DNA of 63,090 nt, the filler included. It is 5 parts of 5 records of this genome, joined end to end, with 100 filler letters (N's around TTAATTAATTAA, not from the genome) between each part and the next. Parts side by side here need not be neighbours in the genome. Positions count along the whole stretch, not along the records: positions 55,753 to 63,090 come from SRR31156797_10683; 4 more parts are not named here. One strand, given 5' to 3'. Within the stretch, counting starts at the first letter, position 1, and every line of letters starts with the position of its first letter. Shown here in pieces: positions 1 through 63,090 of this stretch. Made by a program: the position numbers and the translations under genes. A model generated the notes under the pieces. The model was not told where the DNA came from. It made no database searches and was given only the letters and a program-made list of their open reading frames with translations.

Positions 1-432
1 ATGAAAACAAAAAACAATGTTCAGAAAGCAGTTTTACGTTCAGTTGCAGTTATTGTAAGTTTTATACTATTGAGTTTTACGGTAAGCGCTCAAAGTTTTT
101 GGAAACGATTATTGGAGAACAGCAGTTTTAGTCATATTGCAATGGCAATGGTTAATCCGATAGAAGATCATGATTCAAAAGAGGTGTCGGAAGTATCTGG
201 AAAAACGTTTATGTTGGAAACCGAAATTGAATCGGCATTGGAATTGGAGGCTTGGATGACGGAAGAGTCAAACTTTGATGTTGTTAATCTTTATTTTCCG
301 GAAGAACCAGAAGAGGCAATGTTGGTGGAAGATTGGATGATGGATGAAGGTTATTTTCGGGTAAATGTTGAAAAAGAAAAAAGTTTAGCACTGGAAGACT
401 GGATGATTTCGGAAAATATTTGGGAAATATAA
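1..432 (+). CDS. Hypothetical exported protein with three acidic E-x-x-[LM]-x-[LV]-E-x-W-M repeats
   Basis: 143 aa ORF; hydrophobic N-terminus ending VSA-Q; repeats ESALELEAWM, EEAMLVEDWM, EKSLALEDWM. Confidence 0.75.
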   Translation: MKTKNNVQKAVLRSVAVIVSFILLSFTVSAQSFWKRLLENSSFSHIAMAMVNPIEDHDSKEVSEVSGKTFMLETEIESALELEAWMTEESNFDVVNLYFPEEPEEAMLVEDWMMDEGYFRVNVEKEKSLALEDWMISENIWEI

Positions 433-494
433 GCTATGTAAGCAAAGCAGAGATAAAGAAAGCAGAAGGTATAACCGAAAGAAAGGGACAAACA

Positions 495-827
495 ATGAAG
501 ATAGAAAACACAAAAGCTCAAATGAGGAAGGGAGTATTGGAATACTGCATCTTGCTCGTTCTCGATGGAAAGCCACTTTATGCCAGCGATATAATTCAGT
601 CGTTAAAGGAAGCAAAAATGATAGTGGTTGAAGGTACGCTTTATCCTTTGTTAACAAGGTTAAAAAATGCCGGACTTTTGGCGTATCGTTGGGAGGAATC
701 AACACAGGGACCACCGCGGAAGTACTATGAACTGACCGAAACCGGCCGAACATTTCTTGCTGAGCTTGAAGTTTCCTGGGGGGAATTAGTAGGTGCTGTA
801 GAAAAAATCAGAGAAAACAAAGCATAG
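495..827 (+). CDS. PadR family transcriptional regulator
   Basis: QMRKGVLEYCIL...EGTLYPLLTRL...GPPRKYYELT PadR motifs; start moved to ATG at 495 (MKIENTKAQ). Confidence 0.92.
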   Translation: MKIENTKAQMRKGVLEYCILLVLDGKPLYASDIIQSLKEAKMIVVEGTLYPLLTRLKNAGLLAYRWEESTQGPPRKYYELTETGRTFLAELEVSWGELVGAVEKIRENKA

Positions 828-861
828 TCTTTAATCGATATAAATTCAAACAAAAAACAAG

Positions 862-2439
862 ATGAAAAAGACATTTACAATCAATATAAGCGGCACCATT
901 TTTCATATCGAAGAGGATGCCTATGAGATACTTCAGAGATATTTGATCAACCTGAAAAACCATTTTGGTGCAGACGAGGAAGGAAAAGAGATAATTGCAG
1001 ATATTGAAGCGCGTATTGCTGAAATTTTCAGCTCGAAAAGTAATGAGGAAAAGAAGGTGATTACTGTGGAATGGGTGAACGATGTGATCGAAATTATGGG
1101 AACACCTGAAGATTTTGCAGAAGAAGAAGGAGAAGAAGAATCGATAGCTGATGAAGCAAAACGTAAACGCAGACTGTATCGCGACCCTGATCATCGGGTA
1201 TTCGGTGGCGTTTGTGGAGGTTTGGGTGCTTATTTTAGCATGGATCCGGTAATCCTTCGCATCATCTTTGTTGTACTTTTCTTTTTAACATCGGGAACTG
1301 CTGGTTTGGCATATATTATTTTGTGGATTGCTGTGCCAAAGGCGATTAATACTACTCAGCGATTGGAAATGCGGGGCCGTGAAGCAACGGTTAAGAACAT
1401 TGAAAAATCGATAAAGGAGGAAGTTAAAGAGGTTAAAGAAAGCTACAAAAAATTTAAAGAGTCGGATACCTATTCAAAAGGTAAAAAGTCGATGGAGGGA
1501 GCCGGTGATGTGGTTTACAATATTTTTAAGGTAATCTTAAAAGTTTTTGTAATTGTATTTGGGGTGTTTCTTATTCTTTCCGGCTTTTTAGGTTTGCTTG
1601 GGTTGATATCATCTATGATAATCGGTCATTCGTTTGTTGATGGATTGCCTTTGGTTTGGGGTCCCGAGATATATGTTCCAAATGTACTCAACCATTTTGT
1701 TGAGCCCGGAACAATGACCTGGGGAATGGTATTGGTTGGCCTTATTACAGGAATTCCGCTGTTGGCACTGTTGTATGTAGGAACAAAACTGGTTTTCAGG
1801 TATAAATCGAATAATGCGGTTATTGCTCTTACGATGGTTGGTGTATGGTTAATTTCAATTTTTACCTTGCTGGTTATTTCTGTAAGTCAGGTTGGAAATT
1901 ACAAGGATACCTCATCGGTAACTCGTAGCGAAACAATAGACTGTAATTCGTGCCAAACCCTTTATTTGCAATTGGCTGAAGATAAGCTGGAAGATTACGC
2001 CGAACTTGATTGGGATATTGAAGGATTTAAAATGGTGGTAATCGATGGAGAAGAGGTAGTTGTTGGCCATCCTCGCTTAGATGTTGTTCGTTCAACGTCA
2101 GATGAGTTTGTAATATCTGTTAAGAGTTCTTCTCGCGGAAAATCCAGGGAGGATGCTAATAGCCGGAGCAAAGAGATTGTTTACACTTATAATTTGAATG
2201 ATTCAACTGTTGTTTTTGATCCTTATTTTTATTTGGGAGAAGAAGCCAAGTGGCGGGGTCAGGAAGTAGATATTAAAGTAAAGGTACCGGAAGGAAAAGC
2301 TGTCTATTTGGGGGAAGATATGGTCGAAATTATTCACGACATAGAAAATACATCGAATACCTGGGATGGTGATATGGTGGAGAAATTTTGGGAAATGCAA
2401 CCTGAAGGATTAACAGAGAAAGGAGTTGATAAAAAGTAA
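862..2439 (+). CDS. PspC domain-containing membrane protein
   Basis: RLYRDPDHRVFGGVCGGLGAYF...YIILWIAVP PspC motif; N-terminal EIIADIEARIAE domain; several TM helices; follows PadR. Confidence 0.9.
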   Translation: MKKTFTINISGTIFHIEEDAYEILQRYLINLKNHFGADEEGKEIIADIEARIAEIFSSKSNEEKKVITVEWVNDVIEIMGTPEDFAEEEGEEESIADEAKRKRRLYRDPDHRVFGGVCGGLGAYFSMDPVILRIIFVVLFFLTSGTAGLAYIILWIAVPKAINTTQRLEMRGREATVKNIEKSIKEEVKEVKESYKKFKESDTYSKGKKSMEGAGDVVYNIFKVILKVFVIVFGVFLILSGFLGLLGLISSMIIGHSFVDGLPLVWGPEIYVPNVLNHFVEPGTMTWGMVLVGLITGIPLLALLYVGTKLVFRYKSNNAVIALTMVGVWLISIFTLLVISVSQVGNYKDTSSVTRSETIDCNSCQTLYLQLAEDKLEDYAELDWDIEGFKMVVIDGEEVVVGHPRLDVVRSTSDEFVISVKSSSRGKSREDANSRSKEIVYTYNLNDSTVVFDPYFYLGEEAKWRGQEVDIKVKVPEGKAVYLGEDMVEIIHDIENTSNTWDGDMVEKFWEMQPEGLTEKGVDKK

Positions 2440-2508
2440 AACCGAATAAAGACAGATGAGGTATTGCAAGTATTCTTGCTTGCCTCTGTTGTTTATAAAT
2501 TATTAACC

Positions 2509-3012
2509 ATGAAAATAATAACTGCTATTTTATTTGCCATTGGGCTGTTTCTGGCCAGCCTGTTAACACATGCTCAAAGCAAGTCGGATAAAATCTATGA
2601 TGTTTTTGCCAATAAAGATGGGGTAACCAGTTTTTCCTTTTCAAAAGATATGCTTGATGTTGTTGATATAGACCTGGGAAGTGATGATGATGAAAGAAAT
2701 GTTACCGGAGATTTACATCGTGTTCGGTTTATGTCGTATAATCCTGAAAAAGGAAGTTTGACAGGAAATGATTTTACAAAAAAGGCAATTGCCATGTTGC
2801 CTGGAGCCTATAAAAAATATGTTGAAGAGGATGGTTGTGACGATGATGCTGAAATTTGGCTACTTGGAAAAAAGAAGAAATTCTCTGAGTGTCATGTGTT
2901 TGTAAAAAATAATGATCCGGGAGAGAATTGTTTTATCGTATCATTTTATGGCGATTTTAATGTTAACGATATAAAAAAGTTAAAAGAAGAAGGGAAAGAC
3001 TTTCGGGAATAG
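2509..3012 (+). CDS. DUF4252-like exported protein
   Basis: Signal peptide ending THA-Q; YDVFANKDGVTSFSFSKDML and IVSFYGDF resemble DUF4252; ATG at 2509. Confidence 0.7.
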   Translation: MKIITAILFAIGLFLASLLTHAQSKSDKIYDVFANKDGVTSFSFSKDMLDVVDIDLGSDDDERNVTGDLHRVRFMSYNPEKGSLTGNDFTKKAIAMLPGAYKKYVEEDGCDDDAEIWLLGKKKKFSECHVFVKNNDPGENCFIVSFYGDFNVNDIKKLKEEGKDFRE

Positions 3013-3040
3013 TTAATAACCTAAAAGTTGTTGGAGTCAG

Positions 3041-3078
3041 GTCGCTGTAACACATTGTATTGCAGCGACTTGTTTTTG
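3041..3078 (+). terminator. Intrinsic terminator after the PadR-PspC-DUF4252 cluster
   Basis: GTCGCTGTAA...TTGCAGCGAC stem followed by TTGTTTTTG. Confidence 0.75.
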
Positions 3079-3412
3079 TTGTGTTTTGTTGTTTTACGCC
3101 TTTTGGACATGGGACAGAGAAGACATTGTCCCAGATTGAAACAAAAAAGAATTATTTTTCAGATCCTATTCACATGTTTATGTTAATTCTTTATTTTTGC
3201 CATCGTTTTAAGTTAACCCTATGTGGTTATATTTAAGCGTTAAAATGTTGATTTGCAGTTTTATTAAGTATTAAGTTGCATTAAGCCATTCGAAACAGTT
3301 ATAATTTACATTTGTTTTATTGCAATTATGGTCGAAATAAGCTGCAGATGTACTGATTGTTTTAAGTGAGAGGTACATTATAACAGCAAAGTATTTAAGG
3401 CAAAAAAGAATT

Positions 3413-5964
3413 GTGCAAACAGTAGTAAACAAATACAAAAAGGGTTTATCCCTTGATGGTTGTTTGGTGTGGGATTTGATGTGTTTGATGTCATGTCTTG
3501 TGCGATACAATGTTTTGCGTATTTTTCTGCTTATTTCAATAATCTTTATTTCTTTTATTAATTCTTTAGGGCAAACAACTATCTGGAGCGAGGACTTTGA
3601 TAGTTATGCAGATGAAACAATTTCTGGTCAAGGAGCTCCTTCTGTTACAACCTGGAATACTGATGGTTTTAGAGACAATCAAATTGGTCCCCAGGTTAGA
3701 AATGTAGGTGTATATGTTCAGGATAATCAGCTTCTTGGAAGAAATACCGCATATGGCAATCCTGCTTAGACTACTTGGGAGATTAGTAGTACTGATCCAA
3801 TAGAAATATCAGGATTCTCAAATGTTACAGTATCGATTGATTTAAGTTCATCTAATGGACTTGAATCTACAGATAATATCAGCATTGATTATAATATTGA
3901 TGGTGGTGGTTGGATTTCTTTTCCTTCAAGCCCCTGGACTGGAAGCATTGGGGGATCGACTGTCGCAACTGTTTCTAGATTGACAGGAAATGAATTATTA
4001 ATCAGGATCATTTTATCCAATGATGAAAACAATGAGTTTTATTATGCGGATAATATATTGGTTCAGGGCACTCCTATAACTCCACCTGCCTGCGCAACTT
4101 CATTTTCACCAACAGACGGAGAAACGAATATTGCGGTTGATGGTAGTCTGAGTTGGGATATGGTTTCGGGGGCTAGTGGATATAAAATTTTTCTGGGAAC
4201 AGATGCCGGAGCTACAACCATTGAGAATGGGACAGACCTTGGAGATGTTACAACTTATACACCATCTTCTGATCTTGATTTTTTGACCGAATACTTTTGG
4301 AAGATTGTGCCCTATAACTCGATTGGTGATGCAACGGGTTGTGATACCTTGAGTTTTACAACTGAGGATGTAAGCTATTGTGATGCTGGAGCTAATATCG
4401 AGGATGAATATTTAAATCGGGTTCAGGTTGGAGCAATTGATAATAATAATACAGGGTGGTCGACGGATGGGTATGGAGATTTTTCCGATTTGTCTACCAC
4501 ATTGCAACAAGGACAAGCCAATGTTGCTTTAAGCATTGAAATAGGAACCTACTACACAGGTGATGATATTAGTGTATGGGTGGATTGGGATAAGAACGGG
4601 GAATTCGACACCAGTGAATCTATTGTATGTGATGATAATGCAAGTGCTACAAATTCATATACATTTGATGTTCCAGTTGACGCGAGTTTAGGAGCATTGA
4701 GGATGCGAATCAGACTTAAATATTATAATTCTTCATGTGAAACAAACGGAGCCTGTGATTACGAAATGTATGGTGAGGTTGAAGACTACACACTGAATAT
4801 TGTTTCTGCTTGTTCTGCAAATGCCTATAACATTGCGGGAGGAGGTAGTTTTTGTTTGGGTGGAACAGGCTTTGAAATAACATTGGATGGTTCAGAATCC
4901 GGCGTTGAATACCAGTTGTATCTTGATGGATCAACTGCCATTGGAGGGGCAATTGCCGGAGACGGTAATGCCATAAGTTTTGGAAATCAAACTGCAGAAG
5001 GTACCTATACCGTAGTTGGGCATCACATAGCAGAAGACTGTGATGTAAATATGAACGGTAGTGTTTCTGTAACTGTTAATCCGATTCCTACAATAAGTGC
5101 TGTTGCCCAAAATGCCGATGTATGTGTAGGTTCAGCAGCCCTCATCAATCTAACAGGTTTAATACCCAATTCAACATTTACCTTAAATTATACAATTAGC
5201 GGTGTTGTCCAAACAGCACAAACCGGATTAACTGCCAATGCCAGCGGGAATTCCAGCTTTTCTACTGCTGCTTTATCTGAGTCTGATAATGGCAAAACTT
5301 TGGAAATAACCGATATCACAATTACCAGTTCAACACCGAATTGTTCCAATAGCTTTTCCGGAATTACAACCACTCTGGTTGCGCTTCCAACGGAAGTGAG
5401 TGTGGCAATTACAGCAAATCCATCGGGAGCTGTTTGTCCGGGAACAACTGTTAACTATACTGCAACCCCTGTTAATGGCGGTTCTTCACCATCCTACCAA
5501 TGGAAAGTAAACGGAGTTAATGTTGGAACTGATTCCGATACTTACAGTTATGAACCGGCTGATGGTGATGAGGTTTCATGTGTTTTAACTTCTAGCTCAT
5601 CATGTGCCACAGGTTCGGTTATAGTTCCAATCTTGTTTTTTTCGTGGGATGATGATTCCAAACCTTTAACTGAGGCAGATTATGGACTAAGTGCGATTTC
5701 AATCGATTCTGAAGCTAAATACGATAACGGAAGATTAACGCCGGGACCAACAAGTGGAGGGGAGAGAGGTATTGATTTAACATTTAGCGGAGCTGAACCA
5801 GATTTAAATTTTGAAGGACTGGAATACTCTATTGATTACAGACGAGATGAATCGCAGGCAGAAATGTTTACCAGGGGATCTTATCTGATCATAACCAGTG
5901 GATCAGATTATTCGGTTACTTACCGGGTGAGTGACGGAGCGGGTTCTTATACAACTATCTCTAG
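3413..5964 (+). pseudogene. Large multidomain surface protein (GEVED plus Ig/FN3-like domains, probable T9SS cargo), interrupted by an in-frame TAG at 3767-3769 and truncated at the contig end
   Basis: ORFs 3413-3769 and 3980 onward share one frame; 3770-3979 translates without stops (TTWEISSTDPIEISGFSNVTVSIDL...IDGGGW); signal peptide SLG-Q; YGEVEDY motif. Confidence 0.7.
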
Positions 5965-6064
5965 NNNNNNNNNNNNNNNNNNNNNNNNNNNNNNNNNNNN
6001 NNNNNNNNTTAATTAATTAANNNNNNNNNNNNNNNNNNNNNNNNNNNNNNNNNNNNNNNNNNNN
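5965..6064. other. Artificial contig linker
   Basis: N44-TTAATTAATTAA-N44; stops in all frames. Confidence 0.98.
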
Positions 6065-6139
6065 GGACTTTCACCCGTCCTCGCTGGGCTGCAGCAGTTT
6101 TTTCTTACCTGGATATTGCTAAAATGTTAGAATGTTGTT

Positions 6140-6206
6140 CGACTCCTCCGGAGTCGTATAGAAAGGTAACTTGTGATGGCTATAAAGATGGGATGCCGCT
6201 GGCATC
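6140..6206. repeat. Pair of REP-like short palindromes
   Basis: CGACTCC-TCC-GGAGTCG (6140-6156) and GATGCC-GCT-GGCATC (6192-6206). Confidence 0.55.
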
Positions 6207-6286
6207 AGGCTATCCCCCATCAAAATATTTAATGGATTGTACAATTAAAACTATATTGCCCTTCTCATTAGTTTAATAATATGATG

Positions 6287-6928
6287 TCAATTGTTATCTG
6301 TTATCCAGTAATTCAATTTTCGTTTTCTGTTTGGAAATTCTTCAATGTCATTTATATGAGTTGTTCGATTTAAAACACTTTTCTCCAGATAACTTTGCAA
6401 GGAGTCAGCATAGAATGAACCATATACAATTGGTTTATTCAAGTCATGCATTTCATATCCTGTGGATAAATAACAAATCGGATTTGTTTGATTGTCAATA
6501 ACCATAAAATAGAATCTTTCAAGCGGAAAAAGGAAAGGTATTTTAGATGATTTCATTTGGGAATAGCTAATTCCCTTCATTTTCAAAACTTCAGCAATCA
6601 AGCCTTTTATCTCATTCAAGTGTTCTGTTAATGAATAAAAATTAGGCTCGTATTGGTAATCTATTCCACTATTTCCATAAATATTTATTCCATGAAGGTT
6701 TGTTCCATTCATAGTTTTATAGAACCATTTGAGTTCTTCCGGAAATTCAAAACCCAATTCTTTCTGAATACTTTCTATTCTTAATTCAGAAAGTCCTTCA
6801 TTCCATTTTGTCCCATTCTGAAACTGAAATCCATACGCATCCATATCTAACTCTAATTCGTCAAAGTGCTTTTCGCTTTCTTTTTTGAACCAAAGCATAA
6901 ACTCCTTATGTTTTTCTGGATGACTCAT
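6287..6928 (-). CDS. SMI1/KNR4 family protein
   Basis: GLSELRIESIQKELGFEFPEELKWFYKTMNG matches the SMI1/KNR4 core. Confidence 0.8.
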   Translation of the reverse strand: MSHPEKHKEFMLWFKKESEKHFDELELDMDAYGFQFQNGTKWNEGLSELRIESIQKELGFEFPEELKWFYKTMNGTNLHGINIYGNSGIDYQYEPNFYSLTEHLNEIKGLIAEVLKMKGISYSQMKSSKIPFLFPLERFYFMVIDNQTNPICYLSTGYEMHDLNKPIVYGSFYADSLQSYLEKSVLNRTTHINDIEEFPNRKRKLNYWITDNN

Positions 6929-6955
6929 ATGAAATTATTTAGCTACATCTCTCCT

Positions 6956-7294
6956 TTACACATTCACCACCTTAGCTGCTTTTTTCTGGAGCTGGATAAT
7001 ATCGACCATGGTTCCGGCGATGCCTAATGCTATTTGATCTATCAATCCAAAATGATTGATGCAGGTTTTGCAGGCAATGAGTTTTACGCCTTTTTCTTCC
7101 AGTGCTTTTAATTCATCTAAAGCAGGAGAGTCATTACTGATGAGTCGTACACCTTCGTTGTAAAAGGTGATGAATTTAGGAGGATGACTTTCTTCGTTTA
7201 GTAGCTTGAGGTAGTTTGTAATTAATCGAAGACCTAGTTCCTTATCTCCGGAACCCATGCCGTTTTGGGTAATTTGTATTAAAGTGTTTTTCAC
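6956..7294 (-). CDS. DsrE-family protein resembling the C-terminal domain of YedF-type sulfur/selenium proteins
   Basis: GMGSGDKELG...FYNEGVRL...LEEKGVKLIACKTC...GTMVDII. Confidence 0.8.
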   Translation of the reverse strand: MKNTLIQITQNGMGSGDKELGLRLITNYLKLLNEESHPPKFITFYNEGVRLISNDSPALDELKALEEKGVKLIACKTCINHFGLIDQIALGIAGTMVDIIQLQKKAAKVVNV

Positions 7295-7304
7295 AATATG
7301 TTTT

Positions 7305-7410
7305 TTAGATTAGAGATTGTGAGATATTAGATAAGTGACTTTATATCTATTAACAAGTTTGATCCTATTCAATCTAGTCTAATGTCTATAATCTATTATC
7401 TAGGAGTCTA
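7305..7410. repeat. Imperfect inverted array of ~7-bp AGAYnnn units
   Basis: AGATATT-AGATAAG... followed by complementary ...TAATGTC-TATAATC-TATTATC-T units. Confidence 0.5.
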
Positions 7411-7412
7411 AA

Positions 7413-8135
7413 TTAAATCACTCTCTCAAAATAATCCTGTTCAATCAATGGTTTGCCCATAAAACGAAGTAAGAGTTGCGCAGTGGCAAATACATCTTTT
7501 TCGCAATAAATGGCTATGCGGTCCAAATCGTTTTCCTGATAATATACCTCTGCCACCTGACTACCATCAATATCGTCCTTAGGAGAAGGAATATTAAAAA
7601 TGGTAGTTAGCAAGTTCAGCGAAGTGTAGTGTTTATAGTCACCAAACTTCCAAAGATCAAGCGTGTCCAGAAACTTTACTTCCCAAGGCTTTTTACCGGC
7701 AATATTCAGGGCTTGCGGTAATTTTAAACCATGAATCAGCATACGGCGTGCAATAAACGGAAAGTCGAACTCCTTGGCATTATGCCCGCACATATTTCTA
7801 TCTGGACTTTTGGCCATAAAATGTTCGAGCATATCAGAAAATTCCATCAACAACTTTTTCTCATCATCGCTGGCAAAACTCTTGACTTTAAAATGCATTT
7901 CGCCTTTTACATGATGAATAATTCCGGCCGAAATACAAACGATCTTACCAAACTCGGCATAAATTCCGGCTCTTTGGTACACATCGCCCGGTGTTTCTTC
8001 ATCTTTCAAAAAGTATTCGGCCTTTTTATCCCACAAAGGTTTCATGTTTTCATCCACATCCGCATAAGTAGGACATTGAGGAACAGTTTCAATATCGATA
8101 AAAAGAATGTTTTCGGGTTTAAGATGATCCAGCAT
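7413..8135 (-). CDS. 3'-5' exonuclease (PolB-like DEDD / RNase H-like)
   Basis: FIDIETV, GHNAKEFDFPF and YCEKDV exo I/II/III motifs. Confidence 0.9.
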   Translation of the reverse strand: MLDHLKPENILFIDIETVPQCPTYADVDENMKPLWDKKAEYFLKDEETPGDVYQRAGIYAEFGKIVCISAGIIHHVKGEMHFKVKSFASDDEKKLLMEFSDMLEHFMAKSPDRNMCGHNAKEFDFPFIARRMLIHGLKLPQALNIAGKKPWEVKFLDTLDLWKFGDYKHYTSLNLLTTIFNIPSPKDDIDGSQVAEVYYQENDLDRIAIYCEKDVFATAQLLLRFMGKPLIEQDYFERVI

Positions 8136-8140
8136 AATGT

Positions 8141-8752
8141 TTAGTTATTTAGATTTTGCTCAATGTATTGTTTTAATAAGTTAATGGCTACTACGTTGTT
8201 TCCACCCTGCGGAACAATCAAGTTCGCGTACCTTTTGGTGGGTTCTATAAATTGCAGGTGACTAGGTTTAACGGTTTTGGAGTAGCGATCCAGCACCTGG
8301 GCCACATCTCTTCCTCGTTCAATAATATCTCGCGCTATCACCCTGGAAAGTCTATCGTCGGCATCAGCATCTACAAAAATTCTAAGATCCATTAAGTCCC
8401 GCAGGTCCTTGTGTCCAAGTATTAAAATGCCTTCCACTATCACCACTTGGGTAGGATGAATGTCGATGGTTTCGTGCCCTCTCGTACAAGTCAAATACGA
8501 ATAAGTAGGTAATTCCACCGATTCCTTTTTTCTCAGGCGCTTTAAATGTTCCACCAACAATTCAAACTCAATACTATCCGGATGGTCAAAATTAATTTTT
8601 TGACGCTCCTCCAGCGGCATATGACTATTATCTCTGTAATATGAATCCTGTGGTAAAACCGTTACTTCACCCTCTGGCAGCTGCTCAATTATTTTTCGTA
8701 CAACCGTTGTTTTTCCCGAACCTGTCCCTCCGGCAATTCCTATTATTAACAT
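8141..8752 (-). CDS. udk: Uridine kinase
   Basis: IGIAGGTGSGKTT, QDSYY, NFDHP, VEGIL, RDIIERGR. Confidence 0.95.
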   Translation of the reverse strand: MLIIGIAGGTGSGKTTVVRKIIEQLPEGEVTVLPQDSYYRDNSHMPLEERQKINFDHPDSIEFELLVEHLKRLRKKESVELPTYSYLTCTRGHETIDIHPTQVVIVEGILILGHKDLRDLMDLRIFVDADADDRLSRVIARDIIERGRDVAQVLDRYSKTVKPSHLQFIEPTKRYANLIVPQGGNNVVAINLLKQYIEQNLNN

Positions 8753-8819
8753 GAATACTTGCTTTTTTTATCTTTGTAAAGAAATCAGAACAAATATAAA
8801 CTGTAAAATAACAAAAAAC

Positions 8820-9119
8820 ATGATTAGACACATCGTTTTATTTAAACTCCAGGCATTTGATTCGGAATCTGCCAAAACTGAAAAGCTAAGCGAGATAAAA
8901 ACAGCTTTGGAAGCGCTTCCTCCTAAAATTGATGTTATCAACAGACTGGAAGTGGGACTGAATGCCAATCCAAACGAAGAATATGATATTGCACTAACCG
9001 TGGATGTAGATTCTTTAGAAGCTTTGGAAGTATATGCCAAACATCCCGATCATGTTGCTGTTGGTGGTATTATTCGTCCTGTTTTGGATAAGAGAGCTTG
9101 TGTGGATTATCAGATGTAA
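8820..9119 (+). CDS. Dabb family stress-responsive A/B barrel protein
   Basis: MIRHIVLFKL...YAKHPDH...CVDY; ATG at 8820. Confidence 0.9.
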   Translation: MIRHIVLFKLQAFDSESAKTEKLSEIKTALEALPPKIDVINRLEVGLNANPNEEYDIALTVDVDSLEALEVYAKHPDHVAVGGIIRPVLDKRACVDYQM

Positions 9120-9165
9120 GTTTGTTCTTTCTTAAAGTCTAAAATAACAATCAACTTTTAATTTT

Positions 9166-10254
9166 ATGAAAACTAAAAAAATCTACTGGGTACTATCGCT
9201 ACTGCTGTTTTTGGTAGCGTGTACCTCATCTAAAAATGTTCAGGTTGCACCTGATAACCAAGCACTGGATTATGTTGGACGAATTAATTTCGAAAATCCT
9301 CAATCTCCGGAAATTTACTGGAGTGGTTCTTCTGTATCGATTAATTTTAAGGGCAGTGCTATCTCTGCTAAACTAGTCGACGAATATGGATTGAGTTATT
9401 TTAATGTGGTGATTGATAATGATTCTGTTTATCCTTTAAAACTAACCAAAGACACTGCGACTTATGTTTTGGCTGATAGCCTGGATGCTAATATACCACA
9501 TACCATATCGCTGGTAAAGCGTAACGAATGGGTTACCGGGAAAACACAGTTTTTAGGTTTCGATATTTCCCATGGAGAAATTCTTCCTGCTTCACCTAAA
9601 AGGGACAAGTTAATAGAGTTTTATGGCAACAGCATCACGGCTGGTTATGCCATTGAAAACCTAACTGGTGGCGACTCTCCTGATAGCACTTATACCAATA
9701 ATTACAAGACCTATGCAGCTTTAACAGCTCGTCATTTTAATGCCGATTTACATTGCATTGTTCGTTCAGGTATTGGTATTCAGGTTAGTTGGGATCGCCC
9801 TATCATGCCCGAAATTTACAATCGCTTAAATCCGGTTGATTCTACCAGCTTGTGGGACTTTTCAAAAGTTACGCCTGATTTGGTGGTGATTAACCTGATG
9901 CAAAACGACAAGTGGCTGGTTGAATTACCCAATTACAAAGAATTCAAATATCGCTTTGGTACTCAAAAACCGGATGAAAAACAGATTATTGATGCTTATG
10001 CCGATTTTGTTGCCAGCATTCGAAAAGAATATCCTTCCACTCCTATTATTTGTGCTTTAGGTAGTATGGATGCTACTCAAGAAGGTTCTCTTTGGCCAGG
10101 CTATGTGGAAAAAGCAGTGGAACAATTACAGGATGAAAACATCTATACCCACTTTTTCCCATTTATCAATAAAGGTGGACACCCAAGAGTAGCCGATGAT
10201 GAAAAAATGGCAGCCAGTTTAATTGATTTTATTGAAGATACTTTTGAATGGTAA
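9166..10254 (+). CDS. SGNH/GDSL esterase lipoprotein, CE2-like
   Basis: Lipobox LVAC; IEFYGNSITAGY, SGIG, INLMQND, GHP. Confidence 0.85.
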   Translation: MKTKKIYWVLSLLLFLVACTSSKNVQVAPDNQALDYVGRINFENPQSPEIYWSGSSVSINFKGSAISAKLVDEYGLSYFNVVIDNDSVYPLKLTKDTATYVLADSLDANIPHTISLVKRNEWVTGKTQFLGFDISHGEILPASPKRDKLIEFYGNSITAGYAIENLTGGDSPDSTYTNNYKTYAALTARHFNADLHCIVRSGIGIQVSWDRPIMPEIYNRLNPVDSTSLWDFSKVTPDLVVINLMQNDKWLVELPNYKEFKYRFGTQKPDEKQIIDAYADFVASIRKEYPSTPIICALGSMDATQEGSLWPGYVEKAVEQLQDENIYTHFFPFINKGGHPRVADDEKMAASLIDFIEDTFEW

Positions 10255-10264
10255 TTATAGGGAA

Positions 10265-10320
10265 CAGTTGACAGTTGACAGTTAGCAGTAATCAGTTAAC
10301 AGTGATCAGTTAGCAATTTG
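10265..10320. repeat. Degenerate 7-bp tandem repeat (CAGTnnn)
   Basis: CAGTTGA CAGTTGA CAGTTAG CAGTAAT CAGTTAA CAGTGAT CAGTTAG CAATTTG. Confidence 0.8.
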
Positions 10321-10347
10321 TAATCAACCAAATTCAAACAGCCAAAG

Positions 10348-13053
10348 TTAGTTTAATAACCGTTGTAGTTTATTTAACGCTTTGGCTTTGCTGTTTTTCC
10401 AGTAACTATAATGAAGCGGAATGGATTGTATGTTCATTCTGCTCAATGTTTTATAACGCTCCAATGAAAAGGCTTCTTTAAAAACTCCCGGGTAGCCGAT
10501 TAAATCAATAAAATAGTATTGTTTGTTGTGTTCTACCAATATATCCAGCAAGCATCCTCCCACCGGATAACCACATTGTATATTCTTGTATCCACTCTTA
10601 TTTAATGCCTCCACTACGTCCTGTTGAAATGCATCAACTTCTATTTCATCTTCATTTTGATGGGTAAAATCGCGAATAAAAGAAAAATAAGATGCCAATA
10701 ACGAATCCTTGGGCACCTTTTGATTGGAAACAGACTTAAAGATATATTGAAATGATTTTGCTCTGGTGATGGCCACATTCAGGACTTCTGGTTTGTTGGC
10801 ATGAATAAAAGCGGAGTGATGTGTTTGGTCACATACTGCAAAAGAGATCAACACTATTTCTCTTTCTGAACCCTGGAAATTATATGGCGTTCCACACATC
10901 AAGTCAAACTTCTTAATCAGTTTTAGGTCAAACCTTTCTCTAATTTGTCGATTTAAATAATTAACCTGTGAACTAAATAAAGAAATTACACCAATGCTGG
11001 GAATTACCTTTTCATCCTGATATTTTTTCATTAGCTGTTCAAGTTTTTTCAAAACAGCTTTGGCTTCTTTTTCATTTATACCTTTTTTATCTCTTACTCC
11101 ATCAACCTGAATCAACTCAATCTGGAAAGAGCCGGTATGCTTGGGAGTTGATTTTAACACCTCCAGTTGACCATCGTAAAAATGCTGATTACTAAATTCG
11201 ATCAGCGAAGGTGTTGATCTAAAATGTTCGCGTAAAAACGTCACCTGATCCTGATCACTTACCTTGGCCAAATAAAAGTCAAGAATACTTCGATTTCGAT
11301 AATCAAAAATCTTGTCTGTTGGAAGCTGATACTTCTTTAATAAATTACTTTGTTGGGCATGCGATACAAACGAATAATGTCTTAACTGATTAGGATCGCC
11401 TGAAATAACCACACGCTTAGCTCTGAAAATAGCAGGCAGAGCCGAGGCAATATCACACTGCGTTGCTTCATCAATAATCACTAAATCAAATAGGTCTTTT
11501 TGTAAAGGAACAATTGAATTAAGATCGGACAAATTAGCCAGCCACACCGGAAAAACTTTTAAGATATTCTGATAGTTTAACTGAGCAGCCAATTGCTTAC
11601 TCTCTGTAAATGACGATGCATCCAGTGCATCATAATACAAGGCTACATCTTTACGGTACTTTGATGCATTCGTATGGATATTCTTTTCAATTTTTCTTTT
11701 GCAGAAATAGCGAATCTCCACATCCAGTTTTTTGTTTTGCACTTCAATATCCTGAAACAAGTCCCAAAGTTTTTCGCCATTACCCATTGAAAAACGAATA
11801 AAGGCTTTTTGAAATTTCCTGAAAAGATGAAAACCTTCTTCAAACTCCAAATCAGATAACTTTAGCTCTTGACTGACAAACTCCTTAAAACGGGTTTCGC
11901 TTTCTTTTAAGCTAGTATATTTACGGGTCAATATATCTGCCTGAAAGTGCTTATTGGGTATACCCTGAATGCCACTTAGGTATTTCTGAATCTTGCTCAT
12001 CAGGCTTAACTTGTGCTTGTTTCCAGTGGTGTGAATCAGGTAATCTTTCATTCGGTAATCTTTATCCAGCATGGTCCGGATTACTTCTACAGCTTGTTTG
12101 GTTTTGGATACCACCAACACCGATTGCCCATTAACAACAGCATCGGCTATAATAGCAGAGATCGTGTAACTTTTACCTGTTCCCGGCGGGCCAATCAAAA
12201 CTGAACTATTATATGCTTGTGCGTTTACCAAGCCTTTGTGTTGCTCCATATTTAAGCGCGATTGCAAAAAGCTAAAATCATAAGTTGATTTATGTGCGTC
12301 ATCACCAAATAATTCAAAAAGGCTTGTATTGAATTCGTCCTGTTTCGACATCATCTCCAGGTCATTTAAAACCTTTAAGGATGAACTCGATTTTTCAACT
12401 AAAAGCGTGCAGGCAGCAGGAACCACTTTTAGCATTTCAGTCTTTGCATCATTTTGTCTATAATAGGCTCTCAGTTTTGCCACATTCCATACACGAGGAT
12501 TTAGAAGTAATTCCTCCGAATCAATATTGGTAAAATACTTATCCACTAAAGTCTTTATCCAAACGTAATTCCCGGAATGTTTCTCCATCCCGGCTTTAAA
12601 CTCCTCTATAAATAATTCTTTCCCTTTACTCTCATCAACCAAATCCAGCTTGGATAAAACGCTACGGTTTATAACCAGATTGTCCTCTTCTATTTCCAGA
12701 TATGTTAAATCGTCAATCTCCAATATGTTGGCCGGAAATAAAAATAAAGGTGCACAAACTCTTTTATCTTTTACCAAAGGATTATCGGACTCTGTCAGTA
12801 CAAAAAAGCAAGCATAAAAAAGTCGCTTCTCCAACTTATACAGCTCAATATCTTTTTGCAAATCTGCTAACTTGTCATGGCTATAAGGAATGTAAGGAAG
12901 ATGATCGTTAAATAATTCTTCCACATCCGAAACAAACCATTTGTACTTGTATTTACTTGATAAAACATTCTCTACATTAAACTCCCTGTAGTCTAATTTG
13001 TAACAATCTCTAAAGTATTGATAAAACTGCTGTGCATTGTCCGTCATATTCAT
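10348..13053 (-). CDS. Superfamily 1 (UPF1/DNA2-like) helicase with a C-terminal restriction-endonuclease-like domain
   Basis: GPPGTGKS, IIDEATQ, GDPNQL, EHFRS, FQGSERE, NVAITRAK; C-terminal FQQDVVEAL...YPVGGCLLDILV. Confidence 0.85.
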   Translation of the reverse strand: MNMTDNAQQFYQYFRDCYKLDYREFNVENVLSSKYKYKWFVSDVEELFNDHLPYIPYSHDKLADLQKDIELYKLEKRLFYACFFVLTESDNPLVKDKRVCAPLFLFPANILEIDDLTYLEIEEDNLVINRSVLSKLDLVDESKGKELFIEEFKAGMEKHSGNYVWIKTLVDKYFTNIDSEELLLNPRVWNVAKLRAYYRQNDAKTEMLKVVPAACTLLVEKSSSSLKVLNDLEMMSKQDEFNTSLFELFGDDAHKSTYDFSFLQSRLNMEQHKGLVNAQAYNSSVLIGPPGTGKSYTISAIIADAVVNGQSVLVVSKTKQAVEVIRTMLDKDYRMKDYLIHTTGNKHKLSLMSKIQKYLSGIQGIPNKHFQADILTRKYTSLKESETRFKEFVSQELKLSDLEFEEGFHLFRKFQKAFIRFSMGNGEKLWDLFQDIEVQNKKLDVEIRYFCKRKIEKNIHTNASKYRKDVALYYDALDASSFTESKQLAAQLNYQNILKVFPVWLANLSDLNSIVPLQKDLFDLVIIDEATQCDIASALPAIFRAKRVVISGDPNQLRHYSFVSHAQQSNLLKKYQLPTDKIFDYRNRSILDFYLAKVSDQDQVTFLREHFRSTPSLIEFSNQHFYDGQLEVLKSTPKHTGSFQIELIQVDGVRDKKGINEKEAKAVLKKLEQLMKKYQDEKVIPSIGVISLFSSQVNYLNRQIRERFDLKLIKKFDLMCGTPYNFQGSEREIVLISFAVCDQTHHSAFIHANKPEVLNVAITRAKSFQYIFKSVSNQKVPKDSLLASYFSFIRDFTHQNEDEIEVDAFQQDVVEALNKSGYKNIQCGYPVGGCLLDILVEHNKQYYFIDLIGYPGVFKEAFSLERYKTLSRMNIQSIPLHYSYWKNSKAKALNKLQRLLN

Positions 13054-13326
13054 GAACGAAAAATAATATTTTTACCGCACACTAACATATTTCAATTATG
13101 TTGTGGTGAACAAAATAAGGTTTTGATCAGTTTTATGACTTTAAAAGTCTAACCTAAAGAAGCTAACTTCCTTTTTAAAGCCTTATCAATAAATCTAAAA
13201 AATAACTCATCCGGTCAACAAACAACCTAACTTTATGTAAAAAAAACAACTTTTTATTACGGGAATCTTCAGCAACCAACGAATAATTATAAATTTGCTT
13301 AATTATAGCTACATCAAACAATATAT

Positions 13327-14646
13327 ATGCAATTCAATAAATTTACCCTTACTATTTTGATTGCCCTTCTAACGGCAGTTAATTCGTTTGCTCAAATTGA
13401 TTTTAGTAATCTTACCGACGAGCAGATTTATCGTAAAGACAATAAGTATAATACATGGGATTTTACCTTAGGGTATGGGCCAATAGTTTATTATACCGAT
13501 GTTATTGATCATACTGTTTTGCCTAAGGGTGATGTAAAGTTTGGTCCTACCATTATTGTGTCTAAACAGCTGGGTCGCGCCTGGGGTATCGATGGACAGT
13601 TTGTAATGGGAAATATGTATGGACAGAAAAACAACCGTTACTTTAAAGGTGATTTTTTCGACTATACGCTTAACCTGCGTTTTAGTATTAACCAGTTAGT
13701 GGCTTTTGGTCCACTTGGAGACAAATGGGATATTTATGGTAAAGTAGGTTTAGGTGTAAACGCATTTAGAAGCCGTCTTAGGCGAATTGATGATGATAGT
13801 TTTATGTTGGTTAGCGATGTGCACAATAATTTAGGTGGATATCCAAATCCTCCGGGGTGGGATGATAATGATTACCTGGTGGAAGGATACGACAAACAAG
13901 ATCCAACCAGTAAAACAGGAAGAAAAACAGAGTTAGTCGTACCTATTGGAGCAGGTGTCAGATATCGTATTAACAAAAGCTTTGATTTAGGTGCAGAAAT
14001 GACCATGCGCAATATTACGGCTGATAATTTCGATGTAAATCTGGCTGGAGCCGATAATGATACTTATTTATTTACGGCATTTACCCTCAGTTATAAAATA
14101 GGTAAAAAGAACAAGCGTCATGCGCGATGGACATATAAAGATTTTAATCTGGCATACGAAGCACAGCGCGGTAGCGACCCATTAGCGATTCGCTTAGATT
14201 CTTTAAAAAGTGAACTAGACAGACTTGCTGGTCTAGATTCTATTATCACTACAAAATCTTATCAAAAATTTGAAAAAGTTATTTACGAGGAAGGCGTTTC
14301 TGCTTCAGTATTCTTCGATTTTGATAAATCGGATGTCAAGAAAAGTGAGCATAGACAATTGGCTCGTGTAGCTCGCGCGCTTAAAAAAGATACAACCATT
14401 AACATGGTTATTTCGGGTTATTGTGATGATCGCGGAAGCTACGAATATAATTTAAAACTAAGTGAACGCAGATGTAACGCAGTTCTCGAAGCCATGGTTA
14501 CCGATTTTGGTATTGATGCATCCCGTTTCAGAATCGACCCGAAAGGAGAATCTGAACTACTTTCTGATACACAAAATATGAATATCAAAGGCTTGCATAT
14601 GGCCAACCGACGCGTAGACTTATTAATGATAGTGAATGAAGAATAA
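13327..14646 (+). CDS. OmpA family protein (N-terminal beta-barrel plus OmpA C-terminal domain)
   Basis: Signal peptide; VFFDFDKS...GYCDDRGS...NLKLSERR...NRRVD. Confidence 0.88.
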   Translation: MQFNKFTLTILIALLTAVNSFAQIDFSNLTDEQIYRKDNKYNTWDFTLGYGPIVYYTDVIDHTVLPKGDVKFGPTIIVSKQLGRAWGIDGQFVMGNMYGQKNNRYFKGDFFDYTLNLRFSINQLVAFGPLGDKWDIYGKVGLGVNAFRSRLRRIDDDSFMLVSDVHNNLGGYPNPPGWDDNDYLVEGYDKQDPTSKTGRKTELVVPIGAGVRYRINKSFDLGAEMTMRNITADNFDVNLAGADNDTYLFTAFTLSYKIGKKNKRHARWTYKDFNLAYEAQRGSDPLAIRLDSLKSELDRLAGLDSIITTKSYQKFEKVIYEEGVSASVFFDFDKSDVKKSEHRQLARVARALKKDTTINMVISGYCDDRGSYEYNLKLSERRCNAVLEAMVTDFGIDASRFRIDPKGESELLSDTQNMNIKGLHMANRRVDLLMIVNEE

Positions 14647-14656
14647 AACAACTACC

Positions 14657-15964
14657 ATGAAGAAAAAGGAATTACTACTAATGGCTTTCCTGTTGATGGT
14701 AGTGGGTACAATCAATGCCCAATTCACTACCGATGGGAGATTGATTGAAGAGCATATGCGCTATTCTGAAGAAAAGCCTTTTAATCGTTGGGATATCATG
14801 CTTGGTTACGGCCCTAATATTCTTCATACCGATTTCACCACCTATATGATGTTCCCTAAAAACAAATGGCATTTTAGTCCGGTGGTGGCCTTGAGCTACC
14901 AAATGGTTCCGGCTTTGGCTTTTGATTTTAGATACATGCAGGGTGATTTATACGGCAAAGGTTCTGAGCATTATTTCGAAGGAGATTTCAGGCAATATTC
15001 CGGAAATGCCCGTTTTTATATTAACCAGATGCTCCCTAACCCGGGACCTGTTAAAGATAAATGGAACTTTTATGTAAATATTGGTTTTGGGTTTCAGGCC
15101 TTTCGAAATCGCATTTATAAATTATCTGATGGAGCAGTTTTACATGGCGATGATATTGAAGGAACATCTTACGAAGATTACCTGGTATTAGGCTATAATA
15201 CCACTGACCCATATAAAGAAGAAGCTCGTCAGAAGGAATTAGTATTACCTATTGGAGCAGGTGTATTATACAGGATAAACAGGAGCTTTGACATTGGTGT
15301 TGAAAGCACAATTCACTATGGTTTAGAAGATAATCTGGATGGTGTTTTAACCGGAGCTACGAATGATAACTATTGGCACACCACCTTTAACCTAAGTTAT
15401 AAAATAGGGAAAAAGGATAAACGACATAGTAAATGGACTTACCGCACTTATGGCTTCAATATTTTTGGTAAGAAAAGGAAAGATCCTTTGGAAGATGAAG
15501 TTAATCTTTTTGAAAGAATGGTTCAGCAACAAGCTGGTATTTTAAGACTTCAGGTAGATTCAGTCATTACCGAAGAAAATGATACCAAAATTTATGCGGC
15601 CAATAATGTATTCCCTATTTATTTTATGCCGGGAGGAGCTACATTTAAGGATTATGAAAACCAAATCACCATGGCTTCTATTGCCGTATTACTTCGTAAA
15701 CACCCTGAATGGAAGTTGGAACTGGCTGGTTATGCAGATTCCTTTGAAGACAATCCGTTGTTTTTAAGTAAGAAAAGAGCTGAGACAGTCATGCGCTATT
15801 TAATAGAACATTACGGTATTGCTGAAGATATTATGAGTATTAACGCCAAAGGAAATTCAGATCAACTGAGTACCGATGGTCAGAAAGATAAACCGGGAAG
15901 AATTGAAATTGACCGAAGGGTTGATATTATTCTGATTAAACCGAAGATCGAAATAGAAGAGTAA
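14657..15964 (+). CDS. OmpA family protein, paralog of the upstream gene
   Basis: Shared motifs YFxGDF, ELVxPIGAGV, LSYKIGKK; degenerate OmpA domain (GYADS...LSKKRAE...RRVD). Confidence 0.85.
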   Translation: MKKKELLLMAFLLMVVGTINAQFTTDGRLIEEHMRYSEEKPFNRWDIMLGYGPNILHTDFTTYMMFPKNKWHFSPVVALSYQMVPALAFDFRYMQGDLYGKGSEHYFEGDFRQYSGNARFYINQMLPNPGPVKDKWNFYVNIGFGFQAFRNRIYKLSDGAVLHGDDIEGTSYEDYLVLGYNTTDPYKEEARQKELVLPIGAGVLYRINRSFDIGVESTIHYGLEDNLDGVLTGATNDNYWHTTFNLSYKIGKKDKRHSKWTYRTYGFNIFGKKRKDPLEDEVNLFERMVQQQAGILRLQVDSVITEENDTKIYAANNVFPIYFMPGGATFKDYENQITMASIAVLLRKHPEWKLELAGYADSFEDNPLFLSKKRAETVMRYLIEHYGIAEDIMSINAKGNSDQLSTDGQKDKPGRIEIDRRVDIILIKPKIEIEE

Positions 15965-15975
15965 GATATTTTAAC

Positions 15976-16007
15976 AAGGTCGGAGATAACTTTCCGACCT
16001 TTTTTTT
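15976..16007 (+). terminator. Intrinsic terminator
   Basis: AAGGTCGGAGA-TAAC-TTTCCGACCTT followed by a T-run. Confidence 0.85.
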
Positions 16008-16054
16008 CTTTTAAATATCTGCTAAGGCAGATTCAGAAGTAAGATAAAAAGCAA

Positions 16055-16154
16055 NNNNNNNNNNNNNNNNNNNNNNNNNNNNNNNNNNNNNNNNNNNNTT
16101 AATTAATTAANNNNNNNNNNNNNNNNNNNNNNNNNNNNNNNNNNNNNNNNNNNN
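16055..16154. other. Artificial contig linker
   Basis: N44-TTAATTAATTAA-N44. Confidence 0.98.
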
Positions 16155-16290
16155 TTATTGCAATTTTAACGCTCACAACGAAGTGCTAATACATAATGCG
16201 GGTTAAACTTACGTTAATATAGCATGCCCCGTTAAATAAAAACATTAAATTTGGGGTCTTTAATATTTTTAGATACCGGATTACTACTTT

Positions 16291-17265
16291 ATGACATCAT
16301 CGAGTAATATTAAACGCCCCATAAAAACTGAGATGGAACGCTTTGAGCCCTTTTTCAGTGAGCAGCTCAAATCTAAAATTCCATTATTAGGGATTATTAC
16401 CAATTACATTTTACGCCGTAAAGGGAAGCAGATGAGACCAATGCTGGTTTTTCTATCGGCCAAACTAACCGGTACTATTTCTGAATCATCATATGTAGCG
16501 GCTACATTAATTGAATTATTACACACGGCCACATTAATTCATGACGATGTAGTTGATGAAACTTACCAACGACGGGGTTTTTTCTCTATCAATGCCTTAT
16601 GGAAATCGAAAATTGCGGTTTTAGTGGGTGATTATTTTTTATCACGAGGTTTAATGCTAGCGCTGGACACCAACCAAATAGGTGTACTGAAAGTGGTTTC
16701 CGAAGCGGTAAAAGAAATGAGTGAGGGTGAGCTACTGCAAATAGAGAAAAGTCGCAAACTGGATATCACCGAAGAAGTTTACTACGAGATCATAACCAAG
16801 AAAACAGCTACTTTAATTGCTGCATGTACCACTGCAGGAGCTTTTTCGGTAGAAGCCGGAGACGAGAAGGTTGCATTAATGAAAGAGTTTGGTACCTACT
16901 TAGGTATTGCGTTTCAGATTAAAGACGATTTATTTGATTATGAAAAAACCGGCTTAATCGGCAAACCAACAGGTAACGACATCCGTGAAAAGAAAATGAC
17001 ACTTCCGCTGATTTATGTGCTGAATAACTGCGATCCCAAAGAACGCAAACGCGTGTTGTCCACCATTCGTCGTCATCATAAAAACGATAAAAAAGTAGCC
17101 GAAGTCATAGAGTTCGTTCGCCAGAATGGAGGTATCGAATATACCTACAATAAAATGATCGAATACAAAAACAAAGCATTGGAGGTGCTCGATCAATTTG
17201 AAGATTCAGAAGCCAAACAATCTCTAAAAGATCTCGTTGTTTATACAACAGAACGTAAAAAATAA
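16291..17265 (+). CDS. Long-chain polyprenyl diphosphate synthase (IspB-like)
   Basis: GKQMRP, HDDVVD, FQIKDDLFD, GKPTGND. Confidence 0.92.
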   Translation: MTSSSNIKRPIKTEMERFEPFFSEQLKSKIPLLGIITNYILRRKGKQMRPMLVFLSAKLTGTISESSYVAATLIELLHTATLIHDDVVDETYQRRGFFSINALWKSKIAVLVGDYFLSRGLMLALDTNQIGVLKVVSEAVKEMSEGELLQIEKSRKLDITEEVYYEIITKKTATLIAACTTAGAFSVEAGDEKVALMKEFGTYLGIAFQIKDDLFDYEKTGLIGKPTGNDIREKKMTLPLIYVLNNCDPKERKRVLSTIRRHHKNDKKVAEVIEFVRQNGGIEYTYNKMIEYKNKALEVLDQFEDSEAKQSLKDLVVYTTERKK

Positions 17266-17270
17266 TAATC

Positions 17271-17353
17271 AGACATTAGATTTTAGATAAGAGAATAGAG
17301 ATAAATAAACCTGAATCTTTTATCTAAAGTCTATTATCTCAATATCTAATTCT
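17271..17353. repeat. Imperfect inverted array of ~7-bp AGAYnnn units
   Basis: AGACATT AGATTTT AGATAAG AGAATAG AGATAAA ... TTTATCT AAAGTCT ATTATCT CAATATCT. Confidence 0.6.
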
Positions 17354-20128
17354 ATGTCAGACACAAAAAGATTATTCTTACTGGATGCCTACGCATTAAT
17401 ATATCGTGCTTACTACGCATTTATCCGAGCACCCCGAATCAATTCAAAAAAACTAAACACCTCTGCCATTTTTGGCTTTACCAACTCTCTGCTGGAGGTA
17501 TTGCAAAAAGAAAAACCTACGCACATAGCTGTTGCTTTTGATCCTGCCGGTCCTACTTTCAGACATGAAATGTACGAACCATACAAAGCGCAACGCGAAG
17601 CCACTCCTGAAGATATTAAACTGGCTGTGCCTTACATCAAACAATTATTGGAGGCTTTAAATATTCCTATTTTAGAAGTGATGGGTTATGAAGCTGATGA
17701 TGTTATTGGAACTGTATCGCATAAAGCCGAAAAAGAAGGTTTTGAAGTTTTTATGATGACACCGGATAAGGATTATGCCCAATTGGTGACAGAAAAGGTG
17801 AAAATGTATAAACCACGTAGTAAAGGTGGTGGCATGGATGTGCTGGGAATTCCGGAAGTGCAGGAAAAATTTGCTATTGAAACACCTATTCAAGTGATCG
17901 ATATTCTGGCTTTGATGGGTGATGCATCTGATAATATTCCAGGCTGTCCGGGCATTGGTGAAAAAGGAGCTAAAGATATTATTGGCAAATACCAGAGCAT
18001 TAACGGTATTTACGAACATATTGATGAGTTTAAAGGAAAAAGAAAAGAAAACCTGGTCAATTTTAAAGAGCAGGTAGATTTATCTTATACCTTGGCCACT
18101 ATTAAACTGGATGTACCTATTGATTTTAATGAAGAAGCTTTAAAAGTTTCCGATGTAAATAAAGATAAACTCATTCCTCTACTCGAAGAGTTGGAATTTA
18201 AAAGTATGATGCCTCGCTTTGGCTTTGAAACGGCTCCAGTTCAGGCAGCTCCAGCTCAGGGCGATCTTTTTGGACAACCCCAGGTTGCGGAAGAAACTAC
18301 TTTTGTTTCTTCTATGAAAAGCATAAAAGAAGTGGAGCATCAATACCTCCTGGTAAATAATGAACAAGCCTATGCATCTTTGGCAGCTGAGCTAAGTGTA
18401 CAAAAAGAATACTGTTTTGATACGGAAACAACCGGTCTGGATACCGAAATAGCTGAACTAGTAGGCATTTCATTTTCATGGAAAAAAGGCGAAGCGTATT
18501 ATGTACCTATTCCTGAAGACAGAAAAGAAGCTACCGAACTTATACATCGATTTAAACTAGTTTTAGAGGATGAAAACATTCTGAAGATCGGTCAGAATTT
18601 AAAATATGATATCCTGATTTTAAAAAACTATGACATTCATGTAAAAGGTAAAATTTTTGATACCATGGTGGCGCACCATTTAGCCTTGCCCGGATTGAAA
18701 AACAGCATGGATTTTATGGCTGAAACTTACCTTGGATATTCTCCGGTAAAGTTAGAATCATTGATTGGTAAAAAAGGAAAAAACCAATTGAGTTTCCGTC
18801 AAATTGAGCTCGAACAAGCCAAAGAATATGCAGCAGAAGATGCTGATATAACTTTACAGTTAAAAGAATTTTTGGAGCCCAAAGTAAAAGAAGCGGGATT
18901 AGAAAGACTGTTTTACGAGACAGAAATGCCATTGCTATTGGTATTAGCTGCAATGGAATCAACTGGTGTTAAATTGGATGTGGATGAGCTACACCAATTT
19001 GCAGAACAATTAAAGGAACGTATTGAAGTACTGGAAAAAGAGATTCTGGAAATGGCCGGTGTTGAATTTAATGTTTCCAGTCCGAAGCAAGTGGGAGAAG
19101 TGCTTTTTGAAAAGCTTCAACTGGATCCTAAGGCTAAAAAAACAAAGAGTGGTCAGTACAGTACCAACGAAGAAACCCTGAATAAACTAAAAGGCAAACA
19201 CGAGATAATAGATAAAATTCTGGATTACCGGGGATTGAAAAAGCTGTTGAACACCTACGTAGAAGCCTTGCCATTATTGGTCAATGAAAAAACAGGTAGA
19301 ATTCATACCACCTATAACCAGGCTATGGTGGTAACCGGGCGTTTAAGCAGTGTAAATCCTAACCTTCAGAATATTCCTATCAGAGATGAAGAAGGCCGGG
19401 AAATCAGAAAAGCCTTTATTGCCAGCGATAAAGATCATGTATTTTTATCTGCTGACTACTCACAGGTTGAGTTACGATTAATGGCTCATTTGAGTCAGGA
19501 TAAACACCTGGTAGAAGCATTTAATAAAGGAGAAGATATTCATGCTGCCACTGCTGCCAAAATATTTAAGGTGCCTTTGGAGGAGGTAACGAGTGATATG
19601 CGCCGTAAAGCCAAAACAGCCAACTTTGGTATTATTTATGGTATTTCAGCCTTTGGATTAGCCGAACGTTTAAATATTTCGCGAAAAGAAGCTAAGCAAC
19701 TTATTGACGACTACTTTGAAAATTTCCCGGATGTAAAAGCTTACATGGATAAAAGTATTGAAGTGGCTCGTGATAAGGGTTTTGTAGAAACCGTATTTGG
19801 GCGAAAAAGAAATTTACCCGATATCAATTCCAGAAATGGTGTAGTACGTGGTATGGCAGAACGAAATGCAATTAATGCCCCTATTCAGGGAACTGCTGCT
19901 GATATTATTAAAATGGCTATGGTAGTCATTCAATCTGAATTACAAAAACAAGGTCTTCTATCCAAGATGATTTTACAGGTTCATGATGAATTGAACTTTG
20001 ATGTACTCCAGTCAGAATTAGATCAGGTCAAAGAAATTGTAAAAACAGGTATGGAACAAGCCTGTATATTGTCAGTACCATTATCGGTTGATATGGGTGT
20101 TGGCGAAAACTGGCACGAAGCGCATTAA
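17354..20128 (+). CDS. polA: DNA polymerase I
   Basis: 5'-3' exonuclease (LLDAYALIYRAY, EADD), 3'-5' exonuclease (FDTETT), polymerase motifs ADYSQVELR, RRKAKTANFGIIYG, QVHDEL. Confidence 0.98.
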   Translation: MSDTKRLFLLDAYALIYRAYYAFIRAPRINSKKLNTSAIFGFTNSLLEVLQKEKPTHIAVAFDPAGPTFRHEMYEPYKAQREATPEDIKLAVPYIKQLLEALNIPILEVMGYEADDVIGTVSHKAEKEGFEVFMMTPDKDYAQLVTEKVKMYKPRSKGGGMDVLGIPEVQEKFAIETPIQVIDILALMGDASDNIPGCPGIGEKGAKDIIGKYQSINGIYEHIDEFKGKRKENLVNFKEQVDLSYTLATIKLDVPIDFNEEALKVSDVNKDKLIPLLEELEFKSMMPRFGFETAPVQAAPAQGDLFGQPQVAEETTFVSSMKSIKEVEHQYLLVNNEQAYASLAAELSVQKEYCFDTETTGLDTEIAELVGISFSWKKGEAYYVPIPEDRKEATELIHRFKLVLEDENILKIGQNLKYDILILKNYDIHVKGKIFDTMVAHHLALPGLKNSMDFMAETYLGYSPVKLESLIGKKGKNQLSFRQIELEQAKEYAAEDADITLQLKEFLEPKVKEAGLERLFYETEMPLLLVLAAMESTGVKLDVDELHQFAEQLKERIEVLEKEILEMAGVEFNVSSPKQVGEVLFEKLQLDPKAKKTKSGQYSTNEETLNKLKGKHEIIDKILDYRGLKKLLNTYVEALPLLVNEKTGRIHTTYNQAMVVTGRLSSVNPNLQNIPIRDEEGREIRKAFIASDKDHVFLSADYSQVELRLMAHLSQDKHLVEAFNKGEDIHAATAAKIFKVPLEEVTSDMRRKAKTANFGIIYGISAFGLAERLNISRKEAKQLIDDYFENFPDVKAYMDKSIEVARDKGFVETVFGRKRNLPDINSRNGVVRGMAERNAINAPIQGTAADIIKMAMVVIQSELQKQGLLSKMILQVHDELNFDVLQSELDQVKEIVKTGMEQACILSVPLSVDMGVGENWHEAH

Positions 20129-20456
20129 TACAATAAGAGATATTTATTAAAAAGTCATTTACTTCAAAAAATCAGAAATAAATGACCTTTTAACTTATCC
20201 TTGATTAGTAAATTTTCTAACTCTAAACAAAGCATTTTAATTTCTGGAAGGTTGAAAAAATGACATTAATTGAACAAATTGTGTGCATTCAAAGCTATTT
20301 TTAAGAATTACTTTTATCTCCCAAAGCTCGTATTGCAATGAAATAATAAAAGATGCACATTTTTATACTTATGTATTAATTTGTTATTATTTGTTAATTT
20401 TTGTAATATCGCTTTCAATGTCAACACAAACATCTCTTTAAAAAACCTATTATTTC

Positions 20457-21035
20457 ATGAACAATTACAACATAGATAATGAATTAGTTGATCAGATTAT
20501 ACATGGTAATAGCTTAGCGTTCGATAAGTTATTTGAAAAGTATGCACCTAAGTTATACGGTTTTGCTCTACGCTATTTAAAATCAGAAAATGATGCAGAA
20601 GAGTTAGTTCATAACGTATTTGTAAAAATATGGGACAAACGTAAAGAGTTGAAACACGAAAGCTCCATTAAATCATTTCTTTTTACTGTTACTTATAATG
20701 ATATACTCAAACAATTCAGAAAAAGGAACTATCATCGATCATTTGTAAATGAAACCTTAAGTGAAGCAAGCATTAAAGACAATAGCGAAGAGAGAGTAGA
20801 GTATGCTTCAGTGCTTGAATATGTGGATGAGTTAATTGAAAAACTCCCAGAAAAAAGAAAACTCATCTTTATTAAAAGTAGAAAAGAAGGCAAATCAAGT
20901 AAAGAAATCGCCAAAGAACTCAATATGTCTCCGGGTTCTATCGATAACCATATTTCTGAAGCTATTCAGTTTCTAAAATCAAATCTTCATAAAGAATCTC
21001 TGGCTATTGCATTATTTATAGCATTATTTATTTAA
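20457..21035 (+). CDS. ECF sigma-70 factor (Bacteroidota type)
   Basis: AFDKLF...DAEELVHNVFVKIW...LPEKRKLIF...KEIA; upstream of fecR. Confidence 0.92.
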   Translation: MNNYNIDNELVDQIIHGNSLAFDKLFEKYAPKLYGFALRYLKSENDAEELVHNVFVKIWDKRKELKHESSIKSFLFTVTYNDILKQFRKRNYHRSFVNETLSEASIKDNSEERVEYASVLEYVDELIEKLPEKRKLIFIKSRKEGKSSKEIAKELNMSPGSIDNHISEAIQFLKSNLHKESLAIALFIALFI

Positions 21036-21183
21036 TAATTTCTTAGCACAAAATACTGTCATTCTAGCATTTACAATGTCATCTGACTTTTTGTGTAAAA
21101 AAATGTTAAGATTTATTATGAGATTTTAATCTCCCGTGGATATAACTATTAACGTGCAATATTTGCTTGCTTCAATATAAACC

Positions 21184-22230
21184 ATGACAAAAAAAATTAA
21201 TACCGATATAATTGACCAGTATTTAGCTGAAGACAGTAACTCTAATCATACAAGTTATGTTGAAGAATGTATGGCTGAACATGGTGAATCACCTGAATTA
21301 AAAGGCCATGTTCAAAAGGACTGGAACAACTATATGAAATCTGAACATCCGGAGCAAGTCACAACTTTATCGCATGTTTTAAATAAGGTTCATCATACTA
21401 TACGATCCAACGAAACACAAAAACGACAATCATTTTCGCATAGATTCATAAAATGGTACTCGTCTGCTGCTGCCATTTTATTGATTCCACTTCTTATTGC
21501 CGGATCTTTATTTTTATTCGAGAACCTTGGTTTAAATGAAGTTGCTTCTAACGATTCAATAATTACCGTTTCGTGTCCAATGGTTGGAAAAATGGCTTTT
21601 TCACTTCCTGATGGAACAAAAGGAATGTTGAATAGTGGTTCACAGTTGGAGTATCAAATCCCATTTAAAGAACGAAATGTAAAAGTATCAGGAGAAGTTT
21701 ATTTTGATGTTTTTCATGATAAGAGCCATCCTTTTACTGTAGAAAATCAAAATAGTAAAGTTACCGTTTTGGGTACCTCATTTAATCTTAAATCCTACCC
21801 GGAAGAAGAGTTAACGGAAATTGTATTGGTTGAAGGAAAAGTAAGGTGCATTGTACCTGAAAATGGTAAAGAAGTTACTTTGAAACCCAATGATAAAGTT
21901 GTGATCAATTCAAATCTGAAGGTTTCTAAAACCAAAGTGGACGCTCAAAATTATACCGCCTGGAAAGATGGTAAACTCATTTTTAGAGGTGATTCCATGA
22001 AAGAGGCCATAAGTAAATTATCAAGATGGTATAATGTAGAAATTACTGTAGCTGATAAAGAGATGGAACAGTATTCGTTTAGAGGAACTTTTATTGATGA
22101 TACCTTAGACGAGGTATTAAAACTATTAAAACTTACCTCCCCTATTGACTACAAAATTCTGCAAAGACATAAGTTAATTGATGGTAGTTGGTCACAACGT
22201 AAAGTGATCTTATATAAACGAAAAAGTTAG
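21184..22230 (+). CDS. FecR family anti-sigma factor
   Basis: Single TM; LPDGT...LNSGS, GEVYFDV, VLGTSFN, AWKDG. Confidence 0.92.
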   Translation: MTKKINTDIIDQYLAEDSNSNHTSYVEECMAEHGESPELKGHVQKDWNNYMKSEHPEQVTTLSHVLNKVHHTIRSNETQKRQSFSHRFIKWYSSAAAILLIPLLIAGSLFLFENLGLNEVASNDSIITVSCPMVGKMAFSLPDGTKGMLNSGSQLEYQIPFKERNVKVSGEVYFDVFHDKSHPFTVENQNSKVTVLGTSFNLKSYPEEELTEIVLVEGKVRCIVPENGKEVTLKPNDKVVINSNLKVSKTKVDAQNYTAWKDGKLIFRGDSMKEAISKLSRWYNVEITVADKEMEQYSFRGTFIDDTLDEVLKLLKLTSPIDYKILQRHKLIDGSWSQRKVILYKRKS

Positions 22231-22310
22231 AGTACCTTAATATTATTCGACATAAATCTAAATTATTAAAAATGAAGATATATCACATACCTCCATAGTT
22301 ATAATAAAAA

Positions 22311-22336
22311 CAGGGATACGCGCCAACGTATCCCTG
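22311..22336. promoter_or_regulatory. Perfect 10-bp hairpin between fecR and susC; reads as a minus-strand terminator
   Basis: AAAAA-CAGGGATACG-CGCCAA-CGTATCCCTG. Confidence 0.65.
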
Positions 22337-22381
22337 AAAAAATCATTTTTTTTAAAATAACTCTATTAACATTTCAAATTT

Positions 22382-25300
22382 ATGAAAAAATTCAAAGATT
22401 TAAGTGCATGGGATTGCTATGCCTTAAAAAAAACCTTGAAAATCATGAGAATAACGCTATTCTTACTGATGGTTGGTGTACTACAAACCTTTGCTGCATC
22501 AACATATTCGCAACAAGCTAAAGTATCTATCCATCTTCAAAACAGTAGTGTTGAAGAAGTTTTAGTTAACATTGAAAACCAAAGCGAATTCTACTTTTTA
22601 TACAACGAAAAGCTCATTGACGTTGACAGAAGAGTTAGTATCTCGGAAGACAACAAACCAATCGAAAAAGTACTCAGTGTACTTTTTGATGGAACAGATG
22701 TAGAGCATCAGGTTATCGATAGAAAAATTATTCTGGCTCCAGCCAGTTTAAACCAGGTATCGACAGAAGTTCAGCAACAAAATATAAAAATTACAGGAAA
22801 AGTGTCAGATGAATTTGGAGAAGCCATTCCCGGAGTATCTATTCTTGTAAAGGGTACAAATATTGGTACTATTACAGATGTAGAGGGTAGCTACACACTT
22901 TCTGAAATTCCGGTAGATGCAACTTTGGTATTTTCTTTCATCGGTATGGAAACACAAGAGATATTGGTAGGCGACCAAAGTATCATTAATGTAGCCTTAA
23001 AACAAGAATCTTTTGATATGAACGAAGTGGTAGTTGTTGGCTTTAGTACACAAAAGAAAGTGAACTTAACTGGAGCGGTCGGTGCCATTGATGGTGAAAA
23101 ATTAGAATCACGTCCGGTACAGAATGCCTCTCAAATGTTACAAGGTATGGTTCCCGGACTTAACATCTCACAACCCGGCGGTAGTCTTGAAGATAGAGCT
23201 TCCATTAATATTCGTGGTACAGCTACTATTGGTGAAGGTTCTGATGGTTCTCCTTTAGTGTTAATTGATGGAATGGAAGGTGATATGAACGCCATTAACC
23301 CTCAGGATATTGAGAGTATTTCAGTTTTAAAAGATGCCGCAGCTTCTTCCATCTATGGTTCCCGTGCTCCTTTTGGTGTGATCCTAATTACTACAAAAAA
23401 GGGTGTTGAAGGAAAAATGACCGTGAATTATAATAACAATTTCCGCTGGAGTTCACCAATTAATGTTCCAGATATGATGGACTCCTATACCTTTGCTACT
23501 TTCTTTAATGATGCCGTTGTTAATGGCGGGGGATCACCATTTTTCTCGGAAGAAAGACTTCAGGCTATACAGAATTACCAAAATGGATTAACGAAAGACG
23601 AAATAGTTCAAAATCCGGATAATCCACAACTTTGGGCAGGTGGATATGATTATGGCCAGGCAAACAACGATTGGTATGATGTAATTTACCGTGATTATTC
23701 TTTTTCTCAGGAGCACAATATGAGTATTAGCGGAGGTTCTAAAGCTATGCAGTATTTTGCATCTGCCAATTTCCTTGATCAGGATGGATTAATGGAATTT
23801 AATAATGATAAGTTTAAAAGATATACAACTACGGTTAAGGTGAAAGCCAAGCTCACAGACTGGGCTTCTGCAAGTATCAGCAATCGTTTTATCCGTGAAG
23901 ATTTTGGTAGACCATCACAGTTGGGAGATGGACTTTTTCAGGATTTAGCACGCCAAGGATGGCCTGTACTACCTGTTTACGATCCTAATGGCTATTTGTA
24001 CTCTTCTCCTTCTCCAGCATTGGGACTGGCAACCGGGGGTAGGGATAAAAGTCAAAAGGATTGGTTATACCAACAAGGACAGTTGTTACTTACTCCAGCT
24101 AAAGGTTTGGTTATTACAGGAGAATTAAACTATAGGAGCCGTAGTGATTTCCGCCATTGGGATATTCAACAAACTTTTAATCACGATGTTGATGGTTTTC
24201 CTGTTATTTACAATACCGGATCACAGGTACATGAAGAAGGTTATCGTGAAAATTATATGAATACCAATTTATTTTCTGAGTATTCTAAAACGTTAGGTGA
24301 TGGACATAATTTCAAAGTACTTGTAGGTTTCCAGTCAGAAATGACAAAAACACGTTTCCTATCTGCACAAAAAGATGGAATAATAATGCCTTTAAATCCT
24401 TCTATTAATACTACTTCTGGTAATGATTACTCCGGCAAAGCAGTTCCTCCAGTAGTAGCAGGGGATTACAACCATTGGTCAACTCAGGGTTATTTCGGAC
24501 GAATCAACTACAATTTTCAGGAGCGTTACTTATTTGAAGTAAATCTTCGTTATGATGGTACTTCACGATATCGTGAGGACAAACGTTGGAACTGGTTTCC
24601 TTCTGTTTCAGGGGGATGGAATATTGCCCGTGAACCATTCTGGGAATCGATACAACATATTGTTGGAACCATGAAAGTACGTGGTTCATATGGTGAATTA
24701 GGTAATCAGAATACAAAAGAGTGGTATCCAACTTATCAAACCATGCCATTTGATTCAGGAGAAGGTACCTGGTTGGTAAACGGACTACAACCTAACATCA
24801 GTTCGGCTCCCGCTTTGATTAGCCAACTTTTAACCTGGGAGAGAATTAAGAGTTGGAACGTCGGTGTGGATATGTCTTTTCTTAACAATCGTTTAACTGC
24901 TTCGTTCGATTACTTTACACGCTATACCAAAGATATGATGGGGCCTGCCCCAGAACTTCCTGTGATTTTAGGTACAGATGTCCCTAAATTAAACAACACG
25001 GATTTGGAGACCTATGGTTTTGAATTTGACTTAAACTGGAAAGACCGACTTAAAAATGGACTGGGATATAATATCCATATTTTATTATCTGATTCTCAAT
25101 CGGAGATTACCAGATACCCTAACCCAACTGGAACTTTCGATAAATATGTAGCAGGTCGTAAAATGGGTGAAATTTGGGGATATGAAACCATTGGCATAGC
25201 TCAATCTGATGAGCAGATGAATACACACCTCGCTTCATTAGATAATGGCGGTCAGGATGCCTTAGGAAGCAAGTGGGCGGCCGGAGATATTATGTATAAA

Positions 25301-25894
25301 GATTTGAATGGAGACCATAAAATTGACAATGGAGCAAATACAATAAATGACCATGGTGACTTAAAAGTAATTGGAAATAAAACGGCCCGTTTTCCATTTT
25401 CAATTGATTTGAGTGCGGATTATAAAGGTTTTGATGTTCGTGGATTTTTCCAGGGAGTTTTAAAAAGAGATTATTTTATTGATAGCTACTATTTCTGGGG
25501 AGCATATGACTGGGGCATTTGGTGGTCGACCGGCTTAACGCAACACGAAGACTATTTCCGCGCCGATGCCGATCACCCATTAGGTCAGAATCTGAATTCC
25601 TACTATCCTCGTCCTTTGTTCGGAGATGGAAAAAACCAGCAGGCACAAACTAAGTATTTGCAGGATGCTTCATATATACGTTTAAAAAACCTTCAGGTTG
25701 GCTATACTTTACCAACTTCTTTAAGCCAACGATTTGGCGTGCAAAAGTTGAGATTCTATGTGTCTGGCGAAAACCTATGGACGGGTACAAAAATGTCAGG
25801 CATTTTTGATCCAGAAACAATTGACACCAAAGAAACAGGTAACTATTATCCTTTAAACAAAACGATCTCCCTTGGTTTAAGCATTAACTTATAA
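22382..25894 (+). CDS. SusC/RagA TonB-dependent transporter with an N-terminal signalling (STN-like) extension
   Basis: QKKVNLTGAV, DIESISVLKDAAASSIYGSRAPFGVILITTK, RYDGTSR; extra N-terminal domain IENQSEFYFLYN. Confidence 0.95.
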   Translation: MKKFKDLSAWDCYALKKTLKIMRITLFLLMVGVLQTFAASTYSQQAKVSIHLQNSSVEEVLVNIENQSEFYFLYNEKLIDVDRRVSISEDNKPIEKVLSVLFDGTDVEHQVIDRKIILAPASLNQVSTEVQQQNIKITGKVSDEFGEAIPGVSILVKGTNIGTITDVEGSYTLSEIPVDATLVFSFIGMETQEILVGDQSIINVALKQESFDMNEVVVVGFSTQKKVNLTGAVGAIDGEKLESRPVQNASQMLQGMVPGLNISQPGGSLEDRASINIRGTATIGEGSDGSPLVLIDGMEGDMNAINPQDIESISVLKDAAASSIYGSRAPFGVILITTKKGVEGKMTVNYNNNFRWSSPINVPDMMDSYTFATFFNDAVVNGGGSPFFSEERLQAIQNYQNGLTKDEIVQNPDNPQLWAGGYDYGQANNDWYDVIYRDYSFSQEHNMSISGGSKAMQYFASANFLDQDGLMEFNNDKFKRYTTTVKVKAKLTDWASASISNRFIREDFGRPSQLGDGLFQDLARQGWPVLPVYDPNGYLYSSPSPALGLATGGRDKSQKDWLYQQGQLLLTPAKGLVITGELNYRSRSDFRHWDIQQTFNHDVDGFPVIYNTGSQVHEEGYRENYMNTNLFSEYSKTLGDGHNFKVLVGFQSEMTKTRFLSAQKDGIIMPLNPSINTTSGNDYSGKAVPPVVAGDYNHWSTQGYFGRINYNFQERYLFEVNLRYDGTSRYREDKRWNWFPSVSGGWNIAREPFWESIQHIVGTMKVRGSYGELGNQNTKEWYPTYQTMPFDSGEGTWLVNGLQPNISSAPALISQLLTWERIKSWNVGVDMSFLNNRLTASFDYFTRYTKDMMGPAPELPVILGTDVPKLNNTDLETYGFEFDLNWKDRLKNGLGYNIHILLSDSQSEITRYPNPTGTFDKYVAGRKMGEIWGYETIGIAQSDEQMNTHLASLDNGGQDALGSKWAAGDIMYKDLNGDHKIDNGANTINDHGDLKVIGNKTARFPFSIDLSADYKGFDVRGFFQGVLKRDYFIDSYYFWGAYDWGIWWSTGLTQHEDYFRADADHPLGQNLNSYYPRPLFGDGKNQQAQTKYLQDASYIRLKNLQVGYTLPTSLSQRFGVQKLRFYVSGENLWTGTKMSGIFDPETIDTKETGNYYPLNKTISLGLSINL

Positions 25895-25905
25895 ACTGAA
25901 TAGTA

Positions 25906-27897
25906 ATGAAAAAACAATATAATTTAATACTCATTTTATTATTGGGTACGATAACCATTTTCACCTCGTGTGAAGATAACTTTCTGGAACGATCTCCTAT
26001 ATCCAGTATAATTCCAGAGCAATATTTACAGGATGAATCTCAACTTGCTTCATACTCCATTGCTCGTTACAATATATTGCCATCGCATGGCGCATGGTCA
26101 TTTGGAACATTTGGTATAGATACACATACAGACAATATGGCGTCTATCTGGTACGACAATAAGTATGCTCCGGGTCAATGGAAAGTGGGCCAAACCGGTG
26201 GCGACTGGAGTTTTAATAACATTTTTCAATGTAATTACTTTTTGCAAACCGTAATCCCACGATGGGAAAAGGGTTCTATTGCTGGTAGCCTTGAGAATGT
26301 AAACCATTATATTGGTGAGGTATACTTTTTACGAGCCTACGAATATTTTCAAAAAATGCAGGCTTTGGGTGATTTCCCAATTGTTAAAACAGTATTACCC
26401 GATATAATGAACGTATTAACAGATGCCAGTAAACGATCACCTCGTTCCGAAGTAGCGCGTTTTATTGTTTCTGATTTGGATTCAGCAATACTATTAATGA
26501 GAACTTCCTCTCCGGATGGGGCAAATAATAGATTAAATAAAGCCTGTGCTCAACTTTTAAAATCAAGAGTTACTTTATTTGAAGCAACCTGGTTAAAGTA
26601 CTTTAAAAATACAGCCTTTGTGCCAAATGGAACAGGATGGCCTGGTGCAGCAAAAGATTACAATCAAGATTATCAATACCAAGCAGGCGATATCGATGCT
26701 GAAATTGCATGGTTACTGGATGAGTCAATGGAAGCCGCATCTGCTGTTGCTGAAAACTATTCATTGGTAAACAATAATGGTGTCTTGCAGCAATCTGTAA
26801 ACGATGCTAATAATCCATATTTTGATATGTTTAGCGCTGTTGATATGTCGAGTTATGGCGAAGTTTTGTTATGGCGTAAATACGATAAAGGATTGGAAAT
26901 TACGCATAACGTGCCTGTTTATGCACAACGAGGTAATAATGGAGTTGGCTTAACGCGAGGTATGGTTGAAAATTTTCTAATGGCTGATGGTTTACCAATT
27001 TATGCTAGTGCTGATTATGCAGGTGACGAAAGTATTTCAGATGTAAGACAAAACAGAGATGGTCGCCTTTGGTTATTTTTGAAGGAACCAGATCAAATCA
27101 ACGTATTATATGAATCTACAGAAGGAACACATGCAACACCTGTTGAACCCGTACCAACCATTACTAATTCTAACGCAGAACAAGGTTATAGTACTGGTTA
27201 CACTATCCGTAAAGGTCTAAATTACGATGCGGCATTGTGTGCCAATGGAGGAGGTTATTCCGGAGCCATCGTTTTTAGAGCAACAGAAGCCTACCTTAAC
27301 TATATGGAGGCTTGTTATGAAAAAAATGGATCATTGGATTCAAAGGCAAGCACATATTGGGCTGCCATCAGAACCAGAGCAGGTGTTGATGCTGATTATC
27401 AAAAAACAATTACCAATACTGTAATGGCAGAAGAGGCAAAGAACGATTGGGGAGCTTATTCAGCAGGTACATTAATAGATCCAACCTTATATAACATTCG
27501 CAGAGAAAGAAGATGTGAATTAATGGCTGAAGGTTTAAGATGGATGGATTTAAAACGCTGGAGAGCCATGGATCAGATGATCAGCACGCCTTACCACATT
27601 GAAGGATTTAAACTATGGGGAACAATACAGAACTGGTATGATGCAGGTGAACTTACGTATGGTACATCAAGTGCTACGGTATCCGACCCATCTGTTAGTG
27701 ATTATTTAAGACCATATGAAAAAACAGGTAATGAGTTGGTTTACGAGGGATATAAATGGAATATGGCACATTATTTAAGTCCAATTGCTGCGCAGCACTT
27801 TTTAATTACATCTGAGAATAATGATGTTTCCACATCACCGATATACCAAAACCCGGGTTGGAGTACAGAAGCTAATACTGCACCAACAGATCTATAG
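25906..27897 (+). CDS. SusD/RagB lipoprotein
   Basis: Lipobox FTSC; GEVYFLRA, RRERRCELMAEGLRWMDLKRW, QNPGW. Confidence 0.95.
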   Translation: MKKQYNLILILLLGTITIFTSCEDNFLERSPISSIIPEQYLQDESQLASYSIARYNILPSHGAWSFGTFGIDTHTDNMASIWYDNKYAPGQWKVGQTGGDWSFNNIFQCNYFLQTVIPRWEKGSIAGSLENVNHYIGEVYFLRAYEYFQKMQALGDFPIVKTVLPDIMNVLTDASKRSPRSEVARFIVSDLDSAILLMRTSSPDGANNRLNKACAQLLKSRVTLFEATWLKYFKNTAFVPNGTGWPGAAKDYNQDYQYQAGDIDAEIAWLLDESMEAASAVAENYSLVNNNGVLQQSVNDANNPYFDMFSAVDMSSYGEVLLWRKYDKGLEITHNVPVYAQRGNNGVGLTRGMVENFLMADGLPIYASADYAGDESISDVRQNRDGRLWLFLKEPDQINVLYESTEGTHATPVEPVPTITNSNAEQGYSTGYTIRKGLNYDAALCANGGGYSGAIVFRATEAYLNYMEACYEKNGSLDSKASTYWAAIRTRAGVDADYQKTITNTVMAEEAKNDWGAYSAGTLIDPTLYNIRRERRCELMAEGLRWMDLKRWRAMDQMISTPYHIEGFKLWGTIQNWYDAGELTYGTSSATVSDPSVSDYLRPYEKTGNELVYEGYKWNMAHYLSPIAAQHFLITSENNDVSTSPIYQNPGWSTEANTAPTDL

Positions 27898-27923
27898 AGT
27901 CAACTTAGCTTTAAATTAATGAA

Positions 27924-27957
27924 AGCAGCCTGGTTTGTAAATACCAGCCAGGCTGTT
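27924..27957 (+). terminator. Intergenic hairpin after susD
   Basis: AGCAGCCTGG...CCAGGCTGTT inverted repeat. Confidence 0.5.
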
Positions 27958-27972
27958 CTAAAATGAATAGAA

Positions 27973-29469
27973 ATGAAAAAAAATATAATTCAATATTTGA
28001 AACTACTTGTTGTTTCGAGTTTCATAGTAACCTTTATGGGGTGTGAAGATGACAATGAAGTAAATATTGTGAATCCACATGCTGAATTTATATATGAAAT
28101 CAGTACTGTAGATCCATTTGAATACAAATTTACAAGTACAATTACCGATAGAGATTCACTTCGCTGGGAGTTTGGTGATGGTGAGAGTTCAACTAAATCT
28201 CATCCAACACATACATTTCCTGAAGAAGGAGAATATACCATTACACTAACAGCATATGGCGAGGCAGGATCTACTCCTGCTATTATTGATACTGTATTAA
28301 ATGTTGAGCGTCTTGGTCCAACTGCAGAATTTTCAGCATCAGCAAGTACGGATAACCCATTGTCAATCAAATTTAAATCATCTTCTACTTATGCCAGATC
28401 TTTTGCCTGGGATTTCGGAGATGGCAATACTTCTACCGAAGAAAACCCAATTCATATCTATGAAGCTGAAGGGATGTATTCTGTAACTTTAACAGTTACA
28501 GGTATTGAAGGAACTACTCCTGTTTCTGTATCTCAATCTGTATCTGCCGGAGTTTCTCTAACTAAACTTGAAGGTACTATTTTTGGTCATGAAGGTTCGT
28601 GGGACGGTGAAAACGGATTAATTGGAGCTGCTTTTGATGGAGATTTAGGAACATTTGTGGATGCTGCATCAGGTTCTGGAGGATATGTTGGTTATGACTT
28701 AGGAGAAGGTATGGTTGCTAAAGTAAAACTTGTTAAATATGCACCAAGAGAAGGTCAAGAAGGTCGTATTGTAGGTGCAGAAATCAGGGGAACTAACGAC
28801 GTTACTATTTTAACTGATCCTGCTTCTGCCACTTATGAAACTTTATACACTTTTGAAGATACTCCAACAGCAGGGGTACTTTCTGAAGCCGAAATAACAG
28901 GTGCTGATAACTATAGATTTATTTACTACTATTCTGCTCCAGATGGCTATTGTAATGTAGCTGAATTAGAATTTTACGGTGATTACCCTTTTGATGGAGG
29001 TCTAATCGATATGAACAACTGGACAGTACAAGTAGTAACTCCTGGTATTACGGTTAATATTACAGACGAATCTATTAACTTTTCAGGTGGTGCTTCAGAT
29101 TGGCCTGGTTCTCATATTTACCAACAAGTAACTGTTGAAGCTGGCACATATCAATTGACTGGATCACTTACTGTAAATTCTGTTATTAACGAAACATGGT
29201 CTGAACTAATTTTTAGTAGTACTGAACCTCAAGATGGTGTTGATTATGCTCCTGGTATACCTTATCAGGTTGTTTATAGTACATGGAATAGTAGCCCAAC
29301 AGATCCAGGTACCTATGACTTAATTGATTTTAATAAAGGAGGAGAGTATCCTGAAGATGGATTATACACTTATGACGCTCCTGAAACTTTTTATATTGTT
29401 ATTAAAAGTGGAGCGGCTCAACCTTATGATTTAACATGGAATCAACTTGCCTTTAAAAAAGTTGAATAG
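27973..29469 (+). CDS. Surface lipoprotein with two PKD domains plus discoidin/CBM-like domains (putative glycan-binding protein)
   Basis: Lipobox FMGC; WEFGDG and WDFGDG; AAFDGDLGTF...CNVAELEFYG. Confidence 0.8.
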   Translation: MKKNIIQYLKLLVVSSFIVTFMGCEDDNEVNIVNPHAEFIYEISTVDPFEYKFTSTITDRDSLRWEFGDGESSTKSHPTHTFPEEGEYTITLTAYGEAGSTPAIIDTVLNVERLGPTAEFSASASTDNPLSIKFKSSSTYARSFAWDFGDGNTSTEENPIHIYEAEGMYSVTLTVTGIEGTTPVSVSQSVSAGVSLTKLEGTIFGHEGSWDGENGLIGAAFDGDLGTFVDAASGSGGYVGYDLGEGMVAKVKLVKYAPREGQEGRIVGAEIRGTNDVTILTDPASATYETLYTFEDTPTAGVLSEAEITGADNYRFIYYYSAPDGYCNVAELEFYGDYPFDGGLIDMNNWTVQVVTPGITVNITDESINFSGGASDWPGSHIYQQVTVEAGTYQLTGSLTVNSVINETWSELIFSSTEPQDGVDYAPGIPYQVVYSTWNSSPTDPGTYDLIDFNKGGEYPEDGLYTYDAPETFYIVIKSGAAQPYDLTWNQLAFKKVE

Positions 29470-29573
29470 ATAAAAACCCATTTATCAATTATTCTAAGGA
29501 GGATTTTTTTGGTTTAAACGGAGCTATTTTTTTGCTACATTCAAATCCTCTAAAACCAAAAAACAATTATAAA

Positions 29574-30437
29574 ATGAAGAAACTAATGACTTGCTTGGTG
29601 CTGTTAACTTTTATTGGCATACAAGTTAAGAGCCAGTCCGGGAAGGTATTTGATAACCTCTCAATGGAAAGTGAAATTTTAAATGGAACACAAAAATTTT
29701 CCATCTATCTGCCTCCCGATTACGAAAATTCTCAACGAAGTTACCCCGTACTTTATCTACTGCATGGTCTGGGTGATGACCATACCGGATGGGTTCAGTT
29801 TGGTGAAGTATTGCACATAGCTGACAACGCTATTTCAGAGGGTAGGGCAACCCCCATGATTATTGTAATGCCCAATGCTAATAATAAGGTTATTGGCTAT
29901 TTTAACACTATTGATGATACATGGCGCTACGAGGATTTCTTTTTTGAAGAACTGATGCCCTTTGTGGAAAAAAACTATCGTATTAAAAAAGAAAAGCGAT
30001 ACCGTGCCATTTCCGGTTTATCAATGGGTGGTGGTGGAACATTTACTTATGCATTGCACAGACCCGATTTGTTTTCATCGGCATGTCCTTTAAGTGCCTA
30101 TATTGGTCCTCAAAACATGGCTGGCTTAACTAAGTTAAATCATCCGGCAAAATACAAAGCAAGTGAAGAACAAGTGAATGCATTTATCTCCAATTACAAT
30201 ATGCTGCAATTTGTTGAGAAGAAGACAAAAGCGGAATTGGAATCTGTTCGCTGGTATATTGATTGCGGTGACGATGATTTTTTGGCAGAAGGAAACAGCC
30301 TAATGCATATTGCTTTGTTTAAAAAGGGTGTAAATCATGAATACAGAGTAAGAAATGGCGGCCATACCTGGACGTATTGGCGAACAGCCTTACCAGAGGT
30401 TTTGAAATTTGTCAGTGATGGCTTTCATCAGTATTAA
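29574..30437 (+). CDS. Alpha/beta hydrolase esterase (CE1-like)
   Basis: YLPPDY, YPVLYLLHG, GLSMGG, GGHTWTYW. Confidence 0.88.
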   Translation: MKKLMTCLVLLTFIGIQVKSQSGKVFDNLSMESEILNGTQKFSIYLPPDYENSQRSYPVLYLLHGLGDDHTGWVQFGEVLHIADNAISEGRATPMIIVMPNANNKVIGYFNTIDDTWRYEDFFFEELMPFVEKNYRIKKEKRYRAISGLSMGGGGTFTYALHRPDLFSSACPLSAYIGPQNMAGLTKLNHPAKYKASEEQVNAFISNYNMLQFVEKKTKAELESVRWYIDCGDDDFLAEGNSLMHIALFKKGVNHEYRVRNGGHTWTYWRTALPEVLKFVSDGFHQY

Positions 30438-30456
30438 TTAGTTAAAGTATTACACC

Positions 30457-31629
30457 ATGAAGTATTGGATTATTCTATTCTCCGTTGTTTTAATTCTTGG
30501 ATGTCAGATACAATCACAAAAACAAAATAAGCACGTTCCTTTTTCTGTGCTAGATTTGTTTGATCTGAATCAAGCCAAAACACTTGGCCTTTCTTTTGCA
30601 CCACAGGTGGAAACATTTACCGTATTTAAACCTGGTGAAAATGATAATAAATACAATCATGGTGTAGTTCTTTATCCTTTTAAGGGAGTTTTGTATGCAC
30701 AGTGGCAAAGTTCTGCTCAAGATGAAGATGGCAATGACACCCAGGTGTTTTACAGTAAAAGTCTGGATGAAGGAAAAACATGGAGTAAACCTCTACTATT
30801 GTCAGAAGATGCAGATAATTGTATAAAAACCAGCGGTGGCTGGTGGAGTTATCAAGATACTTTGGTGGCGTATATTTGTGCCTGGCCCAAAAATGAACAA
30901 GTAAAACAAGGTTATACTGAATATCGTATTTCTGCAGATGGTACGCATTGGAGTGCATCACAGCCTGTTTTGAATTGTAAAGGGAAAACTGTAAAAGGCA
31001 TTATTGAGCAAGATACGCATGCCTTACCCAATGGGCGTTTGCTTACGGCCTTTCATATGCAACCCGGTTTAAAAGCTACACCTTATTTCACAGATGATCC
31101 CATGGGAACTAAAGGCTGGAAAGCTGGTAAAATGGATCATCTGCCTACTTCAAAAACCATAAGTCGGGAAATTGAACCTGCCTGGTTTTATCGAAGAGAT
31201 AAAGCTTTGGTTATGATATTTCGCGACCAGCATAGTACTTTCAAAAAGCTGGCTTCGGTCAGTTATGATATGGGTGAAAATTGGACTACTCCGGTAATCA
31301 TTGATACGCCTGATTCCAGAGCCAAACAAAGTGCCGGAAACCTGTCGGATGGAACAGCTTTTATGGTCAATAATCCATCCGGGAATAAAACCCGCTTCCC
31401 GCTTGTTATCACGCTAAGTAAAGATGGATTTGTGTTTGACAAAGCCTTTTTAATTCGCAGTGGCGGTGATGATTTACAGGCTTTACGCTACCAAGGTAAA
31501 TACAAGCGAATCGGATATAGCTACCCTAAAAGCATCGTTTGGAAACAATACCTTTATGTGGCTTACGCTACCAATAAAGAAGATGTGGAAATTTCACGCA
31601 TACCAATTAAATATCTGCAATATAAATAA
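30457..31629 (+). CDS. BNR/Asp-box beta-propeller lipoprotein (sialidase-like)
   Basis: Asp-boxes SLDEGKTW, SADGTHW, SYDMGENW, SKDGFVF; YSYP near the C-terminus. Confidence 0.8.
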   Translation: MKYWIILFSVVLILGCQIQSQKQNKHVPFSVLDLFDLNQAKTLGLSFAPQVETFTVFKPGENDNKYNHGVVLYPFKGVLYAQWQSSAQDEDGNDTQVFYSKSLDEGKTWSKPLLLSEDADNCIKTSGGWWSYQDTLVAYICAWPKNEQVKQGYTEYRISADGTHWSASQPVLNCKGKTVKGIIEQDTHALPNGRLLTAFHMQPGLKATPYFTDDPMGTKGWKAGKMDHLPTSKTISREIEPAWFYRRDKALVMIFRDQHSTFKKLASVSYDMGENWTTPVIIDTPDSRAKQSAGNLSDGTAFMVNNPSGNKTRFPLVITLSKDGFVFDKAFLIRSGGDDLQALRYQGKYKRIGYSYPKSIVWKQYLYVAYATNKEDVEISRIPIKYLQYK

Positions 31630-31685
31630 ATCACTCAACTTATATCGAGTCAGTGTGTTATAATTAAAGACTCAAACTTTCTGTG

Positions 31686-32417
31686 ATGCAAAAAAATAAA
31701 AGACAAAGGTTCATTCTTCTAGTTATCATTACGGTGATTGCTGTTTTGATTTCTTATTATACCGAACATAAAACCTATGTATTGGTGGTAACCGGAGGTA
31801 AGAAAATAGAAAAAGAAAGTTTTTTGCAGATGTTTAAAGAAATGGATCAAATAACCTTTCATGAGGCTATTCAACCTGAAGCTAAGGATATGATGGCAAC
31901 CAAACGAATTAAGCAATATAGTGCCATTGTTTTTTATGATGTAAGCCAGGAAATTACAGAAAAGCAGAAACAAGCTTTTCTCAATTTATTGGAGGAAGGA
32001 AAAGGTATCGTATTCTTGCATCATGCCTTGGTATCTTATCAAAACTGGGATGCATATGAAAATATCATTGGAGGTAGATATTATCATAAATCCGAAACCG
32101 ACACCACCCGACCGGTTTCCACTTACAGACACGATGTGGAAATTCCTGTTGAAATTGTAAATCCAGAACATCCGGTGACCAAAGGATTAAACGATTTTAT
32201 CATTCATGATGAAGTTTATGGAAACTATAATGTATTGGATGATGTAACGCCACTTTTAACTACAAAACATCCTGAAAGCGAAAGTATAATTGCCTGGACA
32301 CATCGCTATAAAAACGCTAAAATTGTTTATTTGCAATCAGGCCACGATCATCATGCCTTTGAAGATGCTAACTACAGGAAATTGGTGGAGCAAGCTATTA
32401 AATGGGTTGCAGAATAG
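31686..32417 (+). CDS. ThuA-like domain protein
   Basis: VLVVTGG, GKGIVFLHHA, HPVTKG...HDEVY, GHD. Confidence 0.85.
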   Translation: MQKNKRQRFILLVIITVIAVLISYYTEHKTYVLVVTGGKKIEKESFLQMFKEMDQITFHEAIQPEAKDMMATKRIKQYSAIVFYDVSQEITEKQKQAFLNLLEEGKGIVFLHHALVSYQNWDAYENIIGGRYYHKSETDTTRPVSTYRHDVEIPVEIVNPEHPVTKGLNDFIIHDEVYGNYNVLDDVTPLLTTKHPESESIIAWTHRYKNAKIVYLQSGHDHHAFEDANYRKLVEQAIKWVAE

Positions 32418-32490
32418 CACCTTATAGACATCACAATAATCCATACAATAATCCGTTATTGATTTATATTTTAATTTTAAATCCTAATCT

Positions 32491-33453
32491 ATGAACAAAT
32501 TATTGCTATGCCTGATTTGCATCTTGTTTTTAAGCCCTCATTTATTTGCTCAATGTCCGGAGGGTACAATTACATCGGATGAGAACCTAATCACAAATGG
32601 CGATTTTAATAATACAACAACCTCTTTTCTTACTGAATATAAACGATCAAAATATGCGGGTGCAGGTAACTATACTATTGTAAAAGATGCCAGTTTGTTT
32701 AGTCAGGAATGGTTTGAAGGTGTTGGGCAAGGTTATTTTATGGCAGTTGATGGTGCACAAGGACCAAATAAAACGGTTTGGCAACAAACCATAAGCGTTA
32801 AGAAAAATACAAGCTATTTCTTTTCTGCATGGGTATCTACTTTGATGAATATAAAATACGGTCCTCCGGCTGTTTTGCAATTCTCCATCAATAATAAGCT
32901 TCTAGACAAACCATTTAACTGTCCTGACAAATTAAATACCTGGCAGCAATTTTTCGTCAATTGGAATTCTGGAGATCAGGAAAAGATATCTATAAAAATC
33001 GTGAGCCAGAATCCTGATTACAACGGCAATGATTTTGGTTTAGACCGGTTAAAATTTTATGAATGCATGTCGAGCAACCTGGAATCAAAACTAAAAAATG
33101 CCAAAGTAGGAGAAGTGATTGAGCTTCGTAATATCTATTTTGAAACCGGAAGTTGCGATTTAAAACCAACATCTAATATTCAAATGGACGAACTGTTTGA
33201 TTATCTTTCTGCCAATAGTAAAGTTCGTATTGAAATTTCCGGACATACCGATAACACTGGAAGCAAAACCAATAATCAATCATTGTCTGAAAACAGGGCC
33301 AATTCTGTAGCCGAATATTTAATACATAAAAAAATCGATCCGGTAAGAATTCAAATTGTGGGATATGGAGAAGATCACCCTATTGATTCAAATGAAACCT
33401 TAGAAGGACGACAAAAAAACAGAAGAGTAGAATTTAAAATACTGGCCATGTAA
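32491..33453 (+). CDS. OmpA C-terminal domain protein with an N-terminal jelly-roll/CBM-like domain
   Basis: NLITNGDF...GNDFGLD; IYFETG...GHTDNTG...LSENRA...NRRVEF. Confidence 0.85.
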   Translation: MNKLLLCLICILFLSPHLFAQCPEGTITSDENLITNGDFNNTTTSFLTEYKRSKYAGAGNYTIVKDASLFSQEWFEGVGQGYFMAVDGAQGPNKTVWQQTISVKKNTSYFFSAWVSTLMNIKYGPPAVLQFSINNKLLDKPFNCPDKLNTWQQFFVNWNSGDQEKISIKIVSQNPDYNGNDFGLDRLKFYECMSSNLESKLKNAKVGEVIELRNIYFETGSCDLKPTSNIQMDELFDYLSANSKVRIEISGHTDNTGSKTNNQSLSENRANSVAEYLIHKKIDPVRIQIVGYGEDHPIDSNETLEGRQKNRRVEFKILAM

Positions 33454-33641
33454 GTTTCGTTTCAATTCATTGAAAAATGTCATCTATGTAATCTCATTAC
33501 TTGTTGTTACCTTTGTTCACCGGTATTTGTGAATTTTTTATAGAAATATCTACGACTTATAAAATTCCAAATATTAAAACAAGCCATGAGAATGCCTGTT
33601 TTTGACAAGTTCAATATGATCATATAAATAAAAAATAAACC

Positions 33642-34931
33642 ATGCAGCAAAAACTTCTTTCTACACTATTCTTCTTCTTTGTATTTGTTAGCTCTTTTGC
33701 ACAAGAAAAATGCATCGAAAACGCTTTGTTTGAACTTCCTGATGTTGTTTTTAAGAAAATCAACAACAAAGGAAACTTTGAAAGTACTTACGAACTAAAA
33801 ATCAAACAACCACTCGATCACCAAAATCCTGATAAAGGTTATTTCTATCAACGTGCCTTTTTATCGCATAAAGATTTTACTCAACCCATGGTGATGTATA
33901 TTTCAGGATACAACCAGGGAGGCGTTTACTTGTCGGAGGTAACAAATATTCTCGATGCGAATCAATTATCTATTGAGCACCGTTTTTTTGGTGAAAGCAT
34001 ACCTGATTCGCTTGATTACGATTACCTTAATCTGGAACAAGCTACTGCTGATTTGCATCATATCAATACGATTTTTAAGAAATTATATAAAAGTAAATGG
34101 GTAAGTACAGGAATTAGTAAAGGTGGTGCCACTACTATCTTTTACAAGTACTTTTTCCCTGAAGATGTGGATGCCGGTGTTCCGTATGTAGCGCCAATCA
34201 ATAAAGAATTTGAAGAACACAGAATTTACACATTCCTCGATACAGTTGGAACTGATGATTGCCGCGAAAAGCTATTTAAACTTCAAAAACGTTTGTTTAA
34301 GCATCGCGATGAAGTACTCCCACTTATTGAGATGTACAGCAAAGGAGCAAAACTAAAGTTTGATTACCTGACATTAGAAGGTGCCTTTGAGTATTGGGTT
34401 CTGGAATATCCTTTTGCTTTTTGGCAATTTGGTGCATCATGCGACAATATCCCAACTGAGAGTACCTCTTTAATTGACGCAGTAAGCTACGTTTTAAATT
34501 TAAGCGATATCAGTTTTTTTAGCGATAAGGAGATTGATATGTATTTGCCGCACTATTATCAATCCGCCGAGCAAATGGGCTACTATGGATATGAGACAAA
34601 AAAATTTAAAGATGACTTAAAAGTATTAGCGCTAAAACCTCATCCACATGCAGCTATTGTTCCTGATGGTATTCCGGTTAAATTTGATGGAAGTTTATTG
34701 AAAAAGATAAACAAATGGACTCAGGAAGAAGGTGATCATTTAATTTATATCTATGGAAATAGTGATACCTGGACAGCTTCGGCTGTTGCTCCATCTAAAA
34801 AAGTAGATGCTGTTTGGTTTTTTATGGCAGGTAAAAACCATGGTTCTGCCCGCTATAGTCAAATGACGCCTCAGGAAAAGAAGAAATTTAATGATACGCT
34901 GGAAAGGTGGTTATCAATAGAAATTGAATAA
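33642..34931 (+). CDS. S28/S37-like serine peptidase
   Basis: QPLDH, IEHRFFGESIP, QATADLH, GISKGG. Confidence 0.85.
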   Translation: MQQKLLSTLFFFFVFVSSFAQEKCIENALFELPDVVFKKINNKGNFESTYELKIKQPLDHQNPDKGYFYQRAFLSHKDFTQPMVMYISGYNQGGVYLSEVTNILDANQLSIEHRFFGESIPDSLDYDYLNLEQATADLHHINTIFKKLYKSKWVSTGISKGGATTIFYKYFFPEDVDAGVPYVAPINKEFEEHRIYTFLDTVGTDDCREKLFKLQKRLFKHRDEVLPLIEMYSKGAKLKFDYLTLEGAFEYWVLEYPFAFWQFGASCDNIPTESTSLIDAVSYVLNLSDISFFSDKEIDMYLPHYYQSAEQMGYYGYETKKFKDDLKVLALKPHPHAAIVPDGIPVKFDGSLLKKINKWTQEEGDHLIYIYGNSDTWTASAVAPSKKVDAVWFFMAGKNHGSARYSQMTPQEKKKFNDTLERWLSIEIE

Positions 34932-35039
34932 AGTTTCGCAATGAACACATAAGGATCTCGCAAAGATCGCCAAGAAAATTTAAGCTTATAGAATTGGTGA
35001 GTTTTAAGAGATATTTGTAGAGATTACAAAAAAAAAGAT

Positions 35040-35074
35040 AAGGCCGGATGTTAACGTTTTAGCATCCGGCCTTT
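35040..35074. terminator. Hairpin between convergent genes
   Basis: AAGGCCGGATGTTAA...TTAGCATCCGGCCTT. Confidence 0.75.
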
Positions 35075-35127
35075 ATAATTACAACAAAACAATTTTAATA
35101 GGAATAATTATCTATTCCTGGTTCCCA

Positions 35128-36246
35128 CTATTCATAAATTTTTGGTAAGTCAGACAAGAAAAGCGTTTCAGCTCTTTTGTGAAATGCTTTAAAATCTTCG
35201 GCACTTACCTGTCCCGGGTAAGGACCATAATATTGAGCCTCTTCAATATTAATCCAAACCAATGCCCATCGAATTCCCGATCCTTTGGTATATTTCAACA
35301 GCGACTCTGTCCACCATTTCTCCGGTTGCACGCATAAATTACCGGTTTCTGTTAATGCATAAGGTTTGTTTTTTGCCTGTGCTATTTGCTTTAATATTTG
35401 CAGATTTTCGGGTAAAACCTTAGCGTAATCAATACCATAATGCGGAAAATCATACACATCAATACCTAATACATCCACCCATTCGTCTCCTGGATATTTA
35501 GCTAGATATTCTTCTGAAGATTTTACAATATTGGGAGAATAGGCATACAGAAGGTTATGAATATCCATGCTGTCACGCAAATGACTCACCGTATATTTCC
35601 ACAATTGTTTATACTCATCCACTGAGCAAAAACGATCGCCCCACCAAAACCAACTGCCATTGTGCTCATGATAAGGTCTGAATACAACAGGAATTCCATT
35701 TCCTTTATCGTCTTTCAACGATTTTAAAAAGGTTCCCACACTGTTTAACCAATCTTTGAATTTCAGATGTTGTTCTCCTCCGGGTAAAAGATGTTTTACT
35801 GCTACCGTTGTATCCCAGGTTGTTCCTCCTGTTATTGGATGTGTTGGATGCCAGCTAATGGTATTGACAGCACCCATATCATAAGCCTTTCGAATGAGCT
35901 TTTTCATCAGTTTAAAATTAACTGAATCAATATTTACAGGCGACCCGGTTTCAATGTGTCCTAAATCCCAACCAAAAACCGCAGGATAATCTCCCGAAAC
36001 CCTGTAAATATCCGAGCTTCCCGGATCATCCTCATATTTCCAGCCTATGCCATACGAAAAAGAATCTTCGTGTCCGAACATAATTCCCAGCGTATCACTA
36101 CCTTGCAAAAATTGAAATAGTTCTTTAACATTCGTTTCTGCCTTTGAATCGCACAGTTTAATGACTTCTTCTTTGGGTTGACAACTGCAAAGTAGTGCAA
36201 TAGCCATGCATGCCACAATAATTTTACGGTGTAGATGATGTATCAT
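35128..36246 (-). CDS. GH26 beta-mannanase lipoprotein
   Basis: FRPYHEHNGSWFWWG, YPGDEWVDVLGIDVY, ALTETG. Confidence 0.92.
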   Translation of the reverse strand: MIHHLHRKIIVACMAIALLCSCQPKEEVIKLCDSKAETNVKELFQFLQGSDTLGIMFGHEDSFSYGIGWKYEDDPGSSDIYRVSGDYPAVFGWDLGHIETGSPVNIDSVNFKLMKKLIRKAYDMGAVNTISWHPTHPITGGTTWDTTVAVKHLLPGGEQHLKFKDWLNSVGTFLKSLKDDKGNGIPVVFRPYHEHNGSWFWWGDRFCSVDEYKQLWKYTVSHLRDSMDIHNLLYAYSPNIVKSSEEYLAKYPGDEWVDVLGIDVYDFPHYGIDYAKVLPENLQILKQIAQAKNKPYALTETGNLCVQPEKWWTESLLKYTKGSGIRWALVWINIEEAQYYGPYPGQVSAEDFKAFHKRAETLFLSDLPKIYE

Positions 36247-36461
36247 ATCAATAGATTATTAATGCTTACGTTTCGCCTAATATAGATAAAGCGTTCCTAT
36301 CAAACATAAAAGAGAAAAAATAGTATCTGATTTTTATAAAATCGTATCATAAACAATTGATGGCAACTATGCCTCTAAAAATATTTATACATTAGCACTC
36401 CTATTCCTCTTACTTAAATATGATTTACAGATATCTTTATTAACAAATAAAAACTGCACGA

Positions 36462-36767
36462 ATGAAAACCTGTCCTAATTGCCAAGCTGAAATGGAAGAT
36501 AATTTTGAGTTATGCTGGAATTGCAACTACAGCCTTACCGAAAACAAAGTGGTTGAAATCAAAGAAATCTCCAAAGGAAACAGGGAAATTGATTGCTTAC
36601 GATGCAAAGTACCTATGTTATTCTCCGGTGAATATAAATTTCATGAAGGCTCCAAAATAGGTGCTTTGGGTAACCTTTTTGAGTTATTTGTAAATCGCGA
36701 GGCCTTTGATTTATATATTTGCCCCAAATGTGGTAAAGTGGAGTTTTTTGCCCCACAAAATGCCTAA
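36462..36767 (+). CDS. Double zinc-ribbon protein
   Basis: CPNC...CWNC and CLRC...CPKCGKVEFF. Confidence 0.8.
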   Translation: MKTCPNCQAEMEDNFELCWNCNYSLTENKVVEIKEISKGNREIDCLRCKVPMLFSGEYKFHEGSKIGALGNLFELFVNREAFDLYICPKCGKVEFFAPQNA

Positions 36768-36784
36768 TTGAAAACTGACAAATA

Positions 36785-37615
36785 ATGAAAACACTAGTCA
36801 TTACACTTTTAACCCTGTTCTTATTCATCGGAATAAAAGCACAGGACCAAAACTATATTACCAAAGAAAATATATCCTACTACCCGGATTCACTTTCTAA
36901 AAACGATGCTTATATCAAAGAAAGATGTGTGTTGGATATTTATTATCCAGTCGATATCAAAGATTTTGCAACCATTGTCTGGTTTCATGGTGGAGGCTTA
37001 CGAGGCGGACAAAAAGAAATTCCCCAGGCACTTAAAAACAAAGGCGTAGCTGTAATTGGTGTAAACTATCGTTTGTTTCCCAAAATTGGAGCGCCTGAAT
37101 ATATTAAAGATGCAGCTGCTGCAGTAGCCTGGGCATTTAAAAACATTGAAAGCTTTGGCGGTGATTCATCGCTTATTTTCGTTTCGGGTCACTCTGCCGG
37201 AGGTTATTTATGCAGTATGATAGGATTGGATAAAAAATACCTGGCTTATCATGGTATAGACGCCAATCGTATTGCCGGATTAATTCCTTTTAGTGGTCAT
37301 ACCATTACTCATTTTACAGTAAGAGAAGAAAGAGGTATTGACGGAAAAATACCTGTGGTGGATGAACTTGCTCCCTTATATCATGTAAGAGCAGATGCTC
37401 CTCCACTATTACTAATTACGGGTGATAGAGAATTGGAAATGCTGGGGCGCTACGAAGAAAATGCCTATATGATGAGAATGATGAAAGTTTCCGGTCATAA
37501 AGATACCCGTTTGTTTGAACTGGATGGTTACGGCCATGGCATGACAGAACCTGCATTCCCTCTTTTACTCAACGAAGTGGAAAGAATTAGCAAATTACTC
37601 CTACCAAACTTATAA
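36785..37615 (+). CDS. Alpha/beta hydrolase (HSL-like esterase)
   Basis: HGGG and GHSAGG; signal peptide. Confidence 0.88.
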   Translation: MKTLVITLLTLFLFIGIKAQDQNYITKENISYYPDSLSKNDAYIKERCVLDIYYPVDIKDFATIVWFHGGGLRGGQKEIPQALKNKGVAVIGVNYRLFPKIGAPEYIKDAAAAVAWAFKNIESFGGDSSLIFVSGHSAGGYLCSMIGLDKKYLAYHGIDANRIAGLIPFSGHTITHFTVREERGIDGKIPVVDELAPLYHVRADAPPLLLITGDRELEMLGRYEENAYMMRMMKVSGHKDTRLFELDGYGHGMTEPAFPLLLNEVERISKLLLPNL

Positions 37616-37666
37616 CCAAATACAAAAGACAATACAGAGAATACCCAAGAAAAAGTAAATATAAAA

Positions 37667-39886
37667 ATGACAAGACAAATTTTATTCCTGCTCTTTATCT
37701 TTAACCTTACCCTATCGCAAGCACAAAACCTGGAAGGCTTTGTTAAAAGCATGAAAAATAAGCCTATTGAAGGAGCTTACATTTTAAACGTAAGTAGTGG
37801 AACGCATGCGCACTCAAACAAATCAGGGGCTTATTCAATTCAGGATACACACGTTGGTGATACTTTACGAGTTTCGCATCTGAACTATATTAATCTTGTT
37901 ATAACTGTAAATTCGGTAAAAGAGCCGTTGAATATTGAAATGAAAGAACAAGCCTTGTCTATTGATGAGATTGTTGTTTCTCCTGAAATCAATGCTTTAA
38001 AGCTGATTACAGATATTGACATTCAAACAAAGCCAGTTATATCGTCGCAAGAAGTATTGCAGCAGGTGCCGGGTTTAATCATTGGTCAACATGCCGGAGG
38101 TGGTAAAGCTGAACAAATATTTTTACGCGGATTTGACATTGATCACGGAACAGATATCAACATCACGGTTGATGGTTTGCCTGTCAATATGGTTTCTCAT
38201 GCACACGGGCAAGGTTATGCCGACTTGCATTTTATTATTCCCGAAACGCTTGATAAGGTCGATTTTGACAAGGGTTGTTACAATCCGGAGAAAGGAAATT
38301 TTGCCACTGCCGGATATGCTGATTTCAGAACCAAAGAACAATTGGAGAACAACCTGGTAAAAACAGAAATTGGAGAGTTCAATCACAAACGATTAGTTGG
38401 CTTGTTTAATGTGTTGGAGCAAAACAAGCAAACAGCCTACTTTGCATCTGAGTTTATTAAAACAGATGGCGCTTTTGATAGTCCGCAGAACTTTGCTCGC
38501 GTTAATCTTTTTGGAAAATATACTTCTCTTTTAAATAATGAAGATAAAATTGGACTGACCTTATCTCATTTTAAAAGTTCATGGGATGCATCAGGACAGG
38601 TTCCTCAAAGAGCTGTTGAGAATGGCACGATTAGTCGATTTGGAGCCATTGATGATACGGAAGGAGGATTTACTTCCAGAAATAATTTTAGCCTGAATTA
38701 TCACAAGCATATTGATGACAACACTTATGTGAGTAATCAGGTCTATTATAGCCAATACAATTTTGATTTATATTCCAACTTTACTTTCTTTTTAAATGAT
38801 CCGGTAAATGGTGATCATATTAAGCAAAAAGAATCGCGCGATATTTATGGGTTTAAATCAGTTTATCATCATTCTTTCTCTGACCAGAAAGGGGAAGGCA
38901 ACTGGAAAGCCGGTGCTGAACTCAGAAATGATCAAAGTAAAAACAACACTTTGAGCCATACTTTAAACCGCAAAGCAACTATAGAGGAAATACGACTGGG
39001 AGATATTAATGAATTAAATTTTGGTGCTTTTGTCAGCCTTAATTATCATATCAACAAATGGACTTTTAACCCGTCGGTACGAGTTGATTATTTCGACTTT
39101 CAATATCAGGACAAACTGGCCGATACTTACGCTACCTTATCTCAAGGTAAATCCATTGTTAGTCCAAAATTGAATATTCTATACAGCGCTTCAGATGCAT
39201 TACAACTTTATTTGAAAACAGGTAAAGGATTTCATTCTAACGATTCCCGAGTGGTAGTCGCTCAGGAAGGGCATAAAATTTTACCTGCATCTTATGGTGC
39301 GGATCTTGGATTTGTATGGAAACCGGTTTCAAGAATGGTGGTGAACACAGCTTACTGGTATTTATTTTTAGAACAAGAGTTTGTTTATGTGGGTGATGAA
39401 GGTGTTGTGGAGCCAAGTGGGAAAACCCAACGCCATGGATTTGATTTAAGTATCAGGTATCAGATTTTAGATTGGCTATATAGTAATTTCGATATGAACT
39501 ATACCCATGGCAGGGCAACAGAAGAAGCTGAAGGAGAACAATATTTGCCGCTTGCTCCGGATTTTACTTCGGTTGGAGGATTAAACGCCATTCATCCATC
39601 CGGAATTTATGGTGGCATAAACTATCGTTTTGTGGACGACAGACCGGCTAATGAAGATAATTCTATAGTGGCTAAAGGATATACTGTTGTAGATGCTAAT
39701 GTGGGTTATAAATGGAGGCATTTTGATGTTGGATTCATCGTTCAGAATATATTCAATACAGAATGGAATGAAACCCAGTTTGCCACAGAGTCGAGGCTAC
39801 AAAATGAAGTTGATCCGGTTGAAGAAATTCATTTTATTCCGGGAACACCAAGGTTTATCAGGGCAAACATTAGTTACAGCTTTTAA
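37667..39886 (+). CDS. TonB-dependent receptor
   Basis: QHAGGGKAEQIFLRGFDIDHGTD, SHAHGQGYADL; C-terminal YSF. Confidence 0.9.
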   Translation: MTRQILFLLFIFNLTLSQAQNLEGFVKSMKNKPIEGAYILNVSSGTHAHSNKSGAYSIQDTHVGDTLRVSHLNYINLVITVNSVKEPLNIEMKEQALSIDEIVVSPEINALKLITDIDIQTKPVISSQEVLQQVPGLIIGQHAGGGKAEQIFLRGFDIDHGTDINITVDGLPVNMVSHAHGQGYADLHFIIPETLDKVDFDKGCYNPEKGNFATAGYADFRTKEQLENNLVKTEIGEFNHKRLVGLFNVLEQNKQTAYFASEFIKTDGAFDSPQNFARVNLFGKYTSLLNNEDKIGLTLSHFKSSWDASGQVPQRAVENGTISRFGAIDDTEGGFTSRNNFSLNYHKHIDDNTYVSNQVYYSQYNFDLYSNFTFFLNDPVNGDHIKQKESRDIYGFKSVYHHSFSDQKGEGNWKAGAELRNDQSKNNTLSHTLNRKATIEEIRLGDINELNFGAFVSLNYHINKWTFNPSVRVDYFDFQYQDKLADTYATLSQGKSIVSPKLNILYSASDALQLYLKTGKGFHSNDSRVVVAQEGHKILPASYGADLGFVWKPVSRMVVNTAYWYLFLEQEFVYVGDEGVVEPSGKTQRHGFDLSIRYQILDWLYSNFDMNYTHGRATEEAEGEQYLPLAPDFTSVGGLNAIHPSGIYGGINYRFVDDRPANEDNSIVAKGYTVVDANVGYKWRHFDVGFIVQNIFNTEWNETQFATESRLQNEVDPVEEIHFIPGTPRFIRANISYSF

Positions 39887-39906
39887 ATACTTCAGTAATA
39901 AAATAG

Positions 39907-40066
39907 AAAGGGACTGTCGAGAATTAGAATTTCACGCGAAGACCGCTAAGGATATCGCAAAGTTCGGAAAGTAAAATCTTATTGAATTGTACTAATTTGC
40001 GTTCTTATCGTAATGTTTTCTTGGCGTCCTTTGCGAGATACCTATTTAATTCTCGACAGTCCCTTT
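39907..40066. mobile_element. MITE-like non-autonomous element, 160 bp
   Basis: Perfect 20-bp terminal inverted repeats AAAGGGACTGTCGAGAATTA (39907-39926) and TAATTCTCGACAGTCCCTTT (40047-40066); no credible ORF inside. Confidence 0.7.
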
Positions 40067-40080
40067 TAAAATACTTTTAC

Positions 40081-41121
40081 CTACTCTCCAAAAGCATCCA
40101 TGGCTTTCGTTGGAGATCCCAAGTCATCAAAAGCGCCTTTTGAATAGGCTTTCCAACCATTGTGAGCTTGAGGTTCCCAATAGAACAAACCTAAAATATC
40201 GTCATTGTCTTTGGTACGGCTTATCAGGTCAGAAAGGAAACTATAGGCAGCTTCTTCCTCAGTCCACGACATACCCACCTCGCAAATAACAACAGGTGTG
40301 TTATAACGATTCGTCACATATTGAGCATTAGCAATCAAACCATCATTTAAGGATTGCCAGGTGTCTGTTTCTGGATATAATGACATACCAATTGCATCCC
40401 ATTTTCCGCCATTGTTTTTAAGTCCGTCGAAAAGATAAGTATACAAACTGCTTTGATGCCCATTGTCAACATGAACGATTACAATAGCTTCCGGAAAAAT
40501 GGCTTTAACAGCATCGTAACCACAGTTATTCAATGTTGCATATTGCGCCATATTTTCGTGCGCATCACCATCAGGCCACAGCATTCCGCCTCTTGTTTCG
40601 TTACCCACTTGAACCCACTCCGGAGTAACACCCCAGGCTTTTAATGAGGACAATACATCAGTTGTGTGCTCACTTACTGCCTCACAAAGCTCTGTAAAAC
40701 TAAGATTTTCCCAAGCGGCCGGTTTATTTTGCTTACCCGGATCAGCCCATGAATCACTGTAATGAAAATCGACCATCACACGCATACCCAGATCATTGGC
40801 TCGTTTAGCTTTTACCAGAAAATCGGTTTTGTTGCACCAACCATCCACAGGGTTTACCCAAACTCTTAATCGAATACTGTTCATACCCAAACATTTGAGC
40901 AATGACATGCATTCCATCTCAGTACCTTCGGTGTTGTAAAACAATACACCTTCCTTTTCCATCTCGGTCAACCAGCTAACATCTGCTCCTCTGGCAAAAC
41001 CGCTCATATCCTCCACAACAGCTTTTTTCTTGGTAAAAGGTTTCTTTTCTTCATCATCGCTACAAGCTCCCAGCAAGAAGGTAACAAAGAATATTAGTGT
41101 TAATAATTTTAGTATTCTCAT
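40081..41121 (-). CDS. GH53 endo-beta-1,4-galactanase lipoprotein
   Basis: GADVSW, IRLRVWVNP, DFHYSDSWADPGKQ, QVGNE, FYWEP. Confidence 0.95.
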   Translation of the reverse strand: MRILKLLTLIFFVTFLLGACSDDEEKKPFTKKKAVVEDMSGFARGADVSWLTEMEKEGVLFYNTEGTEMECMSLLKCLGMNSIRLRVWVNPVDGWCNKTDFLVKAKRANDLGMRVMVDFHYSDSWADPGKQNKPAAWENLSFTELCEAVSEHTTDVLSSLKAWGVTPEWVQVGNETRGGMLWPDGDAHENMAQYATLNNCGYDAVKAIFPEAIVIVHVDNGHQSSLYTYLFDGLKNNGGKWDAIGMSLYPETDTWQSLNDGLIANAQYVTNRYNTPVVICEVGMSWTEEEAAYSFLSDLISRTKDNDDILGLFYWEPQAHNGWKAYSKGAFDDLGSPTKAMDAFGE

Positions 41122-41149
41122 TTTATGATTTGTTTTTCAATTTAAATTA

Positions 41150-41203
41150 ATGCTGTGCATCATCCACTCCTAATCCCAATAAAAAGCTTAGAATGCACAG
41201 CAT
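41150..41203. other. Intergenic 11-bp inverted repeat
   Basis: ATGCTGTGCAT ... ATGCACAGCAT. Confidence 0.5.
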
Positions 41204-41220
41204 AACAAAACAACTATTTT

Positions 41221-42965
41221 TTATTGTGCCTCAAACACAACTGTATTTTTGATAAAATCTACCATAACATTATAAGTACCATTAGCCAGATCTTTCACAT
41301 CTTCCATATTGGCACCCAGGTAACTCATGCTATCAAACGACCCTCCAAACGATCGGTTCCAGGACTGATCGATATGAATGGCCATTCCGTATGGAGACTC
41401 TGCACTTATAGTAGCTGTTCCGGTATAAACTCCTGCAGTGCTTTTGCTTAATACAATAGATGTAAAGTCCCATACATCATTAATTCCGGTAATATAAACC
41501 TCATCACCTAAGATGGTATAAGTTTGACTTTTGGTATTCACAATTAAGTCATAGGTTCCTGCTGCAATGGAAGCATCATCAGTAAATCCATCAGCTAAAT
41601 ACGATAGTTGACCATCAGCTCCTCCAAAGAAGTAATCCCAACTACCATTCAGATATAATTTAGCACCATAATCAGAAGCTGCTGCAATATTTACACTGCT
41701 GGTATAAACACCTGCAAGAGCTGATTCTGTCATGGCTACCATATTCCAATCATTATTAAATCCTGCATAACTCACACTACTCACTTCTGTGTGACTGTAA
41801 GTAAGGTTTTTTAAATCAGCTTCAATTAAATACAAGCCGGCAGCAGGCGGAGTAATATTATTGGCTCCGTTTAATTCCAGAATGCCTTCGGAAGCACCCA
41901 TTTTATAATGATTATCCCAATTATCCTTTTCTAAGGACATGGTGTATCCCCATTCTGAATTAACTGAAACAATACCGGCAAAAGTAGAGTCTTCTTCACT
42001 TAACAAATTCAGATAATTGTCGAAAGTCCATGCTCCTGAAGATAAGTCATCAACACCCGGTAAGTATAAAAACTCGCTAATCGGATCTTCTACAACAGTA
42101 GCTCCTTCAGTAATTTCGTAAGTCCAATTTGTTGGATCAGCCAGGTAGAAAGATAAGGTATAATCACCGGCAGTTCCAAAGGTAATATTACCAGCTGATG
42201 CGGCTGCCATATCTATGCTTAAGCCACCGTTACCGTCAGGAATAAAACCAAACTCAGCATCAAGCGCCGCCTCATCATCTGTAGACGTTGATAAATTATA
42301 TAGCTTGGCATCGCCACAACTCACCTGAACAGTAGCATTATCAGTAGTAGTCGTTACAGAAACATACCATTTAACTTCTGCTCTAACAAAAGTCATATCA
42401 GCGCTTACATCACCTGTTACATTTAGTGTTGGTAAGTAAGTGGCATTCCACTCTTTGGTTTTGGTGTTTAATGTGGTATAATAGCAACCTCCTAAACCTG
42501 GATACCAGAAGTTCCACATGGTAGCTTCATCTGATGAAAGTAAGAATGCTGAACCATCCACGCCATCATTACCCCAGGTAGTTCCATCACCTTCTAATAA
42601 ATACCAATTATTCCAGGCCGTTGCTCCGGTAAAACCGTAATACTCTCCATTAGCATCCGGTGAATATAGCATAAAACCAGTTTCGGCCTTGTCTATATCG
42701 AGTATAAAACCTTTAGTCATATCAATAGTGTAGCAGGTAACATTTATCGCTAACACATTACTGTAAAAAGGTTTGGTATTTAATCCGTAAGCCTGATTAA
42801 CCCTAAAATACATAGGTGTTGCTTCTCCTGCTGTAAAACCAAAGTTTTTAGCCAAGGTATTTAACTGAGCCCCTGAAAAGGCAAACATATTACTTTCCGG
42901 CTCAATAAGCTCATAACTTTCAAATGTTTCAGTACTTGAGATCTCAATACTCACATTTGGAATTC
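41221..42965 (-). CDS. SusE/F-like (DUF5114-like) glycan-binding protein, 5'-truncated at the contig end
   Basis: Frame is open to the linker; repeated W/G-rich beta domains; lies upstream of GH53 as in galactan PULs. Confidence 0.7.
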
Positions 42966-43065
42966 NNNNNNNNNNNNNNNNNNNNNNNNNNNNNNNNNNN
43001 NNNNNNNNNTTAATTAATTAANNNNNNNNNNNNNNNNNNNNNNNNNNNNNNNNNNNNNNNNNNNN
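42966..43065. other. Artificial contig linker
   Basis: N44-TTAATTAATTAA-N44. Confidence 0.98.
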
Positions 43066-43067
43066 TT

Positions 43068-43322
43068 AATACAATCGTTCCTTATTTATTTGCGTTTGGG
43101 AAGCAAAATGGACAAGAAGCATATGCAGAAAAAGCAATTGAATGGTTAAGAAAGATAAAAGCAGAGCAGAATAATCTACTTAATAAGTGGAAAGAGTATG
43201 AAATTGTAGCAAAAAATGCCGCAGATTCTCAGGCTTTAATATATTTGTCAAACTATTATTGTAAGCAACAAAAGTGCCTGCATTGTAGAATAGGTCATAA
43301 TGTATTAGCAATTAAAAACTAG
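43068..43322 (+). CDS. DUF2851 family protein, C-terminal fragment
   Basis: My translation: NTIVPYLFAFG...NAADSQALIYL...YCKQQKCLHCRIG*. Confidence 0.85.
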   Translation, partial: NTIVPYLFAFGKQNGQEAYAEKAIEWLRKIKAEQNNLLNKWKEYEIVAKNAADSQALIYLSNYYCKQQKCLHCRIGHNVLAIKN

Positions 43323-43323
43323 C

Positions 43324-44358
43324 GTGAATAGCAGAGTTCCATATTTAGATAATTTTAGAACCATAGCCTATGGTGTAGCAGCCTTAATTTTTATGGTTTT
43401 GTTGGGTAGTGTTGGGTATATGGCTGTTGAGCATTACTCTTTTGTAGATGCTCTTTATATGACTGTGATTACTGTGTCTACAGTGGGTTTTAGAGAAGTG
43501 TTCCCTCTGTCGGATGGAGGAAAGATTTTTACGGTTATTCTGATTATTTTTAGCTTAGGAATCTTTGGTTATGTTATTACTTCTATCACACGTTTAGTTG
43601 TGGAAGGAGCCTTGCATCAATCTTATAAACAATATCAAGTGAAAAAGAAAATTGTAAAACTCGAAGATCATGTGATCGTGTGTGGATTTGGTAGAAATGG
43701 TTATCAGGCCTGCGAAGAGTTAAAAGAACATGGTGAAAAGTTTGTGATTCTTGAAAAACGAGATAATGTGGTTGCAAGAATATTAGAAGATCCTACATTA
43801 CTATATGTTCAGGGAGATGCAAGTTCTGAGGAAGTATTGGATGTTGCTCAAATCCGAAGAGCTAAGGCATTAATTACTGCTTTACCTAATGATGCCGATA
43901 ATATATTTGTGGTTTTAACTGCAAGAGAGATGAATCCAAAGCTTAAGATTATTAGTCGGGCTAGTGATTTTCGTTCTGATGTTAAATTAAAGCATGCCGG
44001 AGCTACTAATGTTATTATGCCCGACAGAATTGGAGGACAAAGAATGGCAAAACTGGTAACGCAACCAGATGTTGTTGAGTTTGTAGAGAATATTCTACTT
44101 CAAAAAAGTAAGGAAGTAAAACTTACTGAGGTAGAGTGTGAGTGCATGGCCGAAGATAATCAAGCGAAGACTATACAAGAATTAAATTTGCGAAAAAAAA
44201 CCGGAGCTAATTTAATGGGATTAAAAACACCAGAAGGTACCTATATCTTTAATCCTTCACCTCAAATAAAATTATCGCCAGAAGATAAACTGTTTGTATT
44301 GGGAACCGATGAGCAGATAGAACAATTTAAAGAGATATTGAAAGATAAAAACAATTAA
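43324..44358 (+). CDS. Potassium channel with RCK (TrkA-N/C) domains
   Basis: TVSTVGFRE pore motif; IVCGFGRNG; GDAS. Confidence 0.92.
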   Translation: MNSRVPYLDNFRTIAYGVAALIFMVLLGSVGYMAVEHYSFVDALYMTVITVSTVGFREVFPLSDGGKIFTVILIIFSLGIFGYVITSITRLVVEGALHQSYKQYQVKKKIVKLEDHVIVCGFGRNGYQACEELKEHGEKFVILEKRDNVVARILEDPTLLYVQGDASSEEVLDVAQIRRAKALITALPNDADNIFVVLTAREMNPKLKIISRASDFRSDVKLKHAGATNVIMPDRIGGQRMAKLVTQPDVVEFVENILLQKSKEVKLTEVECECMAEDNQAKTIQELNLRKKTGANLMGLKTPEGTYIFNPSPQIKLSPEDKLFVLGTDEQIEQFKEILKDKNN

Positions 44359-44482
44359 GAAAAGATTAATGGTATTTTTAATAATCCCTTTTTCATTTTC
44401 TTAATTTTAAATGTAAATTCAAACTAATAAATACTTTGGCTTTATTTTTGATTTGATCAATGATAAAGAATATTAACCAAAA

Positions 44483-45079
44483 ATGGTCGTTATGAAAATT
44501 AAACAAACAATTGGACTTGGCGTATTAGCAATCTGTCTTACAATAGGTACATATAGCTGTAAGTCAAAAGAAAAAGTGGCCACTAACAGCGAAGTTGGTG
44601 AAATTTTGGAAGATATGCCTTGTGAAAATGCAGGTCGTTCCGATAAAAAATACTTTAGAGCTTTCTCAATGGCAACTAGTAGTGACTTAAGCCTTTCTAA
44701 AGAAAAAGCACTTTTATTAGCTAAGCAACGTTTAGTTACTTTAATTGAATCTAATACAAAATCAGTGACTGATCGTTATGTTAATGAGCGAGAAATGGGT
44801 TCTGCTTCTGAATTTGAGCAAAAATTCGAAAACCTTACTCGTGAGGTTGCAGATGAAACAATAAGCAATATTGTTGTTGCTTGCGAAAAATCAAGTGTAT
44901 TACCAAGTAAAAAGTACCGTTCTTTTGTAGCCATCGAAGTGGAAAAAGAGGAGCTACTTAATTCCATGAATAATCGTATTTCTAATGACGCTAAGCTTCA
45001 AATAGATTACGATAAAAAGAAATACGAAGAGATATTTAATCAGGAAATGGAAAAAATGGCTGAAGAAAGAGGATACTAA
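44483..45079 (+). CDS. Hypothetical lipoprotein (LPP20-like)
   Basis: Lipobox TYSC; helical conserved-looking core. Confidence 0.7.
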   Translation: MVVMKIKQTIGLGVLAICLTIGTYSCKSKEKVATNSEVGEILEDMPCENAGRSDKKYFRAFSMATSSDLSLSKEKALLLAKQRLVTLIESNTKSVTDRYVNEREMGSASEFEQKFENLTREVADETISNIVVACEKSSVLPSKKYRSFVAIEVEKEELLNSMNNRISNDAKLQIDYDKKKYEEIFNQEMEKMAEERGY

Positions 45080-45102
45080 TCTCTGGTTGTTTTTAAGATA
45101 TT

Positions 45103-45132
45103 AAGGCTACTCTTTTTGGGGTGGCCTTTTTT
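45103..45132 (+). terminator. Intrinsic terminator
   Basis: AAGGCTACTC...GGGGTGGCCTT followed by a T-run. Confidence 0.75.
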
Positions 45133-45273
45133 CGTTTTAATTATTATGTGCTAAGTGCAGGTGTTAATGAAGTGAATTTGGGAACATATCGGTCTATAAT
45201 TTAGGCATTTAATATTTTGTTTGATTTTAAAGTTTTATTATCTTAAGTATAGTAAAACTCTAAAACCCAACTT

Positions 45274-45993
45274 ATGATTTCAAATCCCTTTTATTACAAA
45301 TTTCACCCCTCAGAATTTTATGAATTTAGTGTAAGAATTATTTCTATTTTAAATGCATTGGATACGGAAATTTTAGGGCTTTCGAAGCCACTTAGAGAGG
45401 TAAGTGTAGCTACTAAAAGATTAGGAGAAATGTTAAAGCTCTCTAGTGGAAAGGATAAAACGTATGCTTTACTAAAAGCGGATAGTCTAAGGAATGATGC
45501 TATTTCTGCCATTAAGCATTATTTGTTAGCTTGTCAAAAAAGAAATAATACAACCTGGAAAGTTTCGGCTAAACTACTTATTGAAGCGATACAAAAATAT
45601 GGATGGCAATTAGAAAAGGATTGTATCGAAGAGGAAAGTTCAAAAATAGAGATGCTTTTGAAAGATCTAAAGGAGTTTCCTCAATTAAAAGAAGCGCTTG
45701 ATACCTTAAATATGAAAGAATGGCTTTATGAATTGGAGGATGCGCAAAGTGCTGTTGATTTACATGTTAGAAACTGCTTTGGTAATATTTCATTTGAAGA
45801 AAGTAGTCTTTGTAAGGAGATTAAAAACTCCTATGATTTGGTTTTTCGATATGTAGATGTGATGCAACAAATTCAGCCGAATCGCATTTATGTTCAGATT
45901 ATCAATAAGATAAATCAAACAATTGATGAATTTAATAGCGAGGTAAGATCAAGAGCCAATAAAAATGGACTTATAGCAGAGGCAGTTGATTAA
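45274..45993 (+). CDS. DUF6261-like protein
   Basis: ADSLRNDA...SAKLL...KYG...EESSKI...WLYELEDAQ pattern. Confidence 0.65.
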   Translation: MISNPFYYKFHPSEFYEFSVRIISILNALDTEILGLSKPLREVSVATKRLGEMLKLSSGKDKTYALLKADSLRNDAISAIKHYLLACQKRNNTTWKVSAKLLIEAIQKYGWQLEKDCIEEESSKIEMLLKDLKEFPQLKEALDTLNMKEWLYELEDAQSAVDLHVRNCFGNISFEESSLCKEIKNSYDLVFRYVDVMQQIQPNRIYVQIINKINQTIDEFNSEVRSRANKNGLIAEAVD

Positions 45994-46020
45994 ATGTTGT
46001 AATTTATAATAAGTGAGTTT

Positions 46021-46052
46021 AACATCCGGTATGATTATATATCGGATGTTTT
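46021..46052 (+). terminator. Intrinsic terminator
   Basis: AACATCCGGTAT...ATATCGGATGTT followed by T's. Confidence 0.7.
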
Positions 46053-46106
46053 ATTTTAACATAAAATTGCGTAAATTGATGGGTATAAATTTCTAATCCC
46101 TTTTCT

Positions 46107-47645
46107 ATGCTTGTAAAAACATATGGAGCCGCAGTGAGTGGTATTGATGCGGTTACTATTACAATCGAAGTAAATTTTTCAAAAGGTATCAAGTTTTTTT
46201 TAGTGGGGTTGCCGGATAATGCAGTAAAGGAAAGTCAACAAAGGATACAGTCGGCATTGGGAGTAAGTGATTTTAAATGGCCTGGAAAAAAGATCGTTAT
46301 TAATATGGCTCCAGCAGACATTCGAAAAGAAGGATCTTCTTATGATCTTCCCTTGGCTATTGGAATTTTAGCAGCGTCTAACCAAATTGATAATGATTCA
46401 CTAACGGATTATATTATGATGGGAGAGTTGTCTTTGGATGGAAGTTTACAGCCTGTTAAGGGAGCATTGCCTATTGCAGTTAGAGCAAAAGAAGAAGGAT
46501 TTAAGGGTTTAATTTTGCCGGAGCAAAATGCACGGGAAGCAGCTGTTGTGCAGGGGCTGTCGGTTTACGGTGCACAAAATATAAGAGAGGTTGCTGATTT
46601 TTTAAATAATGAAGGTGATTTAAACCCTATCGAGGTTGATACTGAAGCGGAGTTCTATAAGCAAATGATGAATGATGATCTTGATTTTGTTGATGTAAAA
46701 GGGCAGGAGTCTGTAAAAAGGGCGTTAGAAATAGCTGCAGCTGGCGGGCATAATTTACTAATGATTGGACCTCCAGGTGCAGGAAAATCGATGATCGCAA
46801 AACGATTACCTTCCATATTACCGCCGTTAACCTTAGATGAGGCTTTGGAAACAACAAAAATTCACTCTGTTGCCGGTAAAATTCAAAATAATACAGCACT
46901 TTTAACTCAACGCCCTTTCAGAAGTCCACATCATACTATAAGTGATGTAGCACTTGTCGGTGGTGGTGGATTTCCTCAACCGGGCGAAATATCTCTTGCT
47001 CATCATGGTGTTTTGTTTTTAGATGAATTACCAGAGTTTAAACGAACGGTTTTAGAAGTGATGCGGCAGCCGTTAGAGGATCGGGTAATCAGTATTTCCA
47101 GAGCAAGGTTTAGTGTAGATTATCCGGCTAGTTTTATGCTTATTTCAAGTATGAACCCTTGCCCTTGTGGCTATTTTAATCATCCTGAGAAAAAATGTGT
47201 ATGTAGTCCGGGAGTTGTGCAGCGCTATTTAAGTAAAATATCAGGTCCTTTACTTGATAGAATAGACTTGCAGATTGAGGTAGTGCCTGTTCCATTTAAA
47301 GAATTAAGTAATGCTGTAATATCTGAAAAAAGTAGAAATATCAGAGAGAGAGTTATAAAGGCCCGTAAGATACAAAGTGAAAGGTATAAGGATATCGAGG
47401 CTGTTTATTGCAATGCGCAAATGAATTCTAAACTTCAGCGAAAGTTTGCTATGCCAACATCCGAAGCAATGGAGATTTTAAAAAATGCAATGGAAAAACT
47501 TGATTTGTCTGCCCGAGCTTATGATCGGATATTAAAGGTTGGAAGAACTATTGCTGATCTTGAGGGAGAAGAAGTTGTGCAATCGCACCATATTGCAGAA
47601 GCAGTTCAATATAGAAATTTGGATAAGGCAGGCTGGGTCAATTAA
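46107..47645 (+). CDS. comM: YifB/ComM family Mg-chelatase-like AAA ATPase
   Basis: VGLPDNAVKES, NMAPADIRKEG, GPPGAGKS, RSPHH, FLDELPEF, NPCPCG. Confidence 0.93.
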   Translation: MLVKTYGAAVSGIDAVTITIEVNFSKGIKFFLVGLPDNAVKESQQRIQSALGVSDFKWPGKKIVINMAPADIRKEGSSYDLPLAIGILAASNQIDNDSLTDYIMMGELSLDGSLQPVKGALPIAVRAKEEGFKGLILPEQNAREAAVVQGLSVYGAQNIREVADFLNNEGDLNPIEVDTEAEFYKQMMNDDLDFVDVKGQESVKRALEIAAAGGHNLLMIGPPGAGKSMIAKRLPSILPPLTLDEALETTKIHSVAGKIQNNTALLTQRPFRSPHHTISDVALVGGGGFPQPGEISLAHHGVLFLDELPEFKRTVLEVMRQPLEDRVISISRARFSVDYPASFMLISSMNPCPCGYFNHPEKKCVCSPGVVQRYLSKISGPLLDRIDLQIEVVPVPFKELSNAVISEKSRNIRERVIKARKIQSERYKDIEAVYCNAQMNSKLQRKFAMPTSEAMEILKNAMEKLDLSARAYDRILKVGRTIADLEGEEVVQSHHIAEAVQYRNLDKAGWVN

Positions 47646-47763
47646 AAGAAGGTAAATTTCTAGATTAGAAAGAATCTAAAATAATCAGCCATTCAAAGCA
47701 GGTTATAGAACGATCTTGTATATTTTTGAACACTATTTAAACCAATTAACTTAGATATTAAGT

Positions 47764-48450
47764 ATGGCAGATGAGTTTACAACCAATAGTCTAATGGATC
47801 CTATTGGAAGATTAATGGGATTAAGATATAAATCACATCCGTGGCATGGTATTAATATAGGTGATGAGGCACCTGAGATTGTAACAACTTTTATAGAGGT
47901 GGTTCCCACAGATACGATTAAGTATGAAATTGATAAGTCGACTGGCTATTTAAAAATAGACAGACCGCAAAAGTATTCAAATGTCGTCCCGGCACTTTAT
48001 GGATTTATACCACAAACATATTGTGGTCCTAGAATTGGTAAGTTTTGCGCAGAAAAATCTGGAAGAGAATCAATCCAAGGAGATGGAGATCCGTTGGATA
48101 TTTGTGTGCTTACGGAAAAGGAAGTTCCACATGGTGATATTATTGCACATGCTCGTCCTATTGGTGGTTTTAGGATGATTGATGGTAATCAGGCAGATGA
48201 CAAGATTATTGCTGTTTTAAAGGGAGATATCGTATATGGCAATATGAAGGACATTGAAGAATTACCCGAGCTTGTTATTAATAGACTTAAGCACTATTTT
48301 TTGACTTATAAGGATATGCCGGGTTTAGATGCCGATTGTGAAATAACGCATATTTATAATTCAGTTGAAGCTAAAGAAATAATAAAGCTATCAGCTTTGG
48401 ATTATGATTCCCGTTTTGATAGTTTAAGAAATGCACTTTCAAATTATTAA
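47764..48450 (+). CDS. ppa: Soluble inorganic pyrophosphatase (family I)
   Basis: HPWHG, KYEIDK, YGFIPQT, DGDPLDI, DDKII. Confidence 0.93.
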   Translation: MADEFTTNSLMDPIGRLMGLRYKSHPWHGINIGDEAPEIVTTFIEVVPTDTIKYEIDKSTGYLKIDRPQKYSNVVPALYGFIPQTYCGPRIGKFCAEKSGRESIQGDGDPLDICVLTEKEVPHGDIIAHARPIGGFRMIDGNQADDKIIAVLKGDIVYGNMKDIEELPELVINRLKHYFLTYKDMPGLDADCEITHIYNSVEAKEIIKLSALDYDSRFDSLRNALSNY

Positions 48451-48461
48451 CCGAATTTTAG

Positions 48462-48495
48462 AACGTCTTTTACCAACTTGTAAAAGGCGTTTTTT
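48462..48495 (+). terminator. Intrinsic terminator
   Basis: AACGTCTTTTAC...GTAAAAGGCGTT followed by a T-run. Confidence 0.75.
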
Positions 48496-48583
48496 ATGCT
48501 CACCTTATTTTCTCGCTCTTTACTTTTTATTAATTATTCCTTATCTTTTATACAATTGAAAAATTGTAAATGGAGGAATTATT

Positions 48584-49057
48584 ATGCCACTATCTAAATT
48601 AGAATCCTACTTAAGGAATGAGGATGTATCCTTTAATAAGATTGTACATCATAAAACCTACACAGCACAGCGTACAGCAGCTGATACACATATTTCAGGC
48701 AAGGAAATCGCAAAAACGGTGATTATGAAAATTGATGGCCAGATGTGTATGGTTGTTTTACCTGGAGATATGCAGGTTGATTTTAATTTGTTAAAGGAAG
48801 CTACAGGAGCTAAGGATATACGTTTAGCTACAGAAATGGAGTTTAAAGATATATTTGAAAATTGTGAGGTTGGTGCTATGCCACCTTTTGGTAATCTGTA
48901 TAATATGCCTGTTTATGTTGCAGAAGCATTAAAAGAAGATGTTTTTATCGCTTTTAATGCAGGAACACATAGTATGCTAATCCAAATGAAGTATGCAGAT
49001 TTTGAAAGGTTAGTTCAGCCTACAATTATGAAGATTGCTCATCATGCGAATTGTTAA
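48584..49057 (+). CDS. YbaK/EbsC family aminoacyl-tRNA deacylase
   Basis: IAKTV, RLATE, CEVGAMPPFG, FNAGTH. Confidence 0.92.
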   Translation: MPLSKLESYLRNEDVSFNKIVHHKTYTAQRTAADTHISGKEIAKTVIMKIDGQMCMVVLPGDMQVDFNLLKEATGAKDIRLATEMEFKDIFENCEVGAMPPFGNLYNMPVYVAEALKEDVFIAFNAGTHSMLIQMKYADFERLVQPTIMKIAHHANC

Positions 49058-49156
49058 GTTTTAGGGTGGAAAGGATTTTTGACCTTTCTGTTAATTAAAA
49101 AATATGTTTCTGAATTATCTCGTTTAGAAATTTCTTTCCGGGTTTTAAATTAAAGT

Positions 49157-49194
49157 AAAAAAGCTGTTCCAACGTTTTGGTAACAGCTTTTTTT
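49157..49194. terminator. Bidirectional-type terminator
   Basis: AAAAAAGCTGTT...AACAGCTTTTTT. Confidence 0.75.
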
Positions 49195-49520
49195 GCACTA
49201 GCAAAATCGAAAAGGGTAAAAAAATAGTAGTTATTTTTTAAATCATTCTCACTTAAATCAAACGAAATCTTAGATGTATTTCATTTGTTTGTGATCAAAA
49301 TCAAATTTGTTTTTTGATTTCGATGTACAAATGAATAATAGTTTTGATAATACAGCAAATAAAAGGTATTATAAGACTTCCGAGGGGGTAAAAAACATTA
49401 TTTAGGGACGAAAATATAACATGTGGGATGTATTTTGTAAATTTTCATTCCTTTATAGTTGTATTATTTTTACTATTATTTTGTTTTTAAGAATTAATTT
49501 ATCACTACTTTCGTGTTTAA

Positions 49521-50378
49521 ATGGATTTGAATCAAAACATACCGGCATATTTAATTTCGAAACGGAACATTGTTAGATTAATCATCTTTACTGCGGGATT
49601 TGCATTACTCTTCATTAATCTATACTCGCCATTTGATGTGCGTAATTGGTTTGGTTTTGATTTAAAATCACAGGAGCTCTTGTTGTATTCTAGTCTGGTA
49701 ATATTAACTGGAGTGTTAGTTGCTGTAGTTTCAAGGGTTATTCTTTATCATTACAATAAAAAAGAGATAAGAACCAAAATATGGGCTTTCATCTGTATAA
49801 TAGGTTTGGAAGTTATATTTATGTCTTTGTTTTATACAATATACGAGTCGGTATTTATAAAAAATGATACGAGGAATTTTCTAGAAGTTTATAAGGCTTC
49901 GTTTCAAAATACTGCCTTGGTTCTTTTATTGCCATATGCCGTTATGTGGCTGTATTTTTCTTGGTTGGATAAGGCAAATAAAATAAAAGAGTTAACCGCT
50001 TCGGAAGACACAGTTCCTATTGATGGGAAAATGATGGTTCCATTTTTGGATGAAAAAGGAACTATGCGAATCACCTTAAAACTGGATGATATTTTGTATT
50101 TAAAAGGTGCTGATAATTATGTATCCATCTTCTATAGAAACAAAAATACTGTTTCCAAGTTCTTACTGCGCAATACTATTAAAAACCTTGAGGATCAAAT
50201 AAAAGAACTACCAATTACAAGGTGTCATCGTTCTTATATGGTTAATTTTGAAAAGATTAAGGTAATAAGGCGCGAAAAAGGTATTCATTTACTCGAAATG
50301 GATACAGACACGCCTATCGAAGTACCTTTGTCCAAAACATATATGAATAAAGTTTTTGAGGTCTTTGGAAAAATTTAG
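49521..50378 (+). CDS. Membrane-anchored LytTR family regulator
   Basis: Four TM segments, then ILYLKGADNYV...RCHRSYMVN...VPLSKTY. Confidence 0.88.
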   Translation: MDLNQNIPAYLISKRNIVRLIIFTAGFALLFINLYSPFDVRNWFGFDLKSQELLLYSSLVILTGVLVAVVSRVILYHYNKKEIRTKIWAFICIIGLEVIFMSLFYTIYESVFIKNDTRNFLEVYKASFQNTALVLLLPYAVMWLYFSWLDKANKIKELTASEDTVPIDGKMMVPFLDEKGTMRITLKLDDILYLKGADNYVSIFYRNKNTVSKFLLRNTIKNLEDQIKELPITRCHRSYMVNFEKIKVIRREKGIHLLEMDTDTPIEVPLSKTYMNKVFEVFGKI

Positions 50379-50812
50379 TTCTGAAGAGGAAGTATAAATA
50401 GGGTAAAAATCCAACAACCTACGCAAAAGTTTGCCACACATTCTAATCCTGCAAACAATATTAAAGCATAAGATAATGTTTCACTAACAATGGATAAACC
50501 TGTTAATTGAAATATAAATATTAGGAATGTAAAAATAAAACCTAATCTTGCTGCAAATATTTTAGGGGCTTTGTCGATAAGTTTGCCTTTTTTTCGAATG
50601 TTAGCAGAAATGAATCGCGATAGTTTTGCCACTGGACTATACTCGCCTTTTGTAAATCCTCTTAAAAAGAAATCAACTAATAAAAATGCAGGTATCAGTA
50701 TGTTATTTGTTAAAACATATAAAAATAGAAGGAATACAACTATTGATCCACTTATTCGTGGTAATAAATCAGATATTCTCTCTGAAGATAACGGACATAC
50801 AAGGTTTTTCAT
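50375..50812 (-). CDS. DUF4395 family membrane protein
   Basis: DFFLRGF, APKIFAARLG, LECVANFCVGC. Confidence 0.85.
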   Translation of the reverse strand: MKNLVCPLSSERISDLLPRISGSIVVFLLFLYVLTNNILIPAFLLVDFFLRGFTKGEYSPVAKLSRFISANIRKKGKLIDKAPKIFAARLGFIFTFLIFIFQLTGLSIVSETLSYALILFAGLECVANFCVGCWIFTLFILPLQN

Positions 50813-50942
50813 GCTTATTAATTTTGAAGTTGTAATAGTTAAACCTTTGTTCGATTAAAAGGTTTTTCTTTTAAAGCATATATATCCTATATTTTAAATA
50901 GGAAATAGGATTTTGTAGTAATAGGTTTATTTTAATTATCTA

Positions 50943-50979
50943 TATATTTGTGCAGAAATTAAGATTGCATAATTGCAGT
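50943..50979 (+). promoter_or_regulatory. Bacteroidota -7 element and a downstream palindromic operator candidate for the metal ABC operon
   Basis: TATATTTG (TAnnTTTG) at 50943-50950; ATTGCA-TAAT-TGCAGT at 50964-50979. Confidence 0.45.
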
Positions 50980-51052
50980 ATCACAGGTAAACAAACTTTA
51001 AATATCCTTGTTAGTAAGCTTTGGTTTATTAAAATAAAATACCTTAATAAAG

Positions 51053-51925
51053 ATGTTAGAAAAATGTAGATTTTGTGTATTGTTGGTTCTAATTGGAAGT
51101 TTATTTGCTTGTGTTGAGAATAAAACTGATAAACAGAATGTATCAGTAAGTATTTTACCGCAGAAATTTGTGATAGATTACCTGACAAATGAACAATTGC
51201 CAGTAAATGTTATGATACCGAAGGGTAGTAGTCCTGCTACTTATTCGCCAACTCCAAGGCAAATACAGCTATTAGAAAATTCGAGGGTTTATATTAAAAT
51301 TGGTCATATTGGATTTGAACAATCCTGGACTAATAGAATTATGGAAATTTTTCCGTCTATTCAGATATATGATTCTTCGCTCGGTATTGAATTAATATCA
51401 GAAGAAGATTTTCATCATGGAGATCATGTGCATAAGGGTGGAATAGATCCGCATATCTGGACATCCCCAAAAACAATGAAAACGGTGGTGGAAAACACAA
51501 AGGGTATTTTAATTAAAGAATTTCCTGAGTTAAAGGAGCAAATTGAGGAAAATGCATACAAACTGTCAAATGAAATTGCTAGGTTGGATAGTTTGTATTT
51601 TAATACTATGGCTAATCTAGAGCAAAAAATATTTTATATATATCATCCTGCATATACCTATCTGGCAAGAGATTACGGTATAGAACAGATTTCAATTGAA
51701 ACAGAAGGTAAGGAACCTAGTGTAAAATGGATTCAAAGTATTGTTGAAAAAGCGAAAGAAGAAAATATAAAAGCTATTTTTATACAAGAGGAATTTGATA
51801 GAAAAAATGCAGAGCTTATCGCAAAGGAGATTGATATAGATATTGTTCAGGTTAATCCTTTAGCTTATAATTGGCTTGAAGAGATGGAAGATACTCTAAA
51901 TAAATTTAAGGAAACGTTAAACTAA
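51053..51925 (+). CDS. Zn/Mn ABC transporter substrate-binding lipoprotein (ZnuA-like)
   Basis: Lipobox LFAC; His-rich loop; DPHIWTSP; HPAYTY. Confidence 0.9.
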   Translation: MLEKCRFCVLLVLIGSLFACVENKTDKQNVSVSILPQKFVIDYLTNEQLPVNVMIPKGSSPATYSPTPRQIQLLENSRVYIKIGHIGFEQSWTNRIMEIFPSIQIYDSSLGIELISEEDFHHGDHVHKGGIDPHIWTSPKTMKTVVENTKGILIKEFPELKEQIEENAYKLSNEIARLDSLYFNTMANLEQKIFYIYHPAYTYLARDYGIEQISIETEGKEPSVKWIQSIVEKAKEENIKAIFIQEEFDRKNAELIAKEIDIDIVQVNPLAYNWLEEMEDTLNKFKETLN

Positions 51926-52669
51926 ATGGAACCTTTAATTAGCCTACATAAAATTAATGCCGGTTATAATGGTAAAGCTGTATTAAAAAATATCAACTTG
52001 GATATTTACCCGAATGATTTTATTGGCATTATTGGACCAAACGGAGGAGGTAAATCTACCTTATTAAAGGTGATTCTTGGCGTTCTAAAACCGTTTTCTG
52101 GTAAAATAAGTTTTGAACAAAAAGGTATGCTTAGGCATATAGGTTATTTGCCACAAATGAATGATGTTGATAAAGCTTTTCCTATAAGAGTTTTAGATGT
52201 TGTATTATCCGGTTTGTTAGGAAAAAAAGGTTTAATTGCACGATATCATAGAAAGGATAAAGAAAAAGCCATTGAGCTCTTGGATTTTGTTGGGTTAAAA
52301 GATCTTCAAAACCGGGCGATTGGTCAGTTGTCTGGAGGGCAAATGCAAAGGGTGTATCTTTGTCGGGCTTTAATGAATGATCCTAAATTGTTGATTTTGG
52401 ATGAACCTAATAACTTTGTAGATAAGCATTTTGAATCGGAATTGTACGAGCTTTTAAATGAGTTAAATAAAAAAATGGCCATATTATTGGTTTCTCATGA
52501 TATTGGTACAATTTCCAGTTTTGTTAAGACCATTGCATGTGTGAATGAATATTTGCATTATCATCAATCCAATAAAATATCAGAAGAGATTTTAAAGACG
52601 TACAATTGCCCGATTGAATTAATAACGCATGGTCATGTACCACACAGGGTATTGCATAAGCATTCTTAA
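51926..52669 (+). CDS. Metal ABC transporter ATP-binding protein (ZnuC-like)
   Basis: GPNGGGKST, LSGGQ, LDEP, C-terminal His cluster. Confidence 0.92.
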   Translation: MEPLISLHKINAGYNGKAVLKNINLDIYPNDFIGIIGPNGGGKSTLLKVILGVLKPFSGKISFEQKGMLRHIGYLPQMNDVDKAFPIRVLDVVLSGLLGKKGLIARYHRKDKEKAIELLDFVGLKDLQNRAIGQLSGGQMQRVYLCRALMNDPKLLILDEPNNFVDKHFESELYELLNELNKKMAILLVSHDIGTISSFVKTIACVNEYLHYHQSNKISEEILKTYNCPIELITHGHVPHRVLHKHS

Positions 52670-52674
52670 TATAA

Positions 52675-53502
52675 ATGGAAGACTTTTTTAGCATATTTCA
52701 ATATTCATTTTTTACCAATGCACTGATTGCAGGTGTTCTGACAAGCATAGTTGCTGCCATAGCCGGTACATATATTGTATCCAGAAAAATTGTATTTATA
52801 AGCGGAGGAATAACACATACTTCGTTTGGAGGAATTGGATTAGCTTATTTTCTAGGTTTTAATCCTTTTCTAGGAGCTGCTGTTTTTGCTGTGTTATCTG
52901 CCGTAGGAATTGAGTGGAGTGCATCGAGAGGTAATGTAAGGGAAGATAGTGCAATAGCCATGTTGTGGTCATTAGGAATGGCTATCGGAATTATCTTTGT
53001 GTTTTTAACACCAGGTTATACACCAAATTTAATGAGTTTTTTATTTGGAAATATTCTGACAGTAACTAACTCTGATATAATTTACCTACTGATTTTGACC
53101 ATAATTGTTATAGGGTGTATTATATTATTTTATCGCCCTGTTTTGTATACTTCTTTTAATGAAGAGTATGCAAAAACAACAGGAATTAATACAAAAGTTG
53201 TAAAGTATATTACGGGTGTTTTGGTGGCGCTTTCTATTGTGTTGAGTATTAGAATTGCGGGTATAATTTTGGTATTGTCTCTTTTTACAATCCCGCAAGC
53301 TACATCATTTATTTTTACGCACGATTTTAAACGTATTATCTATAGTTCAGTAATATTTGGATTTGTGGGAGTGTTTACCGGATTATTGGGTTCGTATTAT
53401 TTTAATTTACCATCTGGAGCTGTAATTATTTTCTCTCACATAATAATATGGATCGTTGTAAAACTTATTTTCAAAGTAATTGCTGTTCTGAAAGTAAATT
53501 AA
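52675..53502 (+). CDS. Metal ABC transporter permease (ZnuB-like)
   Basis: GGITHTSFGG, FLFGNIL; many TM helices. Confidence 0.9.
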   Translation: MEDFFSIFQYSFFTNALIAGVLTSIVAAIAGTYIVSRKIVFISGGITHTSFGGIGLAYFLGFNPFLGAAVFAVLSAVGIEWSASRGNVREDSAIAMLWSLGMAIGIIFVFLTPGYTPNLMSFLFGNILTVTNSDIIYLLILTIIVIGCIILFYRPVLYTSFNEEYAKTTGINTKVVKYITGVLVALSIVLSIRIAGIILVLSLFTIPQATSFIFTHDFKRIIYSSVIFGFVGVFTGLLGSYYFNLPSGAVIIFSHIIIWIVVKLIFKVIAVLKVN

Positions 53503-54157
53503 ATAGTGTTTCTCCAATTGCTAAATCAATAGGCGTTGTTATTTTAATGTTTTCTCTGTTCCCTTCTGTTAGGGAAATTGCATTTCCTGCGTACTCAAAT
53601 ACACTCGCATCATCAGTAAAAATTTCCTGATATGGCTGTTTATATGCTTTCGCGATTTCTGTATATTGAAAAACCTGAGGAGTTTGTACCATTTTATACT
53701 GATCTCTCGGTACAGCTATACTTTGATTATTTTCTGTTTTACGAATTGATTCGATGGCATCGGTAACAGGAATAGCACTGCCTGTTCTTTCAGCTGTATT
53801 GAAGCAATTGTCTAAGGTTTGATTGGTAACCAGTGGCCTTACCCCATCGTGGATAGCAACAAGGCATTCTTCGTTAATTTTGTTAAGTCCGTTTTTTACG
53901 CTTTCGTAGCGAGTAGAACCTCCTTGTGCGATTTTTACATCGATGGAAAAATCATATTGATTACATAGTTCATTCCAAAATTGAAATTGAGATTCAGGTA
54001 AAACTAATACTATTGTTCCATTGGGATTATAGTTGTGTAATCTTTCAACAGTATGCATTAAAATAGGTTTTCCACACCATTCTATAAACTGTTTAGGGAT
54101 ATCACTTTGCATTCTGGATCCACTTCCCCCGGCAACAACTATAAAAGCTTTTTTCAT
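53471..54157 (-). CDS. ispD: 2-C-methyl-D-erythritol 4-phosphate cytidylyltransferase
   Basis: AGGSGSRM...PKQF, GGSTRYESV, IHDGVRP, QTPQ, TDD, NIKITT. Confidence 0.93.
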   Translation of the reverse strand: MKKAFIVVAGGSGSRMQSDIPKQFIEWCGKPILMHTVERLHNYNPNGTIVLVLPESQFQFWNELCNQYDFSIDVKIAQGGSTRYESVKNGLNKINEECLVAIHDGVRPLVTNQTLDNCFNTAERTGSAIPVTDAIESIRKTENNQSIAVPRDQYKMVQTPQVFQYTEIAKAYKQPYQEIFTDDASVFEYAGNAISLTEGNRENIKITTPIDLAIGETLFNLLSEQQLL

Positions 54158-54289
54158 TGAAATAAATTTTATTCAAAAGTAATAAATAACAGCAGAAAGA
54201 TTACTCAGATCTCAGCTCTATTCTTAACTTGTAATTATTAGTAAATCGTTTTAAATTGTATTTTTTATAACGTTTAATGAGTTTACATT

Positions 54290-54958
54290 ATGATACCTAA
54301 AGAGATATTTGATTTTTTAGTTGAGTTGAGTGTGAATAATAATAAAGATTGGTTTCATGAGAATAAATCGAAATTTGAGATTGCTAAACAATCATTCGAA
54401 AAGTATGTGGATGGGTTAATTGCAATAATTCATGGTATTGATCCGACTATTGGGCATCCGCATGCAAAAGATTGTATTTTTAGAATCTACAGAGATGTTC
54501 GTTTTTCGAAAAATAAGGAACCATATAAAAACAACTTTGGAGCTTATATAGCACATGGAGGAAGAAAGAGTCCATATGCTGGTTATTATCTTCATATAGA
54601 ACCAGACAATAGTTTTTTAGGAGGAGGAATTTATTGTCCTCAACCTAATGTTCTAAAAGGTGTAAGGGAAAATATTTTGGATAATGCCAATGAATATCTA
54701 TCAATCATTGATGACGAAAAGTTTAAAAAGGTCTTTCCTGAAATATGGGGAGATAAACTTAAAACTGCACCCAAAGGATTTTCAAAAGAAGATCCAAATA
54801 TTCATTTGATTAGAAATAAATCATTTGTGTTAATGCAAAACTTATCTGATAAAGAAATTCAGTCAAAGAATTTTGAAGAAAAGATGATACACGCTTTTGG
54901 TTTGATGAAGCCATTTAATGATTTTATAAATTTAGCAGTGAAACATGTGCTATCGTAA
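54290..54958 (+). CDS. DUF2461 family protein
   Basis: NNNKDWF, IFRIYRDVRFSKNKEPYK, LKTAPKGF. Confidence 0.9.
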   Translation: MIPKEIFDFLVELSVNNNKDWFHENKSKFEIAKQSFEKYVDGLIAIIHGIDPTIGHPHAKDCIFRIYRDVRFSKNKEPYKNNFGAYIAHGGRKSPYAGYYLHIEPDNSFLGGGIYCPQPNVLKGVRENILDNANEYLSIIDDEKFKKVFPEIWGDKLKTAPKGFSKEDPNIHLIRNKSFVLMQNLSDKEIQSKNFEEKMIHAFGLMKPFNDFINLAVKHVLS

Positions 54959-54971
54959 AAAAAGATCTGAA

Positions 54972-55652
54972 TTAAAAAGGAAAATCCTCTTTTAATGGTT
55001 TGTGAAGACTTTCTGATTCTTCAGGCTTGCTGGCCATAATATGTTGTGGATTGCCTTCAATGTAAATAGCTTTATGCGGGTACTCAACAGGGCAGGGGTG
55101 TTCGCATGCACCGCAGCCTATGCATATTTCTTGATTTACCTCTGGAATCACAAGTCCATTTTTATATGGAACCATTTGTACAGCTTTAGTTGGGCAATGT
55201 TCAGAACATGCTCCGCAATCTGTTTGTTCCCGGTAAACAACACAATCTTGTTGAACAAAGACCGCTTTTCCAATTTGGGTTAACTGTTTCTTCTCAATGT
55301 CTAAGGGAAGAATAGCTCCAGTTGGACAGATTTCACTGCATCGATTACAGTCGAAGTTACAGAAGCCAATATTTGCATAATCCATATGTGGTTGCATAAA
55401 TCCAATTATACCATATTCTTTAACCGCTGGCTGTAGTACGTTTGTCGGGCATGTTGAAATGCATAAGCCACATGCAGTGCAGATGCTGTTGAATCGACTA
55501 ATGTTCTCAGATCCTGGAGGTGAAATTGGGTTTTTACGAATGGATAATTTATAGTTAGAATTTGTATCTGTATTGAAAATCGTGTCTGATTGTGCTAATA
55601 TGGTTGAGCTTGCCGTAATTGTTACTAACCCGAGTTCGATTCTAAAAAAGAG
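54972..55652 (-). CDS. 4Fe-4S dicluster (MauM/NapF-type) ferredoxin protein, 5'-truncated at the contig end
   Basis: Frame is open to the linker: PISPPGS...CTACGLCISTCP...CNFDCNRCSEICP...CGACSEHCP...CIGCGACEHPCP. Confidence 0.88.
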   Translation of the reverse strand, partial: LFFRIELGLVTITASSTILAQSDTIFNTDTNSNYKLSIRKNPISPPGSENISRFNSICTACGLCISTCPTNVLQPAVKEYGIIGFMQPHMDYANIGFCNFDCNRCSEICPTGAILPLDIEKKQLTQIGKAVFVQQDCVVYREQTDCGACSEHCPTKAVQMVPYKNGLVIPEVNQEICIGCGACEHPCPVEYPHKAIYIEGNPQHIMASKPEESESLHKPLKEDFPF

Positions 55653-55752
55653 NNNNNNNNNNNNNNNNNNNNNNNNNNNNNNNNNNNNNNNNNNNNTTAA
55701 TTAATTAANNNNNNNNNNNNNNNNNNNNNNNNNNNNNNNNNNNNNNNNNNNN
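55653..55752. other. Artificial contig linker
   Basis: N44-TTAATTAATTAA-N44. Confidence 0.98.
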
Positions 55753-55782
55753 TGATTTTCTATGTGCGAAAGTTGAGTTATT

Positions 55783-56736
55783 ATGTTAAACAGACCATCC
55801 GCAATAAAAAGAAAATTTCTTAATTATCTTCAATCCTTTATAGTGATCTTTGGAACAGCAATTTTAATTGCTATTGCCGCAGCTTTAATTTATGGGAGTA
55901 TGGGTGTTATTTTAGCTTTAACATTGTGGTTTTTATTGATCATTTTGATTCCAATAGTTAATCCTAGGTCTGTACTTAAAATATATAAAGCAAAAAAGCT
56001 TAGTTATGACCAAGTACCAGCTTTATATGAGATGATCTATTCCTTATCTAAAAAAGCAAAACTTGAATACCCTCCAAAACTCTTTTATATTCAAAGTGAT
56101 TCATCATTAGCATTTTCTACAGGGACAAAAGGTGATAGTGTGATCGCTTTATCTGATGCTCTTTTTAAAATATTAAATAAAGAGGAGATCTATGGAGTAT
56201 TAGCTCATGAGATAAGTCATATTAAAAATAATGATATATGGTTGATGCAGATCACAGATACAGCAAGTAAAGTGGCAAGTTTAGTAGCCTATACTGGACA
56301 AATATTATTACTTTTATTGGTACCATTTATTGATATTTTTAATCTATCTTTTTGGGTCACACTTTTAGTTTTTGTACTTATCCCTCCTTTTTCTATTTTG
56401 ATGCAGTTATCCCTTTCAAGAATAAGAGAGTATGGAGCAGATTTGGACTCAGCGATATTAACACAAAATCCAAGGTTTTTAATATCGGCTCTTAAAAAGC
56501 TTGATTATATAGAAGAGAATATTTTCAATCAACTTTTTAACCCTTTTTCAAAATCATCTGAGCCCTCCATTTTGCGAACACATCCATCAACAAAAAAAAG
56601 GATACAAAGGTTAGAAGAACTAAGCTCTTTAGAATATCCTCTTGATAACTTATACAATAAAGAGAATTTGTTTTTTAAAGAGATACCAATGCAAAGTAGA
56701 ACCCCTAAAAGGAGATACTTTCATTGGTATTATTAA
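55783..56736 (+). CDS. HtpX-like M48 zinc metalloprotease
   Basis: GVLAHEISH, SRIREYGAD, LRTHP; TM helices. Confidence 0.9.
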   Translation: MLNRPSAIKRKFLNYLQSFIVIFGTAILIAIAAALIYGSMGVILALTLWFLLIILIPIVNPRSVLKIYKAKKLSYDQVPALYEMIYSLSKKAKLEYPPKLFYIQSDSSLAFSTGTKGDSVIALSDALFKILNKEEIYGVLAHEISHIKNNDIWLMQITDTASKVASLVAYTGQILLLLLVPFIDIFNLSFWVTLLVFVLIPPFSILMQLSLSRIREYGADLDSAILTQNPRFLISALKKLDYIEENIFNQLFNPFSKSSEPSILRTHPSTKKRIQRLEELSSLEYPLDNLYNKENLFFKEIPMQSRTPKRRYFHWYY

Positions 56737-57601
56737 GAGTTTTCTTTTTTTGATCAAGGTATTTATTATATTGACTCATAGAGATTAATAAAAACCCAAT
56801 AGCTAGTAAAAGATATACAGCATATAAAATATCTTTATAATCACTAATTGCTATTTTAAATACCATCATTAAAGCCTCAATAGCTAAAGCTATAATAATA
56901 GATATCATAAATTTAATCAAAAGGTTACTACCCCCATGAGCTTCACTACTATGCTCTTTAAAAATCACTTCATGCTCTAAAAGATTTTTTGCAAGATCAA
57001 AGATCGCAAGACCAAGGGTAAGAGCAATGGTTGACTTGAAGATTGAATGAAATATATTGGATGATTCGATAAATAATATATTCCAAAAGTCGTAGATTGC
57101 ATAAAAAACTAAGATGAGTGCAAACAGAGTAAGACTTATCCCAATGATCCCATAAATAACTTGAACACTTTGGATAAAGAGTTTTGTTTTAAAGCTAGTA
57201 TGTTCAAACTCATTGAGTAGTTTAAAAAGGTCAAAATCTAAAGCGATCAAACGATCATCGATCTTTTTAACAAAGGTGATGATATATTTATTGGTTTTTT
57301 GTGAGATATAAGGACTACTGATAAAATACTCTTTATTCTCTATATTAATGTTATTTTTTAGTTTTCTTTTTATCTTATCATCAATTAATTCTCCATTTTT
57401 CATATCACGATTAAAAATAGGGGAGAGTTGAAGATAGTTTTTATCAACTGCATAGATGGTTTCTAAAGCATGAAAATGAGTAAAGACTTCATCTAAGTTT
57501 TCACTTTTTATATGTTTAAGTTTATTGTTGTGTAGTTTTTCTAAAAGTTTATTGACTATATCTGTTTTATTTTGTTGAAAAATATTGATCAACTCTTTCA
57601 A
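56705..57601 (-). CDS. PDC/Cache sensor domain plus 4-TM protein (Campylobacterota PglG-like)
   Basis: YFISSPYIS, TLGLAIFDLAK, IIIALAIEALMMVFK; TTG start with GGAGG SD. Confidence 0.7.
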   Translation of the reverse strand: MKELINIFQQNKTDIVNKLLEKLHNNKLKHIKSENLDEVFTHFHALETIYAVDKNYLQLSPIFNRDMKNGELIDDKIKRKLKNNINIENKEYFISSPYISQKTNKYIITFVKKIDDRLIALDFDLFKLLNEFEHTSFKTKLFIQSVQVIYGIIGISLTLFALILVFYAIYDFWNILFIESSNIFHSIFKSTIALTLGLAIFDLAKNLLEHEVIFKEHSSEAHGGSNLLIKFMISIIIALAIEALMMVFKIAISDYKDILYAVYLLLAIGFLLISMSQYNKYLDQKKKTLNNTNESISF

Positions 57602-57644
57602 TGAATATCCTCCAAACTAAAATGTAAATATTTTAATATTAAGT

Positions 57645-57666
57645 GAAAAGGAGGGGAGACCCTCCT
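57645..57666 (-). terminator. Hairpin, probable terminator of a short minus-strand transcript
   Basis: Minus strand AGGAGGG-TCTC-CCCTCCT-TTTC. Confidence 0.55.
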
Positions 57667-57853
57667 AATATCTAAAAGAGAACTCAAAGTGAGTGCTAAA
57701 AAGTTTAATCTCTTTTAGAAAATTGAAAAAATTTTGTAGAAAGATGTTTTATAACATTGCCCTCCTTATATTGTTAATATAAAAAGTCACTTTAGTTTTT
57801 TATACTAAAGTTATTGAAATTATAAAGCAAAAAATTAAAAATACTTTTAAAAA

Positions 57854-57880
57854 TTAGCACTAATATCTATAGAGTGCTAA
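57854..57880. promoter_or_regulatory. CIRCE element (HrcA operator)
   Basis: TTAGCACTA-ATATCTATA-GAGTGCTAA versus consensus TTAGCACTC-N9-GAGTGCTAA (one mismatch). Confidence 0.8.
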
Positions 57881-57891
57881 TTTATAAAGAT

Positions 57892-57966
57892 AAAAAAAGG
57901 TCTCACAAAAACTTGTGAGACCTTTGAAACTTAACTTTTGAAAGAAACACACCTAACGTTTCCATC
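57892..57966 (-). ncRNA. Candidate ~75-nt small RNA
   Basis: TATAAT at 57978-57973 with T-rich upstream sequence; 13-bp stem AAAGGTCTCACAA/TTGTGAGACCTTT and U-run. Confidence 0.5.
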
Positions 57967-58042
57967 AGATTAATTATAAAATAAAAAAGATAAAATAAAA
58001 GTAAAATTTTTTGAATACTTTGAATTTGTGAGACTATAGTAA

Positions 58043-58073
58043 TATCCCTCTTTAATAAGGGATAGATTATAAT
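58043..58073 (+). promoter_or_regulatory. Promoter -10 with an upstream palindrome
   Basis: TATCCCT-N8-AGGGATA (58043-58064), then TATAAT at 58068-58073; SD AAGGA before the ATG at 58098. Confidence 0.5.
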
Positions 58074-58097
58074 TGGTATTGAAATAAGGAAACGTAG

Positions 58098-58529
58098 ATG
58101 TTTGAAAAGTTTTTTAGAAGCAAAAAAGAGAAAAAAGAGATAGAGTTAAAAACCTTGGCTTTTTTTCAGTTCTCAAAATCTATTGGAGCGATAAAAACCC
58201 AAAAAGTAGAGCAGATAAGCATAGCTGAACTATTGCTACAAGGGTTTATATTTTTAGAAACGGAGCGAGTTGTAAGTCATAAAGATGAGAAAAAATTTCT
58301 TATTTTTATGGATCAGTATAATCGTTTTTTAGAGTATTGTTTGGGAAAAAAACTTGTAAAAAAAGATGAATACCAAAAGATAGAAAAACTCAACTTAATC
58401 AAAGTACCTGATATGTCTCATATAAAAGTGCCAGATATCTCTAAAGAACTTAAAGAGATGGATATCGATCTTGATCAATTATCACAAATCTTTTCACATA
58501 TGGATCTTAGTAAAACAAATGGCAAATAA
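58098..58529 (+). CDS. Hypothetical protein
   Basis: SD AAGGA; 143 aa; internal repeat IKVPDMSH/IKVPDISK. Confidence 0.65.
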   Translation: MFEKFFRSKKEKKEIELKTLAFFQFSKSIGAIKTQKVEQISIAELLLQGFIFLETERVVSHKDEKKFLIFMDQYNRFLEYCLGKKLVKKDEYQKIEKLNLIKVPDMSHIKVPDISKELKEMDIDLDQLSQIFSHMDLSKTNGK

Positions 58530-59235
58530 GATTTATCCTTTAAGTCATGAGAATATCTTAGATCACAACTTTATGGAAAGTTTTATCTATCCAAATAAGG
58601 AACTTCACTATTATTTTAGTGAAAGTTTTGATGAGAAATTTTATATAGATCTCGCATTAAAAGGTTTTATCTCTATATGGTATCAAGAGGGTGAAAAAGA
58701 GTATTTACTCCCTGAGATACAATTTGAGTATGCTATTTTAGATTTTGAGAATCTTCATATCTCTAAAAAAGTAAAAAAGCTTTTAAAACAAACAGATTAT
58801 CAGGTATTTGTTGATACTAACTTTGATGAGGTGATAGAGTTTTTAAAAATATATCATGACTCTTCTTGGATCCAAGGGGAATATATAGAACTTTTAAAAA
58901 GATTACAATCTACACACTATAAAAAAGAGCTTTTTTCACTCAAAGTTTTTGGGATAAAAGATATGTCGAGCAATAAAATAATTGCAGCAGAACTTGGATA
59001 TAGTACTTATGGGGATAAAATATATACTAGTTTAAGTGGGTTTAGTTTAAAAGAGAAACAATATAATAACTATGGAACACTTCAAATGGTATTATTAGCA
59101 CAATATTTAGAGCAAAATAAGTATCAATTTTGGAATTTAGGACACCCATATATGGAGTATAAAATAGGTTTAGGTGCAGTAGTTGTCTCAAGAGAAGAGT
59201 TTTTACAGCGTTTAAAAACTACTTATAAAATTTAA
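58519..59235 (+). CDS. Leucyl/phenylalanyl-tRNA-protein transferase-like (GNAT-fold) protein
   Basis: LHISKKVKK, FDEVI, SWI, IAAELGY, YTSLSGF, GTLQM, YKIGLGA; probable start MANKIYP overlapping the upstream stop. Confidence 0.7.
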   Translation: MANKIYPLSHENILDHNFMESFIYPNKELHYYFSESFDEKFYIDLALKGFISIWYQEGEKEYLLPEIQFEYAILDFENLHISKKVKKLLKQTDYQVFVDTNFDEVIEFLKIYHDSSWIQGEYIELLKRLQSTHYKKELFSLKVFGIKDMSSNKIIAAELGYSTYGDKIYTSLSGFSLKEKQYNNYGTLQMVLLAQYLEQNKYQFWNLGHPYMEYKIGLGAVVVSREEFLQRLKTTYKI

Positions 59236-59306
59236 GTTTAGTTTGATTGATATAATAGTAAATAAATAGTAAAATAAAATTAACTTACAATCCAAAAGGA
59301 TAAAAA

Positions 59307-60224
59307 ATGATAAATATTCTACTTGTTGATGATATGGATGGAAACCTTACTATTTTAGAGTATCTGATTGCTGAATATATGAAAAGTAGAAATATTGAAA
59401 ACTATCATATCGCAGCTCACACTGACCCAGCAAAAGCTTTACAACTTGTTCAAAACAGCAAAATTGATATTATTTTTTTAGATGTGATGATGCCTTATAT
59501 GAATGGATTTGAATTTTTACAAATTGTAAGAAATGATCCAACAGCAAATCAACCTATCGTGGTGATGGTTACTGCTTTACAAGGAAAGAAATCAAAAGAG
59601 AAAAATCAAGCATTTGGTGCAAATGCCTATATAATTAAACCTATAAAAGCTGAGATTGTGAGTATGATGTTGGATCGATATATAGAGATATTAAAAAGAA
59701 ATGAATTTAATGTGCATGAAACTTTTGAGTTTCAACAAAATGTTGAAAAAAAAGAGACACAAGAAGATGAAGAGAATGATGAAGAAATCGATAGTCAAAA
59801 GTTTTATGAAAAATGTAATGAAGAAGATATAGAAGATACTTTAGAAGATATAAATAATACTATATTTAGGGTTTTTGATTGCGCAGATGAATCTTTATCT
59901 AAAGTAAATATTGATCTAGTCCAAGAGATGAACAATATTATCTTGATCTTCAAAGCATATCAAAATCTTTTTGCAAATTTTGAGGAGTTAGAAGATATCC
60001 GCTTTTTAATTGGAAACTTTAAACTATTGTTTGAAAAATACAATATTGAGTGTGTTGATACACAAAGTCAAGAAAAGATTACTATCTTGCTAAAATCAAT
60101 GATCATTGCACTTTTAAAATACAAACAAAAAGTTTTTATTGACCAAACAGAAGAAAATATTGGATATATAAAAATAGAACTAGAGAATAAACATAAACAA
60201 ATAGATCAAATATTAGCAGCTTAA
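59307..60224 (+). CDS. Response regulator receiver protein with an uncharacterised C-terminal helical domain
   Basis: ILLVDD, FLDVMMP, VTA, YIIKPI; SD AAGGA. Confidence 0.85.
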   Translation: MINILLVDDMDGNLTILEYLIAEYMKSRNIENYHIAAHTDPAKALQLVQNSKIDIIFLDVMMPYMNGFEFLQIVRNDPTANQPIVVMVTALQGKKSKEKNQAFGANAYIIKPIKAEIVSMMLDRYIEILKRNEFNVHETFEFQQNVEKKETQEDEENDEEIDSQKFYEKCNEEDIEDTLEDINNTIFRVFDCADESLSKVNIDLVQEMNNIILIFKAYQNLFANFEELEDIRFLIGNFKLLFEKYNIECVDTQSQEKITILLKSMIIALLKYKQKVFIDQTEENIGYIKIELENKHKQIDQILAA

Positions 60225-60259
60225 TTTATATGGGTGTAATCTAGATAAGGTTACAATAG

Positions 60260-60745
60260 GTGATGATAACTAAAGAAACACTAGATCAATTAATCATCAA
60301 AGATGAAATCATTCAATATACTACTTCATATGTATTATATTATCAGATTGCATTAGGAAGAAATGTATATGAAACTTTCCATGATGAAGATCTCGCTAGA
60401 GCAAAACTACTAGAGTTAAATTTAACTCTTGAACCTACTGAAGTAATCTCAAAGGTTTTAGAGACTGCTTTTGAAAACCTAGGTTATGATAATTTAGATA
60501 CTCCTTTAAAACAAAAAGCACTATTACATTCACTAGAAGACTTTACAACACATGATGATAGCTTGATTAATAAACAAAACTACATTGAATTAAAAAAGAA
60601 ACTTATTTTAGAAGAGAATTTTTTTGATAGTGGAATGAAGATGCAATTTTTGCAAGAGTATCCTAAAATGTTCTCACACTATTCTAAACTAATCACTGAT
60701 GAATATATCAAGCAACTTAAACAAATAATCTTAGATAATTTTTAA
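60260..60745 (+). CDS. Hypothetical protein
   Basis: 161 aa ORF filling the gap between plus-strand genes. Confidence 0.65.
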   Translation: MMITKETLDQLIIKDEIIQYTTSYVLYYQIALGRNVYETFHDEDLARAKLLELNLTLEPTEVISKVLETAFENLGYDNLDTPLKQKALLHSLEDFTTHDDSLINKQNYIELKKKLILEENFFDSGMKMQFLQEYPKMFSHYSKLITDEYIKQLKQIILDNF

Positions 60746-60839
60746 TATTTTCCAAAGGGAAAAAGAGTAAAACTTATATATCTAAATATAAAATTTACTT
60801 TCTAGAGTAAAAAGTATTTTATTTCAAAAGAGGTCTATT

Positions 60840-62204
60840 ATGAACTTTAGAGAGGAACAAGATAGCTTTGGAACAATAAATATAAGTAAAGATATGCTTT
60901 GGGGAGCACAAACACAAAGAAGTCTTCAAAACTTTTCTATAGGAATTGAAAAGATCCCTATGGAATTGATATATGCATATGCTACTATTAAAAAAAGTGC
61001 AGCTATTGTTAATAATGAGTTTCAAAAGTTGAGTAATGAAAAGACAAACTTGATCGTACAGGTTTGTGATGAGATCAGAGATAAAAAACTTGATCAACAC
61101 TTTCCTTTATATGTTTGGCAAACAGGTAGTGGAACCCATACTAATATGAATCTAAATGAAGTGATTTCAAATAGAGCTAGACAACTTAATCCAAATATTA
61201 GCATCCATCCAAATGATGAGGTGAATATGGGACAAAGTTCTAATGATACTTTTCCTACTGCTATGAAAATAGCGTCGTGTTTAAAACTTTCTCAAATATT
61301 GATTCCTACTTTATATAGATTACAAGAGACCTTAGAGCTTAAACAAAAAGAGTTTCAGGGGATCATAAAAGTAGGACGAACCCATCTTCAAGATGCTACA
61401 CCTTTATATTTAAGTGATGAAATAGGGGGATATAAAGGGATGATTGAGCATTCTATCTCTTCTATACAAAAAGCACTAGAAAATTTAAAAGAGCTTCCTC
61501 TAGGTGGAACAGCCGTAGGTTCAGGGATCAATACAGAAAAAGAGTTTGGTGCAAAAGTGGTTGAAAATTTAAATCAAGAGCTAGATTTTGATTTTGTTGA
61601 ACTTCAAAATAAATTTTATGGTTTAACGTCCCATGATAGTGAAGTATTTTTAAGTGGGGCTTTGAGTGCTTTAGCATCAAATCTATTAAAGATGATAAAT
61701 GATATCAGATTATTAGGAAGTGGTCCAATGTGTGGATTGGGAGAGTTTATTCTTCCAACAAATGAGCCAGGAAGCTCTATTATGCCAGGAAAAGTGAACC
61801 CTACACAAATTGAAGCATTAAGTATGATCTGTCTTCAAGTATTAGGAAATCATACAACGATCTCAATGGCTGCAAGCCAAGGAAATTTTGAACTTAATGT
61901 ATATAAACCAGTGATCATTTATAATCTTCTTCAATCGATCACATTATTGGCTGAGGGAATAGATTCTTTTACAAAAAGAACTTTACAAGGGCTAGGGGCT
62001 AATAGAAATGTGATTGAAAATAACTTACAAAAAAATCTTATGCTTGTAACAAACCTTAATCCTATAATAGGGTATGATAATGCTACTAAAATTGCAAAAT
62101 ATGCATTAAAAAACAATAGTACATTAAGAGAATCAGCAATTAAATTAGAGATTTTATCTGGAGAGGATTTTGATAAATATATGTGTATCGATAGTATGAT
62201 TTGA
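60840..62204 (+). CDS. fumC: Class II fumarate hydratase
   Basis: WGAQTQRS, WQTGSGT, QSSNDTFPTAM, GRTHLQDATP, GSSIMPGKVNP. Confidence 0.96.
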   Translation: MNFREEQDSFGTINISKDMLWGAQTQRSLQNFSIGIEKIPMELIYAYATIKKSAAIVNNEFQKLSNEKTNLIVQVCDEIRDKKLDQHFPLYVWQTGSGTHTNMNLNEVISNRARQLNPNISIHPNDEVNMGQSSNDTFPTAMKIASCLKLSQILIPTLYRLQETLELKQKEFQGIIKVGRTHLQDATPLYLSDEIGGYKGMIEHSISSIQKALENLKELPLGGTAVGSGINTEKEFGAKVVENLNQELDFDFVELQNKFYGLTSHDSEVFLSGALSALASNLLKMINDIRLLGSGPMCGLGEFILPTNEPGSSIMPGKVNPTQIEALSMICLQVLGNHTTISMAASQGNFELNVYKPVIIYNLLQSITLLAEGIDSFTKRTLQGLGANRNVIENNLQKNLMLVTNLNPIIGYDNATKIAKYALKNNSTLRESAIKLEILSGEDFDKYMCIDSMI

Positions 62205-62307
62205 ATTTTTAAAGATTAAAACTGTTCCTCCTTAAGTTTATAACAACTAGTACCGAATCACTCTGGTTTTTACTCTGTCCTTGGACACTGACTTCCATTT
62301 ATATCCT

Positions 62308-62433
62308 TTAAAATACATTAATTAAAGAGGCTACAAGTGCAAAAGAGGCTACGATTATTGCAGACTCTACTAATATGATTATATTGTAGTCTTTTTTATT
62401 TTGTTTATATTGATCTATGATTTTATTTTTCAT
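62308..62433 (-). CDS. 41-aa small membrane peptide (type I toxin-like candidate)
   Basis: My translation MKNKIIDQYKQNKKDYNIIILVESAIIVASFALVASLINVF*; SD TAAGGAG 5 nt before the ATG; not in the ORF track. Confidence 0.6.
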   Translation of the reverse strand: MKNKIIDQYKQNKKDYNIIILVESAIIVASFALVASLINVF

Positions 62434-62540
62434 TTTAACTCCTTAAATAGATTAAGGAGGAACAATTTCAGGAGTATAGTATCAAAGATTATTTAATTTT
62501 GTAATATATTCCATATTCAAATAATTTTTTTAAAAGTTTT

Positions 62541-63089
62541 TTAAGAGTGACCTTTGAGCTGTCTTTCTATTTTTCTTCTCTCAACCCCTTTATAATTTGG
62601 ATCAATTAGTTGTTTTCTAATCTTAATATCATGTTTCCCCTCAAAGTTTTTTCCACAAGCATCATTTACAATCTTTTGTGCAATATCACTTGCTTGTTGA
62701 GCGATAATATTGGTCTCTTGGGCTATTTGCGCATTTTTATTAGTCGCTTCATCAATATGGGTGATAGCTGAATTTATCTGTGAAACTTTTTGTTGTTGGA
62801 TACTTGTATCATGTGATACAGATTCGATCAATTCAGTTGTAGAACTGATACTATTATTTAAAGTTTCGTACCCTTTGATCATCTGGGTTGCTATTTGATT
62901 TCCTTGATGTGCATGGGCTGTGGCATTTTCTACTAAGGTTTTTATTTCATTGGCTGCTTCTGCAGATCTACTTGCTAGGTTTCTAACTTCCTGTGCAACT
63001 ACTGCAAACCCTTTCCCTGCTTCTCCTGCAGTTGCCGCTTCCACTGCTGCATTAAGTGATAGGATATTTGTTTGGAATGCAATTTGATC
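62541..63089 (-). CDS. Methyl-accepting chemotaxis protein, C-terminal part (runs off the window)
   Basis: [44 protein letters not shown]. Confidence 0.95.
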
Positions 63090-63090
63090 A

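Follow-up and report, generated by a model that had tools for sequence, protein, structure and literature searches.

Does the short interval between a class II fumarate hydratase gene and a methyl-accepting chemotaxis protein gene contain a gene of its own, and if so, how is its expression controlled? The interval lies in the 63,090-nucleotide stretch of DNA, filler included, that was analysed as a whole and is referred to here as the window. An earlier interpretation from the letters alone (the sequence-only reading) had described it as a self-folding transcription unit for a 41-aa membrane peptide and as a candidate type I toxin-antitoxin-like locus. The locus is a conserved mini-gene of two reading frames, without earlier description, which encodes a tiny membrane peptide. 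Judging from RNA folding, its own mRNA probably carries a switch that sets translation on or off, and this control resembles, by analogy, that of small bacterial toxins. We regard it as an even call that the features below make up a conserved, relocatable two-cistron module of one Campylobacterota family, with ORF1 under the control of a three-part RNA switch.

60840-62204, plus strand: class II fumarate hydratase gene, convergent flank, outside the module
62209-62298, minus strand: ORF2, an open frame of 29 codons plus stop that runs through the 3' arm
62219-62235, minus strand: 3' arm, UUAAGGAGGAACAGUUU, an SD-like decoy plus toehold complement, which pairs with the 5' arm
62304-62308, minus strand: SD2 (AAGGA) for ORF2, a block conserved in alignments A2 and A6
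62308-62433, minus strand: ORF1, 41-aa peptide, stop codon counted in the coordinates (conservation in relatives, dN/dS)
62439-62459, minus strand: predicted local hairpin masking SD1, CUCCUUAA, UCUAU loop, UUAAGGAG (leader MFE -9.5 kcal/mol)
62452-62468, minus strand: 5' arm, AAAUUGUUCCUCCUUAA, anti-SD core CCUCCUU plus 5' extension (covariation, duplexes)
62473-62478, minus strand: -10-like promoter box TATACT (from sequence), predicted transcript start ~62466-62468
62541-63089, minus strand: methyl-accepting chemotaxis protein gene, 3' part only, upstream flank, outside the module

Copies of the module

The module was found in 14 copies, namely that of the window, one on a metagenome contig (L102) and those of 12 genomes of one Campylobacterota family. 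The gene neighbourhoods of the 14 copies are mutually unrelated, and this recurrence bears out the idea of an autonomous, transcription-unit-like element. A -10 box, a 5'-terminal anti-SD, an SD1-masking hairpin, ORF1, an open ORF2 and a 3' arm are common to all 14. The box TATACT, which had been placed at 62478-62473 on the minus strand, is present exactly there; in 14/14 copies a box of the form TAnnnT is found, its end lying 3-10 nt ahead of the base at which pairing of the 5' arm begins. We infer the ends of the transcript; a scan for consensus promoters and terminators missed the TATACT box and detected no terminator-like site after the 3' arm of the window.

L102 was found by a second metagenome scan with a longer degenerate pattern; a first scan with the peptide alignment A1 had given 584 pattern matches, none of which was upheld by tblastn. 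Its alignment to the window is confined to 62284-62467 (78.5% identity), and it retains the -10 box, the hairpin, both ORFs and a 5'-3' helix of 14 bp (fold z = -4.46, with 0/200 shuffles folding as well). In the family of genome G313, 30/184 genomes match the peptide profile, with 1-2 matches each. From the 32 profile matches in these genomes 25 loci were taken and seven matches were left out; the full architecture is present in 12/25 loci, and L117, which has no assignable start codon, was left unclassified. Five loci form a second peptide subgroup, whose leader holds all three elements, decoy SD, anti-SD and true SD, and this local design gives independent support for the logic of the switch. 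More distant relatives of the peptide are encoded inside ordinary operons, behind an Hsp20-type gene, behind a gene for a Cys-rich protein or before a PsiE-like gene. The profile search also matched P0010, a 592-aa protein, in 10 short stretches, and weak peptide matches were seen in genomes G480 and G415 of the Campylobacterota sample.

ORF1, a conserved peptide gene

ORF1 is found as first described, a frame of 41 codons at 62433-62308 on the minus strand led by the SD AAGGAG. Its N-terminal half is polar and conserved, with the pattern MKNKIIxxYKxNK(K/R)DYxII; the C-terminal half is hydrophobic with an invariant Glu23, and the C-terminal stretch comprises, as judged from the sequence, 24 mostly hydrophobic residues. 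It is the polar N-terminus, and not the hydrophobic helix, that forms the best-conserved region. The peptide has 34-41 aa across the 14 copies and 24-47 aa among its relatives overall, and at 41 aa the window peptide, being hydrophobic and under ~60 aa, would be of the small-membrane type. The dN/dS ratio of ORF1 is 0.065-0.19 in five comparable pairs, and between the window and L102, both stand-alone copies, dN is 0.151 and dS is 1.809. The L110-L109 pair was left out, because these two peptides differ by internal offsets and their dN/dS is invalid. By this pattern of substitutions, ORF1 is a real gene under purifying selection.

The peptide had not been recognised as AapA, Hok, Ldr or Fst, and no curated family model of Pfam, NCBIfam or PADLOC matches it. 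The best score in the ESM Atlas was 0.84, below the level that counts, and pointed to no family. Genome annotation covers small membrane peptides and their control by RNA very poorly, and the present peptide family has no entry in Pfam, NCBIfam, PADLOC or Rfam.

Two pairings of the 5'-terminal anti-SD

The local hairpin proposed from the sequence is at its place: CUCCUUAA at 62459-62452 faces UUAAGGAG at 62446-62439 across a UCUAU loop, and SD1 (AAGGAG, 62444-62439) lies inside it. An equivalent local hairpin occurs in 14/14 copies, at -6.5 to -10.2 kcal/mol; its covariation on an unguided alignment is weak (81.0% versus 78.6% paired, with 42/500 shuffles as high). In this hairpin state the 5' extension of the 5' arm is predicted to be single-stranded and could serve as a toehold.

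The second pairing joins the two ends of the module. The perfect 13-nt complement between 62464-62452 and 62235-62223 was confirmed, and in RNA the two arms form 17 pairs (62468-62452 with 62235-62219), including one U-G pair. With at most one mismatch allowed, the 13-mer occurs only at these two sites in the 63,090-base window, against a chance expectation of 0.16, and 2/100 shuffles gave at least two matches. The 5'-3' helix is closed in both the MFE and the centroid structure of the window, whose fold (MFE -47.5 kcal/mol, z = -1.92, 5/200 shuffles folding equally well) is, taken alone, weakly unusual. It goes beyond chance because the 13 further copies show conservation with covariation. 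The predicted 5'-3' duplex has 11-21 pairs per locus and -13.3 to -24.6 kcal/mol (14/14 copies). It had also been suggested that a CUCUUUA tract late in ORF1 could re-pair with the SD. This holds for the window, where the pairing is part of the MFE structure, but it is not conserved: the tract is missing from L102, whose SD is left unpaired by the MFE structure.

Both pairings, which the sequence-only reading had proposed to check in relatives, are conserved in the homologues, and there is covariation in the long-range helix. In the unguided MAFFT alignment A6, from which the helix counts are taken, 88.2% of 152 helix cells are paired, compared with 78.3 +/- 1.7 in shuffles (0/500 reach the observed value) and 42-61% in slid registers. 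Pairs changed on both sides number 8/12 (reached in 8/500 shuffles), 19 cells are changed on both sides (0/500 shuffles), and the covariation score is 0.372 versus 0.223, a value that 0/500 shuffles reach. These shuffle controls overstate significance because the 14 copies are related: the window and L106 are kin, as are L111 and L113, and L112, L115 and L116 are close. DNA contigs from sequencing runs represent near-identical strains and add no covariation. The toehold part differs by lineage, being UUGUU, UUUUACUU, AUGAC or UAUAGAC, and the 3' arm matches each of these. Fourteen helix cells are G-U, a combination that on the other strand or in DNA would count as a mismatch. In Rfam, scanned with 61900-62800 up to E 10, there were only two chance-level matches (E 2.4 and 8.6), far below gathering scores.

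These observations bear on a quite different explanation, according to which the arms are the 13-bp terminal inverted repeats of a MITE, or else an inverted repeat due to chance. A perfect 13-bp inverted repeat does flank ~215 bp, and the module does stand in unrelated neighbourhoods; however, neither the window nor genome G001 holds further copies, a DNA search for distant matches in plasmid and phage collections gave no module match, and reading the sequence by eye revealed no direct repeats flanking the arms. Searched with the module DNA, G659, G648 and G665 each contain one full-length copy, which agrees with the one or two peptide matches in each of the 30 genomes. Furthermore, the changes in the arms are compensatory or G-U and make sense only in sense-strand RNA, the conserved homology reaches the -10 box outside the repeat, and the interior frame is under purifying selection. 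The sequence-only reading had itself named a MITE with many near-identical copies, and homologues that lose the frame or the pairing, as what would tell against it; neither was found. Because frame and pairing are both retained in the homologues, with one full copy per genome, the locus is very unlikely to be a MITE, and this explanation was rejected on copy number and RNA-type covariation.

Predicted direction of the switch

Partition-function folding of all 14 copies, with guessed 5' ends and at equilibrium only, predicts how the two pairings compete. The probability that SD1 is unpaired is computed as 0.00-0.36 in the nascent leader (14/14 copies), 0.00-0.54 in an RNA that ends at the ORF1 stop codon, and 0.32-0.89 in an RNA long enough to contain the 3' arm; the arm raises it in 14/14 copies. 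In the window copy the opening is partial (0.49), and the MFE structure re-pairs SD1 with the CUCUUUA tract inside ORF1. SD1 would thus be hidden as long as the 3' arm is absent and exposed when it is present, a polarity opposite to that of hok and AapA. The logic of hok and AapA, which had been invoked for this locus, does not fit, as the folding of the 14 copies gives the reverse polarity; the direction of the switch is a thermodynamic prediction. Nor is the 3' arm a free 3' end: it sits inside the translated ORF2, and in 7/14 copies it must be internal to a longer mRNA that continues into a PsiE-like gene.

The same helix could be mainly a stability element that protects the RNA against 5'-end-dependent and 3' exonucleolytic decay, with no switching of translation. 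In agreement with this, a few bases at most separate the start of the helix from the predicted 5' end of every copy, and a terminator-like hairpin was not found at the 3' end of the window. On the other hand, the core of the helix is always an anti-SD and an SD copy, which is needless for protection and needed for competition with SD1. The 3' arm is always within ORF2 and, in half of the copies, internal to a longer mRNA, and the second peptide subgroup has the three-element logic locally, without end-to-end pairing. We therefore consider a mere stability element improbable.

ORF2 and the PsiE-like gene

The second, SD-led frame of 29 codons is present at 62298-62209, as had been noted, and its AAGGA overlaps the ORF1 stop codon. 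In the window ORF2 starts 9 nt past the ORF1 stop codon; the distance is 2-12 nt in 13/14 copies, and in L121 the start overlaps the ORF1 stop. ORF2 has its own SD in most copies and is open in 14/14, with 26-37 codons, compared with 1-7 stops in the other two frames over the same span (per-locus shuffle P 0.027-0.109). Its dN/dS is ~0.9-3.5 (two pairs). As judged from these comparisons, the frame of ORF2 is maintained open although its peptide is not conserved, and openness of this kind can mark a regulatory 'ribosome track'. The 3' arm ends 6 nt ahead of the ORF2 stop codon in the window and -1 to 13 nt before it across the 14 copies.

In 7/14 copies the module is followed by a gene for a PsiE-like membrane protein of ~135-142 aa, which starts within ~30 nt of the 3' arm, and in 5/7 of these loci the ORF2 stop overlaps the start of the gene. 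We use the label 'PsiE-like' only, because the match to PF06146 (19.4 and 20.1 bits, E ~1e-3) does not reach the gathering threshold of 23.9. No such gene follows in the window, and the stand-alone copies are those of the window and L106, L102, L107, L109, L114 and L120. Complex prediction for the ORF1 peptide and the L111 PsiE-like protein, modelled without alignments, gave no verdict (score 0.00).

This arrangement raises the question of whether the module is a translational leader cassette of the PsiE-like gene, with the window copy as an orphan that is possibly decaying. In addition to the frequency of the gene and its overlap with ORF2, it would fit this proposal that in G659, the genome nearest to the window contig, a PsiE-like gene is found on another contig, and it is this contig that begins 9 bases before the match. 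The -10 box, the two arms, ORF1 and ORF2 are, however, all intact in the stand-alone copies, whose neighbourhoods are unrelated, and the comparison of two of these copies, window and L102, shows purifying selection on ORF1. In G648 and G576, moreover, the PsiE-like gene is preceded by a promoter region of its own instead of a module. A leader cassette of this kind seems to us rather unlikely.

A proposed translation circuit

With a module controlled by its own RNA as the preferred reading, the following sequence of events can be envisaged. In the nascent RNA, the anti-SD at the extreme 5' end would fold onto SD1, and ORF1 would be silent during transcription. About 225 nt later the 3' arm would emerge, in which a copy of the SD is joined to the complement of the unpaired 5'-terminal extension. 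This arm may then invade via the toehold and form the helix of 11-21 pairs with the 5' end, which would release SD1 and allow translation of ORF1, presumably into a tail-anchored membrane peptide of 34-41 aa. Ribosomes on ORF2 would run across the 3' arm and would have to melt the long-range helix, and the anti-SD would be free to re-mask SD1. If ribosome passage does reset the lock in this way, the output of ORF1 would as a result be self-limiting. RNAs that have lost the 3' arm would be silent, and where a PsiE-like gene is present it might be read by coupling to ORF2 through the overlapping AUGA and be gated by the same switch.

We tentatively suggest that these steps amount to a self-contained translation circuit without an antisense RNA, in which the anti-SD acts as the antidote, the 3' arm arms the complete mRNA and the ribosomes of ORF2 reset the lock; we hold this to be possible, and well short of probable. 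If it were true, the peptide would be made in single-ribosome pulses, the module would be a portable cassette that works alone or gates another gene, here the PsiE-like gene, and it would represent a natural toehold switch with ribosome-driven reset, possibly a new check on a type I-like toxin.

The classical alternative is a type I toxin-antitoxin system in the manner of hok/Sok and AapA/IsoA, where ORF1 would be the toxin, its mRNA would be folded, and an antisense RNA, encoded in cis or at another place in the genome, would neutralise the translatable form. Several features would suit such a system. ORF1 is a small hydrophobic peptide, which could be toxic, and its SD is predicted to be sequestered by mRNA structure in 14/14 copies; the masking would be elaborate and co-transcriptional, in two independent designs. 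In addition, the unit stands alone in intergenic DNA, its distribution is patchy (30/184 genomes, unrelated neighbourhoods), and the host phylum is known for AapA/IsoA (PMC5416894, PMC6733600). In 7/14 copies the conserved DYNII codons are overlain by -10-like hexamers on the antisense strand. Yet no antisense box is common to more than 7/14 copies, and these boxes sit in AT-rich codons, where -10-like words arise on either strand. A further antisense -10-like box, at the ORF1 stop codon, occurs in the window and L102 and has no counterpart in other copies. The polarity predicted for the module is the reverse of that of AapA1 (PMC5416894) and of hok. Moreover, there are only 1-2 profile matches per genome and one full-length DNA copy in each of the three genomes searched, relatives of the peptide lie in operons with Hsp20-type, Cys-rich and PsiE-like gene neighbours, and conservation is highest in the polar N-terminus and not in the hydrophobic helix. 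On balance, we think a type I system with an antisense antitoxin unlikely.

Relation to known RNA switches

In hok/Sok of plasmid R1, the paired 5' and 3' ends hold the mRNA inactive until its 3' end is trimmed, and translation of hok depends on mok, an overlapping upstream frame. The module is similar in that the extreme 5' end pairs with the 3' end of the mRNA and that alternative 5' pairings exist, and its 5'-3' pairing, of 11-21 pairs, is present and covarying in 14/14 copies. It differs from hok in that its extra frame is located downstream and spans the 3' arm, whereas mok lies upstream, and in its opposite predicted polarity. The 'Min Jou' long-distance interaction of MS2 couples translation of the replicase to that of the coat gene. 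There, as proposed for the module, a ribosome that passes through one strand of a helix alters a distant ribosome binding site; in MS2, however, the passage opens the distant start (positive), while in the module it is predicted to free the anti-SD and close SD1 (negative feedback). MS2 is also an RNA phage, and the module is bacterial and chromosomal.

In synthetic riboregulators of the toehold or 'anti-anti-RBS' type, a longer strand docks on a single-stranded toehold and frees the RBS (PMC9071393, PMC10132225). These are engineered and act mostly in trans, whereas the invading strand of the module would belong to the same natural mRNA and lie inside a translated frame.

In timP/TimR of enterobacteria, the mRNA of a small toxic membrane protein has its SD locked in a stem-loop (PMC13000454). 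A competing long-range interaction, required for translation, pulls a strand of this stem-loop away, with no RNase processing, and early-transcribed elements have been proposed to lock the nascent RNA in an inactive form (PMC13000454). The likeness to the module lies in an SD-masking stem-loop that competes with a long-range partner without processing, which for the module is a prediction only. In contrast, the sites of timP are all in the 5' UTR and a pseudoknot is needed, while the activating strand of the module lies ~225 nt downstream, at the end of ORF2. Further, timP has a known antitoxin sRNA, TimR, and the peptides are unrelated by the searches made. The comparison suggests that the module may work like timP, and membership of the same family is not implied.

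For aapA1/IsoA1 and aapA3/IsoA3 of Helicobacter pylori, short SD-sequestering hairpins have been proposed to act during transcription (PMC5416894, PMC6733600), and for AapA1 an inert full-length RNA that is activated by 3'-end processing has been described (PMC5416894). The systems share the phylum and a small peptide, and would share a short stand-alone transcript and an mRNA 3' end that decides translatability. AapA1 is activated by 3' processing, whereas the module is predicted to be activated by its 3' arm and silenced on its loss. The AapA systems have an antisense RNA on the opposite strand and no equivalent of ORF2, which the module possesses. The module peptide, with 41 aa, a polar N-terminus and a C-terminal helix, finds no match among curated family models.

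Full-text literature searches on anti-anti-SD switches and on type I toxin-antitoxin systems of Arcobacter returned no account of a switch or locus of this kind. The architecture offers a testable natural switch by intramolecular strand displacement whose activating strand would lie in a translated frame, which would link completeness of the mRNA and ongoing translation to initiation. Its predicted polarity is opposite to that of textbook hok and AapA and is nearest to the timP switch (2026). The 14 natural variants, with their different toeholds and SD/anti-SD cores, constitute a ready series of compensatory mutants.

Neighbourhood of the window copy

Genome G001 matches the window over 43100-55624 at 98%. 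At the DNA level it is without the last contig, without the module and without the fumarase gene of the window, and among the 133 genomes of its family no real peptide homologue was found, the two weak matches lying inside frames of 214 aa and 137 aa. The fumarase of the window has 49-56% identity to the best genome-contig matches, among the matches listed, and at most 58% identity in the sample of 401 Campylobacterota genomes. On the other flank, the methyl-accepting chemotaxis protein gene is truncated by the contig end, which is also the end of the window.

Anatomy of the module and its relatives

The module under study lies on the minus strand at 62209-62480, and reading the sequence directly bore out every feature that the sequence-only reading had described, with SD1 denoting the Shine-Dalgarno (SD) sequence of ORF1:

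62478-62473, minus strand: TATACT box
62464-62452 against 62235-62223, minus strand: 13-nt perfect complement between the 5' arm (62452-62468, with an anti-SD) and the 3' arm (62219-62235, with an SD-like decoy); as RNA, 17 pairs are possible, one of them U-G
62459-62439, minus strand: hairpin CUCCUUAA / UCUAU / UUAAGGAG, which includes SD1
62433-62308, minus strand: ORF1, 41 codons, encoding a membrane peptide
62298-62209, minus strand: ORF2, 29 codons, with an SD that overlaps the stop codon of ORF1

The module fills 336 bp of intergenic DNA, with a convergent class II fumarase gene on one side and the 3' end of a chemoreceptor gene on the other, and its 13-mer occurs in the window only at the two arms. 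A single-sequence fold of this copy closes the 5'-3' helix and is mildly better than shuffles (z = -1.92); a terminator scan gave no terminator-like site after the 3' arm. Taken alone, the window sequence and its fold are no more than suggestive. The comparative data presented here confirm the original observation far more strongly than a single sequence could, and the module is probably best read as a portable two-ORF unit that encodes small membrane peptides of a new family and has a covarying toehold-type translational switch.

The ORF1 peptide has four close homologues of 35-41 aa with 83-93% identity in a large protein collection (BLASTP) and five further, more distant ones of 34-47 aa found by profile search. 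Conserved among them are a polar N-terminal half with the pattern MKNKIIxxYKxNK(K/R)DYxII and an invariant Glu that opens the hydrophobic half. The peptide was compared with Pfam, NCBIfam and PADLOC and the RNA with Rfam; neither matched a model. A search with the back-translated pattern recovered one metagenome contig (L102), which matches the window only over 62284-62467 (78.5% identity) and has unlike neighbours, namely a histidine kinase gene, a 73-aa ORF and a lytic transglycosylase gene. This copy has a TATAAT box six bases upstream of the same 5' sequence, keeps ORF1 and the anti-SD/SD hairpin with an altered inner stem, has an ORF2 that is alike at its start and divergent afterwards, and has a 14-bp pairing between its 3' arm and its 5' end (fold z = -4.46).

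In the family of genome G313, the peptide profile matched in 30 of 184 genomes. Among the 25 loci fetched from this family, 12 have the full architecture and five a local, leader-only variant; the peptide stands directly behind an Hsp20-type gene in two and behind a gene for a Cys-rich protein in five, with one locus unclassified. At L108 (G313, 1501-1611) and L119 (G695), distant relatives of 35-36 aa without the leader switch begin a few bases past the stop codon of a 140-aa gene, by eye a small heat-shock protein of the Hsp20 type, a neighbour that may point to a connection with membrane stress. Loci L125, L126, L128, L129 and L130 hold a separate branch of 36-38 aa (...KKDLAILVSFE...), and the product of the gene directly upstream has a Cys-rich tail (...CAACDDISNCFxCSLNQ).

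Conservation across 14 copies

The conserved anatomy was defined on 14 copies, comprising the window, L102 and 12 genome loci, from about ten lineages. In all of them a TAnnnT box ends 3-10 nt upstream of where the 5' arm begins, and the RNA is therefore predicted to start with this arm. In the leader hairpin the anti-SD pairs with SD1 at -6.5 to -10.2 kcal/mol and the 5'-most 3-10 nt are left unpaired, while the 3' and 5' arms can form 11-21 pairs at -13.3 to -24.6 kcal/mol. With dN/dS values of 0.065-0.19 in five comparable pairs, ORF1 is under purifying selection.

ORF2 starts 2-12 nt past the ORF1 stop in 13 of the copies and overlaps that stop in the remaining one (L121). It is open over 26-37 codons in 14/14 copies, against 1-7 stops in the other two frames of the same span; per-locus shuffles gave P = 0.027-0.109, values that multiply to 6e-13 over ten lineages on an assumption of independence that is only approximately true. 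Its peptide is unconserved among lineages (dN/dS about 0.9-3.5 in close pairs), and as the frame is nevertheless kept open, this suggests that ORF2 matters as a translated stretch and not for its product. The 3' arm always lies within ORF2, its end falling -1 to 13 nt before the stop codon. The ORF1-ORF2 junction UAAAGGAU..AUGGA(A/C)GUCAGUGUC (window 62291-62310 and homologous blocks, alignment columns about 176-210) is more conserved in nucleotides than the remainder of ORF2 and could serve either in coupling or as another partner in pairing.

Covariation of the two helices

The long-range helix was scored on an unguided MAFFT alignment of the 14 copies, columns 15-26 against 295-306. Of its 152 cells, 88.2% are paired, compared with 78.3 +/- 1.7% in column shuffles (0/500 as high). 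Changes on both sides occur in 8 of the 12 pairs (attained by 8/500 shuffles) and in 19 cells (0/500), and the covariation score is 0.372 vs 0.223 (0/500), although the significance of these shuffles is overstated because the copies are related. A control free of this effect, in which the registers were slid by 1-3 columns, gave 42-61% paired. Outside the SD/anti-SD core the 5' arm is wholly different by lineage (UUGUU, UUUUACUU, AUGAC, UAUAGAC) and the 3' arm matches each; variant SDs (AAGGGG or AAGGGA) are likewise accompanied by matching changes in the anti-SD and the 3' arm. The local hairpin is found in every copy folded alone, with weak covariation on the alignment (81.0% vs 78.6% paired; 42/500 shuffles as high).

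The complementary arms had also raised the alternative of a miniature transposable element (MITE) with 13-bp terminal inverted repeats. G-U pairs make up fourteen cells of the long-range helix; in DNA, or on the other strand, these cells would be mismatched. The MITE alternative is refuted.

A proposed translational switch

Partition-function folding of all 14 copies gave a probability that SD1 is unpaired of 0.00-0.36 in the nascent leader, 0.00-0.54 in an RNA ending at the ORF1 stop and 0.32-0.89 in an RNA that reaches the ORF2 stop and includes the 3' arm, a rise seen in 14/14 copies. The 3' arm combines a copy of the SD with the complement of the unpaired 5' extension, which is the layout of toehold-mediated strand displacement. 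Based on the conserved anatomy and equilibrium folding, the nascent RNA is probably off, and the finished RNA is probably turned on when the 3' arm draws the anti-SD off SD1. From the geometry we infer a third step, in which ribosomes moving from ORF1 into ORF2 would unwind the long helix and let the anti-SD pair with SD1 once more; since this passage would mask SD1 again, translation would be self-limiting, and RNAs without the 3' part would be silent.

In the leader-only variant (L118, L122, L123, L124 and L127), leaders of about 50 nt ahead of the peptide ORF run from a decoy UAGGAGAA (AGGAGA) through a loop to an anti-SD UUCUCCUA (UCUCCU) and, after 5-8 nt, the true SD AAGGAGAA, forming two alternative hairpins of similar energy. 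The peptides of this subgroup have 24-31 aa (MKNINTNKKDY... or MKDY...). That five loci hold all three elements inside the leader argues that rivalry of SD and decoy for a single anti-SD is a theme of this peptide family.

Comparison with known systems

The sequence-only reading had likened the locus to hok/Sok and AapA/IsoA; the parts list holds, whereas the logic does not, since the 3' element of the module is predicted to activate. Translation of AapA1 is impeded by the full-length fold and activated by 3' processing, the active form being dealt with by an antisense RNA (PMC5416894), and short SD-sequestering hairpins are active during transcription of AapA3 (PMC6733600). Unlike AapA1, the module has its predicted activating element inside a translated frame, and unlike in hok and AapA this element is away from any 3' end in half of the copies. 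The nearest published mechanism is that of timP, where an SD-sequestering stem-loop is opposed by a processing-free long-range interaction needed for translation; in timP, however, all sites lie in the 5' UTR, a pseudoknot is involved and there is an antitoxin, TimR (PMC13000454). A comparable switch or locus was found neither in the main texts of articles on anti-anti-SD control nor in those on type I toxin-antitoxin systems of Arcobacter. A further parallel is the long-distance interaction of MS2, which is opened by ribosomes during translation of the coat gene.

Antisense -10-like words are common to at most 7/14 copies and sit in AT-rich conserved codons, and a type I toxin-antitoxin identity is not established. 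The module would be a new variation on a control by RNA folding already known from small toxin genes.

Gene neighbourhoods

In 7/14 copies a membrane-protein gene of about 135-142 aa lies downstream; its product is weakly PsiE-like (PF06146, 19-20 bits vs a cut-off of 23.9). In five of these seven, its start codon and the ORF2 stop overlap in an AUGA, so that it is predicted to be read by coupling. Genomes G648 and G576 have the PsiE-like gene elsewhere, with its own promoter region and without the module ahead, and in G659 it stands at the start of another contig. The remaining neighbours vary by lineage (Na/Ca exchanger gene, NifQ, cation ATPase, histidine kinases, succinate dehydrogenase-type Fe-S subunit, LysR), which makes the module a relocatable unit able to stand alone, as in the window. 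At L111-L113, L115 and L116 (about 2110-3100 in the module's orientation), the module is preceded by a gene of the Na/Ca exchanger family, and an endonuclease/exonuclease/phosphatase family gene begins 2-6 nt past the PsiE-like gene; these genes may form a small membrane or phosphate-related operon.

Source of the last piece of the window

The window chains at least five contigs through four spacers, each 44 N + TTAATTAATTAA + 44 N:

5965-6064: spacer
16055-16154: spacer
42966-43065: spacer
55653-55752: spacer

The module is within the last piece (55753-63090), which is identical to a single 7338-nt contig of the probable source run and has a G+C content of about 29% vs about 36% in the remaining window. 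The preceding contig is 98% identical to G001, a 5.7-Mb genome of another family that has no match to the last piece. Among the genomes compared, the nearest relative of this piece is G659, of the family of G313 (phylum Campylobacterota), whose contig C152 (L106) is 97.3% identical to window 61945-63090. The low G+C content and these matches indicate that the host, close to G659, belongs to the low-GC Campylobacterota and differs from the organism of the preceding contig, so that the assembly behind the window is mixed or contaminated.

In C152 of G659 (L106 1-514) similarity to the window ends at 61945, inside the fumarase gene, and it ends at the same position in record 9 of run X2, a metagenome contig from marine sediment; both keep only the last 89 codons of that gene, with unrelated sequence before. 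Either a rearrangement occurred beside the module in those strains or one assembly is chimeric. Two further genes were seen on the last contig:

58471-59235: ORF weakly similar to leucyl/phenylalanyl-tRNA-protein transferase (33.8 bits vs a cut-off of 143.55)
59307-60224: response regulator that has a long acidic extension at its C-terminus and lacks a recognised output domain
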